Shown: positions 1-64,000 of the stretch, one piece after another
How positions within the stretch are numbered: the stretch's first letter is position 1
Layout of the letters: each line of letters starts with the position of its first letter
Assembly: GCA_964526475.1 (NCBI GenBank)
Contig: CAZGKF010000006.1
Coordinates: 25,272 to 89,271 of the forward strand
DNA from: an uncultured Bacteroidaceae bacterium
GTDB lineage: Bacteria > Bacteroidota > Bacteroidia > Bacteroidales > GCA-2748055
Reading direction: 5' to 3'
Length of the DNA: 64,000 bases
Notes under the pieces: model-generated
What the model was told of the DNA's origin: nothing
Databases searched by the model: none
The model's input: only the letters and a program-made list of their open reading frames with translations
Translations under genes and position numbers: made by a program

Positions 1-539
1 TGTGCAAAATGTCTGAACTGATCGTCGAATGAACTGATAATCAAATTTTGGAGCTCCTTTAACTTTTCCGGATCGTTAGCGCAATAGTTTATTCTTGAGA
101 TCACATCTGCCCCGAACCTAGTTTGCGGGTTTATCAAAGATCTGGTTTTCATTAAGGAACCTGTAACAAGGTTCACCAGGTAGAATACCAGGGTGGTAGT
201 TCCTATATCAACAGCAATACCCAGAGGATCAGAAGAAAGGCTTGTGCAATCTCCCGGATGAAAAGGAAGTTCAGTCAGATAAGCATGCTGGGCAACAAGA
301 ATTTCGGCTTCACCTTTATCCGGGAGTATAACTTCAGTATCTTTATTAATAGTATGAAGGCAGGAAGTAATATAACCTTCATCCCTCAAATATACTTTAC
401 ATTTCCCACAGGTGCCTTTCCCTCCGCAGGGTGAGAAAATATCAAAATTATTATCATGTAAAACTTTCAGGAGATTTACTCCTGATGGGACGGTTACAAC
501 AGTTTTTTTGTTTTTAAAATGAATGGTAAGCTTCGGCAT
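1..539 (-). CDS. Corrinoid reductive activase (RACo-like): N-terminal 2Fe-2S ferredoxin domain plus start of ASKHA ATPase domain; 3' part lies outside the window
   Basis: Manual reverse translation from ATG at 539-537 gives MPKLTIHFKNKKTVVTVPSGVNLLKVLHDNNFDIFSPCGGKGTCGKCKV... (plant-type ferredoxin Cys cluster), then GIAVDIGTTTLV and NPQTRFGADVISRI, which are typical of RACo/ASKHA activators. Same strand and 21 nt downstream of the preceding operon gene. Confidence 0.7.
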   Translation of the reverse strand, partial: MPKLTIHFKNKKTVVTVPSGVNLLKVLHDNNFDIFSPCGGKGTCGKCKVYLRDEGYITSCLHTINKDTEVILPDKGEAEILVAQHAYLTELPFHPGDCTSLSSDPLGIAVDIGTTTLVFYLVNLVTGSLMKTRSLINPQTRFGADVISRINYCANDPEKLKELQNLIISSFDDQFRHFA

Positions 540-560
540 AAGGCATTATTCATTAGATTA

Positions 561-1259
561 TTACATATACTTCATATTCCGGTAGATGCAATGTATATCG
601 CTACAGGCATCGCAAACATATTTATGAAACTTCACCTCCCTGCCTATCCCGATAACCCCGCTAACTGATTTTATCGGGTGCATAAGGGAACTCCCTGACA
701 CGCTTACTCCACAGAAATCGGGAGGAAAGAAAGAAAACAGCTTATGTTGTTCAGCTACATCCCAGGAGCAATAACCGGGACTGTATTTGTTAGTGACAGA
801 AAATCCCAGAGTTTTCATTTCTTCCCTAAGCTTCTTTTGAATCTCATCCATTGCTGCTTCTACAATGATGGAGCCTAAAAGATCGGTAATGTAACCTTCC
901 AAAATATTTCCTTCTGACATCAGTTTTTTTGAACGTTCACTTATACCTTTTCCAGCTGTACAAACGTATAATGCAAGTTTTTCGGATTTTTTAAGGTAAC
1001 GTACTACCTGTTGTCCGGCATTAAATATTCTTTCTTCAATAAGGAATGTTCCTTTATCTTTATCGATAGCAGGTTTGTCAACTATCCGGAAACCTCCCTG
1101 GATGCTGGTAAAAGAAGTTAGTGCGGAAAGTTCACTCAGGATCATTTCCGGATAAGGTTCAGGAAGCGTTTCAGGTGTATAATTACCTATCAGATGGGCA
1201 ATATATTGCATGCTGATATGAAGGTTCTGTAGTTCGTATTTAAAGCTATGAATGTTCAT
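561..1259 (-). CDS. Methionine-synthase (MetH) activation-domain-like protein (Met_synt_B12 family), standalone
   Basis: 232 aa. C-terminal half has YSPGYCSWDVAEQHKLFSFF...GVSVSGSSLMHPIKSVSGVIGIG, matching the SPGY..W..Q..F / P.KSVSG.IG signature of the B12 reactivation domain. Sits inside the corrinoid methyltransferase operon. Confidence 0.65.
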   Translation of the reverse strand: MNIHSFKYELQNLHISMQYIAHLIGNYTPETLPEPYPEMILSELSALTSFTSIQGGFRIVDKPAIDKDKGTFLIEERIFNAGQQVVRYLKKSEKLALYVCTAGKGISERSKKLMSEGNILEGYITDLLGSIIVEAAMDEIQKKLREEMKTLGFSVTNKYSPGYCSWDVAEQHKLFSFFPPDFCGVSVSGSSLMHPIKSVSGVIGIGREVKFHKYVCDACSDIHCIYRNMKYM

Positions 1260-1263
1260 AAAC

Positions 1264-2223
1264 TCACTCTATTTTAGCTGCTTCTTTGAATTTTTGCTGC
1301 AATCCTTTTACTGTCAGAATACTTGTAAAGATAATGATTTCTGTCGGGGAAGTATAATCAGGTACTTCTTTTGCAGAGTAATTGTCAAATACTGTGTGTA
1401 CAGCTAAAACCCTGTTATTGGTGAGCCTTATAAAACCTTTTATTCTGGGGCACTCCGGCATAATATCGTTTAAAAAAAAATTCAGCCCTTTTTCCGTAAG
1501 ACAGTCATGTGTACGAAGGACACATGCATTGAAATCAGGTTTCCCTTCCGATTTTTTACCGTAAAAGTTTTCTGCAGGTCTTTTCCCGTGAAAAACCGGG
1601 TTTAATATTCTTTCGTTATCTGTATTACAGTATTTTGTTTTAACAAGGTCCGCAAATGGATTCAGTTCACGGATTGATTTCTCCAGCAGCTTATAATTAC
1701 CTTTGAAAAGGTCCTGTTTGTTAAGAAGTATTGTATCGCTTATTGCGATCTGATGACGGAAGCGCGGTAAAGTATTCAGTCCTTTATAAAAAGTTGAAAC
1801 ATCGACAATGCCAATTATATGTTTAAGAACTAATGTATTGCGAATATTTTGCGCTTGCAGCAATTCAATTATATTTACAGGGTCTGCCAGTCCGGAAGCT
1901 TCCAGAAAAATAATCTCAGGTGTATAATCATCAATTAATTTTTCAAGGGTTTGAGTAAAGTTGTTGAGTTGACAAACGCAGAAAACAGACCCATTATTAA
2001 TTTCCACAAGCCTGAACTCACTGTTTACCGATTTCAGTTCTTTTCCGTCAATACTTGTTGGGGCAAATTCGTTCTGGATTACTGCAACACGTTTCTGATC
2101 CCCTATAGTTTGAAGGATATTCTTTAAAAGGCTGGTTTTTCCGCTACCCAAAAAACCTGTGATAAGAATGAAATGAACCGTTTCAGACTTTGGATTCAAG
2201 ATATTCTTTAATTTTTTCTTCAA
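1264..2223 (-). CDS. CobW/G3E-family GTPase (putative metallochaperone)
   Basis: 319 aa with P-loop ITGFLGSGKTSLL near the N-terminus and overall CobW-like layout. The ORF has no in-frame ATG before the P-loop. The track start at 2223 is TTG and another TTG lies at 2199, so the start is uncertain. It overlaps the upstream gene end. Confidence 0.8.
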   Translation of the reverse strand: MKKKLKNILNPKSETVHFILITGFLGSGKTSLLKNILQTIGDQKRVAVIQNEFAPTSIDGKELKSVNSEFRLVEINNGSVFCVCQLNNFTQTLEKLIDDYTPEIIFLEASGLADPVNIIELLQAQNIRNTLVLKHIIGIVDVSTFYKGLNTLPRFRHQIAISDTILLNKQDLFKGNYKLLEKSIRELNPFADLVKTKYCNTDNERILNPVFHGKRPAENFYGKKSEGKPDFNACVLRTHDCLTEKGLNFFLNDIMPECPRIKGFIRLTNNRVLAVHTVFDNYSAKEVPDYTSPTEIIIFTSILTVKGLQQKFKEAAKIE

Positions 2224-3541
2224 TTTGTGAAACCGGGGGTATATGTGAAATAAATTCGATGTTTCCGTCGATCACTATAGTAGGAAGGTTTTGAACTCCC
2301 AGGGAAACCATCATCTGCACTCCCTCTTTTTCTTTTATCCTGTGTTCCTTAAAAACTACCTTATCTTCAAATGCCAAAGCGGCTCTTTTAACGGCATTCA
2401 CCATATACTGGCATGGGGCGCAAGAAGATGAGTCGAGAGTGATGATATCGATGATCACTTTGTCTTTAATCCAATGACTGCTGAGGTCAAGTTTTTCCAC
2501 TTCATGGACAGGAGCTTCTGATGCTCTTATTTTTCCCTGCATCAACTCATCATGTACAATTTCTGTGACTGCAACAAGGTTTTTTACCGGTGTTGCCATT
2601 GGCAGGTCGCAACCAGGTGCAAGGATAAATCCTTTTTTACCCCCAGTATCCATACATGCGAGAGCTTCTCTTCTCGAATCCTCCTCATCACCCATAAGTA
2701 ATACAACAGTCAGTTTCATGTTTCCTCCAAAGCTGACCTGGTTTTTCAGTGCCATATCGCGTACATAATCCAGCGGGATGTTTTCATCGATAGAAATATT
2801 GTCGGGGCGGCAATTACACATAACTTCGATATTCTGTTTTGCGTTTCCGCATACAAAAAATGAACTTAAGGAACCTGATTCCCTGATAAAATCAAAGATC
2901 TGTTTTACATAAGGGGAGACGAAAGTTTCAAAAGAATGTGGATCAATCTGACTCGTCATAGGGTCAACAAGAGCAATAACATCGCAGCCGGATTCTATAT
3001 AATTCCCGGACATAAATATGGCCATACCGGTCGCGAATTGCATAATTTCATGCACTTCTTCAGGATTCTCGAACATTTTCATGAAGATATCTGTTCCCAG
3101 GAGGTGCAAGGCAAGAGTAAACGGGCCGGTAATAAGACCATACAGTGCAAGATCAGGATGCTGGCTGCGAAGTTCTTTTGCAGCATTAAAAACAACAGGC
3201 AGTCGTCCATCAGTGGAAGAGGGTATTTTCAGATCTTTAATGTTAACTCCCTCAGCGAGCGGGTGAGAGATAACTGCCGGAGGATTATCTTCAGCCCAGA
3301 TAAGCTGGCATCCCAAAGATTCAGCTTCAATCTGGAGGTCGAAGACTACCGGTATCCCGTCAGGATTATATAATTCTACGGCTTTGTTAACTCCTTTAAC
3401 AATATTTTCAGCAGATTTAAGATATTCTGTTGCTGTTAATCCCAAAATATTTCCTGCATGACAGCCGACAAAAGGCACCCATGGAATACGCTCAACTTTT
3501 TCGAGTCGTATAGCTTTTTTTATCAATTCAATTCCCTGCAT
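2183..3541 (-). CDS. Uroporphyrinogen-decarboxylase (URO-D) family methyltransferase (MtaA/MtbA/CmuA-like) fused to a C-terminal thioredoxin-like CxxC domain
   Basis: 452 aa. Residues about 1-340 resemble methylcobamide methyltransferases (IPWVPFVG..., ILAPGCDLP near the end of the domain). Residues about 360-452 have a thioredoxin/glutaredoxin-like pattern (VIIDIITLDSSSCAPCQYM ... LPTIVIDG). Confidence 0.75.
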   Translation of the reverse strand: MQGIELIKKAIRLEKVERIPWVPFVGCHAGNILGLTATEYLKSAENIVKGVNKAVELYNPDGIPVVFDLQIEAESLGCQLIWAEDNPPAVISHPLAEGVNIKDLKIPSSTDGRLPVVFNAAKELRSQHPDLALYGLITGPFTLALHLLGTDIFMKMFENPEEVHEIMQFATGMAIFMSGNYIESGCDVIALVDPMTSQIDPHSFETFVSPYVKQIFDFIRESGSLSSFFVCGNAKQNIEVMCNCRPDNISIDENIPLDYVRDMALKNQVSFGGNMKLTVVLLMGDEEDSRREALACMDTGGKKGFILAPGCDLPMATPVKNLVAVTEIVHDELMQGKIRASEAPVHEVEKLDLSSHWIKDKVIIDIITLDSSSCAPCQYMVNAVKRAALAFEDKVVFKEHRIKEKEGVQMMVSLGVQNLPTIVIDGNIEFISHIPPVSQIEEKIKEYLESKV

Positions 3542-3555
3542 TTCAATAAAAAATT

Positions 3556-4932
3556 TTAAAGTCCGTACTCTTCTTTAATAAATTTAGTTTGATCTGTCAC
3601 TTTTAACATTTCCCCGATAAAATCGTCCTCATTTGACGGAATGGTGGAAAGTTCGTCACGTAGCATATCGATCCATAAATTTTCCATTTCCGATGAAAGT
3701 AATTTTTTCGATTTAATAGCATCCTCAATTAATTCCAAGCCTTTCAGAGCGCCTTTTACTCCGCTTTCCACATATGTTTTGCCCTTGATCATTTCTTCAG
3801 CTATCTTAATAACATTTTCCGGTGCAAGGATAAAAGCCTGTGGATCGAAATACATATCGGATTCAGTAAGGTGCTTTTGAAGATTCAGAATATCAGCTTT
3901 ACCACCTTTGATTGCCTGATTAAAAAGACGGGTATCGTATTCAAGTTGTTCAAGATAAACTGTTGGAGCCATTTCAGCCAGAAGCTTAATATTCTGTACA
4001 GATTCATTGCTCCAAAGGTCTGCGCATGCCCCTGCAATATTCCCCAGTGGGCTCAGGTGCGCACAGGCAGAGGTTTTGCCTTCCATGGAAACAGGGATAC
4101 CTGCAATTGCTTTAAGGTAAATTCCTTCATAGCCGCAATCCTTATCAGGCCCTTTTGCTCCTTCCTCCACAGCCACAATTGTTCTCACCACACTGAGAAT
4201 ACGAACTACAGCAGCAAATATTTTAGGGATGTATTTTTTTTCTGCAAGCACCATTGCGGTATTCCCAAAACCGCATGCAGTATCTCCTCCTGCAATTTTC
4301 CCCTGAGCATCTGCTATACCCACAATCTTTTTCCACAACATTCTCATATCCCTGACACCGAGAATACACAGAGAGAAGACAACTTCCTTTATATTACAGT
4401 TCATCAGCGCGTCATCGAATAATTCCTTTCCTCCTGTGCTTTCAATGGATAACAGGTCTCCTCCGGCCTTAGCTCCGCGTTCAAAAAGTTCGAGCATTGG
4501 ATTAAGAAAATGTGAGGAACGTTGTTTTGGCGGACGCTCAAACTCCCGTAAATCGTTAGGTGTAAGTCTTATTTCACTGGGAATGCCATGTTTCTGGAAA
4601 TAGTCTTCACAAACCTCATTCATTGCTTTTACAATATCGACCCCATAATCAGGGTTTTTTGTCATTTCAGGGAGAGTTTCAAATTCGAATATTATTCCCT
4701 GAGAATATAAATGTACACCTCTTTCCAGTGCTCCCTTAACGATATCCCTGTATTGAATAATTATCGAACCAATGGTATCATTATTAATGTTCATAGGGGG
4801 TAAGGTGAAGTTTAACTCGGGGTAAACTCTGCCTCCGCCAATTACAATCCCCCTGGCAGTTTTTACAGGGAAAGGGGTATGACCAAAATAAAGATCTTCT
4901 TTAGCTGGTATAGCAAGTTTTGTATATTTCAT
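3556..4932 (-). CDS. mtaB: MtaB-family methanol:corrinoid methyltransferase
   Basis: 458 aa. It aligns by eye with Methanosarcina MtaB over most of its length: GGDLLSIESTGGKELFD, GGDTACGFGNTAM, GPDKDCGYEGIYLKAIAGIPVSMEGKTSACAH, LWSNESV. The Cys positions matching the MtaB zinc ligands (as I recall them) are present. Confidence 0.8.
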   Translation of the reverse strand: MKYTKLAIPAKEDLYFGHTPFPVKTARGIVIGGGRVYPELNFTLPPMNINNDTIGSIIIQYRDIVKGALERGVHLYSQGIIFEFETLPEMTKNPDYGVDIVKAMNEVCEDYFQKHGIPSEIRLTPNDLREFERPPKQRSSHFLNPMLELFERGAKAGGDLLSIESTGGKELFDDALMNCNIKEVVFSLCILGVRDMRMLWKKIVGIADAQGKIAGGDTACGFGNTAMVLAEKKYIPKIFAAVVRILSVVRTIVAVEEGAKGPDKDCGYEGIYLKAIAGIPVSMEGKTSACAHLSPLGNIAGACADLWSNESVQNIKLLAEMAPTVYLEQLEYDTRLFNQAIKGGKADILNLQKHLTESDMYFDPQAFILAPENVIKIAEEMIKGKTYVESGVKGALKGLELIEDAIKSKKLLSSEMENLWIDMLRDELSTIPSNEDDFIGEMLKVTDQTKFIKEEYGL

Positions 4933-5125
4933 GCGTACAAATATTAATTATGTTTTTAAAAATCAATAAGTTATATTTCCCAAAGGGCAAATGGGCAGGG
5001 AATCCTCATAGTTTTTCTGTCCTTGTTGTGTACGATAGTGCATGAAGGTTTCATAGCAGTATAATATTTTAAATTGTTCAACAAAAATCTTATAGCTCAA
5101 TGTAAATAATTGAACTTAATGAAAC

Positions 5126-5160
5126 AAAAAAAGTAAGCTTCTGTGAAGCCCGTATTTACT
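5126..5160 (-). terminator. Hairpin plus T-run (attenuator/partial terminator candidate) between the corrinoid protein gene and mtaB
   Basis: Minus strand reads agtaa-atacgg-GCTTC-aca-GAAGC-ttact followed by tttttt. It lies in the only long gap of the operon (307 nt). Confidence 0.3.
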
Positions 5161-5239
5161 GCTTATTCTGCTGTAATTATCTTTTAAAGGAAAATTCAAG
5201 AATGTAAAATACTTCTTACTTTTTCCTTTGGCTTTTCTT

Positions 5240-5908
5240 CTAAGATGCCAGGGCATTAAGATATTCAACAGCTCCCTGAGGATCAGGACTATAAAAATCC
5301 GCATTTATTTTTTTGCAGAATTCTTCCGATACCGGGGCTCCACCGATACATACCTTCGTATCCGGAAGTTTATCCTTGATTGTTTTTACAATCTTTTCCA
5401 TATTTATCATGGTGGTAGTAAGTAAGGCAGACAGACCGATGATACTTCCGGGATATTTTTCAGCTTCCGTCAGGAACTTTTCTGCATTTACATCCACGCC
5501 AAGGTCAATAACTTCATAACCATTTCCTTCCACCATCATGGCAACCAGGTTTTTTCCTATATCATGCAGATCGCCTTCTACGGTTCCGATAAGAAAAATT
5601 CCTTTTCTTTTTGCTGCTCCGCTTGCAAAGTAAGGTTTCAGATGTGCCATAGCTGCGCTCATAGCCTTTGCAGACATTAATACCTGGGGCACAAAAACCT
5701 TGTTTTCACGGAATTTGACACCAACCTTTTGCATCCCGATAATTAGCGCTTCGGACAGGATATCAGCCGGTTGTGCTCCTGCATCCAATGCCTGGAGTGT
5801 TAATTCGTCAGCCCCGTCCATTCCTTTCATATCGGGAGGATAGGGAGAGATTTTGTTGATTTTTCCAAATTCAACACAGTGCGCGATTTGTTCAAATAGT
5901 TCTTTCAT
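5240..5908 (-). CDS. mtaC: Corrinoid (cobalamin-binding) protein, MtaC-like
   Basis: 222 aa with an N-terminal B12-binding cap helix bundle plus a Rossmann-like B12 domain. DxHxxG motif (DLHDIG, encoded 5555-5572), then SAL (GLSALLTTT) and GG (CIGGAP) motifs. Confidence 0.85.
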   Translation of the reverse strand: MKELFEQIAHCVEFGKINKISPYPPDMKGMDGADELTLQALDAGAQPADILSEALIIGMQKVGVKFRENKVFVPQVLMSAKAMSAAMAHLKPYFASGAAKRKGIFLIGTVEGDLHDIGKNLVAMMVEGNGYEVIDLGVDVNAEKFLTEAEKYPGSIIGLSALLTTTMINMEKIVKTIKDKLPDTKVCIGGAPVSEEFCKKINADFYSPDPQGAVEYLNALAS

Positions 5909-5932
5909 TTTTATACACGATTAAATTAAATT

Positions 5933-6961
5933 TTAAGTTTCTCTTATAATAAGTTGAGGTTGAATAATATGTTGGGCAGGAATATTATCATTACCTTTAT
6001 CAAGAAGGCTTACAGCATATCGGGCCATTTCATCATACCGGCAATCGATTACTGTTATAGCCGGTTGAAATAACTCTGTGATTTCGGTATTCCCATAGGA
6101 AACCAGGGAGATTTGATCCGGTGTTTTAATATTAAATTTTTTTAACCGGCCAAGTGTCTTCACTGAATCTGTATCAGAACAAGACAAAATGCCGCGGATA
6201 TTATTCTCTACAAGCATTTCCAAACTGAGCTCCAGAATTCCCGTAGTAACAAAAACCTTACGCCCGGGATATATTTCCTTTGCTAAATTACGGAATGTCT
6301 GTTCAATATGTTCGTTCAATAAATTACGACCCTTCCAGATATCGTTTGTTACCAGCAGAAAGTTACCATTACTTCTGCTGGCGAGGTAATCCATGGCACG
6401 TTTTACACCAAGGTCATAACTCTGTATCACATATCTGAAATATGATCCCGCCATGGTATTGTCAATGAGAATGACCTTTGTTTTACCGGATATCAGTTTA
6501 CGGTAAAAATCAGATGTACTGGTTTCGTTAAAGTTCGGGATAATAATTATTGCTTCATACCCTTCCATTATCATTGTACTTACCAGCTTTCTTTCTTCTT
6601 CGGGGTCGTTATAATCGAGGAAATATGTTAACTGTCTGTTTCTTTTTGTTGCTTCAACCTTAAGATGACTGATAAGTTCTTCAATATTGGAAGAATAGAA
6701 AGGAAGAATTACTCCCCATATTTTTCGGATAGCAACCTGGCTGGTAACAAAAGAGCCTTTCCCTGCTTTTGAAATGACCAGAGATTCCTCGCTCAGCTTT
6801 TTTAAAACCAGTTTGGCTGTTTCCCTTGATACCCCATGACGGGTTCTTATTTTATTGATAGAATCGACTTTATACCCCGGGGGCATCTCCTGGGACAGGA
6901 TTTTTTTCCTGTAATGATCAGTCAGTTTCCTGTAAACCGGTATAAATTCTTCTTTATACAT
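5933..6961 (-). CDS. Transcriptional regulator with AraR-type architecture (GntR winged-helix N-terminus plus LacI/PBP1 sugar-binding-like C-terminus)
   Basis: 342 aa. N-terminus YRKLTDHYRKKILSQEMPPGYKVDSINKIRTRHGVSRETAKLVLKKLSEESLV is GntR-like. The remainder is a periplasmic-binding-protein type 1 fold pattern (IIIIPNF..., LVSYGN). Confidence 0.7.
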   Translation of the reverse strand: MYKEEFIPVYRKLTDHYRKKILSQEMPPGYKVDSINKIRTRHGVSRETAKLVLKKLSEESLVISKAGKGSFVTSQVAIRKIWGVILPFYSSNIEELISHLKVEATKRNRQLTYFLDYNDPEEERKLVSTMIMEGYEAIIIIPNFNETSTSDFYRKLISGKTKVILIDNTMAGSYFRYVIQSYDLGVKRAMDYLASRSNGNFLLVTNDIWKGRNLLNEHIEQTFRNLAKEIYPGRKVFVTTGILELSLEMLVENNIRGILSCSDTDSVKTLGRLKKFNIKTPDQISLVSYGNTEITELFQPAITVIDCRYDEMARYAVSLLDKGNDNIPAQHIIQPQLIIRET

Positions 6962-6984
6962 TGGATATAAATGTGCCGCAAGTT

Positions 6985-7041
6985 ATCACAATTTTTTTAA
7001 AAAGCATCACATCCCATCACAGTTTAGAGTATTGCATCACA
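6985..7041. promoter_or_regulatory. Four direct ATCACA (TGTGAT on the gene strand) repeats upstream of the regulator/methyltransferase operon; candidate operator array
   Basis: ATCACA starts at 6985, 7006, 7016 and 7036, giving spacings of 21, 10 and 20 nt (about helical phasing). Located 24-80 nt upstream of the regulator ATG at 6961. Confidence 0.3.
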
Positions 7042-7135
7042 TTTTATTTTACATATAAAAACTGATGAATTAGTTTTTTTGTGGATGTTTTGAGGGGGTA
7101 AATGCCTTTTGCTGGCAGGCAGTTGGAATTAGAGG

Positions 7136-7915
7136 TTATCTATTATGTCTGGTGAAGTAATCATCAATTTCATGTCTAAGTTCAACACCTATTCTTTCAA
7201 AAATATTAAGCAAATCAATATATGCACCTTTACCACCTAAGAAATCCCAGAACTCATCAGCAACCATAAGTTCATTTTCAAGATCCAACATACCTCTCAT
7301 TGTCCATCTGTTATAAGGTTGGGGTTCATATGGATTATATGGAATGGCAATATAACTTTGAACATTAGCTTCGGGGTTAACAGCAAGAGTGGCTGCTATC
7401 CACTCAAGTAGAGTCCTTTTAAATTCTTTGAAACCTCCGGCATTAGGCTTGGCGGTTTTGATGTCGATCAGATAAATATTGTCTTCATTATTCATTAATT
7501 TAATATCCACTTTTGTAAGTTTTACTGTTCTCATTTCACCCACCTGGCAGACTGCTCTGATAGTCGATATTTCATCAGGTTTATGTGGGAAAGTCTTAGC
7601 AGTTGACAAATTATCCATAATGGTTTGGATAACCTTGTGTGCTTCCGATGAAATTAGTGTTCCGGCAATTTGTTGAGATTCCGCACTGGTAAAATTTGCA
7701 GATGCTAAAGCTATTGCAACAGGTTCAAAAATACTTGTGCCAAAGTTTGTATTTATGGAATGGATAAAGGAAAATAATGCCATTCTATCTTTGCCTAATA
7801 ACCTTGTATGAAAAGGCATTGAGGCGGGTTCTGGATTGTATTTTTGAAATTTATGTCTTAAACTGTTTCTTAAAACAGTTTCAATATCTTGAATTTTCGA
7901 AAGAGATATTGCCAT
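7136..7915 (-). CDS. Type II restriction endonuclease, PD-(D/E)XK type, TdeIII-like
   Basis: 259 aa, immediately downstream of the methylase and overlapping it by 35 nt. VDIKLMNNEDNIYLIDIKTAKPN fits a D...(D/E)xK nuclease core. The N-terminal MPFHTRLLGKDRMALFSFIHSINTNFGTSIFE resembles TdeIII-family proteins as I recall them; this was not searched. Confidence 0.55.
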   Translation of the reverse strand: MAISLSKIQDIETVLRNSLRHKFQKYNPEPASMPFHTRLLGKDRMALFSFIHSINTNFGTSIFEPVAIALASANFTSAESQQIAGTLISSEAHKVIQTIMDNLSTAKTFPHKPDEISTIRAVCQVGEMRTVKLTKVDIKLMNNEDNIYLIDIKTAKPNAGGFKEFKRTLLEWIAATLAVNPEANVQSYIAIPYNPYEPQPYNRWTMRGMLDLENELMVADEFWDFLGGKGAYIDLLNIFERIGVELRHEIDDYFTRHNR

Positions 7916-9494
7916 AACTATTTGATTTTAAATGAAAAATAATCTCAGAATATGCTCCTTTATCCTTTTCTGTACGATTTAAAACTGGTCTTTTAAACTG
8001 GTGAATAATTTGCATCCCGGCATTTTGCGCAATGACAGGGTACATATTATACTTATCATTTGCAACAAGAAAGATGTCATAATCATCAACCAGGAATTTT
8101 TTACAATTGTTTAATACATTACTTATTCCCTGAATATAGCTTTGTTTAGCTTCTCTGCCCTGACCTTTATATAAAGGGCCTATTTCCAGTTCATCCTTTC
8201 TTTCAAAACCAAATAAGTCATAGGCATATGCGTGTTGTTCGTGATAATCAATCAAACCGACATATGGAGGAGAGGAAAAAATTCCTTTTATTTTTTGCAT
8301 TTTTACTAATTTGGAGAAAGAGGGATTTATTATTTTAAGTTCATCGATAATATTAATAGTACGACTATCACCGGTTATGCAAATCTGTGTTGTTTCAGTT
8401 CGAAATTTATTATATTGTGCCAGGCGTTTAATAGTATCCTGTGAATATGTCTCCCACCATTTTAGAATTGAAAATAGGGGTTTGCATATTTTACCATGTT
8501 TGGCACAATAATATGTAGATGTTATTGGTTCAACCAAAGTAGCTAAATCAGCATGTGTAGTTGCTCTGCATGAACGTATAGTTCTGCTTAGTATTACACT
8601 TACGATTTTTCTTATATTAATATTTTCAATTTTTTGGATTTCATTATTTACAAAATGAATCTCTTCTCTGATATGTGGTGAATACCACTTATCTAGAAAA
8701 GTGTTAGATTTATCCTCGCCCAGTTTAATATCGTAGTCTTTTACAAGTTTCTGAAAGATTGGGGCAAATTCTTTTTCCTTTTCATTTCCGTATATTTTTT
8801 CATTTATTTCTCCATGTCTTAATCTATATTTATATTCAGGCACCGGGAAATAGTTATTGTTAAAAACATATAAGGTTTGCAGGAGTTTTTCTTCAAAATC
8901 AAGAGTACGTGAATTTGTTAGAAAAATTTTAAGTGCTTTGGTGATTCGGGTTATTTCCATTTGGACATCGACAAGATTATATTGAGCAACTTTACAATTA
9001 CCAATCATTGTATTAAAGATTGAAATATCAATACCAACAGCGTGCATCCCTAATTCAGATGCTTGGACCATTGTAGTTCCACTTCCTGAAAATGGGTCAA
9101 GAACAATATCTCCCCTTTTGAAATATGTTTCAGTTTTAAATTTATCTGTGTGATCATCGAGGAAATATTCGACGAGTTGAGGGATAAATTTGCCTTTATA
9201 CGGATGAAGCCGGTGAACATGTTTTGTAGTTTCTGCTTCTTTAAATTGGTCAAATGATAATGCCCAGTTTAAATCATCACCAAGTTGATCCCTCCAGGAA
9301 GTTTCACGGTATCTATTGTGTGATTTGTAATAATTGATAAGGTCTTCTTTTAAAACATGGGAAGTGCCATTATCCCCCACCTTTTTAATTCGGCCATATT
9401 GTATAAGATAGGAAATATTTGAAGTGGTTACGTTTTTCCCCATATGCTCACTTGCCCATTTGCTTGCTTCTTTTATAGTAAGTAATTTATCCAT
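7881..9494 (-). CDS. DNA methyltransferase (N4-cytosine/N6-adenine class) with N-terminal HTH-like domain
   Basis: 537 aa. AdoMet motif LDPFSGSGTT lies upstream of the catalytic motif FSSPPYVG, separated by a long putative target-recognition region. SPPY is more typical of m4C enzymes. Confidence 0.8.
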   Translation of the reverse strand: MDKLLTIKEASKWASEHMGKNVTTSNISYLIQYGRIKKVGDNGTSHVLKEDLINYYKSHNRYRETSWRDQLGDDLNWALSFDQFKEAETTKHVHRLHPYKGKFIPQLVEYFLDDHTDKFKTETYFKRGDIVLDPFSGSGTTMVQASELGMHAVGIDISIFNTMIGNCKVAQYNLVDVQMEITRITKALKIFLTNSRTLDFEEKLLQTLYVFNNNYFPVPEYKYRLRHGEINEKIYGNEKEKEFAPIFQKLVKDYDIKLGEDKSNTFLDKWYSPHIREEIHFVNNEIQKIENINIRKIVSVILSRTIRSCRATTHADLATLVEPITSTYYCAKHGKICKPLFSILKWWETYSQDTIKRLAQYNKFRTETTQICITGDSRTINIIDELKIINPSFSKLVKMQKIKGIFSSPPYVGLIDYHEQHAYAYDLFGFERKDELEIGPLYKGQGREAKQSYIQGISNVLNNCKKFLVDDYDIFLVANDKYNMYPVIAQNAGMQIIHQFKRPVLNRTEKDKGAYSEIIFHLKSNSYGNISFENSRY

Positions 9495-9792
9495 TTGATT
9501 TATTTTTTATGTACATGACTTTTCTCTCGGCAACTTTCAGAATCCTTATATCTATATCCTCATCAATGATCCTGTAAGCTATTAAATCACTAAAAAGTTC
9601 ATTGAGCAGTTCCTTTTCTTCCAACCTGAAAAACTCTGCAGCTTGTTTTATAAATTCCCGTGAAGGCTTCCTTTCATTTCGTTCAATTTTAGATATAAGA
9701 GAAGAATCAATTTTCAACCTGGTTGATAATTCTCTGAGAGATAACTTTTCTTTTTCTCTCATACTTCTAAGATGCTCCCCAAAGGTGTGCAT
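9487..9792 (-). CDS. XRE-family HTH protein, probable R-M controller (C) protein
   Basis: 101 aa. LSLRELSTRLKIDSSLISKIERNERKPS is a Cro/C1-type HTH. It is the first gene of the cassette, and its end overlaps the methylase start by 8 nt. Confidence 0.6.
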   Translation of the reverse strand: MHTFGEHLRSMREKEKLSLRELSTRLKIDSSLISKIERNERKPSREFIKQAAEFFRLEEKELLNELFSDLIAYRIIDEDIDIRILKVAERKVMYIKNKSNG

Positions 9793-9836
9793 ATATGAGT
9801 ATTTTTTTTTTAAAAGTACAAAAATTCATTTTCTCT

Positions 9837-9851
9837 GGACAAAATATGTCC
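9837..9851. promoter_or_regulatory. GGACA-N5-TGTCC palindrome upstream of the C gene (candidate C-box/operator)
   Basis: The sequence ggacaaaatatgtcc is a perfect 5-bp inverted repeat, 45-59 nt upstream of the C-protein ATG at 9792. Confidence 0.3.
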
Positions 9852-10253
9852 ACATTTTTATAAACAACTTTTCCCCAATGATCAGATATGTTTTTCCTTT
9901 AGAATATTTATTAACATAGATTAACAAATGAATTAAGTTTGCGGTAAGTCCTAAATGCTAATAACTAATATCAATTTATCAAAAAAGTAAGCCGAAAATT
10001 TTAAAAGGTTTTTAATTAAACTTCTATTTATTATTTCTGCTGTCCGGTAATAACAAAATAATAGATACGAGCTTACTTTCGGTGAACTTACGGAAGGAAA
10101 ACTCATATGGTAAACCAGATACAAATGATTTATAAATGCATATACAAATGTTAAAATAACACAAAAATGACTATTTAGATTGAATATAGTAATTAAAATG
10201 TAATAAAAAATAAAAAAATGTAATAAAAAATAGGAAATATATTACAAAATGAT

Positions 10254-10261
10254 TATTTTTG
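10254..10261 (+). promoter_or_regulatory. Bacteroidota -7 promoter-like element TAnnTTTG upstream of asnB
   Basis: tatttttg lies 34 nt upstream of the ATG at 10295. No clear -33 TTTG was seen. Confidence 0.25.
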
Positions 10262-10294
10262 TAACGAAAATAGATAAAACAAATTAAAACTATT

Positions 10295-11881
10295 ATGTGC
10301 GGATTTACAATTTATACTGGAAGCAACAAAGAATCAAGGCTACATGTAGCGGCTGATTTTCAGAAGCTGAAATACAGGGGTCCTGATAATACAGTAATGC
10401 TTGATCTGGGCAATGAAGGCTGGATGGGTTTTCATCGCCTGAAAATAATGGACACAAGTGAACGGGGTAATCAGCCTCTGGTTTACAGGAATATTCACCT
10501 TATCTGCAATGGTGAGGTTTATAACTACCCACAGCTTCGGGAAAGATATGAAAGCAGTTTTGATTTTCAGTCAGATAGCGATTGTGAAGTGATCATTCCT
10601 CTTTTTCTTGAAAAAGGGATAAGGCAAACGGCACTTGAATTAGATGCGGAATTTGTGTTTGTAATATATGATTCTGTTCAGAAAAAATACTTTGCCGCAC
10701 GTGATCCGGTTGGAATTCGTCCAATGTTTTACGGCTACAGCAAGGAAGGCAACATTATGTTCGCCAGTGAGATGAAAGCACTTCATTCAATGTGTCCGGA
10801 GGTAAAACCCTTTCCTCCGGGCCATTATTATGATGGCGAAAAGTTCCTTCAGTACAGGGACCCTTCTGCGGTTACAAAATACTCTGATGATGAGATTGAA
10901 CAGGTATTTAAAAAGCTCAACCATTACCTTACAAAAGGAGTAGAGAAGCGTCTTACTTCCGATGTGCCGGTTGGATTTCTTTGTAGTGGAGGCCTTGATT
11001 CCAGTCTTGTCTGTTCCATAGCCGCACGGATGTTGAAAAAACCTATCAAAACCTTTGCAGTTGGAATAGAAGACGGGCCGATAGACACCAAATATGCACG
11101 GATAGTGGCCGATTACCTTGGAGCTGATCATACCGAAGTGCTTTTTAGTAAACAGGATATTTTCGATACTCTCAGTACACTTATTTATAATATTGAAACC
11201 TGGGATATTACTACCATACGCGCATCCATGGGAATGTACCTGGTTTCAAAATATATTGCTGAGAATACCGGTATTAAGGTTTTGATGACAGGTGAGATAA
11301 GCGATGAGATTTTCGGATATAAGTATACCGATTATGCTCCTACTCCGGAGGCATTCCAGAAAGAAGCCGAGAAAAGACTGAATGAAATATATATGTATGA
11401 TGTGCTTCGTGCCGACCGGTCCATTTCTTCAAACGGACTCGAAGCCAGGGTTCCTTTTGGGGATCTTGATTTTGTGGAGTATGTTATGAGTATAAAACCT
11501 GAGTTGAAGATGAACTTTACCGGGATAGGGAAATATTTACTTCGAAAAGCTTTTGAAGAGGACTACCTGCCTCATGATATTCTTTATCGCGAAAAGGCTG
11601 CTTTCAGTGATGCAGTTGGACATAGTGTGGTTGATAGCCTCAAAGCCTGGGCTGAAGAATTATACAGCGAAGAAGATATGGTGACAGCCCGGTTGAAATA
11701 TAAGCATGCCCCACCCATTTCAAAGGAATCGCTAATGTACAGGAATATCTTTGAGTATCATTTCCCGGGACGCGCATCTGTAATAAAAGATTTCTGGATG
11801 CCGAACAAAGAGTGGAAAAACTGCAATGTTAACGATCCAAGCGCAAGGGTACTGCCGAATTATGGGAAAAGTGGGTCGTAA
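10295..11881 (+). CDS. asnB: Asparagine synthetase B (glutamine-hydrolysing)
   Basis: 528 aa. N-terminal MCGF (Ntn Cys2 glutaminase), PP-loop SGGLDSS, and overall AsnB layout. Confidence 0.85.
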   Translation: MCGFTIYTGSNKESRLHVAADFQKLKYRGPDNTVMLDLGNEGWMGFHRLKIMDTSERGNQPLVYRNIHLICNGEVYNYPQLRERYESSFDFQSDSDCEVIIPLFLEKGIRQTALELDAEFVFVIYDSVQKKYFAARDPVGIRPMFYGYSKEGNIMFASEMKALHSMCPEVKPFPPGHYYDGEKFLQYRDPSAVTKYSDDEIEQVFKKLNHYLTKGVEKRLTSDVPVGFLCSGGLDSSLVCSIAARMLKKPIKTFAVGIEDGPIDTKYARIVADYLGADHTEVLFSKQDIFDTLSTLIYNIETWDITTIRASMGMYLVSKYIAENTGIKVLMTGEISDEIFGYKYTDYAPTPEAFQKEAEKRLNEIYMYDVLRADRSISSNGLEARVPFGDLDFVEYVMSIKPELKMNFTGIGKYLLRKAFEEDYLPHDILYREKAAFSDAVGHSVVDSLKAWAEELYSEEDMVTARLKYKHAPPISKESLMYRNIFEYHFPGRASVIKDFWMPNKEWKNCNVNDPSARVLPNYGKSGS

Positions 11882-11955
11882 ATAGCGTATGAACTGATCT
11901 CATCCATTTGGCAGGATGAAAAGAAAAATCCGGAAGAGGCAGTAAGATTTAATTT

Positions 11956-14682
11956 TCATTTATATCCGATTTTTCTAACAAAGGCATCATAAAATCCTTT
12001 ATCTTTCAATTTCAACAGATGCTTTTCTGCATCAGATATGTTAAAGAAGATGCCGGATGAATAACGGTAGAAGCCATCATTGCCGCGTGTCAGAATGGTC
12101 TTATCGGTATCTTTGAAATAATCCGGTGCAGGTGGTTTTATTAGGGCACTGAATTGCACAGTATAGTAATAACCTGCGCTATCTTCAGATTCATGTTCCC
12201 CTGTCTGATCCCAATACCTGGATAACTGGTTGACAAATGCATCAGTGAAGCCATTTTTTACATGAAAGGGCAGTTGTTTCTGTGCTTCTTCGAAGCTGTC
12301 GAATACACCTGTAATATATCTGAATATTCCATCATTTCCTTCAATCCTGAAAACCTCATCTGTTAATTTGAAGAAATCATCACTTACAGGCACTTTCATG
12401 GCAAGAAGCTGAATGATGAAAGGCCCTTTTAATTCTGAAAGTTCAGGTACAGATGGTTTTGTGAGAACGTTAAAGTCATTCTCACTAATTATTCTGCTGT
12501 CAGGAAAACCCGTATCTATCACCTTGTTAAGGAATTCAATGGCTTGCTGCCTGTTAAAGTAATTCTCTGTTGCATAGATATATCTATTGCCTGTTTCATA
12601 TAGTTTAACACTTTGATTCTCCATTTCTGAGGGGATAGTATTTTTCGCACTACCCGATTCCTCCAGTATTACGTAGTAGTTTCTGTAGGCAGAAGATTTA
12701 AGGTTTTCAGGTACGAGTATTTCCTCCATAACAATATCTTTATCACCTGTATTAATAAGGTTTATTTCAACCCGCCTGTTGTATCTTCTTCCTTCGGGGC
12801 TATCGGCGCCATCTTCTCTTTTATTACGTGCGATAAAATCACTTTTCCCGGCAGCTTTGGAGATAAAACTTTCCCTTGGTATTCCTTTTGAAACCAGATA
12901 ACTGACCACTTCTCCCGAACGCTTATGTGCAAGCTGGAGATTATATTCTTCACTACCTATGGCATCGGTATATCCGGTTACTTCTACATAAAGGTCAGGA
13001 TTTTCAGATAGCAGAATGTAAAGTTTTTCAAGTTCATGTTTTGCTTCGTCTGTAAGTCTGAAGCTGTCAAAATCAAAAAGCACACCTTTAACCAGGGCGT
13101 ATTTACCCTCACTTACGGAGGATGGAGTAAGTGAAGTTCCAATCTCAATGTTTTTTGAACGATGCCGGGGAAGAATACTGATAAATTCTTCGGCAGGGTC
13201 ATATCCCTCTGCCTTAACAGTTAGCTGGTATTTTCCCGCTGGTACTTCCACGTTAAATTCACCTGTCTCCGACACAGGAATGTTTTCAGCAATGGGTTTC
13301 TTCTTTTCTGTATCTATAATGCTTACAATGGCTGATTCATCAAGATCAAACCTGTCTTCAGTTGTTATTGTACCGCGGAAAGCGTACCTCAAATCACTGT
13401 CTTCAGGTTCCAGGTCTAAGAGAACGATTTTGTGTTGAGGCAAAACATCACCCTCTGAAGAAAAAAGTGCCTGTTTACCATCTTCGAGAGGAACAAAAAA
13501 AAGATCATCATCACTTGTACTAATCGGATATCCCAGATTGGCAGGGTACGACCAGCTATTATTGGGAAGTCTGGTTGAATAGAATATATCAAATCCACCC
13601 ATGGTGGCATGACTCATGGAACTGAAGTAAAGTGTTTTTCCGTCGGCTGACACAAAAGGAGTTTCTTCACTGTAAATATTGTTCACCGGTTCCCCAATAT
13701 TTAAAGGTTTCTGCCAGTCACCCCCTTCATCGCGCAAAGAATAATATATATCCAGTGCTCCCATACTTCCCGGTCGGTCACTTGTAAAATACATCATTCT
13801 TTTATCCCGGGTAAGAGACGCGTGAGTCTCGTTGAATTTGGTGTTTATGATCTTTCCCAGAGCCTGAACAGGAGTCCATCTTTGACCTTCGTAGTAACTT
13901 ACATACAAATCCCAGTTGAAATCCCTGTTAACAGCCAGATATAATTCCGTGGCATCATATGTAATGGAGCAAAGATTATAATTCCCGTCAATTTCCAGTT
14001 GATCATTTATCATCTCCGGTTCTGTCCAACTTCCGTTTTTCAGTTTGCTCATCATGATGGCTGAGTAGAAAGGTTTGTATGTCATGAAAACAATAATGGA
14101 ATCTTTCTCCGCAAAAACAGCCCTGTAATTGGAATTATCCGGACTAACCATTTCAAAGACGGGAAGGAAGTCGAGAGCAAGAGTGTCGTTAATATACTCT
14201 TTTGCCAGCTCAATTGAAAAAATCTGCCTGTTAATAAACTCCACTTCAGCTACATCAGATATTTTCATTACTCTCTTATACATTTTGTAATATTCAATAG
14301 CTTTATCAAACTGATTATTTATATGATATGCTCTTGCCAGTGCATAAAAAGCAACTCTGGGGGCATCGGTTTCCCTGTATGATCCTTCCCTGTAACCGGC
14401 AGAGACATTGCTGACAGCTTTCTCAAGATGGGGGATGGACATTTTTTTCCGGCCGTTTATGCTTAAATAGCATGCCCCTACAAGGAAATGCAGGTTTGCG
14501 TTGGATGGGTCTGATTTAAGCATCTCATTATAAAGAAATGCAGCTTCCTTATATTCCTCGTTCAGCATGAAATATTCGGCTTCAAGGAAATTGGTTTTAA
14601 AAGTTTTTTTGTCTTGCGCCTCTGATATCTTTAGAAGGCAAAAAAAAGCTGCAATAAGTATGAATTTTAATGTAATTCTCAT
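11956..14682 (-). CDS. Large envelope protein: signal peptide, TPR, TolB-like beta-propeller, Ig/carboxypeptidase-regulatory-like domain, OmpA C-terminal domain and two SPOR-like repeats
   Basis: 908 aa. OmpA motif VTGYTDAIGSEEYNLQLAHKRSGEVVSYL. WD40-like TolB repeats (MYFTSDRPGS, LYFSS). Two C-terminal repeats of the SPOR pattern (GNDGIFRYITGVF..., GNDGFYRYSSGIF...). Confidence 0.8.
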   Translation of the reverse strand: MRITLKFILIAAFFCLLKISEAQDKKTFKTNFLEAEYFMLNEEYKEAAFLYNEMLKSDPSNANLHFLVGACYLSINGRKKMSIPHLEKAVSNVSAGYREGSYRETDAPRVAFYALARAYHINNQFDKAIEYYKMYKRVMKISDVAEVEFINRQIFSIELAKEYINDTLALDFLPVFEMVSPDNSNYRAVFAEKDSIIVFMTYKPFYSAIMMSKLKNGSWTEPEMINDQLEIDGNYNLCSITYDATELYLAVNRDFNWDLYVSYYEGQRWTPVQALGKIINTKFNETHASLTRDKRMMYFTSDRPGSMGALDIYYSLRDEGGDWQKPLNIGEPVNNIYSEETPFVSADGKTLYFSSMSHATMGGFDIFYSTRLPNNSWSYPANLGYPISTSDDDLFFVPLEDGKQALFSSEGDVLPQHKIVLLDLEPEDSDLRYAFRGTITTEDRFDLDESAIVSIIDTEKKKPIAENIPVSETGEFNVEVPAGKYQLTVKAEGYDPAEEFISILPRHRSKNIEIGTSLTPSSVSEGKYALVKGVLFDFDSFRLTDEAKHELEKLYILLSENPDLYVEVTGYTDAIGSEEYNLQLAHKRSGEVVSYLVSKGIPRESFISKAAGKSDFIARNKREDGADSPEGRRYNRRVEINLINTGDKDIVMEEILVPENLKSSAYRNYYVILEESGSAKNTIPSEMENQSVKLYETGNRYIYATENYFNRQQAIEFLNKVIDTGFPDSRIISENDFNVLTKPSVPELSELKGPFIIQLLAMKVPVSDDFFKLTDEVFRIEGNDGIFRYITGVFDSFEEAQKQLPFHVKNGFTDAFVNQLSRYWDQTGEHESEDSAGYYYTVQFSALIKPPAPDYFKDTDKTILTRGNDGFYRYSSGIFFNISDAEKHLLKLKDKGFYDAFVRKIGYK

Positions 14683-14888
14683 ACATCTTTACTGAACGGA
14701 TGTAAAAATAATAAAAGTAGAGTATTGAATCAATGTAAGATATGAACATTCCTGAAATACCTCTTAAAGACAAAAGAAGATTGGTCGTTGAACAGATGAA
14801 TTGTTGAATGAGCTGAAGACCTGATTGGATTAAAATATGCAAAAAGGGTTACAAATAAGGATTCTCCAATTAATTAATAAGTTAACTA

Positions 14889-15370
14889 CTATCTCTGCTT
14901 CTTTTTCAAAACAGATTCATAATCCCACCCCTGTTCTTTACATAGCACCCTTACATGAGAATCCCATGTGGGCTCACCGGGATTTCTGATGGATCCGAAA
15001 CAGTCTATTGCAAGGTATTTCAACGCTTCTCCCTTGTCGGCTGCAATGCTGTGCCACATGCCAACAGGTATCCTTACTACATCACCAGGGACTACCAGCA
15101 TCTTTCGGGGAGAATCTTTGCCAATAATAAGTGTGCCTTTACCTTCAGTAATATAAAAAATTTGTTCCGTGTCATCATGTTTATGCAGGGGAGGGGCTTT
15201 CTCCGGTTCTATTACAACAAAAAAACTTCAGAATGCCTTGCTTCCGAACGATCCATGACAAGATCATTAATATGTGTGGGGAAAGCGTAACGGGTTAAAT
15301 CCTGCGTTGAAAACACATATTTAACAGATAGAGAACTTTTGTTTTCACTTTGAGAGTGGTTCTGATTCAT
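14889..15370 (-). pseudogene. Cupin-domain protein gene interrupted by a frameshift in an A7/T7 homopolymer
   Basis: Manual translation from ATG 15370 gives MNQNHSQ...RHSEVFLL*, with the stop just after the run at 15219-15225. Adding one T restores ...EVFFVVIEPEKAPPLHKHDDTEQIFYITEGKG..., which is continuous with the 70-aa track ORF at 14889-15101. Confidence 0.65.
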
Positions 15371-15469
15371 GATTTATTAATAATTAGAAGTTTTTAACAA
15401 TTAATGAGCAGCAAAAATAATACTCTGTAATTAACAATGAAAGTAAACATATCGTTTTTTTAAGTATTT

Positions 15470-15715
15470 CTAAAACTCCAATGTGCTGCGGAAAGTATTT
15501 GCCCCATTACTTAGGTTTACCCCTTCAAAATGATTCTGGCTGCGTATTCCCCCAAAACCAAATCCCAGGCTGTCGGCCGAGTTAATTGCCGACTGTACGA
15601 GTAAATTTACAAGTGCACCTGGCCGCAGCCGTGCTTCTATATCGGTTTCGGCAGAGGTGATGTTGAATTCAGAAACTGAAATGAGATTATTTGATGAAGA
15701 TCCTGATAAAACCAT
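15470..15715 (-). pseudogene. Possible N-terminal fragment of an acyl-ACP thioesterase/hotdog-fold gene
   Basis: 81 aa. ETDIEARLRPGALVNLLVQSAINSADSLGFGFG resembles the first ~65 residues of acyl-ACP thioesterases. The rest of the ~250 aa protein is absent. Confidence 0.3.
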
Positions 15716-16092
15716 ATCATTTATTGCTTATTGCAATCTGTATACATTTTTCCATTTCCAAATTGAGGGTGTGCTAAATTAATTGTAATATATTTACTGA
15801 AGAATTTCTATGGTTATTTAAATTTAATTTAAAAAATTAAATAAATTAAAAAAAGAGTAAGTGATGTAATATGCATATATTTAAGTAGTTAGCACAAATA
15901 ATGCAAAACAGGAGGCATTTTATACCTGAAGGACAAAGGAAATAAATATATTTGAGTGGAGTTAAAACCAAACCTGCCTGCCTACCTGCAGGTTGAGTAT
16001 ATTGATTAGTTTATATTTTAGGATCGAAATAAATATTGGCTCAAAAAAACAATTTATATTTTTTAGTATAGTGTTTTTGCACAATCGGAAAT

Positions 16093-16662
16093 ATGAAAAA
16101 TCAAGATTGGGAAAAGTGGGTTAAAGAAGAATTACGAAAAGGTAATACCTTTGCAATTAAACAACTATATGACAGGTATTACCAAGGCTTATGCGTTCTG
16201 GCATTTAGATATACAGGGTCATATGACACTGCACAGGATATTGTACAAGATACTTTTCTTAATATCTGGAAAATAAGGAAAAAACTGAAATTAAGCAGCT
16301 CAGTTCATACATATCTTTATGCTTCTGTACGTAATGCCTGCATCAATTATATTAAACATACACTTGTTGAACAAAAATATAATACCCTGACAGCTAAACA
16401 CATACAACGGTCAGTAAATTATTTTCTTATCAGCAGGGAGGATGGACAATCTTTATTAATTAATAAAGAACTTGAAAAGAAGATTGAAGATTCCATTCAG
16501 GAATTGCCTGAGAAATGCCGTGAAATATTTTTGTTAAGCAGGGAAGAAGGATTAAAATACCATGAAATCGCAGAAAGAAAAAAACTGACGGTAAATACTG
16601 TTCAGAGACAAATATCCATAGCTCTTGAAAAATTGAGAGTAAAGCTGAAGGAATACATATGA
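16093..16662 (+). CDS. ECF-type RNA polymerase sigma-70 factor
   Basis: 189 aa with region 2 (DIVQDTFLNIW) and region 4 (LPEKCREIFLLSREEGLKYHEIAERKKLTVNTV). Followed by a FecR anti-sigma gene. Confidence 0.85.
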   Translation: MKNQDWEKWVKEELRKGNTFAIKQLYDRYYQGLCVLAFRYTGSYDTAQDIVQDTFLNIWKIRKKLKLSSSVHTYLYASVRNACINYIKHTLVEQKYNTLTAKHIQRSVNYFLISREDGQSLLINKELEKKIEDSIQELPEKCREIFLLSREEGLKYHEIAERKKLTVNTVQRQISIALEKLRVKLKEYI

Positions 16663-16881
16663 TGATGATTTTATTCTTTCTGTGAGAATAAGATTGAAAA
16701 GAAATGTAAAGGTGTTTATTAATTATTTGACAATGAATGTATTTGACTTGTTTTAAAACATTAATTCTTCTCTTTTTTTTATACCAAAGTGGTTGTTTAT
16801 TTCTACCTTTACGTTTCTTTTTAACCCTCCCTTTTAACTGAACCCTCACCTTTTTTTGTCTAATATATATTATTACAAACC

Positions 16882-17994
16882 ATGGAATCAAAAATGAACG
16901 AAATTATCCTTCGTGTATTAAACGGTGCATCCTCTCCTGAAGAAGATATAAAGTTAATGAAATGGATCAACGAGGATGATAACAATCTTCAAAACTTTGT
17001 TGAAACAGAAAATCTCTGGAATGCTGTTGATATTGTACTGAACCGACATCGTTATAATCCTGAAAAGGCATTTGCTGACTTCAAATCTAAAATTCAAACC
17101 TCTCGTGGGAAAAAAAGACAACATGCATCAGGTAGTGTAAAGAAATTGATTATTACAGTACTTTACCGCGCGGCCCTGGTTATTATGTTATTGAGTTTGG
17201 GTGGGCTTCTTGGACAGCTTGGATTGAGTTATTTGGGAGATGAAAAACCAATGTGTGAAGTGATCGTCCCATTAGGTGCACGCAGTAACATTAAACTCCC
17301 GGATGGTACTAATGTGTGGTTGAATGCTGAAAGTAGACTTCAATATGCACAAAACTTTAATACCAGGAAGAGGACGGTATTTCTTACAGGAGAAGGTTAT
17401 TTTGAAGTCGCAGAGAATGTTAACAAACCATTTGTTGTTAAAGCATCTGAAATTGAGATTACTGCATTAGGTACTATTTTTAATGTAAAATCATATCCAG
17501 AGGAAAAATTGGTCCAAACCACCTTAATTGAAGGATTGGTTATTATTAAAGGGGTATCGGATTCAAAACGAATTAACACTGTGATTCTCGAACCCAATCA
17601 GCAGGCGGTTTATTTTAAAGACTCAGTAAAAATCTCCTCTATAAAGAAACCTGAAGTACAAAATCCGTTACCGGTTAAATCCCCTGACATAATTAATAAT
17701 TATGTTCAGGCGAGTAAAATTATATTGAACAAGCAGGTTGATGCAAATGCTGTGATCGCATGGAAAGACAACAGTCTGATGTTTAGTAACGAAACCTTTA
17801 AAAGTATCGCAATTAAACTGGAAAGACGCTTTGATGTAGAAATCCTTTTTAATGATGAAGAGGTTATGAATTTCCATTTTTCAGGAAGATTTGATAATAT
17901 TAGCATTGAACAGGCACTTGGAGCGTTGAAATATGCTTCCCCTTTGTTCAATTATTCTATTGAAAAGGATGTTATATACATAACAAGAAAATAA
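16882..17994 (+). CDS. FecR-family anti-sigma factor/sensor
   Basis: 370 aa with a single TM segment (~residues 90-115) and a FecR domain pattern (VWLNAESRLQY, GEGYFEV, TALGTIFNV). Sits between the ECF sigma and the STN-containing SusC. Confidence 0.85.
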   Translation: MESKMNEIILRVLNGASSPEEDIKLMKWINEDDNNLQNFVETENLWNAVDIVLNRHRYNPEKAFADFKSKIQTSRGKKRQHASGSVKKLIITVLYRAALVIMLLSLGGLLGQLGLSYLGDEKPMCEVIVPLGARSNIKLPDGTNVWLNAESRLQYAQNFNTRKRTVFLTGEGYFEVAENVNKPFVVKASEIEITALGTIFNVKSYPEEKLVQTTLIEGLVIIKGVSDSKRINTVILEPNQQAVYFKDSVKISSIKKPEVQNPLPVKSPDIINNYVQASKIILNKQVDANAVIAWKDNSLMFSNETFKSIAIKLERRFDVEILFNDEEVMNFHFSGRFDNISIEQALGALKYASPLFNYSIEKDVIYITRK

Positions 17995-18069
17995 ATACCA
18001 ACTGATAACTAAACCTAAAAATTAATAAAACCATCGCCTATGAATGCATAAAAGCCCAAAACTAAAAAA

Positions 18070-18097
18070 CTGGGAAATAATATGAATTATTTCCCAG
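18070..18097. other. Perfect 12-bp stem hairpin between the anti-sigma gene and susC-like gene
   Basis: ctgggaaataat-atga-attatttcccag. On the + strand it is preceded by an A-rich tract (aaaactaaaaaa) and has no downstream T-run, so it is not a canonical + strand terminator. Confidence 0.3.
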
Positions 18098-18179
18098 TAA
18101 CTAACAGTTAAATTAACCTGGTGTAATACTGTCGAGGCATTACGTGTACCAGATATGTTAAACTATCAATCACAAATTT

Positions 18180-21100
18180 ATGAAAAAAAAATCAACTATT
18201 TCACTGTCAAATTTTTTGCAGAAAAATAAAAAACTACTATTAACGATGAAACTAATGGCAATAATCTTGACTATTACTGTTTTTCAAACGGTAGGGTCGG
18301 TGTATTCACAGAATACCACTTTTAATTTTCAACTGAAAAATGTTCCAATAAAAAACGTACTTCAGGAAATTGAAAATTCCAGTGAGTTTAAATTCCTTTA
18401 CCGATCAGAATTTCTGAATGTCAATCGTAAGGTTGATATTTTTGCAAACAACGAACGGGTGGAAACTATACTGGAAAGTATGTTTAACTCTCCCGACATT
18501 ACTTATCGCATTTTCGAAGATAATCTGATTGTTATCACTAATAAACGAATGATGCAAATGCAACCCAGGATTATAAGTGGTATAGTAAATCACGCCTCAA
18601 CCGGTGAAGCCCTTCCTGGGGTGAATGTGGTAGTTAAGGGTACTACTATTGGTACAATTACTGACATTAACGGTAATTTTCGTTTAGAGGTTCCAGCAGA
18701 TGCAATGGCACTTTTATTTTCGTTTGTGGGAATGAAATCGCAGGAAATTATTATAGAAGACAGAACTATAATTAACATCCAGATGGAGGAAGATATAGTC
18801 GGAATCGAAGAAGTGGTTGCAATTGGTTATGGAATTGTAAAGAGAAGTGATTTGACAGGCTCTGTGACGCGAATAGATTCGGATACATATGAATCGCAGG
18901 CTAAAACTCAAGTAACGGATATGCTTGCTGGTACTGTGGCGGGATTATATATGCAACAAGGTTCTTCAGCTTCTGGTATAGCACCAAGCATGGAAATCAG
19001 AGGTGTAAATTCATTATTAGCAAAATCTAACCCATTGATTGTAATTGATGGAGTTATCTTTAACGGCAATATTGAAAACATTAACCCTAATGATATCTCC
19101 ACTATTGATGTATTAAAAGATGCAAGTTCGGCTGCTATTTATGGAGCCAAAGCAGCTTCGGGTGTAATAATTATAACCACTTCAAAGGGACAAGGTCCCC
19201 CAAAAATAGGTTTTAAAACAACATTTGGAATTAGTGAAACTACACGTGATATCAAACCCTTTGATAAAAATGGATATTTAGATTTTAGAAGAGATTTGCT
19301 TAGGGAGAGCAGCCCAAAGGAAGATTATTATTATTTTAATCCAAACGAGCTTCCTGGTTCAATATCTATCGATGAATGGAGGAATTATAGTGCTAATCCT
19401 GCTGAAGACAATACTATGGAATGGTTGAGTCGCCTTTCCTTTTGGCCCATTGAAATGCAGAATTATATTGAAGGTAATACTGTAGATTGGTATAACAAAG
19501 TGATGCAAAAAGGTATCAGGCAAACCTATGATATTAATGCAAGTGGTGGGTCAAATGATATGTCATATTATTTTTCATTGGGACATACAAATAATGAAGG
19601 AATAATATTCGGGGATAAATATTCTATATTTCGCGCAAGATTAAATTTTGATGTAAAAGTTGCTGATTTTATTAATGTAGGCTTAAATACGCAATTTTCC
19701 AACAAAGAAGAAGATGAAATTCCTGCGAATTTAAGCCATATGTATGCAGTTAGTCCATATGGTAGCAATTATAACGACGACGGAACATTAAAATTATACC
19801 CACATGATTATACTCCTGCGAGGAACCCATTCCTGGATGATTACTACAGTGATTATTATTATAAAGAAAATTCACTATTTTCATCTTTGTATGCACAATT
19901 AAAACTTCCATTCAATATTAGTTACAGATTATCCTATCAACCTCGATTTGATTTTGTTCAATACCTTAATTTTAGAGAAACTGCACATACACCAGCTTTT
20001 GGAACACGTATCAATACAAATACATACGAATGGATTATTGATAACCTGGTAAAATGGAATAAGAACATAGGAGTTCATAATTTTGATTTAACCCTTCTCT
20101 ATAGTGCAGAAAAAAATCAAAATTGGAGGTCAGTTTTGGAAAATACCAATTTCATGCCAAACGAAATCCTTTCTTATCATGCAATTAGTCTAGGGAGTTT
20201 CCCCTTTGTTAATTCTAATGATATGTACCATACAGGTGATGCAGCATTAGCCAGATTAAATTATACTTTGTTGGATAAATATCTTTTTACGGCATCAATA
20301 AGAAGAGATGGATTCTCTGCCTTTGGGAAGAGTAACCCCAGAGCGAATTTTCCTTCCTTAGCATTTGCGTGGAAGCTGCATGAGGAAGACTTTTTTAATT
20401 TAAATTGGGTTTCTCAGGCTAAGTTGCGGATTTCTTGGGGGATAAATGGTAACAGAGATATTGGAATTTATTCTGCTCTTTCCAGGATGAAACCTTCATA
20501 TTATTATGATGGGTCGTCAGTCGCAATTGGAATAATAGCTGATAATCTGGAGAATCATGATTTGAGGTGGGAAAAAACATATTCAACTAATTTTGGTTGC
20601 GACCTTTCTTTTTTACAGAATCGCATTAATCTCAGTGCTGATTATTATATCTCAACAACAAAGGATTTATTGATGAATAGGAGTCTTCCTATTATTACTG
20701 GATTTGAAGATATGGCAGTAAATCTTGGAGAAATGGCTAATCATGGATTTGAGATGACCCTTAATTCAGTAAATGTTAGTACTCAAAAATTGAATTGGAA
20801 AACAAATTTTGTTTTTTATTATAATAGGAATGAGATTAAAAAATTATATGGCGATCAAGGTACTTATATAATAAAAGGAGAAACCCTTACAGGGGAACTG
20901 CCAGACTACAGTAACAAATGGTTCCCGGGTCATCCTCTTGATGCTGTTTGGGATTATAAAGTGCAAGGTGTGTGGCAACTTGACGAAGCAACTGATGCCG
21001 CTAACGTTAACTTAAAACCAGGGGATTATAAGGTTATTGATTTAAATGGTGACGGATTATACACAGAGACAGAAGATAAACAATTTATTGGTTATTCCAA

Positions 21101-21557
21101 ACCAAGATATAATTTCGGATTACGTAATACCTTTACCCTTTTAAAGAACTTATCGGTTTCTGTTTATTTACGCGCTGATCTGGGACATATGGGTGCATTA
21201 CCGCAAGCAATACACTCGGGTAGTAATACCTACCACGTACTTAACACTCGGGCAGTTCCTTATTGGACAAAAGATAATCAGGAATCTGTTTGGGCTCGTT
21301 TGAATGTTATCAATAGTGTATATGATGGGGGATATAATGTATATTTTTCTCGTTCATTTGTAAGAATACAGGATTTAAGCTTAACCTATTCATTGCCTCA
21401 GGAAATTTGTAAGCGAATGAAACTTAGTGATCTTCAAATATTTACTTCTGTTAGAAATCTATACACTTTTGACAAATGGGAAGATTTTGATCCTGAAACT
21501 GATTATAGAACTCCTATGCCCAGAACTTATACATTTGGGCTAAATATTGAATTATAA
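18180..21557 (+). CDS. SusC/RagA-family TonB-linked outer membrane protein with N-terminal STN signalling domain
   Basis: 1125 aa with STN-like N-terminus (VPIKNVLQEIENSSEFKFLY), carboxypeptidase-regulatory-like domain (ISGIVNHASTGEALPGVNVVVKGT), plug (DVLKDASSAAIYGAKAASGVIIITT) and a C-terminal barrel ending in YTFGLNIEL. Confidence 0.9.
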   Translation: MKKKSTISLSNFLQKNKKLLLTMKLMAIILTITVFQTVGSVYSQNTTFNFQLKNVPIKNVLQEIENSSEFKFLYRSEFLNVNRKVDIFANNERVETILESMFNSPDITYRIFEDNLIVITNKRMMQMQPRIISGIVNHASTGEALPGVNVVVKGTTIGTITDINGNFRLEVPADAMALLFSFVGMKSQEIIIEDRTIINIQMEEDIVGIEEVVAIGYGIVKRSDLTGSVTRIDSDTYESQAKTQVTDMLAGTVAGLYMQQGSSASGIAPSMEIRGVNSLLAKSNPLIVIDGVIFNGNIENINPNDISTIDVLKDASSAAIYGAKAASGVIIITTSKGQGPPKIGFKTTFGISETTRDIKPFDKNGYLDFRRDLLRESSPKEDYYYFNPNELPGSISIDEWRNYSANPAEDNTMEWLSRLSFWPIEMQNYIEGNTVDWYNKVMQKGIRQTYDINASGGSNDMSYYFSLGHTNNEGIIFGDKYSIFRARLNFDVKVADFINVGLNTQFSNKEEDEIPANLSHMYAVSPYGSNYNDDGTLKLYPHDYTPARNPFLDDYYSDYYYKENSLFSSLYAQLKLPFNISYRLSYQPRFDFVQYLNFRETAHTPAFGTRINTNTYEWIIDNLVKWNKNIGVHNFDLTLLYSAEKNQNWRSVLENTNFMPNEILSYHAISLGSFPFVNSNDMYHTGDAALARLNYTLLDKYLFTASIRRDGFSAFGKSNPRANFPSLAFAWKLHEEDFFNLNWVSQAKLRISWGINGNRDIGIYSALSRMKPSYYYDGSSVAIGIIADNLENHDLRWEKTYSTNFGCDLSFLQNRINLSADYYISTTKDLLMNRSLPIITGFEDMAVNLGEMANHGFEMTLNSVNVSTQKLNWKTNFVFYYNRNEIKKLYGDQGTYIIKGETLTGELPDYSNKWFPGHPLDAVWDYKVQGVWQLDEATDAANVNLKPGDYKVIDLNGDGLYTETEDKQFIGYSKPRYNFGLRNTFTLLKNLSVSVYLRADLGHMGALPQAIHSGSNTYHVLNTRAVPYWTKDNQESVWARLNVINSVYDGGYNVYFSRSFVRIQDLSLTYSLPQEICKRMKLSDLQIFTSVRNLYTFDKWEDFDPETDYRTPMPRTYTFGLNIEL

Positions 21558-21587
21558 TATTAAGATAATCTGATAAAATAAGAAATT

Positions 21588-23372
21588 ATGAAATCAAAAA
21601 TATATATTACAACGTGGATTTTTGCAATTTTTGTTTTGTTCCAGAATTCTTGTTCCGAGAACTGGTTAGATCCCAATCCTCTTTCTTTTTATGCTCCGGA
21701 GAATATTTTTGTAGATAAAGAAGGTTTTGATGCGCTAATAGTGACTATGAGAAAGAGCCTCTTACAGGAGAATCATGGTGGTCATCGTGCACTGACAGTT
21801 AATGAAACTAGTTTGTCAGATTTAGGTGTTCCCGGGACTATGAGTAACCAGGTAGCTAAAGATTTGGACATTATGTTAACACCTGTTGAAAATAGCCTGG
21901 AAAATTATACCAAGCTGTTCAATATAAGCTATTTAGAAATAAAAAACACAAATACTTTAATCTCTAAGATCGATTTAATATCCTGGGAATCAGAGTTGGA
22001 AAGAAATGAATTATTAGCTGAAGCATATTTTTTCAGATCATATTGGTATTATCGATTGATACATGCATTTGGTGATGTACCATTTATAGGTCAGGAAATT
22101 TCATCTCCCAAGCTAGATTTCTATACGCATTCCAGAGGTGCAATACTTAAAAAAATTATTTCTGATATGGAATTCGCTGTAGAATGGCTTCCTGTTAATG
22201 CAGTTATAGGGGCAGCGACAAAAGGAGCGGGGGATCATTTGCTTACAAAGCTATATCTTGCTAATTCTGATTTTGATAAAGCTATAGAGTCTGCCACCAG
22301 GGTAATTGGGGGAGGAAAATATTCTTTAATGAAAAACCGGTTTGGTATTGTAGCCAACGATCCAATTCGTAATGTTATATGGGATTTATTTCGACCGGAG
22401 AATATTTCTATTCCCCAGAATACTGAAACTATATTAGCGGCTATTGATCGCTATGAAGCTCCTTCAGATGCCAAAACCATCGGATGCAGGAAACCTGCAC
22501 AATATGGAATGAATTGGTGGGGGGTAAGAGTTTTAGATAGTCAAGGGAAACCAGGGACAATGCTTAATCCTATCACTCCCATGAGAGATTCATTGCTTGC
22601 GGGTAATACTCACTGCCGTTTTAATCCTTTTTATAAATTTGATATTTGGAATGATGGCACATATACCTGGGAGAATACTACTGATTTGAGAAGAAGTGAT
22701 ATTTGCTGGATTGATCCATGGGAGTTGCGGTATAACCGTCCACAATCAGTGGATTTTAATAAACCAATAAATTGGCAATATTACGGATCAGCAACTGATA
22801 CTTTTCAATGGTATACATCCTGGCCTTATTATAAGTGTTTATATCCTGCTCAGGAAAGTGCAAATAAAAATGGAGGAAATGGTGATCATTATGTTTTCCG
22901 GTTAGCAGAAACATATCTGTTAAGAGCTGAAGCTTATTTTTGGAAAAATGATCTGATTAATGCAGCAAATGATATTAATCAAGTTAGAGAACGAGCGAAT
23001 GCTATACCTGTTTTAGCTAATGAAGTAACCATTGATTATATCATGGATGAGCGTGCCAGGGAACTAGCAACTGAAGAACCAAGAAATAATGAGTTAACCA
23101 GGGTTTCCTATATAATGGCAGAAAATCAAATTGGTGGCTATAACATGGAAGACTTTAGTGTGGAGAATTATCTTTACGACAGGATAATAAGCAGGAACCT
23201 ATTTTACAGAACAAATTATTTCTATAATGGCACTTATAGGATATCTCCTTATCATGTACTCTGGCCAATACCAAATACTGTTATTACAGCAAATACAATG
23301 GGTGTTATCAATCAAAATCAAGGTTATTTCGGCACAGAGAAAAATGTGCCTCCTCTTGAGGTCATAGAATAA
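21588..23372 (+). CDS. SusD/RagB-family nutrient-binding outer membrane lipoprotein
   Basis: 594 aa with a lipoprotein signal (FQNSCSENW), SusD-like TPR core (AEAYFFRSYWYYRLIHAFGDVPF; FRLAETYLLRAEAYFW), directly after the SusC-like gene. Confidence 0.85.
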   Translation: MKSKIYITTWIFAIFVLFQNSCSENWLDPNPLSFYAPENIFVDKEGFDALIVTMRKSLLQENHGGHRALTVNETSLSDLGVPGTMSNQVAKDLDIMLTPVENSLENYTKLFNISYLEIKNTNTLISKIDLISWESELERNELLAEAYFFRSYWYYRLIHAFGDVPFIGQEISSPKLDFYTHSRGAILKKIISDMEFAVEWLPVNAVIGAATKGAGDHLLTKLYLANSDFDKAIESATRVIGGGKYSLMKNRFGIVANDPIRNVIWDLFRPENISIPQNTETILAAIDRYEAPSDAKTIGCRKPAQYGMNWWGVRVLDSQGKPGTMLNPITPMRDSLLAGNTHCRFNPFYKFDIWNDGTYTWENTTDLRRSDICWIDPWELRYNRPQSVDFNKPINWQYYGSATDTFQWYTSWPYYKCLYPAQESANKNGGNGDHYVFRLAETYLLRAEAYFWKNDLINAANDINQVRERANAIPVLANEVTIDYIMDERARELATEEPRNNELTRVSYIMAENQIGGYNMEDFSVENYLYDRIISRNLFYRTNYFYNGTYRISPYHVLWPIPNTVITANTMGVINQNQGYFGTEKNVPPLEVIE

Positions 23373-23567
23373 TAAAGATAAGACAGGTTGCAGGTTTGAT
23401 GGTTCGGATTGAATTTTTTATATATACTTAAAAAAGTAAAATAATAATCAGTTATAAAAACAATTTGGTTTTTTTAGGTTATAATAAAAATTTAAAAAAC
23501 GTTTTTTAGAATCATCATTAATGCAGACGTTCTTAGTTTAAATTTTTAATTAATAAATATATACAAA

Positions 23568-25418
23568 ATGAAAAAGCAATTAAATCTGACTTTTTTAATA
23601 ATTGCATTAGCAATTTCACTAATTATTAGTTCTTCTGGGTGTAATGCGGCTGAGAATCAAAATTTTTCAAGTCATGATATTTCGATAAAAGTAGAAAAGC
23701 AAGGGAAAATTTTATTACTTAGTGGGGTTGTTCCTCGGGGAGTTCATGAGGTTGAGTTAAGAATAGACAGCGACCGTAATAAAAAGATATCTCATGTGAA
23801 AGAGGTATCTCCAAATAATCCCAATCAGGAAATAAATCAAAGACCAGGGAACATTTATTATCCGGTAGTAGATATAATCTTGGAAAGGGGCATGGAAGGC
23901 ATGGCAGGTTTTTCAAATTGCAACAATGATGATTCCTGCATTATTAATGGTCCTTTTTATAAACGGAAACAGCTTGTTCAGCCATGGTTAAGTATTCATG
24001 GAAATGTTTTAAAAGGCTGGGAGAATTCTTTTTTCATTAACACCAGTTCCTGTCAACTTAATACATTTTATATAAAAAAGCAATATCCTTTAGCTACCAG
24101 ACAGCTAGATATTAAAATTGAATTGCTCTCTGAACATTGGGAAGGAACAATTTCAGTTTACGATGTAACTAATAAAAAAGAGATGTTGTTCAGTGGTGAA
24201 ATTCTCTCAGGAGAATATTCTCCGCCTTATTATTTTGAAAGCGGTTTAGATAGGGATCGTCTTTTAAAAGCACTTGAAGGATGTGTAGGTTATACCAAGC
24301 GCAGCCAGGTGAAAGATCCCTGCTTTCCTACCAACGGAGGACTATTTTTATTTTATGATCTGGATGCTAAGCTTTATAGAAGTGATTATTGGATTTGGGG
24401 TTGGGGGCCAAGTGTTGCTATGCTTTTAAGGGCTTCTGACATTCTCACAGACCAGAAAATTGAATTGGTTCAGTCTGCAAAGGAAATTGGAGAAGCAAGT
24501 CTAAGGTTCTTATGGAAACAACCGGGATCACTCGAAAATGATATAATGATTAGCCTTTGGGGGCGTGGTTTGCAATACAAGGATGGATACGGGGGAATAT
24601 TATGCTTGGCCGACGCACTCTTTTTAGCCGGATGGGCATGGGTTCCACTTTATGAATATACGGGAGAGAAAAAATACCTGGATATTACAGCCCATCATTG
24701 CCAGGTTGCAGATGAGTTACTAAAGGAATGGATTATTATTCCTCACAATTATCATTTTGATGAACAAAGATGGGGTGACTGGACGATTGATGAAACTGGT
24801 TTTGGAGTGGAAGGATATGCTGAGATTTTCAGAATTACTCCGGAAAAAGCATACCAGGATGGTGGTCGCATATATATTGACAGACATCTTGATTTGTTTG
24901 AAAGACCAGATGGATTATGGAACAGACATTATTCTTTTACTGATTCTATAATAACTCCAACTGGTCATATAACCCGCAGTTTAGGATGGGCCATGGAGGG
25001 ATTACTGGCCGCACATCGTCTTCTGCCCGAAGAAGGATATCTTGATAAAGCAAAAAAAATGGCAAAACATTTGCTGGATTTCCAGAGACCTGAAGGTTAC
25101 TGGACATTTTCATTCAGCAAACCCGTCCCGGAAGTTGGAATTTCTGAAAAAGGCACTGCTTTGTGGAGTTATTTGTTGTATGAATTATATGCGGCAACTG
25201 GAGAAAAAGTATACCTTGATGCAGCCAGAAAAGCACTTAAATGGTGCATGAGTGTTCAATACGACGGAAGTGACCCTGAAGCCTTTGGCAGTGTAGTAGG
25301 AAACACAGCCCAATCTGCTGTTGGATATCGGGCATGGTACAATGTTTCCTGCACTTACACGACTGCTTTTATGGGGTTGGCAATTCTTCAAGAGTTGTCT
25401 TTAAAGGATGTTAAATAA
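23568..25418 (+). CDS. Lipoprotein with probable (alpha/alpha)6-toroid glycoside-hydrolase-like C-terminal domain; family not resolved
   Basis: 616 aa with lipobox SSSGC. Repeated aromatic-rich helical hairpin pattern (DYWIWGWGPSVAMLL, FLAGWAWVPLYEYTGEKKYLD, LLDFQRPEGYWTF, YLDAARKALKW). PUL context beside a sulfatase. Confidence 0.35.
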   Translation: MKKQLNLTFLIIALAISLIISSSGCNAAENQNFSSHDISIKVEKQGKILLLSGVVPRGVHEVELRIDSDRNKKISHVKEVSPNNPNQEINQRPGNIYYPVVDIILERGMEGMAGFSNCNNDDSCIINGPFYKRKQLVQPWLSIHGNVLKGWENSFFINTSSCQLNTFYIKKQYPLATRQLDIKIELLSEHWEGTISVYDVTNKKEMLFSGEILSGEYSPPYYFESGLDRDRLLKALEGCVGYTKRSQVKDPCFPTNGGLFLFYDLDAKLYRSDYWIWGWGPSVAMLLRASDILTDQKIELVQSAKEIGEASLRFLWKQPGSLENDIMISLWGRGLQYKDGYGGILCLADALFLAGWAWVPLYEYTGEKKYLDITAHHCQVADELLKEWIIIPHNYHFDEQRWGDWTIDETGFGVEGYAEIFRITPEKAYQDGGRIYIDRHLDLFERPDGLWNRHYSFTDSIITPTGHITRSLGWAMEGLLAAHRLLPEEGYLDKAKKMAKHLLDFQRPEGYWTFSFSKPVPEVGISEKGTALWSYLLYELYAATGEKVYLDAARKALKWCMSVQYDGSDPEAFGSVVGNTAQSAVGYRAWYNVSCTYTTAFMGLAILQELSLKDVK

Positions 25419-25433
25419 TATAATGCTATCCGT

Positions 25434-26825
25434 ATGAAGTTATTCAGATTATTTTTTGCGTTGATATTTGTCATGCTTTTTGATAAAGGCCGCTCTCTGT
25501 TAGCACAAAAACCTAATATAATAATTATAATAGCCGATGATCTTGGATATGGAGAGTTGGGGTGTTATGGGAGTAAGGATATTAAATCACCAAATATTGA
25601 CCGACTTGCCAATGAAGGAGTCAGACTCACAAATTTTTATGCAAATTCTGCTGAATGCACACCCACAAGAGTAGCTATTCTTACAGGAAAATACCAGCAA
25701 CGGGTAGGAGGCCTTGAATGCGCTATAGGTATGGGGAATATTGGGAGATATGATGAAGCAATATGGCTGGCTGCACAAAAAGAATTAGGTTTACCGTCTG
25801 ATTACTCAACCCTTACTAAAGAATTGAAAATATCTGGTTATAATACGGCAAATATAGGCAAGTGGCACCTGGGGTATGAAGAAAAGTTCAGGCCAGTTAA
25901 TCATTTCTTTGATTATTCTTTAGGCCCGCTTGGTTATGGAGGTGATTATTTCTATCATGTAGAACAATTCCCCTTTGAGTTAGCAGGATTTACAGGTGCG
26001 CACACTTTGGCAAGGAATGGAAAAGAAATTTTTCGTCCTGGTTATTATAGTACACATCTTTTTACAGATGAAGCAAAAGCATGGATAAACAAACAAAGCA
26101 GTAACAAGCCATTTTTTCTTTTTCTCACATATACAGCACCTCATTTTCCTTATCAGGGTTCAGAGGATTATAATAAAGATGTTGCATGGAAAATGCAAAA
26201 TCGTGAAACTTACGTTAACATGGTAACTGAAATGGACAGAGGTATTGGGGAAATTGTTGAAATACTTGAAAGAAAAAATCTCGACCAGAATACAATAGTT
26301 GTTTTTATCAGTGACAATGGAGGAATCCCCGCTGCTGATAATGGAATTTTCAGAGGGCATAAAGGACTGCTCTATGAAGGAGGAATTCGGGTTCCATGCA
26401 TAATCCGATGGCCTGGAAAAATTGCAAAGAATACCGTTTCTGATCAAATGGCAATAGGTTTTGACCTGACTTATTCTTCTTTGGTTTATGCTGGGGCTGA
26501 CACAGATGAACTTTTAATGGACGGATTTGACATAATTAACCATGTAGTAAACAAAAGAAATAATATAAACAGGACTTTATATTGGAGATATAAGAGAGAA
26601 AACTTTATACGTAAAGCAATCCGGGAGGGTGATATGAAATATTTAATTGAATATTCAGATAATAAAGAGGTTTATAGAAACCTGTTCAACATAAAAATGG
26701 ATCCAACTGAGTCAAGAAATCTTACAGACTCTTTACCTGATTTGGTTGAAACTTTACATAAGAAAATTATTGAATGGGAAAAAATGGTTGAATCACCAAG
26801 ATTGGCAGATTTTAATAAGAACTAA
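25434..26825 (+). CDS. Sulfatase (formylglycine-dependent, arylsulfatase A family)
   Basis: 463 aa with signal peptide, IIIADDLGYGELGCYG, FGly motif CTPTR, GKWHLG, ISDNGG. Confidence 0.9.
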   Translation: MKLFRLFFALIFVMLFDKGRSLLAQKPNIIIIIADDLGYGELGCYGSKDIKSPNIDRLANEGVRLTNFYANSAECTPTRVAILTGKYQQRVGGLECAIGMGNIGRYDEAIWLAAQKELGLPSDYSTLTKELKISGYNTANIGKWHLGYEEKFRPVNHFFDYSLGPLGYGGDYFYHVEQFPFELAGFTGAHTLARNGKEIFRPGYYSTHLFTDEAKAWINKQSSNKPFFLFLTYTAPHFPYQGSEDYNKDVAWKMQNRETYVNMVTEMDRGIGEIVEILERKNLDQNTIVVFISDNGGIPAADNGIFRGHKGLLYEGGIRVPCIIRWPGKIAKNTVSDQMAIGFDLTYSSLVYAGADTDELLMDGFDIINHVVNKRNNINRTLYWRYKRENFIRKAIREGDMKYLIEYSDNKEVYRNLFNIKMDPTESRNLTDSLPDLVETLHKKIIEWEKMVESPRLADFNKN

Positions 26826-26848
26826 TTATTTGAGTTTTCCCGTTATTA

Positions 26849-27388
26849 TTGCTGAGTTTTAGGGAAATATCTATATTAATAGACGATTGTAAAGAAGAAG
26901 AACTAAGAGCTCTGGCAAAGTATATTTATTTAAAACTTGGATTGGAAGATGAAAAACCGAAAGATTTTCTGGCAAAGGAAAATGTTTATCTTAACGAAAA
27001 TATTAAATTACGTCCTGATACTATAATTACCGGTCTGTCTGTTCCCTGGGGGCTTGCTTTCCTGCCCGACGGAGATATGCTGGTAAATGAAAGGGATGGG
27101 AAAATGCTCCGGTACAATAGAAATGGAGACCTCCTTGCTTAAATTAAGGGTTTACCTGATATACATCCACGGGGACAGGGAGGATTGATGGATATAAGGC
27201 TTCATCCTGATTACCAGTCTAATGGATGGATATATTTTGCATATTCTTACAGAACCAGAAAGCCTGATGATGGCTGGAATACTGCATTAATGAGGGCGAA
27301 ACTGAAAGATAATACCCTGATTGAAAAGCAACTACTTTTTGAAGCAATACCTGGAAGTGTTCGTGGACAGCTTACTTTCCCGGGATGA
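26849..27388 (+). pseudogene. Remnant of a PQQ-dependent sugar (glucose/sorbosone) dehydrogenase gene
   Basis: Two track ORFs share one frame and are separated by a single TAA at 27140-27142: ...GLSVPWGLAFLPDGDMLVNERDGKMLRY...[28 protein letters not shown].... There is no ATG start and no signal peptide. Only ~180 of the ~380 expected codons remain. The end overlaps the convergent hlyIII-like gene. Confidence 0.6.
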
Positions 27389-28028
27389 CATGAAAGAAGA
27401 TAGCAAAGAAATGTGAAATACTTCCTGCTATAACTAACAAGTGCCATACCAGATGATGATAACGGAATTTCCCCTTTGCATAGAAAAATACTCCAAGGGA
27501 ATAGCAAAATCCACCGGTCAGTATCCAGATGATCCCCATCATAGACAATGATCTGGAAATGGGTATGATTGCAACGATAAAAAGCCAGCCCATGATTACA
27601 TATATGGCAACAAATAAATAATTTACTCTCCTGTCAGGTTTGGACAGACGAGTAAAGGTAAGTATGATCCCTGTTATCGCAATTGCCCATTCAATTCCAA
27701 AAAGTATCCATCCGAGCGTGCCTCTGAGAGCCACAAGTGTTAAGGGAGTGTAGGTGCCGGCAATAAGCAGGAAAATAGCTATCCGGTCTATGGTTAAAAA
27801 TAAAGTTTGAGTTTTCCCCTCTTTAAGTGCATGTAAAAGTCCTGAAGAAAGATACAGAACTACCATTGTTGCACCGAAAACAGATGTGGTTACTATATGC
27901 CACACATCACCTCTTATGGAGGAATACACGATCATCAGCACAAGCCCTGCTGTAGCTAGTACAGCGCCTGCAAGATGCGACAAGGCATTGGCGAGTTCCT
28001 CGGATTTGGTGTATCTGGTATTTTTCAA
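27372..28028 (-). CDS. Hemolysin III/PAQR-family membrane protein
   Basis: 218 aa with 7 predicted TM segments, N-terminal SEELANALSHLAG and C-terminal HHLVWHLLVIAGSISHFFAI motifs. The only available start is TTG at 28028. Confidence 0.75.
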   Translation of the reverse strand: MKNTRYTKSEELANALSHLAGAVLATAGLVLMIVYSSIRGDVWHIVTTSVFGATMVVLYLSSGLLHALKEGKTQTLFLTIDRIAIFLLIAGTYTPLTLVALRGTLGWILFGIEWAIAITGIILTFTRLSKPDRRVNYLFVAIYVIMGWLFIVAIIPISRSLSMMGIIWILTGGFCYSLGVFFYAKGKFRYHHLVWHLLVIAGSISHFFAIFFHVIPGK

Positions 28029-28167
28029 CTCAAGTATTTTAGAGCATTTTAACGACTACTTCGGGAGGTATTTCATCAGGTACATTCTTTATTGCTTCGG
28101 GAAAAACAGCAATGTTGGTTTTACTCATTTTCCTACCCATTTCAATTATTTTTTGTGCAATTTTAAT

Positions 28168-28770
28168 TTATCCACCCTTAAGTTTTTTCATTTCATTAAA
28201 ATGATCTACTACCATCTTTTCCATCTTTTCACGATTACTTTTCCGGTAGGCCTCAAATTCTTCCTTTATTCCGGTTATTTCTTTTCGGGTTTGACGGGTG
28301 ATAATACTGTTTCTTTTATATAACAACATGAGCATGACCAATAATGCACTTAAGCCTAAAACTATACCCCACATGATGGTGTTATAAAGGATCTTATTCA
28401 TCGGGATACCGAAGAAAACAAGATTATCACGATTCTCAACTGCATCGTCAAGCTCTTCACGGGTTTTTCCCAGGAGGGAGTTGAGGGAATCTTTTTCTTT
28501 TTTAATTGTTTCAGCTCTTTTCTCCAGATCAATAATCTCTTTCTTTGCGGCTGCTAAGGAATCAAGGGTGTTCTTTTTCATCTTAAGGAATATGTCCTCA
28601 CGGATGGCCCTGAAATTATTATATATATTGGTGCGCTGTTGTAAATACTCCATTTGCTCTTCCATAGTGCCGGTGCTCATAACATCAGGTGTTCTGGGTT
28701 GATCCTGGGCAAAAAGGTGAAAGACAAATAAGGTGGATGTGATGATAAGTAAAGCTGCTTTTGTTTTCAT
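28168..28770 (-). CDS. Hypothetical secreted/membrane coiled-coil protein
   Basis: 200 aa with signal peptide, a long charged coiled-coil-like middle and one TM segment (WGIVLGLSALLVMLMLLY). No family recognised. Confidence 0.5.
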   Translation of the reverse strand: MKTKAALLIITSTLFVFHLFAQDQPRTPDVMSTGTMEEQMEYLQQRTNIYNNFRAIREDIFLKMKKNTLDSLAAAKKEIIDLEKRAETIKKEKDSLNSLLGKTREELDDAVENRDNLVFFGIPMNKILYNTIMWGIVLGLSALLVMLMLLYKRNSIITRQTRKEITGIKEEFEAYRKSNREKMEKMVVDHFNEMKKLKGG

Positions 28771-28912
28771 TTGAGGCGAATTAATTATTCAAAGATAACA
28801 AGTTATTATGAAAATATCAGGATGAATTTGTTAATGAGAACGGATATAAACCTTATGGTATTGTAGAGCATACGTTTTAATTAAAAGTAAGTTTCCTTAA
28901 GTTAACGCCTAT

Positions 28913-29081
28913 GCCCCAAGGGGGAGAACCAATCAAAGGCTCTGCTTCCATATATATGTGTTCAGAATTTTATTGATAATGTGAATAATAAAATAGATGT
29001 AACTGTTATTCAACTGCTTAAAAGTCCCCCTCCTTGCTCCGCTGAAGCTTCGCGAAGGCGAGTGGGGGATTTAGGGGTATG
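28913..29081 (-). repeat. Dispersed hairpin-containing repeat, copy A (inverted relative to copies B and C), with a 32-nt palindromic insertion in the first hairpin loop
   Basis: The reverse complement aligns by eye with 55475-55614: catacccctaaatccccc...gggggac-tttaagcagttgaataacagttacatct ... gcagagcctttg ... a second C-rich/G-rich hairpin. The extra segment at 29031-29062 contains the cttcgcgaag and gaagcttc palindromes. Confidence 0.6.
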
Positions 29082-29213
29082 AATGAATTAATAAAAAAGC
29101 TTTGTTGATATTGAACATGTAATCGATGAGATGCCAATATTCCATAGTTTGATATTACTGATAATCTCAGGTTGAAAAAAATATAAAAACCAGAGAGAAA
29201 AAAAGGAAGCTAA

Positions 29214-30410
29214 TTAAAATATTGAATAATTAAATAAAAAGGCTAAATTTAAGGATGCATTCCGGGTCTTATTCAGATAATACGGGATAAAATCATTCCC
29301 CGAGAAAACATTATTCAGACCGATTTTAGTATATACATTGGCGGAAAAAGTAATCCGGCTATTAATAAGCAAAGGATATTCATACCCTATTACCAGACCA
29401 TAATCCAGACTTTTGTATTCATTGCTGATCTCATTAATGATTCCATCGAGATTTTGAGTTGCATCTTTCATAATACCTGAATAGGCTCCAAAATGCAAAC
29501 TATGTGAATTCCGATATTTATTCAGGTGATATTTTAACTGAACAATAAACGTATAATAATCCAGTTCAATCTTGTTGCTTACGTATTTACCTGATAAATA
29601 CTCATTATAATTTTGTTTGTTCTGGCTTATCCAAAAGAACTCTGTTGTAATATCCAGTCTGTTTGTAAGATTTGTTCCCATAAGAATCCCATAGCTTTTT
29701 CCGAAGGAGGGATGGGTAACAGTGAATTCAGCACTCTTCATCCCCTCTAATGTTTTATTGTTAAGCAGCCATGTGTTGGCAAGATTTCCGGAAAACCCGA
29801 CATACATAAAAGAAAAGGCTTTCTCTTTTGTTTTGTTAGGCGGTAATTTTTCTTTCTCTGGTTCATTTGTAAGAGTCTCTGCCAGAAGTTCATTCATTGA
29901 ACTGTCAATTTGGGATACAGGATAAAGTTGCCGGATCACGCTGTAGGTAACATCATATAACAGGGAAGGTGAGATGATATTTGAATCTGATAATTCGGGG
30001 TAAGGCAAAGTTTTTGTATTTTCATTATATTCAACTGCCAGGTGTATTTGAGAAGTTGATTTATTATTTGCCGGGGTTTGTTCCATTGGCTGTTTTTCAA
30101 TAGTTGATTCGATAAGAGATTTATCCGGTACTATTTTCTCTGAAGCCTGCTGAGCCAGATCAGGTTCATCAGTCGTCTGTTTTTTCATTAAATAATAGGA
30201 GATAGTCCCGAAAGCCACTGCAAAGAACAATGAAGCAGCAATAGCTGAGGCAGCCATCCACTTTTTTTTTCTCCGGGTATAAAGATTGCCATCAACTCTT
30301 TTCCATACCAGATCAATATCCAACTCGTCCTGGATTCCTTCCCACACTTTTCCAGGAGGGAATTCCTGACTGTTTTCAACTATATTCTTATACCATTGTT
30401 CCAGCTTCAT
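29214..30410 (-). CDS. Putative anti-sigma factor with single TM segment and C-terminal beta-barrel-like (porin/PorT-like) region
   Basis: 398 aa, 3 nt downstream of an ECF sigma gene. TM segment AASAIAASLFFAVAFGTISYYLM. The C-terminal ~200 aa have an alternating aromatic/hydrophobic beta-strand pattern ending in ...LAFLFNYSIF. Confidence 0.45.
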   Translation of the reverse strand: MKLEQWYKNIVENSQEFPPGKVWEGIQDELDIDLVWKRVDGNLYTRRKKKWMAASAIAASLFFAVAFGTISYYLMKKQTTDEPDLAQQASEKIVPDKSLIESTIEKQPMEQTPANNKSTSQIHLAVEYNENTKTLPYPELSDSNIISPSLLYDVTYSVIRQLYPVSQIDSSMNELLAETLTNEPEKEKLPPNKTKEKAFSFMYVGFSGNLANTWLLNNKTLEGMKSAEFTVTHPSFGKSYGILMGTNLTNRLDITTEFFWISQNKQNYNEYLSGKYVSNKIELDYYTFIVQLKYHLNKYRNSHSLHFGAYSGIMKDATQNLDGIINEISNEYKSLDYGLVIGYEYPLLINSRITFSANVYTKIGLNNVFSGNDFIPYYLNKTRNASLNLAFLFNYSIF

Positions 30411-30413
30411 TTA

Positions 30414-30959
30414 TTATCCGGTTTTTGTTTCAAGCCAGTCTTTTAATATGCTACGTGCCCGGTTATATTGCGATTTAGAGGTGCCTACAGATATTTCAAG
30501 CTTCTCCGCTATTTCCTTATGAGAATAACCCTCAAGAGCGAAAAGATTGAAAATAACTTTTGCTCCTTCAGGAAGTTTTGCTATCAATCCAAGAATTTCA
30601 TTAAACTGTAAACTTGGCAGCGCTTCATTTTCTGTATATACCTGATATTCAGCCTTATCATCATTAATAAAATTATTAACCCTTGCATTTTGCCTTAGAT
30701 GGTCAATAGCTGTATTTACAACAATTCTTCGAATCCAGCCTTCCAAAGACCCCATCCTTTTATAGTTATTAATATTTTTGAAAACTTTTATAAAGGCTTC
30801 CTGTAAAATATCCTGTGCAAGCGATCTGTCAGTTGCATAGCTTATGCATATGGCATACATCTTCTGTGCATGACGGCGGTAAAGTAATTCCTGATACCGC
30901 CTTTTGCCATTCTGACAACCACTTAGTATTTCCTCTTCGCTGTAAAGCTCAACCTTCAT
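30414..30959 (-). CDS. ECF-type RNA polymerase sigma-70 factor
   Basis: 181 aa with region 2 (DILQEAFIKVF) and region 4 (LPEGAKVIFNLFALEGYSHKEIAEKLEISVGTSKSQ). Confidence 0.85.
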   Translation of the reverse strand: MKVELYSEEEILSGCQNGKRRYQELLYRRHAQKMYAICISYATDRSLAQDILQEAFIKVFKNINNYKRMGSLEGWIRRIVVNTAIDHLRQNARVNNFINDDKAEYQVYTENEALPSLQFNEILGLIAKLPEGAKVIFNLFALEGYSHKEIAEKLEISVGTSKSQYNRARSILKDWLETKTG

Positions 30960-30965
30960 TGTTAA

Positions 30966-31670
30966 TTATTCAAAGCTCACTGTAAAAGCGTTATTTATCC
31001 GGTTAGCCAACTGACTGAAAATGGAAGTATTATTTTGCTCGCTAATAAGTAATACATTGGTTTTATCTACCATGGAAATTTCAGCACTGTTAAGGGTTAA
31101 ATAATTTGTCAGTCGGAAAAGTGCTTCAGCGTCAACTGTTACCATTGCAACAGAAAGTTTATCTTTCCTGAGAACGATGGTTTGGGCTGATTTTGCAATA
31201 GTCCGGATATTTAACTGCTCAGTAAAATTATATTCAAAACGTACAGGCGTTTGCGTAAGTTCAGAGGTTTTCATTCTGCCTTCCAGTAATAGCGGAGATG
31301 TGCGGGAATTACTCAGGTATAGTGAAATATCTATCCGGTCATAAACCCCCTGAGGTATATCAAAGCGAACATCGAAATTTGTTTTTTGATCCTTCAGATT
31401 GGCAACCAGAGGAAAAGGGAAATCAGAAATAAAATAAACGTCTTTACCATCTCTTCGTATTCCGTCAAACTCAATAGCATCAATGATCAAAGTTCCTTTG
31501 TCAATACTGTAGTATCTCTCAGCTGAAGTTTCCAGATTTGAATCTTTGTTAAGATAAGATAGCATTCCAAACTTAAATTCAACTTCTGCGGGTAATGTTA
31601 GTTCATCCTTTACGCATGAAGTTAACGCACAACAAATAACTAATAAATAATTTAATAATTTGAATTTCAT
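30966..31670 (-). CDS. Hypothetical lipoprotein
   Basis: 234 aa with lipoprotein signal (LVICCALTSCVKD). First gene of the sigma/anti-sigma unit. No family recognised. Confidence 0.5.
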   Translation of the reverse strand: MKFKLLNYLLVICCALTSCVKDELTLPAEVEFKFGMLSYLNKDSNLETSAERYYSIDKGTLIIDAIEFDGIRRDGKDVYFISDFPFPLVANLKDQKTNFDVRFDIPQGVYDRIDISLYLSNSRTSPLLLEGRMKTSELTQTPVRFEYNFTEQLNIRTIAKSAQTIVLRKDKLSVAMVTVDAEALFRLTNYLTLNSAEISMVDKTNVLLISEQNNTSIFSQLANRINNAFTVSFE

Positions 31671-31799
31671 ATTATGATTACTTTATCATACCTTAGACGA
31701 ATAAAGGTACTAAAAGGTTGGGACTATTTTGGATGAGAGGTCTCGTTTTTTCTCTTCACATCCTTCGGTTTATTGAAAAAGGAATTTAAAATTTTGTTT

Positions 31800-32255
31800 A
31801 TGAAATTGCACATTCAAAACTTTTTTGTTTTTTTCGTTATAATGGTTTTATCCACCCTGGCTTTAATCGCTCAGGATGAAAAAAAACCAATGATACATAA
31901 TTTACAGAAGACCTTTACTATCGACAGTTGTCTGCATGTTTTCTCACCCGACAAAGTTATTCAAACAAAAACGGGCTATCAGTACTGGTTTGTGGATAAA
32001 GATTTTATTGATGGAACGACAATCAAAATGAGTGTTGTTGAACCCAATTCTGCCGTTCATCCTCCTCATAAGCATGAAAGTGATGAATTTTATTTTATTC
32101 TGGAAGGAACGGCTGAGTTTTATCTAAACGGAGAAACCAGGATTGCTGGTGCTTATTCTAGTTTTTATTGTCCCTCCAACAGCAAACATGGAATAAAAAA
32201 TGCCGGGGATACCGAATTGAAATATCTGGTTATCAGGGAGTATAAGAAAGAATAG
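31800..32255 (+). CDS. Secreted cupin-domain protein
   Basis: Cupin motifs HPPHKHESDEFYFILEGTAEF and SNSKHGIKNAG. The track ORF starts at TTG 31773. ATG at 31800 gives a plausible signal peptide. Confidence 0.7.
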   Translation: MKLHIQNFFVFFVIMVLSTLALIAQDEKKPMIHNLQKTFTIDSCLHVFSPDKVIQTKTGYQYWFVDKDFIDGTTIKMSVVEPNSAVHPPHKHESDEFYFILEGTAEFYLNGETRIAGAYSSFYCPSNSKHGIKNAGDTELKYLVIREYKKE

Positions 32256-32417
32256 TTTTATTAATTATAAACATTTAATTTGAAACCTTTGGTTTTGGTT
32301 CTATGCGGATGGATGTTCATGGCAATCAAACCAAAGGTATTAAACGATATTCACATTTGAGACCTACAATTCCCCGATTAGGATTATTCCATGGAAGATG
32401 ATCCAATAGATGAGCTT

Positions 32418-33560
32418 TCACATTTTCAGCCATTTCAGACATACCGGGGCAGGAATATTCAAGGATATTCCTGTATATTCAAGCAATCCTGAAGTTTTAT
32501 CCAGCCTGAAAACCACTACATTATCAGTATCCCTGTTTGCCACAAGGATGAATTCCCCTTCGGGTTCAATTAGAAAATTACGGGGGTGCTCTCCATGTGT
32601 TGACGGGTAATCAACAATACTCAGCATTCCGTTTTCTTTGTTAATGGAATAAGTGGCAAGACTATTATGTCCGCGGTTTGATACAAATAGAAACTTACCC
32701 TCTGGATCAATATGGATATCTGCGTTTGTATTCTGATCTGTAAAATCTCCCGGTAGGGTAGAAATGGTTTGCCTCGGTGTAAGGTTACCTGTTAATGTGT
32801 CCTGATAAAATAAGCTTGTTGTGGAACTTAGTTCCTCTGCCAGGTAAACATAAGGTTTTTCCGGATGGAAAGTCATATGACGCGGTCCTGAACCTGGAAT
32901 AACCGAAGCAGATGAGGAAGAGGCAGGTTCAAGTTTGCCGGAAGAATGGTCTATGGAACATATCATAACTTTGTCTGTGCCCAGGTCTGCAACATAAACG
33001 TACGCATTATCGGGAGAGACAAGTACCGAATGAACATGGGAACCATCCTGTCTTTTTTCGTTTGCACTGCTTCCTTCATATTTCATTGTCTGAATGGTAT
33101 CGCCGATACTTCCGTCCGGATTGATTGCAAAAACAGTTAAACTGCCTGATCTGTAAAACGAAATATAGAGGTATTTTCCGGTTTTATCAAGATTTACATG
33201 ACATGCACCTGTTCCGTGAGCGGGAACCTGGTTGATAAGAGAAAGAATACCATCTTCACTGTTGATGGCGAAAGAACTTACCATCTCTTTCTGGCTACCT
33301 TCGGCATCCCTCACCCTATTGATCGAATAAAGATACTTTCCACCGGGATGAATTTCCAGAAATCCTGGTCTCACCATTTCCGGAAGTGTTTGTTTTGCAG
33401 TGAATTTAACGGAATCCCTGTCAAATTCATAGACATAAATACCCTGGCTACCTCTGTCCTGGAAAGTGCCAACATACAAATATTCTTTTTGCTTAACAAT
33501 CTCTGGTTTACAATTTGAAAACATGAGTGTAAGCAGACAAAAATAATAAAGTGATTTCAT
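32418..33560 (-). CDS. Lactonase, 7-bladed beta-propeller family (6-phosphogluconolactonase-like), secreted
   Basis: 380 aa with repeated blade pattern (KYLYSIN, KYLYISFY, AYVYVADLGTDKV, PYVYLAEELS, KFLFVSNRGHNSLA, EFILVANRDTDNVVVF) and GPRH motif. Confidence 0.75.
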   Translation of the reverse strand: MKSLYYFCLLTLMFSNCKPEIVKQKEYLYVGTFQDRGSQGIYVYEFDRDSVKFTAKQTLPEMVRPGFLEIHPGGKYLYSINRVRDAEGSQKEMVSSFAINSEDGILSLINQVPAHGTGACHVNLDKTGKYLYISFYRSGSLTVFAINPDGSIGDTIQTMKYEGSSANEKRQDGSHVHSVLVSPDNAYVYVADLGTDKVMICSIDHSSGKLEPASSSSASVIPGSGPRHMTFHPEKPYVYLAEELSSTTSLFYQDTLTGNLTPRQTISTLPGDFTDQNTNADIHIDPEGKFLFVSNRGHNSLATYSINKENGMLSIVDYPSTHGEHPRNFLIEPEGEFILVANRDTDNVVVFRLDKTSGLLEYTGISLNIPAPVCLKWLKM

Positions 33561-33668
33561 GGGAATAGATTTTAGGATTAAAAGGCAAAAAATATAGAAA
33601 AATGATTTTTGTGATATACTCTTTTCATTAATATAACACCCCTCTGTATTGAATTATGTATAACTATT

Positions 33669-34457
33669 TTACCATCCCCATATGTCAGATTCAATATGAG
33701 TTTCCAGTATAAGTTGTTTCAATTCTTCTACCATACCGGGATGTTCTGATGCAAGGTTGTTTTCTTCGCCCGGATCAACATCCAGATCAAATAATACGGT
33801 GGTAGTTTTTTCCGGGTTAAGGACATCATAAAGAACAAGTTTCCAATTGTTTTTCAGAATTGCCTGTCTTCCTCCTTTTTCATAAAATGCCCAATACAAA
33901 TAGTCGTGCTGTTTTTGTTCGTTTTGTCCTGTCAGGCTTGGTAAAAATGAAATACCGTCTATATTTGGCGGTGGTGTAATACCGGTAAGTTCAGACAAAG
34001 TTGGAAGGACATCCCAGAATGCAGAGACGTGGTCGGTTGTTGAACCGGCTTTAATTTTCTCAGGCCAGCGCACCAGCATTGGCACCCGGATACCGCCTTC
34101 ATAAAGATCCCTTTTGTAGCCCTTCAGGGGGCCATCGCTGTTAAAATAATCTGGATCAGCTCCACCCTCAAGATGGGGCCCGTTGTCGGAAGTGAAAATG
34201 ATGATGGTGTTATCACGAAGTCCCATTGCATCTATCTTATTGATGATCTGCCCAACCTGTTCATCAAGAATATGTATCATAGCCGCAAATGCAGCATGTG
34301 ATTCCATCTGAGATTCATACCCTCCTGTTGGGATAAGCTCCTGTCCATAGCATCCCATATCCCCGTAACCGAGATCATCAGCAAGGATGAAAACTATGTT
34401 AGGTGGAGGTGTTACTTTTCCGCCGCAGCCAAAACTGAGAATGGCTAATGAATTCAT
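33669..34457 (-). pseudogene. Sulfatase gene with a large in-frame internal deletion that removes the formylglycine (CxPxR) active-site region
   Basis: 262 aa. The N-terminus NIVFILADDLGYGDMGCYGQ jumps directly to ...AAFAAMIHILDEQVG...IIIFTSDNGP...YEGGIRVP.... Comparison with the intact 463-aa paralogue at 25434-26825 shows about 200 residues missing, including CTPTR and GKWHLG. Confidence 0.65.
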
Positions 34458-34476
34458 TAAAGTCAGAGGGATTATA

Positions 34477-34659
34477 TTATGCTCCTATTGCTTTCAGGGC
34501 TTCGTAAACCAGAAATGCCGGCCATACAAGGGCCTTAAGAAAACCCAGTACGCCTATCCAGAAGGTAGTGGCTGTAGAAATGAAATAGATAGCTGCCCCA
34601 ATGAATCCAAGTCCATAGACTGCACTGGAAGTGCCTCCATCGTGAATGTTTTTTCCCAT
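34477..34659 (-). CDS. Small hypothetical membrane protein
   Basis: Taking ATG at 34659 gives MGKNIHDGGTSSAVYGLGFIGAAIYFISTATTFWIGVLGFLKALVWPAFLVYEALKAIGA, with two TM segments. No family recognised. Confidence 0.4.
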   Translation of the reverse strand: MGKNIHDGGTSSAVYGLGFIGAAIYFISTATTFWIGVLGFLKALVWPAFLVYEALKAIGA

Positions 34660-35162
34660 AATTAATGTTTTTAAGAAGTTAAAAATAATAAATGAAAAAG
34701 GAAAGTTATAATCACTCAATCCTGCTCTTCTGAAAACAAATATAGATTATTTTAAGGATTAAAACATGTACTTTTGTCAAAGAAAATGTATTCTGTAATT
34801 TAATAATTTACTTGTTGAGGAAACTTATTTATTCCCGGCCTGACGCTTTTCATTTCAGCAGGTTTTTTATTTGAGAAAGGTTTTATTCCTGAAAGAAAAT
34901 ATAGCGAAAACAGGAGTATATACCTCATTAAACGATACATCATTATAATGTGTGTCTGCTTTTTAATGATGTTAAGATAGAAAAAATACTTTATTATTTT
35001 CATTATCATCCTCTAAAAATGATCTGGATGATTATATAAGGGAAAGGGCTCAGGCTTTCTCATCCACTGAAAACATGAATGATCTTATTGCTCAGGCCGG
35101 AAGCAGGAAACAGGAAACTAGTCTATCTGGAAGAAGCAATTCATGAGAGCCATGCATGAATA

Positions 35163-36335
35163 CTATATCCATTTACTGATAATCTCTGATAAGTTATCCG
35201 GTGTTAATTTTACTGGATTATTCTTGACTTCGGTATTCGCACAGATTGTTGCGATATCCTTTTCTTTCAGCTCATATTCTGAAAGAAGAGGTAATTGCAG
35301 ATCGCCGCTTAATTGGTAGATATATTGGATGAATCCGTCGATATAGTAATCATCTGACCGGTTTTCTTCATTAAGAAATATTTTACCTAACTGCGAATAT
35401 TTTTTCAATGGATTTGGGTTATCTGCGTTTCGCCTGAGTTCCCTCACGGTTATTTCATTGGCAGGAGCCATAAGCGACCCGCATATAATACCATGAGGGA
35501 TTTCGTACATTCCACCTATAGAAGAAGCAAAACCGTGAACAGCACCAAGTCCGGCATTAGCCAGACAGATACCTGAGGTGAGTGCAGCAAAGGACATACC
35601 CGTTCTTGCTTGCAGGTCATCACCATTAATATAACTGCGGACAAGTGAAGATTTTACTGCTTTTAATCCTTCCAGTGCGAGGGCATCGGTATATTCATTA
35701 GCTTTAACCGAAAGATATGCCTCCGTAAGCTGGGTGAAACAGTCCATCCCACTTGCAGAAGTTATATTTTTCGGACAGTTTATTGTCAGCTCAGGGTCAA
35801 CAATTGCTACATCAGGTACAAAATTATCATGACGTAGAGATTTTTTAAAGCCGTTCGAACCTGTTCTTGAAAGTACGGCATTTTTCGTAGCCTCGCTTCC
35901 TGTTCCGGAAGTTGTAGGTATTGCAATGTATGGAATCCTTGTACCCGGATGCTCCCTGGAGCCGACACCCTCAAGATAATCCAGAACAGATTCATTCTTG
36001 TACATCATGGCGGATATTGCTTTTCCAGCATCCATAACACTGCCACCACCTATCCCAACTACTGCTTTAATGATTTCCGGGGTAAGTTGTTGTACAGCCT
36101 GATCTATCATCTCCGGCGAGGGTTCACCTTTAATTACTATTACCTGATAAGCTATTCCGTTTTTCTTAAGTGAATTTAACAGACCTTCAGCCTGAGGAGT
36201 TTTGGAAAATGAGCTCTTGCCTGTAACCAGGATGATTTTATTCCGATATGTGTTCAGTATGCCGGGCAGCAGGGAAAATTTCCCCTTCCCAAAACAGATC
36301 TTTGGTAAACGTGTAAATTCAAATGGGTTTACCAT
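35163..36335 (-). CDS. Iron-containing (group III) alcohol dehydrogenase
   Basis: 390 aa with GIGGGSVMDAGKAIS, IPTTSGTGSE and the histidine-rich metal site region (GAVHGFAS...PHG). Confidence 0.85.
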   Translation of the reverse strand: MVNPFEFTRLPKICFGKGKFSLLPGILNTYRNKIILVTGKSSFSKTPQAEGLLNSLKKNGIAYQVIVIKGEPSPEMIDQAVQQLTPEIIKAVVGIGGGSVMDAGKAISAMMYKNESVLDYLEGVGSREHPGTRIPYIAIPTTSGTGSEATKNAVLSRTGSNGFKKSLRHDNFVPDVAIVDPELTINCPKNITSASGMDCFTQLTEAYLSVKANEYTDALALEGLKAVKSSLVRSYINGDDLQARTGMSFAALTSGICLANAGLGAVHGFASSIGGMYEIPHGIICGSLMAPANEITVRELRRNADNPNPLKKYSQLGKIFLNEENRSDDYYIDGFIQYIYQLSGDLQLPLLSEYELKEKDIATICANTEVKNNPVKLTPDNLSEIISKWI

Positions 36336-36637
36336 TTTGATATGTCGTTTGGTTCAATAATAGTATATTTTACCCCCTGCCTGGGTTCAGCCATCAGGTC
36401 TTTTACAACTTCCCTCCATGTTAAATAGTGGGGAGTGGTTTTATGAGCTGCGGAAGCTTCATCGGATTCATATGCTTCATAAATCATAAACCTGCAGGGA
36501 TCGTCTGCCTGCTGAACAAAATCAAAACGAAGATTCCCGGGTTCTTTTAAAGATTCCATGTGGTTGGCAACAGTTGCATCAATAAAACTTTTTACCCCGT
36601 CGGGTTTTACATGAACATAAACACAGCTTACTATCAT
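36329..36637 (-). CDS. Antibiotic-biosynthesis-monooxygenase (ABM) domain protein
   Basis: 102 aa with a ferredoxin-like ABM pattern (VYVHVKPDGVKSFIDATVANHMESLKEPGNLRFDF...YEAYESDEA..HK.TPHY). Overlaps the Fe-ADH start by 7 nt. Confidence 0.7.
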   Translation of the reverse strand: MIVSCVYVHVKPDGVKSFIDATVANHMESLKEPGNLRFDFVQQADDPCRFMIYEAYESDEASAAHKTTPHYLTWREVVKDLMAEPRQGVKYTIIEPNDISKW

Positions 36638-37050
36638 TAGGATGATTTTTTATGCAAAGTTAATGAAATAAGAAAAAACTACCGACTTAAACACAAATTC
36701 GTCATTTCACTTTTTCCTCTTTCCTGCATTTTAAGATTTTTTAACAAATCAGCTAAGGCATTGAAAATCAGATTAATAAAAATTTTCATTGACTGTTTTA
36801 TTATTTAATGATTCAGGATAATTATTTAAATCATAAATCATTGAAAAATAGATTATTACAGGTCTTTCTGTGAGGTGAGTATTGGGTAAATGTAAATGGG
36901 AAATTTTTCTTGTAATTTCATAATACACAGATATTCAATCAAATACAGGACATTAAACATTTTTTTTTGTCGAATCTTTTTTTTGCAGAGTTAAATTCAG
37001 AAAATATACATTTTGATATAGTTTCTATTTTTTTTTTTTAGTTCAAGTTT

Positions 37051-37058
37051 TAAATTTG
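37051..37058 (+). promoter_or_regulatory. Bacteroidota -7 promoter-like element TAnnTTTG
   Basis: taaatttg lies 43 nt upstream of the ATG at 37101, after long T-runs. Confidence 0.25.
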
Positions 37059-37086
37059 CCTTCCGGATAAAATAATAAATTAAAAT

Positions 37087-37094
37087 AAGGAGGA
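37087..37094 (+). promoter_or_regulatory. Canonical Shine-Dalgarno-like site (AAGGAGGA) before the NEW3-repeat gene
   Basis: aaggagga ends 6 nt before ATG 37101. Confidence 0.4.
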
Positions 37095-37100
37095 TATTAT

Positions 37101-38252
37101 ATGTCAACTCGTTTAAAATGGTTTAATCTGTTTATACTCCCATTATTTGGGATAATGATGCTTATGGGCCATAATGCAGTGGCTGGCGATAGTTTATTTT
37201 TATATACTCCATTTACAAAAATTACCGTACCACCGGGAGAAGCTATCGATTACACAATAGATGTTATAAACAAAAGCAGTAAAACCCAGACTGCTGAAAT
37301 AAAGATCACGGGAATGCCGAGGGGATGGGATTATGTTCTGAAGTCGGCAGCCTGGAATGTCAGCCAGATTTCAGTTCTTCCTGATGAGAAGAAAGGCTTT
37401 TCCCTTAGAGTTGAAGTCCCCATGAAAGTAAACAAGGGTACATATCGTTTTAATGTTGTTGCAGATGGACTATATACTTTGCCCCTGTATATTATTGTAT
37501 CCGAGCAGGGAACATTTAAAACAGAATTTACTACGAAACAACCGAATATGGAGGGTGCCCCTACTTCCCAGTTTACATTTATAGCTGATTTAAGAAACAG
37601 AACTGCAGATGATCAGTTGTACGCATTAAGGGCTGATGCTCCCAGAGGTTGGAATGTTGTATTTAAAGCTGATTACAAGCAGGTTACGTCTGTTAATGTA
37701 GAAGCGAATAATAGTTCGAACATAAGTATTGAAGTAAAAGCCCCGGATAGGACAAAAGCAGGAACATATAAAATTCCTGTAAGCGCATCAACTAATGTGA
37801 CATCAGCAAACCTGGAGTTTGAAGTAGTTATAACAGGGACGTATGAGATGGAGCTTACTACTCCTACAGGTTTATTGAGTACAAGTATTACCGCAGGTGG
37901 CGAAAGACGTGTGGAACTACTTTTGAAAAATACCGGTTCCTCTCTACTCAATGATATTAAACTTAGTGCCTCTGCACCTGTTAACTGGGATGTTATTTTC
38001 GATCCGCAAAATATCGACAAACTTGATCCAGGGGATAATGCACAGATTTTTGCCACTATTAAACCGGATAAAAAAGCAATAGCCGGAGACTATGTAACGA
38101 ATATTGATGCCAGAATCCCGGAAGTTTCCTCGAGAGCTGCCTTCAGAATTTCTGTAAAAACCCCAATGCTTCTTGGCTGGATTGGTGTTCTGATAATTTT
38201 TGTTGCTCTGGGAACAGTGTATCATTTATTCCGAAAATATGGAAGGAGGTAA
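37101..38252 (+). CDS. Membrane-anchored protein with three NEW3/CARDB-like Ig-fold repeats (COG1470-like)
   Basis: 383 aa with signal peptide, three similar ~100-aa repeats (GMPRGWDYVLK...KGTYRFNVV; APRGWNVVFK...AGTYKIPVS; APVNWDVIFD...AGDYVTNID) and a C-terminal TM anchor. Confidence 0.55.
   Translation: MSTRLKWFNLFILPLFGIMMLMGHNAVAGDSLFLYTPFTKITVPPGEAIDYTIDVINKSSKTQTAEIKITGMPRGWDYVLKSAAWNVSQISVLPDEKKGFSLRVEVPMKVNKGTYRFNVVADGLYTLPLYIIVSEQGTFKTEFTTKQPNMEGAPTSQFTFIADLRNRTADDQLYALRADAPRGWNVVFKADYKQVTSVNVEANNSSNISIEVKAPDRTKAGTYKIPVSASTNVTSANLEFEVVITGTYEMELTTPTGLLSTSITAGGERRVELLLKNTGSSLLNDIKLSASAPVNWDVIFDPQNIDKLDPGDNAQIFATIKPDKKAIAGDYVTNIDARIPEVSSRAAFRISVKTPMLLGWIGVLIIFVALGTVYHLFRKYGRR
38243..38250 (+). 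promoter_or_regulatory. Shine-Dalgarno-like site (AAGGAGGT) before the ABC ATPase gene
   Basis: aaggaggt lies within the end of the upstream gene, with GGAGG 6 nt before the GTG start at 38256. Confidence 0.4.
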
Positions 38253-38255
38253 ACC

Positions 38256-39245
38256 GTGGACGGCAATATTATCGAACTTGTTGATCTGACAAAAGAATAC
38301 GGATCGCATATGGTTGTCAATCGCCTTAATCTGAAAATAGGTAAGGGTGAGGTATTTGGTTTGCTTGGACCGAACGGTGCAGGGAAAACTACAACCATTC
38401 TGATGCTGCTCGGATTAACTGAGCCATCATCAGGTTCTGTCCATGTATGTGGAATAAATTCTACCACTAACCCGATTGAAGTGAAAAGAAGAGTAGGATA
38501 TCTTCCTGAAAACGTGGGGTTTTATGATGATCTGACAGGGCTGGAGAATCTTATGTTTACAGCGCGTTTAAATGGTAATTCCAACAATTCAGCTGCTCAG
38601 AAAGCCGAACAATTACTTATGCAGGTAGGGTTAAAGGATTCCGGAAATAAAAAAGCAGGACATTATTCAAGGGGAATGCTTCAGCGCCTCGGACTTGCGG
38701 ATGTGTTAATAAAAAATCCGGAAGTTATTATTCTGGATGAACCTACTCTTGGCATTGATCCTACTGGTGTAAAAGAGTTCCTTGAATTAATTGTACATTT
38801 GAGTAAAGAGGATGGCATCACAGTTTTGCTTTCTTCCCACCATTTATACCAGGTACAGCAGGTATGTGACAGAGTCGGATTATTTGTTAAGGGGAACCTT
38901 ATTGCTGAAGGGAATATAAATTCTTTGTCGCAGAGATTATTCTCCCACGAGCCATTTAGTGTTGAGGCCGGGTTTTCCCCGGATGAAAATTTATTATCAG
39001 GCCATCTTCCTGGCACAGGACATTCAGGAGATAACCTGAAGAAGGCCCTGGAGAATATCGAAGGTGTAATGAAGGTGGAGTTAAAGGAAAATAAATTCAC
39101 TATTGGTTGTTCACGGGATGCAACAAATGATATTGCCCGAATAATAATTGAATCAGGTGCCGGATTAAGTTTTCTGAATAAAAGGGAGTATGGGCTCGAT
39201 GATATTTATAACCGTTATTTCGAAGGAGGAGGGAATCATGAATAA
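38256..39245 (+). CDS. ABC transporter ATP-binding protein
   Basis: 329 aa with Walker A GPNGAGKTT, signature YSRGMLQRLGLA, Walker B VIILDEPTLGID and H-loop SSHHL. GTG start. Confidence 0.9.
   Translation: MDGNIIELVDLTKEYGSHMVVNRLNLKIGKGEVFGLLGPNGAGKTTTILMLLGLTEPSSGSVHVCGINSTTNPIEVKRRVGYLPENVGFYDDLTGLENLMFTARLNGNSNNSAAQKAEQLLMQVGLKDSGNKKAGHYSRGMLQRLGLADVLIKNPEVIILDEPTLGIDPTGVKEFLELIVHLSKEDGITVLLSSHHLYQVQQVCDRVGLFVKGNLIAEGNINSLSQRLFSHEPFSVEAGFSPDENLLSGHLPGTGHSGDNLKKALENIEGVMKVELKENKFTIGCSRDATNDIARIIIESGAGLSFLNKREYGLDDIYNRYFEGGGNHE
39223..39233 (+). promoter_or_regulatory. Shine-Dalgarno-like site (AAGGAGGAGGG) before the ABC-2 permease gene
   Basis: aaggaggaggg lies within the end of the ATPase gene, with GGAGG 8 nt before ATG 39238. 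Confidence 0.4.
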
Positions 39246-40260
39246 TATGGAAAAAAAAGATAAAAGATTTTCCCCGCGTTTCAATTTCCTGAGATGGTTT
39301 AATACGGATGATGAGGTTATTCATCCTTTCCGGGTGTTAGTAAACAAGGAAATTTCTGATCACGTTAAAAGCTGGCGGTTTATTATTCTTTTTATAATTA
39401 TTGTTATAACCTGTGCCGGGTCAATGTATACCGCGTTCAATAATATTAGCACTGTAGCAAAGGAAGAAGGTGAAAATACTTACTTTTTCCTTAGATTATT
39501 TACCTTATCTGATGGAACACTCCCGTCTTTTCTGGTTTTCATTAGTTTTCTTGGTCCTCTCCTGGGCATCAGCCTGGGGTTCGATGCAGTGAATTCAGAG
39601 CAGACAAAAGGAACATTAAGCCGGATACTTGCCCAGCCAATTCATCGCGATTATATCATTAATGCCAAGTTTACTGCTGCTTTAACTGTTATTAGTATAA
39701 TGCTTTTTGCTCTGGTATTCCTTTCTCTGGGAATCGGAATTATTTTAATTGGCATTCCTCCCACAGCAGAAGAATTTTTACGTATTATTTTCTTTATGCT
39801 GCTTAGTATTGTGTACGTGGCATTCTGGTTAAATTTATCAATACTTTTTTCAGTACAATTTCGTCACGCTGCAACTTCTGCTCTCGCCGGTATTGCAGTC
39901 TGGTTGTTCTTCAGTGTATTTTATGCCATGATCGTTAATCTTATCGCCAAGGCAACTTTACCGTCAGAATTGGCAAGTCCTCAGCAAATAATCAGTTACC
40001 AGAAATTTATTACAAATTTGTTAAGGTTAGTGCCAAGCCAGCTCTTTAGCGATGCAACCACAACTTTACTGATGCCATCAATTCGCAGTCTAAGCCCGTT
40101 AACAATGGAACAGATACATGGTACCATTCCCAGCCCTCTACCACTGGGGCAGAGCTTATTGGTCGTCTGGCCACAGCTTACCGGAATGATAGCTGCAACT
40201 ATTGTATGTTTCGTTTTTTCTTATGTACCATTTATGAGAAGGGAAATTCGGTCAAGATAA
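39238..40260 (+). CDS. ABC-2-type transporter permease
   Basis: About 340 aa taken from ATG 39238 (the track ORF starts at 39190). Six hydrophobic segments. Overlaps the ATPase stop (ATGAATAA). Confidence 0.7.
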   Translation: MNNMEKKDKRFSPRFNFLRWFNTDDEVIHPFRVLVNKEISDHVKSWRFIILFIIIVITCAGSMYTAFNNISTVAKEEGENTYFFLRLFTLSDGTLPSFLVFISFLGPLLGISLGFDAVNSEQTKGTLSRILAQPIHRDYIINAKFTAALTVISIMLFALVFLSLGIGIILIGIPPTAEEFLRIIFFMLLSIVYVAFWLNLSILFSVQFRHAATSALAGIAVWLFFSVFYAMIVNLIAKATLPSELASPQQIISYQKFITNLLRLVPSQLFSDATTTLLMPSIRSLSPLTMEQIHGTIPSPLPLGQSLLVVWPQLTGMIAATIVCFVFSYVPFMRREIRSR

Positions 40261-40264
40261 ACGG

Positions 40265-40645
40265 TCAGACTTTCTTATTTTTCTTTAAGTATTTGTTAAT
40301 TTCCTTGCGTTCTTTCCGGGAAAGTTTATAGTTTACAAGTATCCCGATTATCATCTGGCTGGCAGAATCTCCGAACAAAATGTTCAGCATTTTATTTATA
40401 AAATACTTTTGGGCTTTTTTATGGGAAAATAAGGGCGTATATACATGAGAACGACCAGAAGTGTCCCTCTCCAGTAAGCCTTTTTCTGTCATGATCTGCA
40501 TAGTTTTAAGGCTGGTGGTATAACCGGTATTCCTCTTTTCTTTCAGGACTTCAAATACTTCCCGTACAGTGGCAGAACCTTTTTTCCATAGTACCTGTAA
40601 GATTTCAAGTTCCCTTTCTGTGGGATGAACTGTTATTTTGGTCAT
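40265..40645 (-). CDS. BlaI/MecI/CopY-family transcriptional repressor
   Basis: From ATG 40645: MTKITVHPTERELEILQVLWKKGSATVREVFEVLKEKRNTGYTTSLKTMQIMTEKGLLERD, a typical penicillinase-repressor winged helix. No adjacent BlaR1/M56 sensor gene. Confidence 0.8.
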   Translation of the reverse strand: MTKITVHPTERELEILQVLWKKGSATVREVFEVLKEKRNTGYTTSLKTMQIMTEKGLLERDTSGRSHVYTPLFSHKKAQKYFINKMLNILFGDSASQMIIGILVNYKLSRKERKEINKYLKKNKKV

Positions 40646-40927
40646 AATAATTGAATTATAAAAAGTAAATATACTACGAAAAAATTCGTAATACAAATAT
40701 TTTAGAAAAAAATGTAGTGAAGAAAGATTTAGAGAATCACTTCAAGGTAATTTGTTCCTTTCAAATCCCGCAATTTATATAGATATAGAAATCCCAAAAT
40801 GAATTAAGGTGTAAATTAATTTAAAAAATAACTTTACACCCGATTATTCAAAATGTTCTATTAATTTAATACCTTTTAAGAAAGTAAAAGTAGAGCATTT
40901 ATATACCGAAAAAGTTGATTCATAATG

Positions 40928-40940
40928 TGAACAATGTTCA
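40928..40940. promoter_or_regulatory. TGAACA-a-TGTTCA palindrome in the BlaI / 41156-gene divergent intergenic region (candidate operator)
   Basis: Perfect 6-bp inverted repeat tgaacaatgttca, with a third half-site atgttcat at 40972-40979. A separate TGTAAA...TTTACA dyad (ggtgtaaa-N17-tttacacc) lies near 40808-40841. Confidence 0.25.
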
Positions 40941-41155
40941 TTTTATTAACCTTTTTATTCGATGTTCATTACCACTTTGGAGGATTTTCTGAATTATCAG
41001 ACAGCCGTCCGTGGTGAGGAAGGATTGGGTTGAATTATCTTCGGGATGAAACAGAGTATTTATAGGATTGTTTTATCGCCTTTGAAGAATAAGACAATAA
41101 TCAACAACAAAGAACAAGGTTTATAAATCCCTGTTTCAGTTATAACCCCATAATT

Positions 41156-42280
41156 ATGAATTTTAAACAGACTGTAGGTAATTACCATGATCTGCACGTT
41201 ATAGTTAAGACCCGGGCGGATGAAAAACTTATTCAACATCTCAAAAAAACAATTCTTGGGACCCCAGGAGGCTTAAGGTACAAGCATACAGATCAGGAGA
41301 AGAAACTTGAATATATAGGGGAGTCGTATTTCATGATACTTTATAAAATGTCCCGTATGCTTGGCTCTGTTGGGTTTTGTCTGAGAGAAACATATAAAGA
41401 TTCCGTGCCGGAAAAATCGTGGTACATAAGGTACTTCGCTATTCACTCCCCTCTGAGGGCGCAAAAGGGAAAACAATTAAAAGATAAAACCAAAGCTGAC
41501 AGAGGTGATGGAATTTTAAAAAGCCTTGCTTTGCCCTATTTCAGCAATCCGGATATTCTCCAGTATCCAACAACTGGTTCTGTGTCGAAGTCTATCATCT
41601 TCTCCTATATTGATAAAGAAAATCCCCGTTCGCTTGAATTTAGCGAACAGATGGGATTTGTTCCTCTGAGAACTTTCGAGACAATTATTTATTCTCGCTT
41701 TACACCCCGGCAAATCAACTGTGTTAAAAGGATCACCGATGAAGAAAAGCCTTTTGTGCTCAGTGAGTTAAGGAGTTTTTACAAGGACTATACTCTGTAT
41801 AGTAACCGGAACATCTTTTATAATAATAGTTATTATCTTGCATATGAAAATAGTGAGATAGTGGCAGGCCTCCAGGCAAATCATGAAATATGGCAGATCG
41901 TTGAGATGGGAGGTGTTAGCGGTAAGCTCCTTGTTAATTTTCTTCCCCGTATTCCTGGATTTAGGAAGTTCTTAAATCCTGAAAGATTTGAGTTCCTTGC
42001 GCTGGAAGGGATATGGTATAAAGAGGGGAAAGCGCAATATATTGCTGATATAATAGAAACAGTGCTTTCCCTTAAAAAAATCCATGTTGCTTTGACATGG
42101 CAGGATATAGGATCGCATATAAGCACAGACCTTATGAAAGCAGGAAATTTCGGATTTCTAAAATATTTTATAAAAGCTGGTAAGGGAGAAATTTACATCA
42201 AGTTTATTTCCTTTGACGAAAAGGAAAAGGAGGAATATTTCAACAAACCTGCTTATCTTTCTGCATTTGATATGACGTAA
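41156..42280 (+). CDS. Hypothetical protein, possibly GNAT-like acyltransferase fold
   Basis: 374 aa. Segments such as WYIRYFAIHSP and IDKENPRSLEFSEQMGF resemble GNAT motifs A/B. This is weak, by-eye evidence only. Confidence 0.35.
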   Translation: MNFKQTVGNYHDLHVIVKTRADEKLIQHLKKTILGTPGGLRYKHTDQEKKLEYIGESYFMILYKMSRMLGSVGFCLRETYKDSVPEKSWYIRYFAIHSPLRAQKGKQLKDKTKADRGDGILKSLALPYFSNPDILQYPTTGSVSKSIIFSYIDKENPRSLEFSEQMGFVPLRTFETIIYSRFTPRQINCVKRITDEEKPFVLSELRSFYKDYTLYSNRNIFYNNSYYLAYENSEIVAGLQANHEIWQIVEMGGVSGKLLVNFLPRIPGFRKFLNPERFEFLALEGIWYKEGKAQYIADIIETVLSLKKIHVALTWQDIGSHISTDLMKAGNFGFLKYFIKAGKGEIYIKFISFDEKEKEEYFNKPAYLSAFDMT

Positions 42281-42538
42281 TGATGTTTTTTTCGTTATAC
42301 AGATGGGGGAGTTTGTAAATCTAGTTATTTACTCGGTTTCCTCCACTTTTTTCTGTGTGCATCAGCAGGAATACCTTTTTCTATCTTTAATTTATGTCCC
42401 GCAGATATAACGCAGAAGGATGATTTGAGATAACCGCATAAGCGTTTTATTTAATAAAATTTAACAATAGCTCTCTGTTCATTTTTCTAGTCATGTTATA
42501 CTTTTTTTATATATTTGAAAGAATTTAATGCAACACAG

Positions 42539-43096
42539 ATGATTATCCGTGTCCTCCTGATATTTGTTTTTAGTCTTTTTAGTGCCGGGATATTCGCTCA
42601 GTCAGACAAACCATCTGGCAATGAAATGAGACCAGTTTCCAGACAACTGCAGAAAATACGCTGGGAGATGGAACTTGGTACTGCCTTCAGCTTTATTCCA
42701 AATTACGGTGGAGGTATGAATTATTTTGCAGCTCCAGGTTTTTCCTTTCCATTGAAAAACAATTTGTCATTTCACGCAGGAGTTTTAACAGGATTCAGTT
42801 CCCGCTCTTTTCCTGTTTTTGCAGAACAAAGTGAAAATGAAAGCAACTATGGATATACATCCATTTACGGTTCGGTTTCTTATCAAATGAATGAAAAGGT
42901 ATTTTTTTACGGCACCGGAATTAAAAATATTGCCAGATATGGTATGGCTACTCCGCTATCTTTTAATTCCTTCGATGAAATAAGTTTTGGATCCAGTATC
43001 CGGCTGGGACGATCTTTTACTATTGGTGCGTCAATACATTTCAGGGATTATGGCTATCCGGTGAATAACTTTTCTTCGCCTTTTTTTAATTACTAA
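42539..43096 (+). CDS. Hypothetical secreted protein, small beta-barrel-like
   Basis: Signal peptide from ATG 42539 (MIIRVLLIFVFSLFSAGIFAQ; the track ORF begins at TTG 42515), an alternating beta-strand pattern and a terminal aromatic residue. Confidence 0.4.
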   Translation: MIIRVLLIFVFSLFSAGIFAQSDKPSGNEMRPVSRQLQKIRWEMELGTAFSFIPNYGGGMNYFAAPGFSFPLKNNLSFHAGVLTGFSSRSFPVFAEQSENESNYGYTSIYGSVSYQMNEKVFFYGTGIKNIARYGMATPLSFNSFDEISFGSSIRLGRSFTIGASIHFRDYGYPVNNFSSPFFNY

Positions 43097-43125
43097 ACAA
43101 CACTTGTCCCCCTGGTTTTATTATT

Positions 43126-44136
43126 TTACTTCACAAAAGCAGGTTCTCCCTGAATGGAATTAATTATTTCCAGCGCTTTTTCCACTTCTTTTTGTTCGCC
43201 TCTTATGCAGATCGTAACGGCTCCTTCAGCTCCTCCAATTCCACCTGATGCAATATGCAAAACATCAACATTTGCAAATTGTTTTATAGCTTCTATTTCA
43301 GTGAAAAGTTCCCCCTCAATGCTCCATATAAAAGGCATTTTTTTCCCGGCAGGCTCATGAGGAATTTTTGTGTACCAGTTAAGAAGATGTATATCCTGGG
43401 ATGACTCTTTTTCCAATCCAACAGGAATTATTAAACGAAGATTTCTTTCTCTTATTTTCGGAACGATTACTCCGGTTGTACCTCCTGTTGGGTGTCCAAT
43501 TAACACTCCGGCCTGACCTTTTTTGTAATTGATTATGCTGGCTCCTTTAAGTACGATATCTCCTTCGTTCATTCCATCTAGTGCCTCGTTATACGGAATG
43601 TCCTTTATTACTCCATCCTTTATTACTAACTCCTGGCGCGACTTACTGCGGTCCAGCTTTACTTCCCCCTTTTCCGGCAGTATATGTCCCAGGACATACT
43701 CTCCTCTGTTTAAGGTTTCATTTAAAAGTTCTTCAGCGATGTAGGTATTGGTGGTTCCTTTATTTACAATGACTTGTCCTTTCTTAAGACGTTCTTTAAA
43801 AGGGGGATACTTCATCAGCCCTTTGGCAATAAGTCGTTTACTCTCTGCTACCGTTAATGATACCCATGCCTGGTGTGTGGAACTTACGGTGTCGGAGACT
43901 CCCTCCCAGCTTTCTGGATAAACCCTGAGTTGATTATTGAAGTTGTTGATATAAATTGCCTCCTGTTTCAGGTCATCGTCAGTTTCATCATCTCCGGTTG
44001 AATAATTAAAAGGAATGGTGTAAAAACTTTTATCAGCTTTCTGACGGTTTGTATCTTTTAAAACAATATTTAATTTAATGATCAGAAAGAGCATCACTCC
44101 GGCTAATATGAAATTTAAGACTTTAGCATTAACCAT
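43126..44136 (-). CDS. Hypothetical membrane-anchored protein, unrecognised family (Gly-rich loops GHPTGGTTG and ASGGIGGAEGA)
   Basis: The track ORF starts at TTG 44181. ATG 44136 gives MVNAKVLNFILAGVMLFLII..., an N-terminal TM anchor. It is last in a three-gene minus-strand unit with the NosR/NapH-like gene. Confidence 0.5.
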   Translation of the reverse strand: MVNAKVLNFILAGVMLFLIIKLNIVLKDTNRQKADKSFYTIPFNYSTGDDETDDDLKQEAIYINNFNNQLRVYPESWEGVSDTVSSTHQAWVSLTVAESKRLIAKGLMKYPPFKERLKKGQVIVNKGTTNTYIAEELLNETLNRGEYVLGHILPEKGEVKLDRSKSRQELVIKDGVIKDIPYNEALDGMNEGDIVLKGASIINYKKGQAGVLIGHPTGGTTGVIVPKIRERNLRLIIPVGLEKESSQDIHLLNWYTKIPHEPAGKKMPFIWSIEGELFTEIEAIKQFANVDVLHIASGGIGGAEGAVTICIRGEQKEVEKALEIINSIQGEPAFVK

Positions 44137-44257
44137 ATCTTTATTTTTTAGTAATATACATATCTTTTCATTGGTGTCCAATAATATTTTTTATAATTGT
44201 CTAAATATATTGATTTTATTAATGTTTTGATATTTTACCGGACAACAGTGATATCTT

Positions 44258-45424
44258 TTATCTTATCCAGTCTAATATATATCCGGTAGGACAGCAGTAC
44301 CTGCACCAGGCTTTCGGAATAAATAATGAAAGTATGAGGAAGAATGCTGCAAGGCCCGGTACCCAGTATCCGGCTTTAGTAACAGAAAATGCAGAGAAAG
44401 GCTCAATAAAATTGAGGTCAAAAACGAATCCTGTCCAAAGTAGTATCATCACCAAAGTGAATATTGCCTCTCGTAAATATTTTATTATTTCAGAAACCCG
44501 TGGTGGTATTTTTGCTTTTTTAGAACCGACTTTCCCACATAATTCCTGTGCGGCTCCATAGGGGCATACCCAGGTACAGTAAAATGCTTTACCGAATAAC
44601 ACGGGAAAAAGGACTGAAAGCAGGAATATGAAGGCTGCAATAGTTTGCAATCGCCAGTTAATGCCTCCCGAGACCCAATTTACGATCTGTGCAAAGGAGA
44701 TAAATTGAGTTATCCAGAATCCAAAAATAATAACTGCTGCTATCTGCAGAATAGTACGGAATTTCATAAACACTTTAGGTTTAAAAAAGGCAAAGACCAG
44801 CACTGCCAAAAGCAGAAAAGAGATAATATTTCCCATTGTCAGGGGGTTAAAGGGCGGGGTAATTCTATGTCCGGAAGAAACACTTTTTATTCCTGAAATA
44901 ATTGCCTGGCTGGTAATAGTTGCTCCTGAAAGCATGTCAACTTCCTGAGCTGCTGCATTGGCAAGTAAAGTTCCATTCCATTGTGCAAGAAATTCTGAGA
45001 GTGCAATATCCGTTAAATAATCGGAACTTTCATAATGGTTGCCGGGTAAAACCCCTTTAATAGTATCGTTGGCATCGGTGAATATATATATGGGAACACG
45101 ACCCCCATAGCCCTGTTCACCCTTGTACCACAGAGCCCGACCTAGAAACTTTTTCCGGGCATTAAAAATTTGGAACTGGTTTTCATTTACCTTATCTACC
45201 CTTGCTGCATCAGGAAAAAATGGATAACAGTCACTCAAATTTAGGACTATCTCCGCATTGATTTTTGAAGCCCCCTCTGTTTTTACTCCAAATATCTGCC
45301 CTCGCCAGGCTGCTGCTGACAGTAAAAAAAGTATCATTAACAGCAGGCGACTTAAGGATTTATATACAGCTTTTCTTCTTTTGTGCTTTAAAGTTATTTT
45401 TAAATGATCCTCAATATTATTCAT
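44258..45424 (-). CDS. NosR/NirI-like membrane protein: periplasmic FMN-binding domain plus NapH-type CX3CP iron-sulfur motifs
   Basis: 388 aa with FMN_bind signature VDMLSGATITSQAIISGI, five or more TM segments, and CTWVCPYGAAQE and CRYCCPTGYI motifs. Confidence 0.75.
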   Translation of the reverse strand: MNNIEDHLKITLKHKRRKAVYKSLSRLLLMILFLLSAAAWRGQIFGVKTEGASKINAEIVLNLSDCYPFFPDAARVDKVNENQFQIFNARKKFLGRALWYKGEQGYGGRVPIYIFTDANDTIKGVLPGNHYESSDYLTDIALSEFLAQWNGTLLANAAAQEVDMLSGATITSQAIISGIKSVSSGHRITPPFNPLTMGNIISFLLLAVLVFAFFKPKVFMKFRTILQIAAVIIFGFWITQFISFAQIVNWVSGGINWRLQTIAAFIFLLSVLFPVLFGKAFYCTWVCPYGAAQELCGKVGSKKAKIPPRVSEIIKYLREAIFTLVMILLWTGFVFDLNFIEPFSAFSVTKAGYWVPGLAAFFLILSLFIPKAWCRYCCPTGYILDWIR

Positions 45425-45629
45425 GCAGTTCTATTTCAATATTGTTAACTATCTCTTTTTTTATAGTTGTAAAAATAGGTTTTTGTGCAATACTTTGTTT
45501 AATCAACACTCCAAATGCAACAGGAAAAACACAATTGTTCTTTATCCGATAAAAATAACGATTTACTTTGATATATTTCGCGAAACTTTTTTCACCCTTC
45601 GGTCGTCGTGCATCCAGTCCTAAGCTCAT
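45417..45629 (-). CDS. Small hypothetical protein, overlaps the start of the NosR-like gene
   Basis: About 70 aa from ATG 45629 (the track ORF starts at TTG 45701). Its stop overlaps the downstream ATG (ATGAATAA at 45417-45424). No family recognised, so it could be spurious. Confidence 0.3.
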   Translation of the reverse strand: MSLGLDARRPKGEKSFAKYIKVNRYFYRIKNNCVFPVAFGVLIKQSIAQKPIFTTIKKEIVNNIEIELHE

Positions 45630-45778
45630 AACATTGTCGGTATAAAATGACAAAAGTGAAGAAATAGTACTGAACCATTTTAATAATAATGCCCGGCTCA
45701 AAGGGGCGCGTGTTAGTGAAGTGTGAATTATTTACAGATGCTTTTGCATTTTAAGTACAGTATTGAAAAAATCAATAA

Positions 45779-46198
45779 TTAATTAAACACCCTTGTTGCA
45801 AAAATAAACTTTTCCTTCCACCATGCATCTTCCAGTGAAGTTACGGTTACGCCATTTTTTGAAGAGGTATGGATAAACTTTTTATCCCCGATATATATGC
45901 CAGAATGGGTAATGAAACGATGTGTATTATATGACCTGATAAAAAAGACCATATCCCCTTCTTTCAGTTCATCCATACCTGACAATATTTTTCCGTATCG
46001 AGCCTGTTCTTCCGAACTATGGGGTAATTGGATACCATGTGTTGCAAAAACCCTTACCAGTAAACCTGAGCAATCCATGCACTTCTTAGTTGTCCCTCCT
46101 ATACAATGAGGCACTCCAAGGTATTTTTTAGCGGTGTTTATGATTTCATCAGGTTTGGTATTATGAGTGTTTATTACCTTTTCAGTATCCGCGCTCAT
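45779..46198 (-). CDS. NlpC/P60 (C40) family peptidase
   Basis: 139 aa with catalytic Cys context MDCSGLLVRVF and His context THSGIYIGDKKFIHTS. Confidence 0.8.
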   Translation of the reverse strand: MSADTEKVINTHNTKPDEIINTAKKYLGVPHCIGGTTKKCMDCSGLLVRVFATHGIQLPHSSEEQARYGKILSGMDELKEGDMVFFIRSYNTHRFITHSGIYIGDKKFIHTSSKNGVTVTSLEDAWWKEKFIFATRVFN

Positions 46199-46266
46199 AA
46201 AGTCATTCAGCTTTCTTTTTTCAGCCTGGCTTTCGATGTTCTGAAATTAAACTTAAAAAAAGAGCC

Positions 46267-46806
46267 ATGAAATTTTTAATCGTATTAATAACAGCATTTT
46301 TTATTACGGTCATTGCAGGTGCACAGCATAGCGATTCGCCTGCAGGACATGTAAACATTGGAATTAAAGCTGGGGTAAATATTTTCAACATTTACAATGA
46401 CAACAGTACTAATTATGACCCTTTAGTCGGGTATCATTTTGGCTTACTTGGTCATATTCATATTAACAGCCAATTTGCATTTCAACCTGAAATAGTATAT
46501 TCTGCTCAGGGCGCAAAATTTAGTGAGGACACTGGTTATAATCTGGGTTATATTAATATACCTGTCCTTTTGCAATATATGTTTGACAATGGATTCAGAT
46601 TACAGGCAGGCCCTCAGGCAGGTTTTCTGATCAGTGCAAAAACAATAAACAATGGTAACACTACAGACCATAAAGATGATTTGAAACCCATTGACCTTGG
46701 TGTAAGTATTGGGGCGAGCTATATATATCCGCCGTCTGGTATTGGTGTAGATCTAAGATATAATGTTGGGTTTAGCAATATAAATAAAAACAGCTCAGTA
46801 AATTAA
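46267..46806 (+). CDS. Outer membrane beta-barrel (porin-family, OmpA-like barrel) protein
   Basis: 179 aa with signal peptide, GIKAGVN, YINIPVLLQY, LQAGPQAGFLI, and a typical 8-strand small barrel pattern. Confidence 0.65.
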   Translation: MKFLIVLITAFFITVIAGAQHSDSPAGHVNIGIKAGVNIFNIYNDNSTNYDPLVGYHFGLLGHIHINSQFAFQPEIVYSAQGAKFSEDTGYNLGYINIPVLLQYMFDNGFRLQAGPQAGFLISAKTINNGNTTDHKDDLKPIDLGVSIGASYIYPPSGIGVDLRYNVGFSNINKNSSVN

Positions 46807-47121
46807 ACAAACAGGGGAATCCAATTTGGAATATTTTACATTTTTGGCCATAAAACAGCAAAATAATTCTCTGATAATGTGATTATTCCAAAAATTCTTC
46901 TTTAGAGTTGCTGTAAATGCATCATTATTATTAACTTTAATTTTCTGTTTTTCATAGCATAATGGAACTGACCAATAATTGGATTATTGACAGATACAGG
47001 ATTTTTGTTATCGGCAGATAGGATAAAATCTTGATTTTATTAAATAATTTTTAAAGAAAACTTACAATCAGAAATTGTTAAGGATCATGACATAATTTTT
47101 TTTATGGAAGTATAAAACAAT

Positions 47122-47343
47122 ATGGGAAAAGCAACCGTTAAATTACATATTGCCACCTATGCTTATGAGGAATATGTGGTAGAAGTGCCATGTGAAAAGG
47201 ATGATGTGGACGATCTCATCATTGCCAGGGCATGGAAAAAACTTAAGGAAGAAGAAGGAGGCTCGCTTCCTTACGGCCACCGCACAGCCGAAATAATTAA
47301 CCGAATCGACAGACCAAGGGAAAAAAATAAACCGTCAGGATAG
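47122..47343 (+). CDS. Small hypothetical protein
   Basis: 73 aa, acidic and lysine-rich. No family recognised. The stop is embedded in a hairpin. Confidence 0.35.
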   Translation: MGKATVKLHIATYAYEEYVVEVPCEKDDVDDLIIARAWKKLKEEEGGSLPYGHRTAEIINRIDRPREKNKPSG

Positions 47344-47352
47344 TGACGGTTT
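47329..47352. terminator. Perfect 9-bp hairpin between convergent genes (likely terminator for the minus-strand gene)
   Basis: aaaccgtca-ggatag-tgacggttt. On the minus strand it is followed by tatttttttc. It overlaps the stop codon of the + strand ORF at 47122-47343. Confidence 0.4.
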
Positions 47353-47376
47353 AAACAGAAGATGAAGTATCCGGCC

Positions 47377-48264
47377 TTATTGTTTAATTTTGTAATAGTT
47401 GATATTGGTTTTTAAAGTGATGGTTTTGGTAATAACGCCATTTGTCCAGGTTGCAGTATTATCACATTCTCCGGGAACATATTCGCCATAATTCATTACC
47501 GCAACTTCTTCTTTGTTTATATACCTGGTTATGATACCGCTCTGAAAATGCTGGCACACTATTGGCCGGTATAAAGGAACTGTGATTTCTCTTACAAATA
47601 CTTTATTATCTCTTTTTATTCTGGCACTACCTGTGACCCACACTTCGTCATCCAATCTTGTTGTGAGGTCATCACCACGGTTGTAGGTACGTACTCTTTT
47701 CCAGTCACGTTTAACAAGTAATTCTCCGCTGGTAGTCGATATATTCATAATGTTTATTACTTCAAAAATATAATATCCGTCATCATTTGTGCCTTTATTT
47801 ATTGCATTTCTGTTTCCAACAATTTTAAGATCATTATAGATATAGTCTGCCAGTCTGGAATGGCGAACGGTATTTTTTCGCCAGTAAGGACCGGTAATGT
47901 GAACTATGATTTTCCCTGCTCTGAAATTTCCTTCTGCGTCGGTACAACCATCTCCGTAATCGAGGGAGATAGTTTTAGGAAATTTCGAATTTTCAGGAGT
48001 TTCAACTACGATTTTGGGATCACAAGGTTCAATTTCTTCCGATTTTTTTAACGAAAGATTGTAATTGTATTTTTCCAGCATCGTAATTTCTCTATCGATC
48101 TGGTCATCAATTTTTTCAAGAACAGCTTCAAAAACAGCTTCATTTTCAGCCTCAGCAAACTGATCATGTATTTCTGACGGGGAAGGATCATTTTGTGAAC
48201 AGGAGGCGACGATAAATACACTTGCTACAGAAAGTGCTGCAAGTGAAAAGAGATTGTTTTTCAT
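47377..48264 (-). CDS. Hypothetical lipoprotein
   Basis: 295 aa with a lipoprotein signal (SVFIVASCSQ). No family recognised. Confidence 0.5.
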   Translation of the reverse strand: MKNNLFSLAALSVASVFIVASCSQNDPSPSEIHDQFAEAENEAVFEAVLEKIDDQIDREITMLEKYNYNLSLKKSEEIEPCDPKIVVETPENSKFPKTISLDYGDGCTDAEGNFRAGKIIVHITGPYWRKNTVRHSRLADYIYNDLKIVGNRNAINKGTNDDGYYIFEVINIMNISTTSGELLVKRDWKRVRTYNRGDDLTTRLDDEVWVTGSARIKRDNKVFVREITVPLYRPIVCQHFQSGIITRYINKEEVAVMNYGEYVPGECDNTATWTNGVITKTITLKTNINYYKIKQ

Positions 48265-48498
48265 TTTTTTAAGGAATTTAAATTATGTGTGATCAAATTT
48301 ATTAATATTTTTGATAATTCCAATTTAATTCAATGAATATTTTTATATTATTCACATAATAATATAGTTACAAAGGCAGGTTAACTATCCTGTTTATTTT
48401 TCTTTAGTTATAAATTTCATACCCCTAACGTGGACAAGCCACAACCAAACAAATAACAAATCTCAAGATACAAATAACAAATAAATTTCAATCAACAA

Positions 48499-48626
48499 AT
48501 GACAAAACAGGTTTATGATTTAGAAGAACGAACTTTTCATTTTGCAAAGCGAGTAAGGTTATATTACATGACGAAGCCATTCAATTGAAAAAAATATTTT
48601 CTTCCATCATTGAAAAATCAAAATAG
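48499..48626 (+). pseudogene. Remnant of a four-helix-bundle (23S rRNA intervening-sequence-type) protein gene: N- and C-terminal pieces joined out of frame
   Basis: ATG 48499 gives MTKQVYDLEERTFHFAKRVRLYYMTKPFN*. A second frame continues as DEAIQLKKIFSSIIEKSK*, ending at 48626. Both pieces resemble the ends of ~120-aa four-helix-bundle proteins. Flanked by inverted A/C-rich (48440-48498) and T/G-rich (48627-48690) tracts. Confidence 0.55.
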
Positions 48627-48717
48627 TGTATTCGTATTTATAATTTTGGTATTATTTGTTTTTTGGAATTTGTTTTTTGGAATTTTCGCCAAATAATACA
48701 AGAAAATTAGATGTAAG

Positions 48718-48770
48718 GTACTAAATCCCCCAGGGGGGACTTTAAGCAGTTGAATAATGGTTACATCTAT
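48718..48770 (+). repeat. Dispersed hairpin-containing repeat, copy B (short; its 5' end is split off at 48418-48430)
   Basis: tactaaatcccccaggggggactttaagcagttgaataatggttacatct matches copies A and C. The first 11 nt of the repeat (catacccctaa) sit at 48418-48428, upstream of the four-helix-bundle cassette. Confidence 0.55.
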
Positions 48771-48874
48771 TTGTTTAATTACGTGAGGACGGAAATATCT
48801 TTTAATTTTATTCCGTTATAAAAATATCTTTTATATTTTGGCTATAGAATTATTTTTACCTTAAACCAATTAAT

Positions 48875-50773
48875 ATGCGTCGATTTACATTTTTAGTATT
48901 TTCCGGGTTAATGACCGTATGCATAAGTTTTGCACAAACCGGTGAGGAAATGTCATCCGCAGAAACTGATACGGCCCCTTCAAAGCCTTTCATTTTTACT
49001 ACAGAATCGGCATCAGATTATATGATCTATCTTCTGGGGAATGATAAATTATGGAGACCTTCGGGAGATACTATGAGGATTTCGCTGGCAAGGTTGACAG
49101 ATCATTTCAAAGAACCATTTGACAGTGTGTATAGCCGGCTTTCAGCTTTTGACTACGAGTCTGTTAAACTAAAACAAACTATTATTGTAAAGAATGATAC
49201 TCTTCCGTTAAGGTGGTTAAACGAATCAACCTTTATTGTTGATACCGTAGCCCTGGAGAAAGACCCTTTCGTAATTAAAAAGACTCTCATTGCGAAGGCA
49301 ATTGATACAACAGCTTTATCTTTTCATAACAAAATCCCTGAAATAGAAAACCTGATTCACTCCATCCTGCAGGTACAGGATACTATTACAGAAATCTTCA
49401 TTGATACTGTTTTTCTTAAATCAAAGAATATTCAGATGCATCAGATTGTTGATAAACGTATCATCCCTCCCCTCATACGCCCTGATATAAGAAAATCTGT
49501 CCGTTTTCTTCCTGATTCGGGCAAAATCATTATTTCAGATACATCTGAAGTTATTGTCGCTAACAAGGAATCCCCGTTCTATATTGTTCCTGATAAAAAG
49601 ATGCCGGACTCCCTCCGGTATGCAGTCGAAACCCTGTTATCTTATATATACCACCGTGATTCTACTCTTTTGTTTATTAATGATTTAGAGGGACAAAAGA
49701 TGCCCTTCTGGTTAACTACAGGGAATGATAACTTTTACAGGTATTGGGTAAAGAATTATCAAAATGACTCCATAACCATATGGGTAGGCAATCCTGAAAA
49801 ATCTAATATTACCTTGATCCTTGAAGAAGATGTTAATGTTTTCCGCATCGGGAAAAAGATGGCCGACGATATTCCTATTACTACATTGAGGCCGTTAAGG
49901 TATCTTGCAAAGCTTGAACCATTGAAAACTATCCCTGAATACTGGGATTATGGCTTTTCAAGTTCATTTACATTGAATCAGACTCATCTCTCCAACTGGT
50001 CGAAGGGAGGTGAAAGTTCCTTATCAAGCATGTTTGATATTAACAGTAAAGCAGAATATGCCAACACGGAGGCCAATATGCAGTGGACTAACAGCGGACG
50101 TTTAAAATATGGAGCTTTAATAACAGAGGAACAAGGATTAAGAAAAACCACTGATATGCTTGAGTTTAATTCACAATATAACAAAGGTCTGATAGAGAAG
50201 ATGGATTTCAGTGCGGTTTTTTACATGAAGAACCAGATCGCAAAAGGCTATAAATATCCCAACGATTCTGTTGTTGTATCGAAGTTCCTCAATCCCGCAA
50301 CATTTACGATCGGTATGGGAGTGGAATATAAACCAGATAAAAACAACCGTTTCAACTTTTCCATGTTGTCATATAAAAATACTTTTGTGCTGGATACAGC
50401 AGGTATAGATCAGACAAAACACGGGATTACAAGAGATAAGCGTGCGAAGCAGGAAATGGGAGGGCAAATGGTGGTCAAAAACAATACGAGTATTCTGGAC
50501 GGGCTAAGTATATCAAATACAATCCGGTTGTTCTCAAACTATTTTGATAAGCCACAGAATATTGATGTTGACTGGGAAATTGACCTTTCTAAAAGGATTA
50601 ACTGGTATTTTACTATTCGTCTGAATCTTCATATGATTTATGATGACGATATCCGTTTTCCTGTGCTGAATGAAAATAAGGAACCAGTAATATTACCGGA
50701 CGGAAGTAAAAAAGAAGTCCCGAAGCTGCAGTTTAAGGAATTACTGGGGTTAACTCTCTCATTTAAAATTTAG
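48875..50773 (+). CDS. Secreted protein with C-terminal DUF3078-like outer-membrane barrel domain
   Basis: 632 aa with signal peptide. The C-terminal half has the LSNWSKGGESSLS motif that I associate with DUF3078. Confidence 0.5.
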   Translation: MRRFTFLVFSGLMTVCISFAQTGEEMSSAETDTAPSKPFIFTTESASDYMIYLLGNDKLWRPSGDTMRISLARLTDHFKEPFDSVYSRLSAFDYESVKLKQTIIVKNDTLPLRWLNESTFIVDTVALEKDPFVIKKTLIAKAIDTTALSFHNKIPEIENLIHSILQVQDTITEIFIDTVFLKSKNIQMHQIVDKRIIPPLIRPDIRKSVRFLPDSGKIIISDTSEVIVANKESPFYIVPDKKMPDSLRYAVETLLSYIYHRDSTLLFINDLEGQKMPFWLTTGNDNFYRYWVKNYQNDSITIWVGNPEKSNITLILEEDVNVFRIGKKMADDIPITTLRPLRYLAKLEPLKTIPEYWDYGFSSSFTLNQTHLSNWSKGGESSLSSMFDINSKAEYANTEANMQWTNSGRLKYGALITEEQGLRKTTDMLEFNSQYNKGLIEKMDFSAVFYMKNQIAKGYKYPNDSVVVSKFLNPATFTIGMGVEYKPDKNNRFNFSMLSYKNTFVLDTAGIDQTKHGITRDKRAKQEMGGQMVVKNNTSILDGLSISNTIRLFSNYFDKPQNIDVDWEIDLSKRINWYFTIRLNLHMIYDDDIRFPVLNENKEPVILPDGSKKEVPKLQFKELLGLTLSFKI

Positions 50774-50777
50774 ACTC

Positions 50778-51929
50778 TTAGTTAATCTTTTTTTCCATAA
50801 TTTCTGCTTTTTCTATGACACGCAGGTCTTTGTAAAGCTGGTAGATTTTCGTGATAACAAGGTTATTTTCAGGTTTTTTCTCATAGGCCTGGTCGAGCCA
50901 GGTAATAGCAGATTCGAATGCGGCTGCTGATTTTGCTTTTTCTTCAAGAACGATTTTGTTATGAATAATATTCCTTGCATTCTCTTCAATTTCCACTCCA
51001 ATATTATAGTAACATGTAGCTATGTTTACATAAGTTATTAATTCATCCGGAGCCAGAATGACGCTTCCTTCATAGGCATCGATGGCTTTTCTGTATTGTT
51101 CCGTTTTTTGGTATATTAATCCTTTTGTATAAGGAAAGATGTAATTGGAAGGACTTTTTGAAGACGCACTGTCAAGAACCATCAAGGCCCTTTCAGGTTC
51201 ATTTCTTTGAAAAAGAAGATCAACCAGCAGCAAAACCAGGTCCTCATTATTTTCATAGTTATCAACTCCTTCCATAAGCACTCTTTCAGCAGAACTCGTA
51301 TCAGCTTTCTCAAGATATACCGTAGATAACAAATGTGTGACATTAGGCAGATACTTATACTTATGCAGTTTGCTGAAATACTCTGTTGCTTTTTCCAGGT
51401 TTTTATTTTCATATGCCGCCAGGGCTGTGTTAAATATCAGGCTCGTATCTTTTTGGACTGATAGTATGGGACTTTGGGTGATAGTAAGTGCCTGTTCAAA
51501 TGCTTTCAGTGCATCCGCATATTTTTTATCTTTAAAATGCGTCTCTCCTAATTTCTTAAATTCATTAGCCAGGAGGATATATTTAGGTGCGAGTTGTTTT
51601 TCAAGTTTTCCTCTTTTATCAAGCGAGCGGGCTTTTTCATAGGAATCGTATGCTACAAAAAGCTGATCGGGGTAAAGCTCATATTCTTTTTTGTCTTTCT
51701 TCTTTATTCCCTCCAGGTAAGCATTCTGACATATGAGCCCCCTGGCATACCATGCTCTGTACCAATGCATCGACTCTTCGTCTGTTATCATTTCCTCAAC
51801 AACTTTTTTGGCTTCTTCAAACTCGGAGAGTTCAATAATATGGAATAAGGTAATAAGCTTGCTTTTTTGCAATGGTTTTAAGACGGAACACCCACAAAAA
51901 ACTAATATTAAAAAAAATAGTTTCTTCAT
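50778..51929 (-). CDS. TPR-repeat lipoprotein
   Basis: From ATG 51929: MKKLFFLILVFCGCS (lipobox). Multiple TPR-like repeats (YADALKAFEQAL, LEKATEYFSKL, YRKAIDAYEGSV). Confidence 0.7.
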   Translation of the reverse strand: MKKLFFLILVFCGCSVLKPLQKSKLITLFHIIELSEFEEAKKVVEEMITDEESMHWYRAWYARGLICQNAYLEGIKKKDKKEYELYPDQLFVAYDSYEKARSLDKRGKLEKQLAPKYILLANEFKKLGETHFKDKKYADALKAFEQALTITQSPILSVQKDTSLIFNTALAAYENKNLEKATEYFSKLHKYKYLPNVTHLLSTVYLEKADTSSAERVLMEGVDNYENNEDLVLLLVDLLFQRNEPERALMVLDSASSKSPSNYIFPYTKGLIYQKTEQYRKAIDAYEGSVILAPDELITYVNIATCYYNIGVEIEENARNIIHNKIVLEEKAKSAAAFESAITWLDQAYEKKPENNLVITKIYQLYKDLRVIEKAEIMEKKIN

Positions 51930-51981
51930 AAGGCAATTATGCATGTAAAGATAACAAAGATGCTTCTTATTACCATCTGTA

Positions 51982-52920
51982 TTATTTCACACCCTGTATG
52001 TACCTGTAAAATTCGCTGTTGGTGGTGATGATAAGCGTGGTTTTTTCGTCCAGTGCTTTCTCAAAACTTTCCATTGTACGCAGAAAGTAATAGAGTTCCT
52101 GCGTTTGCCGGTTTCGGTTGACAGCGCGTGCATAAATATTTGTGGCTTCGGCATCGGCACGGCCACGTATCTTTTCGGCTTCGCGTATGGCTTCGGATTG
52201 TATCTTAGCCAGATCCCGTTCTTTGTTACCCAAAATCTTAAGTGCTTCCCCCTGTCCTTCACTGCGGAACTGGTCGGCAATACGGTTGCGCTCGCTGATC
52301 ATACGGTCGTAAACCCTGTTGCGGACTTCTTCTACATAGCTCATTCGTTTGAAACGAAAGTCGAGGATCCTGATACCGAGGTCAGTAGTTCTTTCGTTGG
52401 CTTTTTTAAGAATGAGTGCTTCGATAACATCCCTTCCAACGTTAATGTCTTCAAGGTTTTCCATCTCTTCCATAAAATCTTCAACAATTTCAGGTTCGCG
52501 GTTGGTCGATCGCACTATTTCGAGCAGGTTGTGACCGGCTACTGCAATACGGGTTTCTCCGTCGAGGATATCGTCTAACCTTGATTGTGCTGAGCGTTCA
52601 TCGCGTAATCGGATAAAAAACTGCAAGGGATCCGTTATTTCCCAGCGTGCATAAGTGTCAACATGAATAAATCGTTTATCTTTAGTGGGCACCTGATTAG
52701 CGTCTCCGTCCCATTCGAGGTAGCGTTTGTCAAAAAACTGCACTTTATGAATTAATGGCACTTTTATCTTAAGACCGGGCTGCGTTCGCGGCTCACCCAC
52801 GGGTTTGCCAAACTGAGTGACAACTGCCTGCTGGGTCTCGTCCAGAACATACACCGTGCTTCGGATAACTATAATAGCCAATATGATAACAGCAATTATT
52901 GCGACATAAATCTTTTTCAT
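51982..52920 (-). CDS. hflC: HflC (SPFH/band-7 protease modulator)
   Basis: 312 aa with an N-terminal TM segment and an SPFH domain. Overlaps the stop of the upstream hflK-like gene by 4 nt. Confidence 0.85.
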   Translation of the reverse strand: MKKIYVAIIAVIILAIIVIRSTVYVLDETQQAVVTQFGKPVGEPRTQPGLKIKVPLIHKVQFFDKRYLEWDGDANQVPTKDKRFIHVDTYARWEITDPLQFFIRLRDERSAQSRLDDILDGETRIAVAGHNLLEIVRSTNREPEIVEDFMEEMENLEDINVGRDVIEALILKKANERTTDLGIRILDFRFKRMSYVEEVRNRVYDRMISERNRIADQFRSEGQGEALKILGNKERDLAKIQSEAIREAEKIRGRADAEATNIYARAVNRNRQTQELYYFLRTMESFEKALDEKTTLIITTNSEFYRYIQGVK

Positions 52921-53900
52921 GGTGATACTATTTGAGGGGTTCCTAAATTGAGTAAGGGAAGGATGTTATTACCTTTTTCATCCAGTATTATTTTGTGCTG
53001 AAGCTTTGGCAGGACGCGCTCCATCGTTTCTAAGTAGATTCTTTTTTTGGTTACTTCGGGCGCTTTAATATAGGCTGCAAATAACGAACTAAACCGGTCG
53101 GCTTCACCTGTAGCTCGGTTCACGCGGTTCAGATAATAAGCTTCGGCAAGCTGGATGGTTTCCTCGGCTTCACCGCGGGCACGGGGGATCACTCGGTTGT
53201 ATTCCGATTCTGCCTCATTGATGAGCGTTTCCCGCTCCTGCTGCGCCTGGTTCACTGCATTGAAACTTGGTTTTACAGTTTCAGGTGGATTTACATCCTG
53301 CAAAACTACCTGGTCAATCCGTATCCCGTTTTCATACTCAGTGCACATCTGTTGAAGCAGTACTTCCACATTTGAAGCCACTTCCTGCCGGCCTACTGTC
53401 AGTACCTCATTTACGGTGCGGTCACCCACGGTCTTTCTTACGGAGGCTTCGGACATGTCACGCAGGGTTTTCTCTGCGTTGCGCACCCTGAACAGGTACT
53501 GGTAGGAATCAATGATACGGTATTGCACTACCCACTCCACATCAGCGAGGTTTAGATCGCCTGAAAGCATCAGCGATTCATCTGAAAAGCTCTGGGAGGA
53601 GTAAGTTGTGCGTGTGGCTGCCATATTGGTTCGAAAGCCAAATTCCTGCTTAAGCTGTCGCTGAACAGGTATTTTGTACATCTTTTCCACGCCAAAGGGT
53701 GCGATGAAGTTCAAACCGGGAGGCACGGTGCGGGTGTACTTTCCGAAAAAAAGTACTACACCCTCTTCTTCCGGTCCTACAGTTTTTGTCGCTGATAATG
53801 CGGCAACTATTAACACAAAAGCGATGATGACATTGAACAGGTGTTTTTTGATCCATTGTTCGGCCTTTAAAGGATCAAATTGTGGTTGATTATTATTCAT
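52917..53900 (-). CDS. hflK: HflK (FtsH protease activity modulator, SPFH domain)
   Basis: 327 aa with a TM segment, GPEEEGVVLFFGKY, an SPFH core and a coiled-coil C-terminus. Paired with hflC. Confidence 0.85.
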   Translation of the reverse strand: MNNNQPQFDPLKAEQWIKKHLFNVIIAFVLIVAALSATKTVGPEEEGVVLFFGKYTRTVPPGLNFIAPFGVEKMYKIPVQRQLKQEFGFRTNMAATRTTYSSQSFSDESLMLSGDLNLADVEWVVQYRIIDSYQYLFRVRNAEKTLRDMSEASVRKTVGDRTVNEVLTVGRQEVASNVEVLLQQMCTEYENGIRIDQVVLQDVNPPETVKPSFNAVNQAQQERETLINEAESEYNRVIPRARGEAEETIQLAEAYYLNRVNRATGEADRFSSLFAAYIKAPEVTKKRIYLETMERVLPKLQHKIILDEKGNNILPLLNLGTPQIVSP

Positions 53901-54269
53901 ACATATCTTGAATTAAAGGTGTTTATAAATTTGTATTATCATAACCAGGACTTTAGGTCGCGGATTTATTTGAAAAACAAAGCTTTCAAAAGTTCTTTCC
54001 AAAGGTAGTGTAAGTTTCACAAGCATCAAAGATATATTATAGAAAAATCAGAGTTTTGGGTAATTAATTCTCATTAAATTTTGTAATATCGGGATGAAAC
54101 AATCCCGGAACTTTTTGCAGCGGTTGAGAATATCATAACTTTGTATGACCAGCAAAGTATTAGTATTTATAAATCAGTACAAGCTGGAACAAACAGACAA
54201 TGCCGGGTAAAGGAAATCAGAAATGAAAATGTTTATCCTCAATCGATACGAAATATAATAAATAGACGG

Positions 54270-55241
54270 ATGTTGAAACAAATACGATCATTATTCAATC
54301 CTGAATATTTTCAGGGATGGGGGAAGAAGCGCAACTATTTCGAGGGCTGGTATTTTAAGGTTCTTAACCGTGATGAGACCCTTGCCTTTGCCGTTATTCC
54401 CGGAGTTGCAATGGATGGAGATGGTTCCCGGCATGCTTTTATTCAGGTTCTTGATGGAAGGAAGAAAACGGCTGAATACCACAAATTTGAATATAACAGC
54501 TTCCTGCCTTTGGGGAACAAATTCCTGGTTTCGATAGAAAATAATTACTTCTCAGAAGATGCAATTTTCCTTGATCTGCCTGAATTAAAAGGGAAGCTTT
54601 GTTTTTCCGGTAATGTGAGCTGGCCCAAGCCATGGTATTCTCCAGGCATAATGGGACCATACTCATTTGTGCCATTTATGGAATGTTATCACGGGATTGT
54701 AAGCATGGATCACTCCATAACAGGCAAACTGGAATTCAAAGGAGAGCTTATTGACTTTGGAGGTGGCAGGGGATATATTGAGAAGGACTGGGGCAGTTCT
54801 TTTCCTGAAGGATATATATGGCTTCAGTCAAATCATTTCGACGAACCGGGAATCTCTGTTAAGATATCGGTTGCCAGGATCCCCTGGCTGCGGAGTTCTT
54901 TTGTTGGATTTATATCAGGACTATGGCTAAGGGACAAACTTATAAAGTTCACCACTTATAATGGTTCTGCCTTGAAAAAAGTGAGAGCCGGGATAGAAAA
55001 AGTGGAGATCAGCCTTGCAAATAAAAACTATCTTCTGGATATCCTTGTTAAACGGGATATCGCAACTGCTCTTGCTTCCCCTTTAAGGGGACATATGAAT
55101 GGAAGGATAGAAGAAAGCATGTCGTCAGAACTTGAAATTAACCTTATTGAACTAAGGTCCGGTAAATCCCTGTTTCACGGCCGGGGACGAAATGCAGCAG
55201 TCGAGGTGGCAGGCCGGGTGGAGGAAATTATAACCGGATAA
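54270..55241 (+). CDS. Tocopherol-cyclase-like family protein
   Basis: YFEGWYFKV lies near the N-terminus, as in VTE1/slr1737-type cyclases, and GYIEKDWGSSFP follows. The track ORF starts at TTG 54141, but ATG 54270 is the more likely start. Confidence 0.55.
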   Translation: MLKQIRSLFNPEYFQGWGKKRNYFEGWYFKVLNRDETLAFAVIPGVAMDGDGSRHAFIQVLDGRKKTAEYHKFEYNSFLPLGNKFLVSIENNYFSEDAIFLDLPELKGKLCFSGNVSWPKPWYSPGIMGPYSFVPFMECYHGIVSMDHSITGKLEFKGELIDFGGGRGYIEKDWGSSFPEGYIWLQSNHFDEPGISVKISVARIPWLRSSFVGFISGLWLRDKLIKFTTYNGSALKKVRAGIEKVEISLANKNYLLDILVKRDIATALASPLRGHMNGRIEESMSSELEINLIELRSGKSLFHGRGRNAAVEVAGRVEEIITG

Positions 55242-55474
55242 TGGATTGGTTAAACAACTGGTTTCCCCTTTCCCCGAACTGACTTCTGAATTACAGGAAA
55301 TACTTGACTGCTCCGGTTTTATGGAGGTAAATATTATAAAAAATTTTCTGGATATTTTTATAAAGGAGATAACTAAACAACGTGACAGATCAGAAAAAAA
55401 GAGATAGTCTTTCTTTAAGAGGATATTTAAAAGGAAATAACAATAAGGTTTATGAGGTTTAAAATAGAAAACAT

Positions 55475-55614
55475 CATACCCCTAAATCCCCCAGGGGGGA
55501 CTTTAAGCAGTTGAATAACAGTTACATCTTTTTATTAAATCTCATAAACAATATAATTCCCACTCAATGATATGGAGGCAGAGCCTTTGTCTCCCTTAAA
55601 AAAGGGAGGGGAGT
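55475..55614 (+). repeat. Dispersed hairpin-containing repeat, copy C (uninterrupted reference copy)
   Basis: catacccctaaatCCCCCAGGGGGGactttaagcagttgaataacagttacatct...ggaggcagagcctttgTCTCCCttaaaaaaGGGAGG. It has two hairpins and is intergenic. Confidence 0.6.
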
Positions 55615-55802
55615 GCAATATTTTTTCCATTAATTCTTTGGTAATTTACAAACAAATTTGTTGTGAAAATTATAAATATTTCAATGAAAACTAACCTCTC
55701 CATGATGATTAAAAAGTAAAAAAATGGAGTTATCTTTGCCGGATAACTTCTTGAAAAAATCGAAAAATAAGTGCTCAATAAATTATTTTTAATAATAAGC
55801 TT

Positions 55803-57230
55803 ATGAAAACTTCACGAAGAGATTTTGTTAAAAATTCAGTTATTGGAGCAGGCGGACTTGCATTTGGTACTCATCATATGGAATTTTTCGGCCTGAGAAA
55901 TACCGAAGGTGCTGGTAATGAGTTTAAACACGGGATGATGGATGAGGATCTATTAAAAGACGGATCTGCATGGACTAGCTTTTCACACCGGGAAGAAATT
56001 ACTCCATATTTTTCCAGATCATCGAAAGAAGGAGTAATCATTAATCCTTCACTTGTTATTCATGGTAATAACAACCCTGATTCAATGGGTTGCTGGTTAA
56101 GAGCCTTACCAAAGCTCTTGAAGGGCCGGCGTTATAGCATTGAAGCTTCTTTCATGGTTGATAAGGTTGAGAATATAAGTAAAAGTATAAGGGCAGTTAT
56201 TCTCAAAGAGAAAGATGAATATTATGAGCTCTACATACCTGACAAAGTTGATAACTGGTATCGTTTAAGGGGTGAATTTGTTCCTGATAAGGATGAAGAT
56301 AAACTGGAGCTATGTCTTTATTTAATTGAATCCGGAACAGGAACGGTGCACTGGAATAATATTAAGATCAAAGATAAAACCGATTCTTTTAAACCCCGGC
56401 TTGTTAAAGTCGCCGCCATCTCAGGCCGCGCATCAGGTCCAAAAAATCCTGAAGAGGCAATCCGGTTTTATTGTGACAGGATTGATGAAATAAGGGATAA
56501 AGATCTTGATCTTATTGTTTTGCCGGAGAATATCAATGTCGACAGAGTATCAGGTGACAGGAAAGTGATGGCTGAAACTATTCCCGGTCCTTCGACGAAA
56601 CTTTTGGGTGAAAAGGCCAGGGAGTACAACACTTATATTACTGCCAGTCTGGCGGAACGTGACGGTAGAGTACTGCATAATACAGCCGTTTTAATAGACC
56701 GCAGTGGAATGCTTATAGGGAAATACCGGAAAGTCCATCTTACATTGGGGGAGAATCTGGTAAAAGGATTGAAACCCGGAAATGAATATCCCGTATTTCA
56801 GACAGATTTTGGCAAGATCGGCATGATGATATGCTACGATAACCATTTTCAGGAAGTTGCAAGGATCCTTGCTGTTAAAGGAGCTGAAATAATAGCTTTT
56901 TCAAATGACAGTGACGGTCGTGAATGGACAAACGGAGAGAAAGGCAGCGTATGGGACCCATATATGAGGACAAGAGCAGTGGATAACCATCTGGCAATTG
57001 TTGCGGCAGTTAATGGAGGCAGATCGGCAATTGTAAATGGAAGCGGAGAAATTCTTGCTGCTAATAAACGATCCAACGAAGAGCCGGGGGGAATCATCCA
57101 GGCAACAGTAGATTTAGATGCCAGTGTTATAAATGGCAGGGGAAGAATGATACAGAAACGTTATCTTATGTTGCGGCATCCTGATACTTATGGAGAATTG
57201 ACAAAACATTCCTGGGATTTCGAATTGTGA
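55803..57230 (+). CDS. Carbon-nitrogen hydrolase (nitrilase superfamily) with Tat signal and ~200-aa N-terminal extra domain
   Basis: 475 aa. Twin-arginine signal MKTSRRDFVKNSVIGAGGLAFG. C-N hydrolase triad contexts LPEN (Glu), YRKVHL (Lys) and MMICYD (Cys). Confidence 0.8.
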   Translation: MKTSRRDFVKNSVIGAGGLAFGTHHMEFFGLRNTEGAGNEFKHGMMDEDLLKDGSAWTSFSHREEITPYFSRSSKEGVIINPSLVIHGNNNPDSMGCWLRALPKLLKGRRYSIEASFMVDKVENISKSIRAVILKEKDEYYELYIPDKVDNWYRLRGEFVPDKDEDKLELCLYLIESGTGTVHWNNIKIKDKTDSFKPRLVKVAAISGRASGPKNPEEAIRFYCDRIDEIRDKDLDLIVLPENINVDRVSGDRKVMAETIPGPSTKLLGEKAREYNTYITASLAERDGRVLHNTAVLIDRSGMLIGKYRKVHLTLGENLVKGLKPGNEYPVFQTDFGKIGMMICYDNHFQEVARILAVKGAEIIAFSNDSDGREWTNGEKGSVWDPYMRTRAVDNHLAIVAAVNGGRSAIVNGSGEILAANKRSNEEPGGIIQATVDLDASVINGRGRMIQKRYLMLRHPDTYGELTKHSWDFEL

Positions 57231-57318
57231 TCTGTTTTTCTTTAAATTTCCGCACCACCTTCCATTTCCATTCCTTCACCACCATCTCCGCCTTCCCTTT
57301 GCTGTTGCCTGAAATTAT

Positions 57319-58026
57319 TTAAACGGTGGAAACAGCTAATAATACAACAAAGGAACACTCATGAAGGAGGGGAAACAGCTCTTTTTTAATGCTTGCTTTT
57401 CGCTTTTTAAAACGCAGGCAGATATTAATCACTTCATTCATCAACAGTGGAACTAATCCCAAACCTATGGCCATTATCCAGCCATACAAATCGAGGTTTT
57501 GAAGGTTAAATGCTTTTTGCATGGCCGGGATACCAATCACAATAAGTTGCAAAAACAGTCCAATAATTATCGCGCCAACCAGATACCTGTTTGATAATAT
57601 TACAATCTTAAAGACCGATTTCAGGGGATTCCGAAAGGCCAGTGAGAAAAACAGCTGACTGGCAACAAGAACCATAAAAGCCATTGTACGTGCATATTCT
57701 AAAACTTCAACGGGAACTGATTTGTTAAATGGCGTGTAGCCGTGTTCAAAATAGCCAAACCAAAAAGCGAATATGGTTAATACACCTATGAGCAGTCCGC
57801 CAAAAATGGCACGTTTTCCAGCACCACCCGCAAAGAAACTCTCTTTTGGGTTACGTGGTTTTTCTTTCATCACATCGGGGTCACCGGGATCCATTAACAA
57901 TGCCACAGTTGGTAAAGAGTCGGTCACTAAATTGATCCACAAAAGCTGAGTAGCAACTAATGGGGCTTCCCAGCCTGCCAAAAGCGAAGCGAAAATTGCA
58001 ATGACTTCTCCTACTGATAAGCTTGC
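57319..58026 (-). pseudogene. C-terminal fragment of a P-type cation-transporting ATPase (5' about two-thirds missing)
   Basis: In-frame similarity starts at about 58026: KEASLSVGEVIAIFASLLAGWEAPLVATQLLWINLVTDSLPTVALLMDPGDPDVMKEKPR, which matches TM5-TM6 and the Cation_ATPase_C region. There is no ATG, an upstream in-frame stop, and no phosphorylation or nucleotide-binding domains. Confidence 0.75.
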
Positions 58027-58127
58027 TTCTTTAAATATATAGTGACTTTATTGCTAATTATGTTCAACTTCCATTGATTTTAATTTTTAATTAAGATTCT
58101 CTTAAGATAGGGGTAATATAGTGGCAT

Positions 58128-58135
58128 TACTTTTG
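58128..58135 (+). promoter_or_regulatory. Bacteroidota -7 promoter-like element TAnnTTTG
   Basis: tacttttg lies 18 nt upstream of ATG 58153. Confidence 0.25.
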
Positions 58136-58152
58136 AGTAAAAGACTAAAACA

Positions 58153-59265
58153 ATGAAATATATCCAACTAATATTCCTGATTCTGATTTTTGTTACAAAT
58201 CAAAACATATGGGCGCAACGCATTGGCAAAGAAGCATTTAAATTCACTTATATTCAGTTACCTTATTCGCCGCTTCCGGAAAATATAAAAACTTATTCAG
58301 CCGAAATTGATGCCGGCGGGATCAATTTTAAGGGTATCCATCTTGTGAAGCCTTTAGCTTATATTGAAACAGGTTCAAAAAATAATTATGGTTCCGTAGA
58401 GCAGTGTGAGATTGATTTCCTTGATCTGCCTGGTTATTCGCGAATCTCTGAAAACGCCGATCTGCATATAGGGGTTAAGCTTACCAGATTAAGTGCCGTA
58501 AATAAAATAATGAAAAGCGGAAAAGGGATTTTTATTGAAAACAAGGAAAGGGTAGAACGTAAGATCTATTACTATGAATTTAGCTATAGTTTTTCTGCTG
58601 AAGCAGGTATTTTTTATAAAAACGGAGACACCCTCTGGCATGAAGTGCTAATGAATACTGTTAACAAACCGGCACGCTTTGGGTTTGTTTCGGATGATCA
58701 GGTTTCAGGTGGTCCGCGGCAGAATTTCGGGGCTTCTTATACTACCCCCGACGAATTGGAAAATTACTTTCAGCAGCGTTTTCTTTTGGATCAGGAGATA
58801 GAATGGACCCGTGAGCAACTTTTTAAAGTCAAAAACCGTTTGTTTAATGAGTACGGCAAACCTCTGGTCTTTCAGAAAATGGACTTTATTACCGGAAAGG
58901 GTAGGAAAGCAGACTATTCTGATCTTGACACTGCCCTTGTTAAGGTTGCACGGTTTATTGAACTATTTCAGAAAACCGGTGAAGAAAATAATGCAGCCCT
59001 TGAAATGAAATCAGCTATTGAGCTTTGGGAAAACGCGCTAAAAGAGGCTGATTTGTCTGATAAAAAAGCCCGGATAAACGAAGAGATTGCAAGCGGACTG
59101 AATTATAATATCGGTCTGGCAAATGTTTGTCTGGCAAATTTTGATGCCTGCGAAGAATATTTTGAAAAAGCATCCACAACGAAAGACGGACAAAAACTTG
59201 TAAGGGATGTTGTGGCGTGGGCAAAGGATTATGAAAAAAGGATAAAAATCAATACCCCGGATTAA
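58153..59265 (+). CDS. Hypothetical secreted protein
   Basis: 370 aa with signal peptide (LILIFVTNQNIWAQ) and a helical, TPR-like C-terminus. No family recognised. Confidence 0.5.
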   Translation: MKYIQLIFLILIFVTNQNIWAQRIGKEAFKFTYIQLPYSPLPENIKTYSAEIDAGGINFKGIHLVKPLAYIETGSKNNYGSVEQCEIDFLDLPGYSRISENADLHIGVKLTRLSAVNKIMKSGKGIFIENKERVERKIYYYEFSYSFSAEAGIFYKNGDTLWHEVLMNTVNKPARFGFVSDDQVSGGPRQNFGASYTTPDELENYFQQRFLLDQEIEWTREQLFKVKNRLFNEYGKPLVFQKMDFITGKGRKADYSDLDTALVKVARFIELFQKTGEENNAALEMKSAIELWENALKEADLSDKKARINEEIASGLNYNIGLANVCLANFDACEEYFEKASTTKDGQKLVRDVVAWAKDYEKRIKINTPD

Positions 59266-59571
59266 TAATCCCTGGTTATAGTAATTAATAAAACCCCGTT
59301 TTGTAGTAGATACGTTTTATCTAAAGCAAAAATTCTTTCCCGCAAGATCCGGACATAAGTTAAGAAGTTACAATTATTTTAACATCCTCCCGGATGCACC
59401 GGAAGTTAAATTGATAGAATTTATCTTCTGATGATAATAAGAACAGTGATTCATACAGATCGGAAAAATCCACACCCATGTCCCTTCTTTCCACAACCGG
59501 TAAAAAGAATTTCTATAAACCTTTGTGCCTCCTGTATCTTTGGAGTATTATTTTTATAAAAGCAAATTATT

Positions 59572-61962
59572 ATGAAAAAATATTCGATCACAGGTATATT
59601 CATTTTGAGTATTATATTTCAGTTGACTGCTTCACAGGATATATACCAGAACGTACGCGGGCAGGTTACAGATAAACTGACACTGGCGCCACTTCCGGGT
59701 GCCAATGTGTTTATTCCGGGCAGCGATCCCTTAATCGGTACCATTACAGACCAGAACGGGTATTTTCTTCTCCGGGGTGTAGAGGTGGGAAGGGTTACTA
59801 TTACTGTTATGTATATGGGTTACAATGCGCTTACAATGTCGAATCTGATAGTCAATTCAGGTAAGGAGCTTATTGTGAACTTCGAACTCGAAGAACAGGT
59901 CATCCATGGAGAAGAGGTTGTCATTACGGCTGAAAGGAGCAATAAGCGGAGTGCCGGAAATAGTATGGCGGCAGTTAGCTCACGGATGTTTACCATTGAG
60001 GAAAGTCAGCGTTATGCGGGGGTAAGGAACGATATTTCCCGTATGGCCTCCAACTATGCCGGGGTAAGTACCCCTAACGATGCGGTAAACGATATAGTGA
60101 TAAGGGGAAATTCACCGTCAGGATTGCTTTGGCGAATGGATGGGGTGGAGATTCCCAATCCCAATCATTTTGGTTTTATAGGATCAACAGGTGGCCCTGT
60201 GAGCATGCTGAACAATAACGTGCTTATGAACTCCGCCTTTATGACCGCGGCCTTCCCGGCCGAATATTCCAATGCCTTTTCCGGGGTTTTCGATCTTAAA
60301 ACCAGGAATGGGAATACTAACCGGCATGAATTTCTCGGACAGGTAGGATTCAACGGTTTTGAAGCCGGGGTGGAAGGCCCACTTCCCATGGGTGAGCAGG
60401 CATCCTATCTGGTAAACTACAGGTATTCCACACTGGGGGTATTTCATAAGCTGGGTTTCGAATTTGGAACAGGGGTTGCTGTACCCGATTACCAGGACCT
60501 ATTTGTGAAAATAAACCTTCCCACCAAAAAATATGGAAGATTCGCCATTACCGGAATGGGAGGGAAGAGCTATATTTTCTTCAATAACAGTGCCATTGAT
60601 TCAGCAGAACTGACCAGCGATTTCTACAGCCAGAGCCAGGATATTGAAAACACGAATTCCTCCGGGGCACTTATCCTGAATCATGTGTATCCCCTTAGTG
60701 AAACGATGTATTCGAGTCTTACTCTCTCCGCAACAGGGATTTCAAATCGGGGTATAGTCGATTCCCTGAGTGTTATAGACCGTTCACCGGTACCCTTCGT
60801 TAGGAACCGGCTTGTGGAAACGAATTACGCTGCACAATTCACGGTTTCCAAAAAGTTCTCCAGCCGGCATTTTATGAAAATTGGCGGACGCTATAGTATT
60901 ATCGGTTACAACCTGGTCGATTCGGTTTTCGTGGGCAGCCTTGGCCGTTTTTTTAATACCCTCGATGAGTCGGGGAATACCGGTCGGTTTAATTCATTCA
61001 TACAATGGCAATTTAAAATGAATAATTCTGTTACTTTTAATACCGGAATCAATTACCAGATGATTACTCTGAACAGGCATGGCAGTTTAGAACCGCGAAC
61101 AAGCCTTTCCTGGAATATTAACCCATCCAACCGTTTGAGCCTGGGCTATGGACTTCACAGTATATCCTATCCGGTAATGCTTTACCTGATGCGTATAAGA
61201 AAGAATGAAACGGATTACGTGCAAACCCTCAAAGACCTTGACCTTCAGAAAAGTCATCATATAGTGTTGGCGTATGACAGATACCTGGCAGAAAACTGGC
61301 GACTGAAGGCAGAGGTCTATTACCAGTATATATTCAATACAGCTATTGAAGACCGTCCCGGGACCTTTTCCATGCTGAATTATGGAACCATTAACCCAAC
61401 TATTCCCGATACTCTGATAGATGGGGGCAAGGGGAGAAATTTAGGAGTGGAGTTCACCCTGGAAAGGTTTCTTTCCAGGGGGTATTACTTCCTTTTGACT
61501 ACTTCCCTGTATGATTCAAAATACAGACCTTCCAACGGAAAATGGTATTCCACTGCCTACGATGGGGGATATGTTATCAATGCATTGTTTGGAAAAGATT
61601 TCCGGATAGGCAAAAAATCCACATCAAAAATGCAGTGGCTTTCGATGGATGGGAAACTGACAGCAGCGGGTGGTCAGAAATACACACCGATTGACAGGGA
61701 ATTGTCCCTGCAAAACAAGCGAACAGAATACATGAACGACCTTCCGTATTCAGAGAAATTCAAGGATTTCTTCCGCATAGATATCCGTTTTGCATACAGG
61801 CTGGAAGGGAAACGGTTCTCCCATGAAACCGGAGTGGAAATACAGAACCTTACCAACCGTAAAAACCCCTTCTATAGTTATTACAACCCTATGTTAGGTG
61901 ATCTGGAGACTGTTTACCAGATGGGATTGTTCCCGATGATGCAATACAGGATTGTATTTTAA
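59572..61962 (+). CDS. TonB-dependent receptor with N-terminal carboxypeptidase-regulatory-like domain
   Basis: 796 aa. VRGQVTDKLTLAPLPGANVFI (CarboxypepD_reg-like), a plug region (DIVIRGNSPSGLLWRMDGVEIPNPNHF) and a C-terminal barrel ending in YRIVF. Confidence 0.85.
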   Translation: MKKYSITGIFILSIIFQLTASQDIYQNVRGQVTDKLTLAPLPGANVFIPGSDPLIGTITDQNGYFLLRGVEVGRVTITVMYMGYNALTMSNLIVNSGKELIVNFELEEQVIHGEEVVITAERSNKRSAGNSMAAVSSRMFTIEESQRYAGVRNDISRMASNYAGVSTPNDAVNDIVIRGNSPSGLLWRMDGVEIPNPNHFGFIGSTGGPVSMLNNNVLMNSAFMTAAFPAEYSNAFSGVFDLKTRNGNTNRHEFLGQVGFNGFEAGVEGPLPMGEQASYLVNYRYSTLGVFHKLGFEFGTGVAVPDYQDLFVKINLPTKKYGRFAITGMGGKSYIFFNNSAIDSAELTSDFYSQSQDIENTNSSGALILNHVYPLSETMYSSLTLSATGISNRGIVDSLSVIDRSPVPFVRNRLVETNYAAQFTVSKKFSSRHFMKIGGRYSIIGYNLVDSVFVGSLGRFFNTLDESGNTGRFNSFIQWQFKMNNSVTFNTGINYQMITLNRHGSLEPRTSLSWNINPSNRLSLGYGLHSISYPVMLYLMRIRKNETDYVQTLKDLDLQKSHHIVLAYDRYLAENWRLKAEVYYQYIFNTAIEDRPGTFSMLNYGTINPTIPDTLIDGGKGRNLGVEFTLERFLSRGYYFLLTTSLYDSKYRPSNGKWYSTAYDGGYVINALFGKDFRIGKKSTSKMQWLSMDGKLTAAGGQKYTPIDRELSLQNKRTEYMNDLPYSEKFKDFFRIDIRFAYRLEGKRFSHETGVEIQNLTNRKNPFYSYYNPMLGDLETVYQMGLFPMMQYRIVF

Positions 61963-62032
61963 ATGAAGCGAAATGATCCCTTGTATAACTGATCTTAAGC
62001 TATAAACTGTTCGTTATAAAAATCGAAATGCA

Positions 62033-62040
62033 TACCTTTG
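62033..62040 (+). promoter_or_regulatory. Bacteroidota -7 promoter-like element TAnnTTTG
   Basis: tacctttg lies 14 nt upstream of ATG 62054. Confidence 0.25.
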
Positions 62041-62053
62041 CATACCATCCCAG

Positions 62054-63112
62054 ATGAAAACCATGATCGAAAGAATAAAAAAATTTGAAAAAAGGTTCTT
62101 TTTAGTTGCCCTGGTAATTGCCTTTATTGTTCCGCTGGTTTTTCTTATGATTTCGGTTGTTTCCGAAGAACCGGTGAATTGGTATCAGATTTCTATCGGA
62201 TGGGTATTTACCTTCTTCATTACCATAACCATCACCTTTTTTAACACATGGATTGCTGAATATTTGGCCATTAAATATCCCTGGAAGGAGGGACTTACCC
62301 GAAGATTATTGTATGAACTTGCACTTACCAGTGTGAGTGCATTTGTTATCATCGGGATCGTTGTCACTATTCTTTATCACATCAGCGATTTCCACGAACA
62401 TTTTACCTATTCGATGATGCTTTTTCAGAATGGTTTGATTGCTATCATCATTAATATTATTCTCATGAGCCTGTTGGAAGGAAGGGAACTATTTCATCTA
62501 TGGAAAAATTCACTTATTGAGACCGAAACTCTTAAAAGACAAAATATTGAGTCGCGCTATTCGGCCCTGATCAGTTATGTTAACCCACATTTCCTTTTTA
62601 ATAACCTGAATGTGCTTTCTTTCCTGGTTTCCTCCGAACCTGAAAAAGCACAGGAATTTATCAGGCGATTTTCCTGGATTTACAGGTACTTTCTTGAAGT
62701 GAAAGATAAGTCATTGGTTACCCTGGAACAGGAAATGGAGTTTATGGAAGCGTATATTTTTTTACAGAAGATAAGGTACGAAAACAAGCTGGATTTTATG
62801 CTTGTCATTGAAAAAAATGAAAAAGAATACCTGCTCCCTCCGTTTTCCCTTCAGCTGCTTATTGAAAATGCCATTAAGCATAATGAAGTTTCCACCCAGT
62901 GCCCGCTGCTGATTGAAATTTTTACAGAAAATGAATCACTTGTGGTTAAAAACAAAATCAGGTTAAGAAGTAACCCGGAAGAATCGACAGGTTTTGGCAT
63001 TCTTAACCTGACTGAGCGCTATGCCCACTTTACAGATGAAAAACCGTCTTTTAAAGACAACGGGAAAGATTATATTGCCAGGATTCCACTTTTAAATGAG
63101 CATACATTGTGA
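62054..63112 (+). CDS. LytS/YehU-type sensor histidine kinase
   Basis: 352 aa with four N-terminal TM segments, a His_kinase motif (LISYVNPHFLFNNLN) and an ATPase region (LLIENAIKHN). Confidence 0.85.
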   Translation: MKTMIERIKKFEKRFFLVALVIAFIVPLVFLMISVVSEEPVNWYQISIGWVFTFFITITITFFNTWIAEYLAIKYPWKEGLTRRLLYELALTSVSAFVIIGIVVTILYHISDFHEHFTYSMMLFQNGLIAIIINIILMSLLEGRELFHLWKNSLIETETLKRQNIESRYSALISYVNPHFLFNNLNVLSFLVSSEPEKAQEFIRRFSWIYRYFLEVKDKSLVTLEQEMEFMEAYIFLQKIRYENKLDFMLVIEKNEKEYLLPPFSLQLLIENAIKHNEVSTQCPLLIEIFTENESLVVKNKIRLRSNPEESTGFGILNLTERYAHFTDEKPSFKDNGKDYIARIPLLNEHTL

Positions 63113-63861
63113 AAGTATTGATTATTGAGGACGAACAACCGGCGGCTAAGAGACTGGAGGAAATAATCCTTTCGATTATCCCTGATGCGGAAATCCCAGC
63201 CATTCTCGATACGGTAAGGGACTCCGTGAAATGGCTGAAAGGTTTTTCGGCTGACCTTATCTTTATGGATATCCATTTATCGGACGGCAATAGTTTTGAG
63301 ATCTTTGAAAAAGTTCAAATGCTGACCCCCGTTGTTTTTACCACTGCCTATAACGATTATGCCATCAGGGCTTTTAAGGTGAACAGCGTGGATTACCTGA
63401 TGAAGCCTTTCAGCAGGGAAGATGTAGCAAGGGCCATTGAGAAGTACCGGGGCTTTTTCAGGACCGGAAATTTCGATCCTGATATGGAAAGCCTTATACG
63501 TATGATGAAGCCGGGCAGGGAGTATCAGAAACGTTTTCTGGTCACGGCCGGTGCCCGCCTGAAAAGTATACAGGTTGAAGACGTAGCATATTTTTATAGT
63601 CTGGAGAAGAACACATTCATCTGTACCCGGAACAACCATCAGTATCCGTTCGAATTCTCACTTGATAAGCTGGAAATGCTGGTTGAACCGGAGAACTTCT
63701 TCCGTATCAATCGCAACTTCCTGGTAAGTTATACTTCTATAAAAAATATGTATAGCCTTTCAAAAAGCAGGATAAAACTTGAACTCACCCCACCCCCTGA
63801 AGATGAAACCCTTGTGAGCTTCAATAAATCGCATGAGTTCAGGGTGTGGCTGGGAAAGTAG
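63109..63861 (+). CDS. LytTR-family response regulator
   Basis: 250 aa with a receiver domain (KVLIIEDE, LIFMDIHLSDG) and a C-terminal LytTR DNA-binding domain (FFRINRNFLVS). The start overlaps the kinase stop by 4 nt. Confidence 0.9.
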   Translation: MKVLIIEDEQPAAKRLEEIILSIIPDAEIPAILDTVRDSVKWLKGFSADLIFMDIHLSDGNSFEIFEKVQMLTPVVFTTAYNDYAIRAFKVNSVDYLMKPFSREDVARAIEKYRGFFRTGNFDPDMESLIRMMKPGREYQKRFLVTAGARLKSIQVEDVAYFYSLEKNTFICTRNNHQYPFEFSLDKLEMLVEPENFFRINRNFLVSYTSIKNMYSLSKSRIKLELTPPPEDETLVSFNKSHEFRVWLGK

Positions 63862-63943
63862 ACTATGGAAGTTGTTTTGTAATAAAAAATAATTCGTATA
63901 TATTTGACATTTCAGTAATAATTATTCTAAACTCAAAACCATA

Positions 63944-64000
63944 ATGAAAAAATTTAGAAATGCTCTGTTGCTGCTTGCCTTAACTTTTATAAATTACGCT
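63944..64000 (+). CDS. Start of a secreted protein gene (partial, runs off the window)
   Basis: ATG 63944 gives MKKFRNALLLLALTFINYA, which is signal-peptide-like. Only 19 codons are visible. Confidence 0.3.
   Translation, partial: MKKFRNALLLLALTFINYA

Follow-up and report, generated by a model that had tools for sequence, protein, structure and literature searches.

A predicted corrinoid methyl-transfer operon, probably of mosaic origin and for methanol-methyl salvage, in a marine-type Bacteroidota genome

A seven-gene operon at the start of the window (the whole 64,000-nt stretch of DNA analysed here) probably encodes a functional corrinoid methyl-transfer system of mosaic origin, through which methyl groups of methanol would be salvaged for assimilation and in which a URO-D/MtaA-like protein with a C-terminal thioredoxin-like domain (URO-D-Trx) would act as the acceptor-side methyltransferase (MT2). 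Judged from sequence comparison, this reading is held at slightly better than even odds (roughly 0.55). The operon had been taken to be undescribed, and no functional study of it was found in the literature searched.

The seven genes are co-directional on the minus strand, running from position 6961 to 1, and all are intact open reading frames (ORFs) (Table 1); the operon continues to the left of the window. In gene order, the intergenic spacers are 24, 307, 14, -41, 4, and 21 nt, with the URO-D-Trx/cobW value becoming -17 nt if the start of the public gene call on contig L001 is used. ORF lengths match those of homologues, and the genes are tightly spaced. The layout of small gaps or overlaps around a single long gap is as originally predicted, and the family proposed for each of the seven products was upheld by Pfam profiles. 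L001, an independent public contig, is 100% identical to the window across positions 1 to 14932. An assembly chimera is excluded by the recurrence of the gene order on L119, a contig of 1.9 Mb. The host contig belongs, as proposed, to Bacteroidota and is of a marine-type genome: it carries FecR, STN-SusC, SusD, and sulfatase genes, and the best named matches of its AsnB are Bacteroidales MAGs (80-81%), Carboxylicivirga (77-78%), Thermophagus (77%), and Alkalitalea (75%).

Table 1. Features of the operon, in order of transcription.
Feature	Position	Strand	Basis
AraR-like regulator, 342 aa	5933..6961	-	GntR-type HTH + periplasmic-binding-protein-type (LacI/sugar) ligand domain; Pfam
Corrinoid (B12-binding) methyl-carrier protein, 222 aa	5240..5908	-	Pfam B12-binding_2 + B12-binding; DxHxxG His-on motif
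AT-rich spacer, 307 nt, 29% GC	4933..5239	-	Upstream junction of putative MtaB insertion; weak terminator-like hairpin 5151-5135
MtaB-family methanol:corrinoid methyltransferase (MT1), 458 aa	3556..4932	-	PF12176, full length
URO-D/MtaA-like methyltransferase + C-terminal thioredoxin-like domain (CAPC), 452 aa, presumed MT2	2183..3541	-	Pfam URO-D + Thioredoxin_3
COG0523/CobW-family G3E GTPase, 311-319 aa	1264..2223	-	Pfam cobW; CVCQ variant without canonical CxCC
MetH activation-domain-like protein, 232 aa	561..1259	-	Pfam Met_synt_B12; KYSPGYC + C-terminal CxxCxxxxC motifs
RACo-type corrinoid reductive activase, N-terminal 179 codons	1..539	-	Fer2 (2Fe-2S ferredoxin) + Raco_middle; gene cut by window edge

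A methanol-to-corrinoid step catalyzed by MtaB is well supported by homology. The protein covers 458 of the 460 positions of Pfam PF12176 (E = 2.8e-154, 514.8 bits) and aligns over its full length with M. barkeri MtaB (PDB 2I2X; E = 2.3e-78), with the metal ligands Glu164, Cys220, and Cys269 kept, the Cys positions among them as originally predicted. These zinc ligands are present in 30, 29, and 28 of 30 MtaB family representatives, and many further columns are invariant across the Bacteroidales/FCB clade to which the protein belongs. The nearest named relative is MtaB of the acetogen Eubacterium maltosivorans (47% identity), and in a neighbour-joining tree the clade adjoins acetogen MtaB. Identity to the other methanol-user MtaB compared is 35%, and the Eubacterium and Methanosarcina proteins, both of which we take to be methanol enzymes, are only 34% identical to each other. 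Methanol specificity is assumed from the 47% identity; the score falls far below the NCBIfam methanogen equivalog cut-off (385.7 vs. 720). To our knowledge, methanol is the only established physiological substrate for PF12176. Trace use of ethanol is also reported (PMC12450230). The gene had been regarded as an oddity in Bacteroidota, but the clade has thousands of close homologues and is represented in no fewer than 542 species-level genomes, most of them from Bacteroidales/Prolixibacteraceae, with the cultured Sunxiuqinia indica among them. Annotation pipelines already label members of this clade methanol-corrinoid methyltransferase.

The six remaining genes constitute a conserved cassette: AraR-like regulator, corrinoid protein, URO-D-Trx, COG0523, MetH-activation-like protein, and RACo. 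URO-D-Trx is accompanied by the corrinoid protein, COG0523, the MetH-activation-like protein, and often RACo, but not by MtaB, in 34 of 40 related loci; these MtaB-less cassettes are found in cultured Labilibaculum, Saccharicrinis, and Carboxylicivirga, and make up most of the metagenome loci. The joint presence of RACo, a MetH-type module, and COG0523, once considered unusual, is the normal make-up of the cassette. What varies is the partner, which is MtaB in 6 loci (in at least 3 arrangements, with two MtaB subclades) and one of diverse URO-D paralogues in 14, whereas the corrinoid protein, URO-D-Trx, and COG0523 are constant. URO-D-Trx is usually paired with variable URO-D paralogues that adjoin sugar-uptake genes, or with a homocysteine S-methyltransferase (HcyMT, PF02574) encoded as a stand-alone protein, the latter found within 14 related loci.

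The corrinoid protein, with DLHDIG at residue 113, SAL at 160, and GGAP at 189, has only generic NCBIfam matches ("methyltransferase cognate corrinoid protein"), all under cut-off. It is 86-88% identical to its counterparts in the MtaB-less cassettes L085 and L086, vs. 59-65% to MtaC of Prolixibacteraceae-type mtaB loci. These identities, the MtaB-less cassettes, and the Carboxylicivirga-like AsnB and URO-D-Trx (74-75% identical to Carboxylicivirga-like relatives) together argue for a mosaic origin. A six-gene cassette native to Marinilabiliaceae-like Bacteroidota would have gained, in this lineage, a Bacteroidales/FCB-clade mtaB gene between the corrinoid-protein and URO-D-Trx genes, and the window would hold the cassette with MtaB in its substrate-methyltransferase slot. 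Such a placement would explain the 307-nt gap; in L085, the closest MtaB-less cassette, 11 nt separate the two genes. An Rfam search of the spacer gave no match, and it has no similarity to the spacers of other loci with which it was compared. The regulator (GntR 33.2 bits, Peripla_BP_3 54.5 bits) has homologues, likewise of 342 aa and 53 and 48% identical to it, whose genes come first in the cassettes without MtaB that Labilibaculum antarcticum and Saccharicrinis fermentans carry. It is of the sugar-sensor type, as predicted, but is inherited from the cassette, whose other versions sit amid sugar-utilisation genes.

The COG0523 protein (Pfam cobW, 135.9 bits, with a weak CobW_C match) is encoded after URO-D-Trx in 27 related loci, and a COG0523 gene adjoining mtaABC was noted earlier in Methanosarcina (PMC2770081). 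A role as zinc chaperone, once thought probable, is not borne out by its motif, which is CVCQ here vs. GCICCS in the CobW proteins of other mtaB loci. The MetH-activation-like protein matches only the C-terminal half of the Met_synt_B12 profile (32.7 bits, cut-off 25) and resembles the T. maritima MetH activation-domain protein (PDB 1J6R; E = 9.4e-6); in the family alignment, a Lys takes the place of the Arg of an RxxxGY-like motif. RACo has an AcsV-like NCBIfam match and, complete on L001, comprises 499 aa with a RACo_C_ter domain. A split MetH with RamA-like reactivation has precedent (PMC5764234).

URO-D-Trx matches Pfam URO-D (E = 1.5e-61, 208.8 bits), and its best PDB match, both by sequence and by fold (AF2 model, pLDDT 91), is M. 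mazei MtaA (4AY7). Its identification as a canonical MtaA was nevertheless rejected, as it scores under the MtaA/CmuA profile cut-off (155.7 vs. 235.4) and an invariant Phe replaces the His of the His-x-Cys...Cys zinc motif of canonical MtaA. Identity is at least 69% across the best 120 homologues, cultured Marinilabiliales among them, and the motifs SSFFVCG, APGCDL, and SCAPCQYM are invariant in the family. Because it stays constant while its partner varies, and because its best structural match is MtaA, URO-D-Trx would be the constant MT2. Its most likely acceptor would be either tetrahydrofolate, perhaps in a reversible transfer, or a thiol, e.g., homocysteine. We know of no URO-D-type enzyme that methylates tetrahydrofolate, and thiol-methylating URO-D enzymes typically have a His-Cys-Cys site, which URO-D-Trx lacks. 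URO-D-Trx is the sole methyltransferase in several AraR-type cassettes (L083, L085-L087, L098), and L094-L096 and L111 contain HcyMT and URO-D-Trx with no further methyltransferase, so that there it would load the corrinoid and not unload it. The direction of URO-D-Trx is thus ambiguous, unless it is bidirectional. The claim that the operon is "complete" is likewise not supported: a pterin-binding (MtrH/MeTr-like) methyltransferase, HcyMT, and a MetE-like gene are all absent from it and from the 6.4 kb to the left of the window on L001.

It is possible, although we consider it unlikely, that the operon encodes a methanol-driven, folate-independent methionine synthase, i.e., a disassembled MetH in which MtaB takes the place of the pterin module, and the corrinoid protein that of the B12 domain, with reactivation by the Met_synt_B12-like protein and RACo. 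The homocysteine module would be URO-D-Trx itself or an enzyme of PF02574 or core-MetE-like type whose gene lies elsewhere; with the latter, URO-D-Trx would become a second MT1, on the substrate side, with an unspecified donor. Consistent with this, L045 unites MtaB, corrinoid protein, HcyMT (238 bits), and Met_synt_B12 in a single operon, L017 and L024 carry the last three adjoining MtaB, and in L117 a core-MetE-like PF01717 gene adjoins corrinoid protein, MtaB, Met_synt_B12, and RACo. HcyMT is present in ten URO-D-Trx cassettes, the MetH-activation-domain homologue is constant in the cassette, and the cassettes with only HcyMT beside URO-D-Trx would be complete only with a corrinoid-loading URO-D-Trx. 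Core-MetE enzymes that use the methyl group of methylcobalamin are known (PMC7005905). However, the operon and its left flank lack the required HcyMT or MetE-like gene, HcyMT occurs only alongside a long (539-541 aa) URO-D-Trx subfamily and not the short form present here, the missing His-Cys-Cys site speaks against thiol methylation by URO-D-Trx, and two substrate-side with zero acceptor-side methyltransferases per operon would be unusual.

Less probable still is that MtaB of the Bacteroidales/FCB clade uses another O-methyl donor, e.g., an O-methylated sugar or small methyl ether, and not free methanol. The AraR-like regulator, the AraC-family regulators that flank MtaB in 42 of 80 loci, and the sugar MFS transporter, GFO/IDH/MocA, and RhaT genes in nearby positions would suit such a donor, as would the limited identity to methanol-user MtaB and the sub-cut-off equivalog score. 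Yet the sugar-linked genes co-vary with URO-D paralogues, not with MtaB, and the end-to-end match, the clade-wide invariance of zinc ligands and other columns, and the established substrate of the family all favour methanol.

In the preferred reading of methanol-methyl salvage, RACo would bring the corrinoid protein from its inactive Co(II) state to Co(I) at the expense of ATP and by way of the 2Fe-2S domain of RACo, as expected for a member of this activase family. Methanol would bind at the Glu-Cys-Cys zinc site of MtaB, and its methyl group would pass to Co(I) to give the CH3-Co(III) corrinoid protein; this is the best-supported step, given the homology and conserved ligands. URO-D-Trx would then transfer the methyl group to the acceptor. 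The MetH-activation-like protein may provide a second, presumably SAM-dependent, repair route, and the COG0523 protein may aid metal or cofactor loading.

Dissimilatory, energy-yielding methylotrophy, with methyl-tetrahydrofolate leading to CO2 or acetate, is very improbable: the MtaB/MtaC/MT2/RACo architecture is that of methanol-grown acetogens and Desulfofundulus kuznetsovii (PMC5770442), but neither the window nor L001 has Wood-Ljungdahl, CODH/ACS, pterin-binding, or methylene-tetrahydrofolate genes in the vicinity of the operon, the carriers degrade glycans, have SusC/D loci, and are fermentative or facultative, and the neighbourhood points to methionine-synthase modules and sugar genes. 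The role would instead be assimilatory, with a fermentative polysaccharide degrader salvaging methyl groups into its C1/methionine pool from methanol released, e.g., from methyl-esterified or methyl-etherified glycans. The HcyMT within 14 related loci, L045 among them, and the core-MetE-like gene of L117 are consistent with such a sink, and there is precedent for one corrinoid protein serving both catabolic demethylation and methionine synthesis (PMC12478193). These polysaccharide-degrading Bacteroidota can thus probably salvage the methyl groups of methanol without oxygen.

The corrinoid methyltransferase operon runs from window position 6961 to 1 on the minus strand as seven intact, closely packed open reading frames, whose intergenic distances are, in order, 24, 307, 14, -41, 4, and 21 nt. 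The Pfam assignments in the table bear out the seven-gene, co-directional corrinoid operon first read from the sequence. The partner of MtaB in this operon is an MtaA-like URO-D methyltransferase fused to a C-terminal thioredoxin-like domain (URO-D-Trx). An independent public contig (L001), which is 100% identical to window positions 1-14932, extends the activase RACo to 499 aa and completes its set of domains by adding the ASKHA domain (RACo_C_ter) to the Fer2 and Raco_middle domains of the window. On L001, the region 3' of RACo holds an opposite-strand thioredoxin gene, a CCA-adding enzyme gene, and unrelated genes; a pterin-binding methyltransferase or other acceptor gene, sought to the left of the window, is absent from the 6.4 kb present there.

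Positions of the features in the window and in related public loci (handles beginning with L)
Feature	Positions	Strand	Assignment
Regulator	6961-5933	-	Pfam GntR HTH + Peripla_BP_3
Corrinoid protein	5908-5240	-	Pfam B12-binding_2 + B12-binding
Spacer, corrinoid-protein to MtaB genes	4933-5239	-	307 nt, 29% GC, 27-codon ORF; weak terminator-like hairpin 5151-5135 (minus strand)
MtaB	4932-3556	-	PF12176, E=2.8e-154, full length
URO-D-Trx	3541-2183	-	URO-D, E=1.5e-61, + C-terminal Thioredoxin_3
COG0523 GTPase	2223-1264	-	cobW
MetH-activation-like protein	1259-561	-	Met_synt_B12, 32.7 bits, cut-off 25
RACo, N-terminal part	539-1	-	Fer2 + Raco_middle
Restriction-modification unit	7136-9792	-	HinfI-like endonuclease, 259 aa; N6/N4 DNA methyltransferase, 537 aa; small HTH_3 protein
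Polysaccharide utilisation locus	16882-26825	+	FecR anti-sigma factor, SusC with STN domain, SusD, 616-aa GH88/GH127-like protein, sulfatase
Tocopherol cyclase family protein	54141-55241	+	PF14249, E=1.6e-20, 366 aa
L045 (Bacteroidales bin82, CP070654.1), four-gene operon	8001-11668		MtaB, corrinoid protein, stand-alone homocysteine S-methyltransferase (HcyMT), Met_synt_B12-like; Pfam-verified
L117, locus with two divergent gene sets	3095-13762		core-MetE-like PF01717 gene, DUF6580, GFO/IDH/MocA, URO-D (386 aa), sugar MFS transporter; divergent from these, corrinoid protein, MtaB, Met_synt_B12, RACo
L120 (Carboxylicivirga sediminis, GCA_018156225.1), cassette copy	5089-11048		MtaB-less
L121 (C. 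sediminis, GCA_018156225.1), cassette copy	3534-11077		MtaB-less

The best named matches of AsnB are to Bacteroidales metagenome-assembled genomes (MAGs; 80-81%) and Carboxylicivirga (77-78%), then Thermophagus and Alkalitalea, and the contig is therefore Marinilabiliaceae-like Bacteroidota. Together with the FecR, STN-SusC, SusD, GH88-like, and sulfatase genes of the window, these matches uphold the Bacteroidota origin proposed earlier. The polysaccharide utilisation locus is probably aimed at a sulfated glycan. A chimeric contig is ruled out by the identity with L001 and by a 1.9-Mb public contig (L119) on which the operon order of the window is repeated. Directly preceding the operon regulator is a HinfI-like restriction-modification unit. 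Elsewhere in the window, the protein matching the tocopherol cyclase family is unexpected for a Bacteroidota contig.

MtaB matches PF12176 with 514.8 bits (cut-off 25; residues 2-457 on profile positions 3-460) and aligns end to end with M. barkeri MtaB (PDB 2I2X; E=2.3e-78). The zinc ligands of the M. barkeri enzyme, which we take to be Glu164, Cys220, and Cys269, are kept in the window protein as E164, C220, and C266 and are invariant in 13/13 clade members. Full-length match and aligned ligands thus confirm the MtaB assignment of the original prediction. The window protein misses the methanogen MtaB equivalog NF040651 of NCBIfam (385.7 bits vs. a cut-off of 720). Its closest named representative is that of Eubacterium maltosivorans (47% identity), as against 35% to Methanosarcina (M. 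barkeri), and the Eubacterium and Methanosarcina proteins share only 34%. An exhaustive representative search found the whole MtaB family to comprise only 613 clusters at 50% identity, and a neighbour-joining tree places the window MtaB within a coherent clade of Bacteroidales, Ignavibacteria, and other FCB sequences that adjoins the acetogen (Eubacterium) sequence. Judged by these comparisons, the window MtaB is a member of a bacterial clade and is closer to acetogen MtaB than to the methanogen ortholog, and because of this homology its methanol specificity may reasonably be inferred. A word-indexed search returned 6559 MtaB homologues, the best 120 of which are all at least 63% identical. 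The clade is carried by at least 542 species-level genomes, mostly of Prolixibacteraceae and other Bacteroidales; its carriers include the cultured Sunxiuqinia indica, termite-gut Bacteroidales MAGs, Melioribacter, and MAGs labelled Spirochaetales, Chitinispirillaceae, and Calditrichota.

URO-D-Trx (452 aa in the window) has as its best PDB match the MtaA of M. mazei (4AY7), both by sequence (E=1.6e-26) and by fold (TM-score 0.88 on target, 23% identity; AF2 model, pLDDT 91), so that predicted structure and sequence search agree on a URO-D (beta/alpha)8 fold closest to MtaA. The protein nonetheless misses the MtaA-CmuA family TIGR01463 (155.7 vs. 235.4) and MtaA_Meth (148.2 vs. 400). A His-x-Cys...Cys zinc site is the thiol-methylating signature of URO-D enzymes (PMC10418091). 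In URO-D-Trx this site is replaced by Phe-Val-Cys...Cys (FFVCG...APGCDL), a replacement that is invariant in 40 family members. The best 120 homologues are at least 69% identical, with SSFFVCG, APGCDL, and SCAPCQYM (which contains the CAPC of the thioredoxin-like domain) invariant, and the family is found in the cultured Marinilabiliales Carboxylicivirga, Labilibaculum, Labilibacter, Saccharicrinis, Marinifilum, Marinilabilia, and Puteibacter. A long subfamily of 539-541 aa, in which the stretch linking URO-D to Trx is longer by ~90 residues, is carried by loci L094-L096, L100-L108, L110, L114, and L021. The putative acceptor-side methyltransferase (MT2) of the window operon is thus a distinct enzyme family, separate from canonical MtaA. 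Of the complete MtaABC originally claimed, the predicted methanol-to-corrinoid half is well founded, but completeness is not, since MT2 belongs to this separate family (Phe for His, TIGR01463 missed) and no pterin-binding gene lies in the operon or in the 6.4 kb to the left of the window.

The corrinoid protein consists of PF02607 and PF02310 domains with DxHxxG, SxL, and GG motifs at residues 113, 160, and 189, and scores below the cut-off of all NCBIfam specific models for methyltransferase-cognate corrinoid proteins (TIGR02370-like). It is 86-88% identical to its counterparts in L085 and L086, vs. 59-65% to Prolixibacteraceae MtaC. The regulator is of the AraR type, with a GntR winged-helix HTH (PF00392) and a LacI/periplasmic-binding-protein domain (PF13377, PF13407). 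The COG0523 GTPase (CobW) has the P-loop GFLGSGKT (GxxGxGKT), but its CxCC metal-binding motif is replaced by CVCQ, so that the zinc-chaperone role originally proposed is only a possible one. This CVC(Q/L) replacement is common to all three URO-D-Trx-linked CobW proteins aligned (CVCL in L004 and L021), and the CobW proteins of Prolixibacteraceae-type mtaB loci retain the canonical GCICCS. COG0523 genes adjoining mtaABC and ramM are already known in Methanosarcina (PMC2770081). The MetH-activation-like protein covers only positions 119-254 of the 273 of the PF02965 profile and matches PDB 1J6R with E=9.4e-6. Its putative SAM-binding motif (RxxxGY-type) reads KYSPGY in the window, RYSPGY, RFSPGY, RYYPGY, or RYNPGY in 24/25 other homologues, and SYSPGY in L016. 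Four cysteines are conserved in this family, one in (R/K)YSPGYC and three in a C-terminal CxxCxxxxC, and are absent from T. maritima TM0269; they may form a metal or Fe-S site.

The operons of Labilibaculum antarcticum and Saccharicrinis fermentans consist of an AraR-like regulator, the corrinoid protein, URO-D-Trx, CobW, Met_synt_B12, and RACo, which is the window order minus MtaB. Among 40 non-redundant URO-D-Trx loci that were tabulated, MtaB is present in 6 (the window, L004, L021, L090, L092, and L119), which show three or more arrangements and draw on two MtaB subclades; 14 loci have an additional, variable URO-D paralogue, and 10 a stand-alone HcyMT (PF02574). RACo and MetH-type reactivation together, regarded as unusual in the original prediction, are instead the rule in this cassette. 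The common, Prolixibacteraceae-type mtaB loci are built from AraC regulator(s), MtaC, often a URO-D of 335-350 aa, MtaB, CobW, and RACo; the URO-D beside MtaB has the canonical His-Asn-Cys...Cys site, and the RACo is only ~34% identical to that of the window.

In L085, the closest MtaB-less relative, 11 nt separate the corrinoid-protein gene from the URO-D-Trx gene. Read most economically, MtaB would have been inserted into a native cassette, and the AT-rich, 307-nt spacer would be there because of this insertion. A riboswitch or other RNA in the spacer or elsewhere in the window is rejected, as Rfam gave no match, either at gathering scores for the entire window or at E<=1 for positions 1-7600; comparison of the spacer with those of other loci and with repeats of the window gave only chance-level matches. 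MtaB likewise bears no compositional mark of recent transfer, its GC (0.405) and GC3 (0.342) being indistinguishable from those of neighbouring genes; composition therefore gives no date for the insertion.

C. sediminis has two MtaB-less copies of the cassette. In one, an aldose epimerase, RhaT, a sugar kinase, and KDPG aldolase precede a galactokinase, which is followed by a URO-D (337 aa), the corrinoid protein, URO-D-Trx, CobW, and Met_synt_B12, and then by GH2. The other has AraC, then RhaT, a URO-D (415 aa), RhaM mutarotase, the corrinoid protein, URO-D-Trx, CobW, and Met_synt_B12, and adjoins a GH29 fucosidase and SusC/D. Variable URO-D paralogues with the motif H-S-C-G...His also lie near sugar transporters in L082, L088, L092, and L117. 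Over the loci, the substrate-linked methyltransferase varies while the corrinoid protein, URO-D-Trx, and CobW are constant. Corrinoid systems usually combine a variable substrate-side methyltransferase that loads the corrinoid (MT1) with a constant MT2. The pattern therefore argues that URO-D-Trx would be the acceptor-side enzyme and that MtaB occupies the MT1 slot in the window operon. The pattern further suggests a role for the cassette in removing methyl groups from O-methyl sugars anaerobically. A tentative reading, to which we give a probability of about 0.3, is that the conserved module (corrinoid protein, URO-D-Trx, COG0523, and MetH-activation-like proteins, with or without RACo) would be an O2-independent demethylation platform of glycan-degrading Bacteroidota with interchangeable methyltransferases: URO-D paralogues for O-methyl sugars (6-O-methyl-galactose, 2-O-methyl-fucose) and MtaB for methanol, the methyl group passing to tetrahydrofolate or homocysteine.

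The related loci offer candidates for a methyl sink. PF02574 HcyMT genes lie inside 14 of them, and all 10 HcyMT-containing cassettes among the 40 loci have the long URO-D-Trx, none the short form of the window. The operon of L045 would, on paper, be a methanol-driven methionine synthase. A corrinoid protein, HcyMT, and Met_synt_B12 also stand beside MtaB in L017 and L024, and in L117 the core-MetE-like gene neighbours a divergent set of corrinoid protein, MtaB (78% identical to that of the window), Met_synt_B12, and RACo. With their HcyMT or MetE-like genes and the constant MetH-activation-like protein, such systems look like disassembled methionine synthases that would be fed by alternative donors. 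A split MetH with RamA-like reactivation is known (PMC5764234), and MtgBCD is common to betaine demethylation and methionine synthesis (PMC12478193). The window operon and its left flank contain no homocysteine-binding module (PF02574). All locus contexts would fit if URO-D-Trx had a bidirectional role of the tetrahydrofolate type. We know of no biochemical precedent for such a role of the URO-D fold.

Methanosarcina MtaABC (2I2X; MtaA, 4AY7) has in common with the window operon the MtaB fold with its Glu-Cys-Cys zinc ligands, a corrinoid protein with B12 cap and Rossmann domains and DxHxxG, a URO-D-fold partner, and COG0523 and activase genes nearby. On the other hand, the window MtaB is only 35% identical, no protein of the operon reaches the NCBIfam equivalog cut-off for MtaB, MtaC, or MtaA, MT2 has a thioredoxin-like domain but not the His zinc ligand, bacterial RACo takes the place of RamA as activase, and the bacterial host shows no evidence of coenzyme M. 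The methanol systems of acetogens and sulfate reducers (Eubacterium limosum/maltosivorans, Acetobacterium woodii, Moorella, Desulfofundulus kuznetsovii) include the nearest named MtaB (47%, E. maltosivorans) and share RACo-type activation and entry of the methyl group into bacterial C1 metabolism (PMC5770442). Unlike these, the window operon has no Wood-Ljungdahl context, uses a URO-D-Trx fusion as MT2, and adds a MetH-activation-like protein and an AraR-type regulator; its role is probably assimilatory.

Type 1 mlp clusters (Kountz and Balskus, PMC10418091) are likewise bacterial and combine URO-D/MtaA-like methyltransferases, a corrinoid protein, and a RACE/RACo activase without a tetrahydrofolate methyltransferase. 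However, they are defined by Mlp2 and Mlp3, lack MtaB, carry His-Cys-Cys sites, and belong mostly to Firmicutes and to methyl-S/methyl-Se metabolism (PMC10418091), whereas the window operon, from Bacteroidota, has MtaB and a single URO-D with Phe-x-Cys...Cys. Membership of these clusters, for which at least Mlp2 and Mlp3, a corrinoid protein, and RACE are needed, is therefore rejected on gene content and metal site. Split or modular MetH systems (Phaeobacter with RamA-like DUF4445, PMC5764234; Ruegeria MtgBCD, PMC12478193) resemble the window operon in their separate corrinoid protein and RACo/DUF4445-type reactivation protein, and in a corrinoid protein that can work for methionine synthesis as well as for a catabolic methyl donor; in loci related to the window, PF02574 and PF02965 occur as stand-alone modules. 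They differ in the donor-side enzyme, which is MtgB or a pterin domain instead of MtaB or URO-D, and in the homocysteine-binding module that the window operon lacks. For the wider cassette, a functional analogue may be the P450 6-O-methyl-D-galactose demethylase of marine Flavobacteriia (PMC6292453, PMC10033563), in that each would strip off methyl groups standing in the way of algal or plant glycan use; the variable URO-D genes of the cassette adjoin galactokinase, RhaT, mutarotase, and fucosidase genes. The P450 route is O2-dependent and releases formaldehyde, whereas the cassette would transfer the methyl group via cobalt without oxygen.

The literature searched, whose incomplete coverage does not prove absence, held nothing specific on Bacteroidota MtaB function, methanol-dependent methionine synthesis, or corrinoid-dependent demethylation of methyl sugars, and for O-methyl sugar demethylation described only the P450 route. 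The system is thus common in environmental Bacteroidota genomes and, as far as this literature goes, functionally undescribed, as the original prediction had supposed. The degradation of pectin, xylan, and algal galactan frees much methanol and many O-methyl groups, and anoxic methanol is usually assumed to reach methanogens, acetogens, and some sulfate reducers. Bacteroidota primary fermenters are dominant glycan degraders of sediments and guts, and the gene content described here suggests that they may themselves capture methyl groups of both kinds by a B12-dependent relay. If so, less methanol may get to methylotrophic methanogens and the B12 and zinc demand of Bacteroidota would be raised, and the relay may supply methionine methyl groups independently of folate. 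The wider cassette is a more interesting lead than the window operon itself. To our knowledge, the anaerobic handling of methylated sugars is a long-standing gap, with only the O2-dependent P450 route known, and because the cassette is present in several cultured Marinilabiliales this gap is directly testable. If the demethylation platform is real, it would do anaerobically what the P450 methyl-sugar demethylases do with oxygen and would channel glycan methyl groups directly into methionine.
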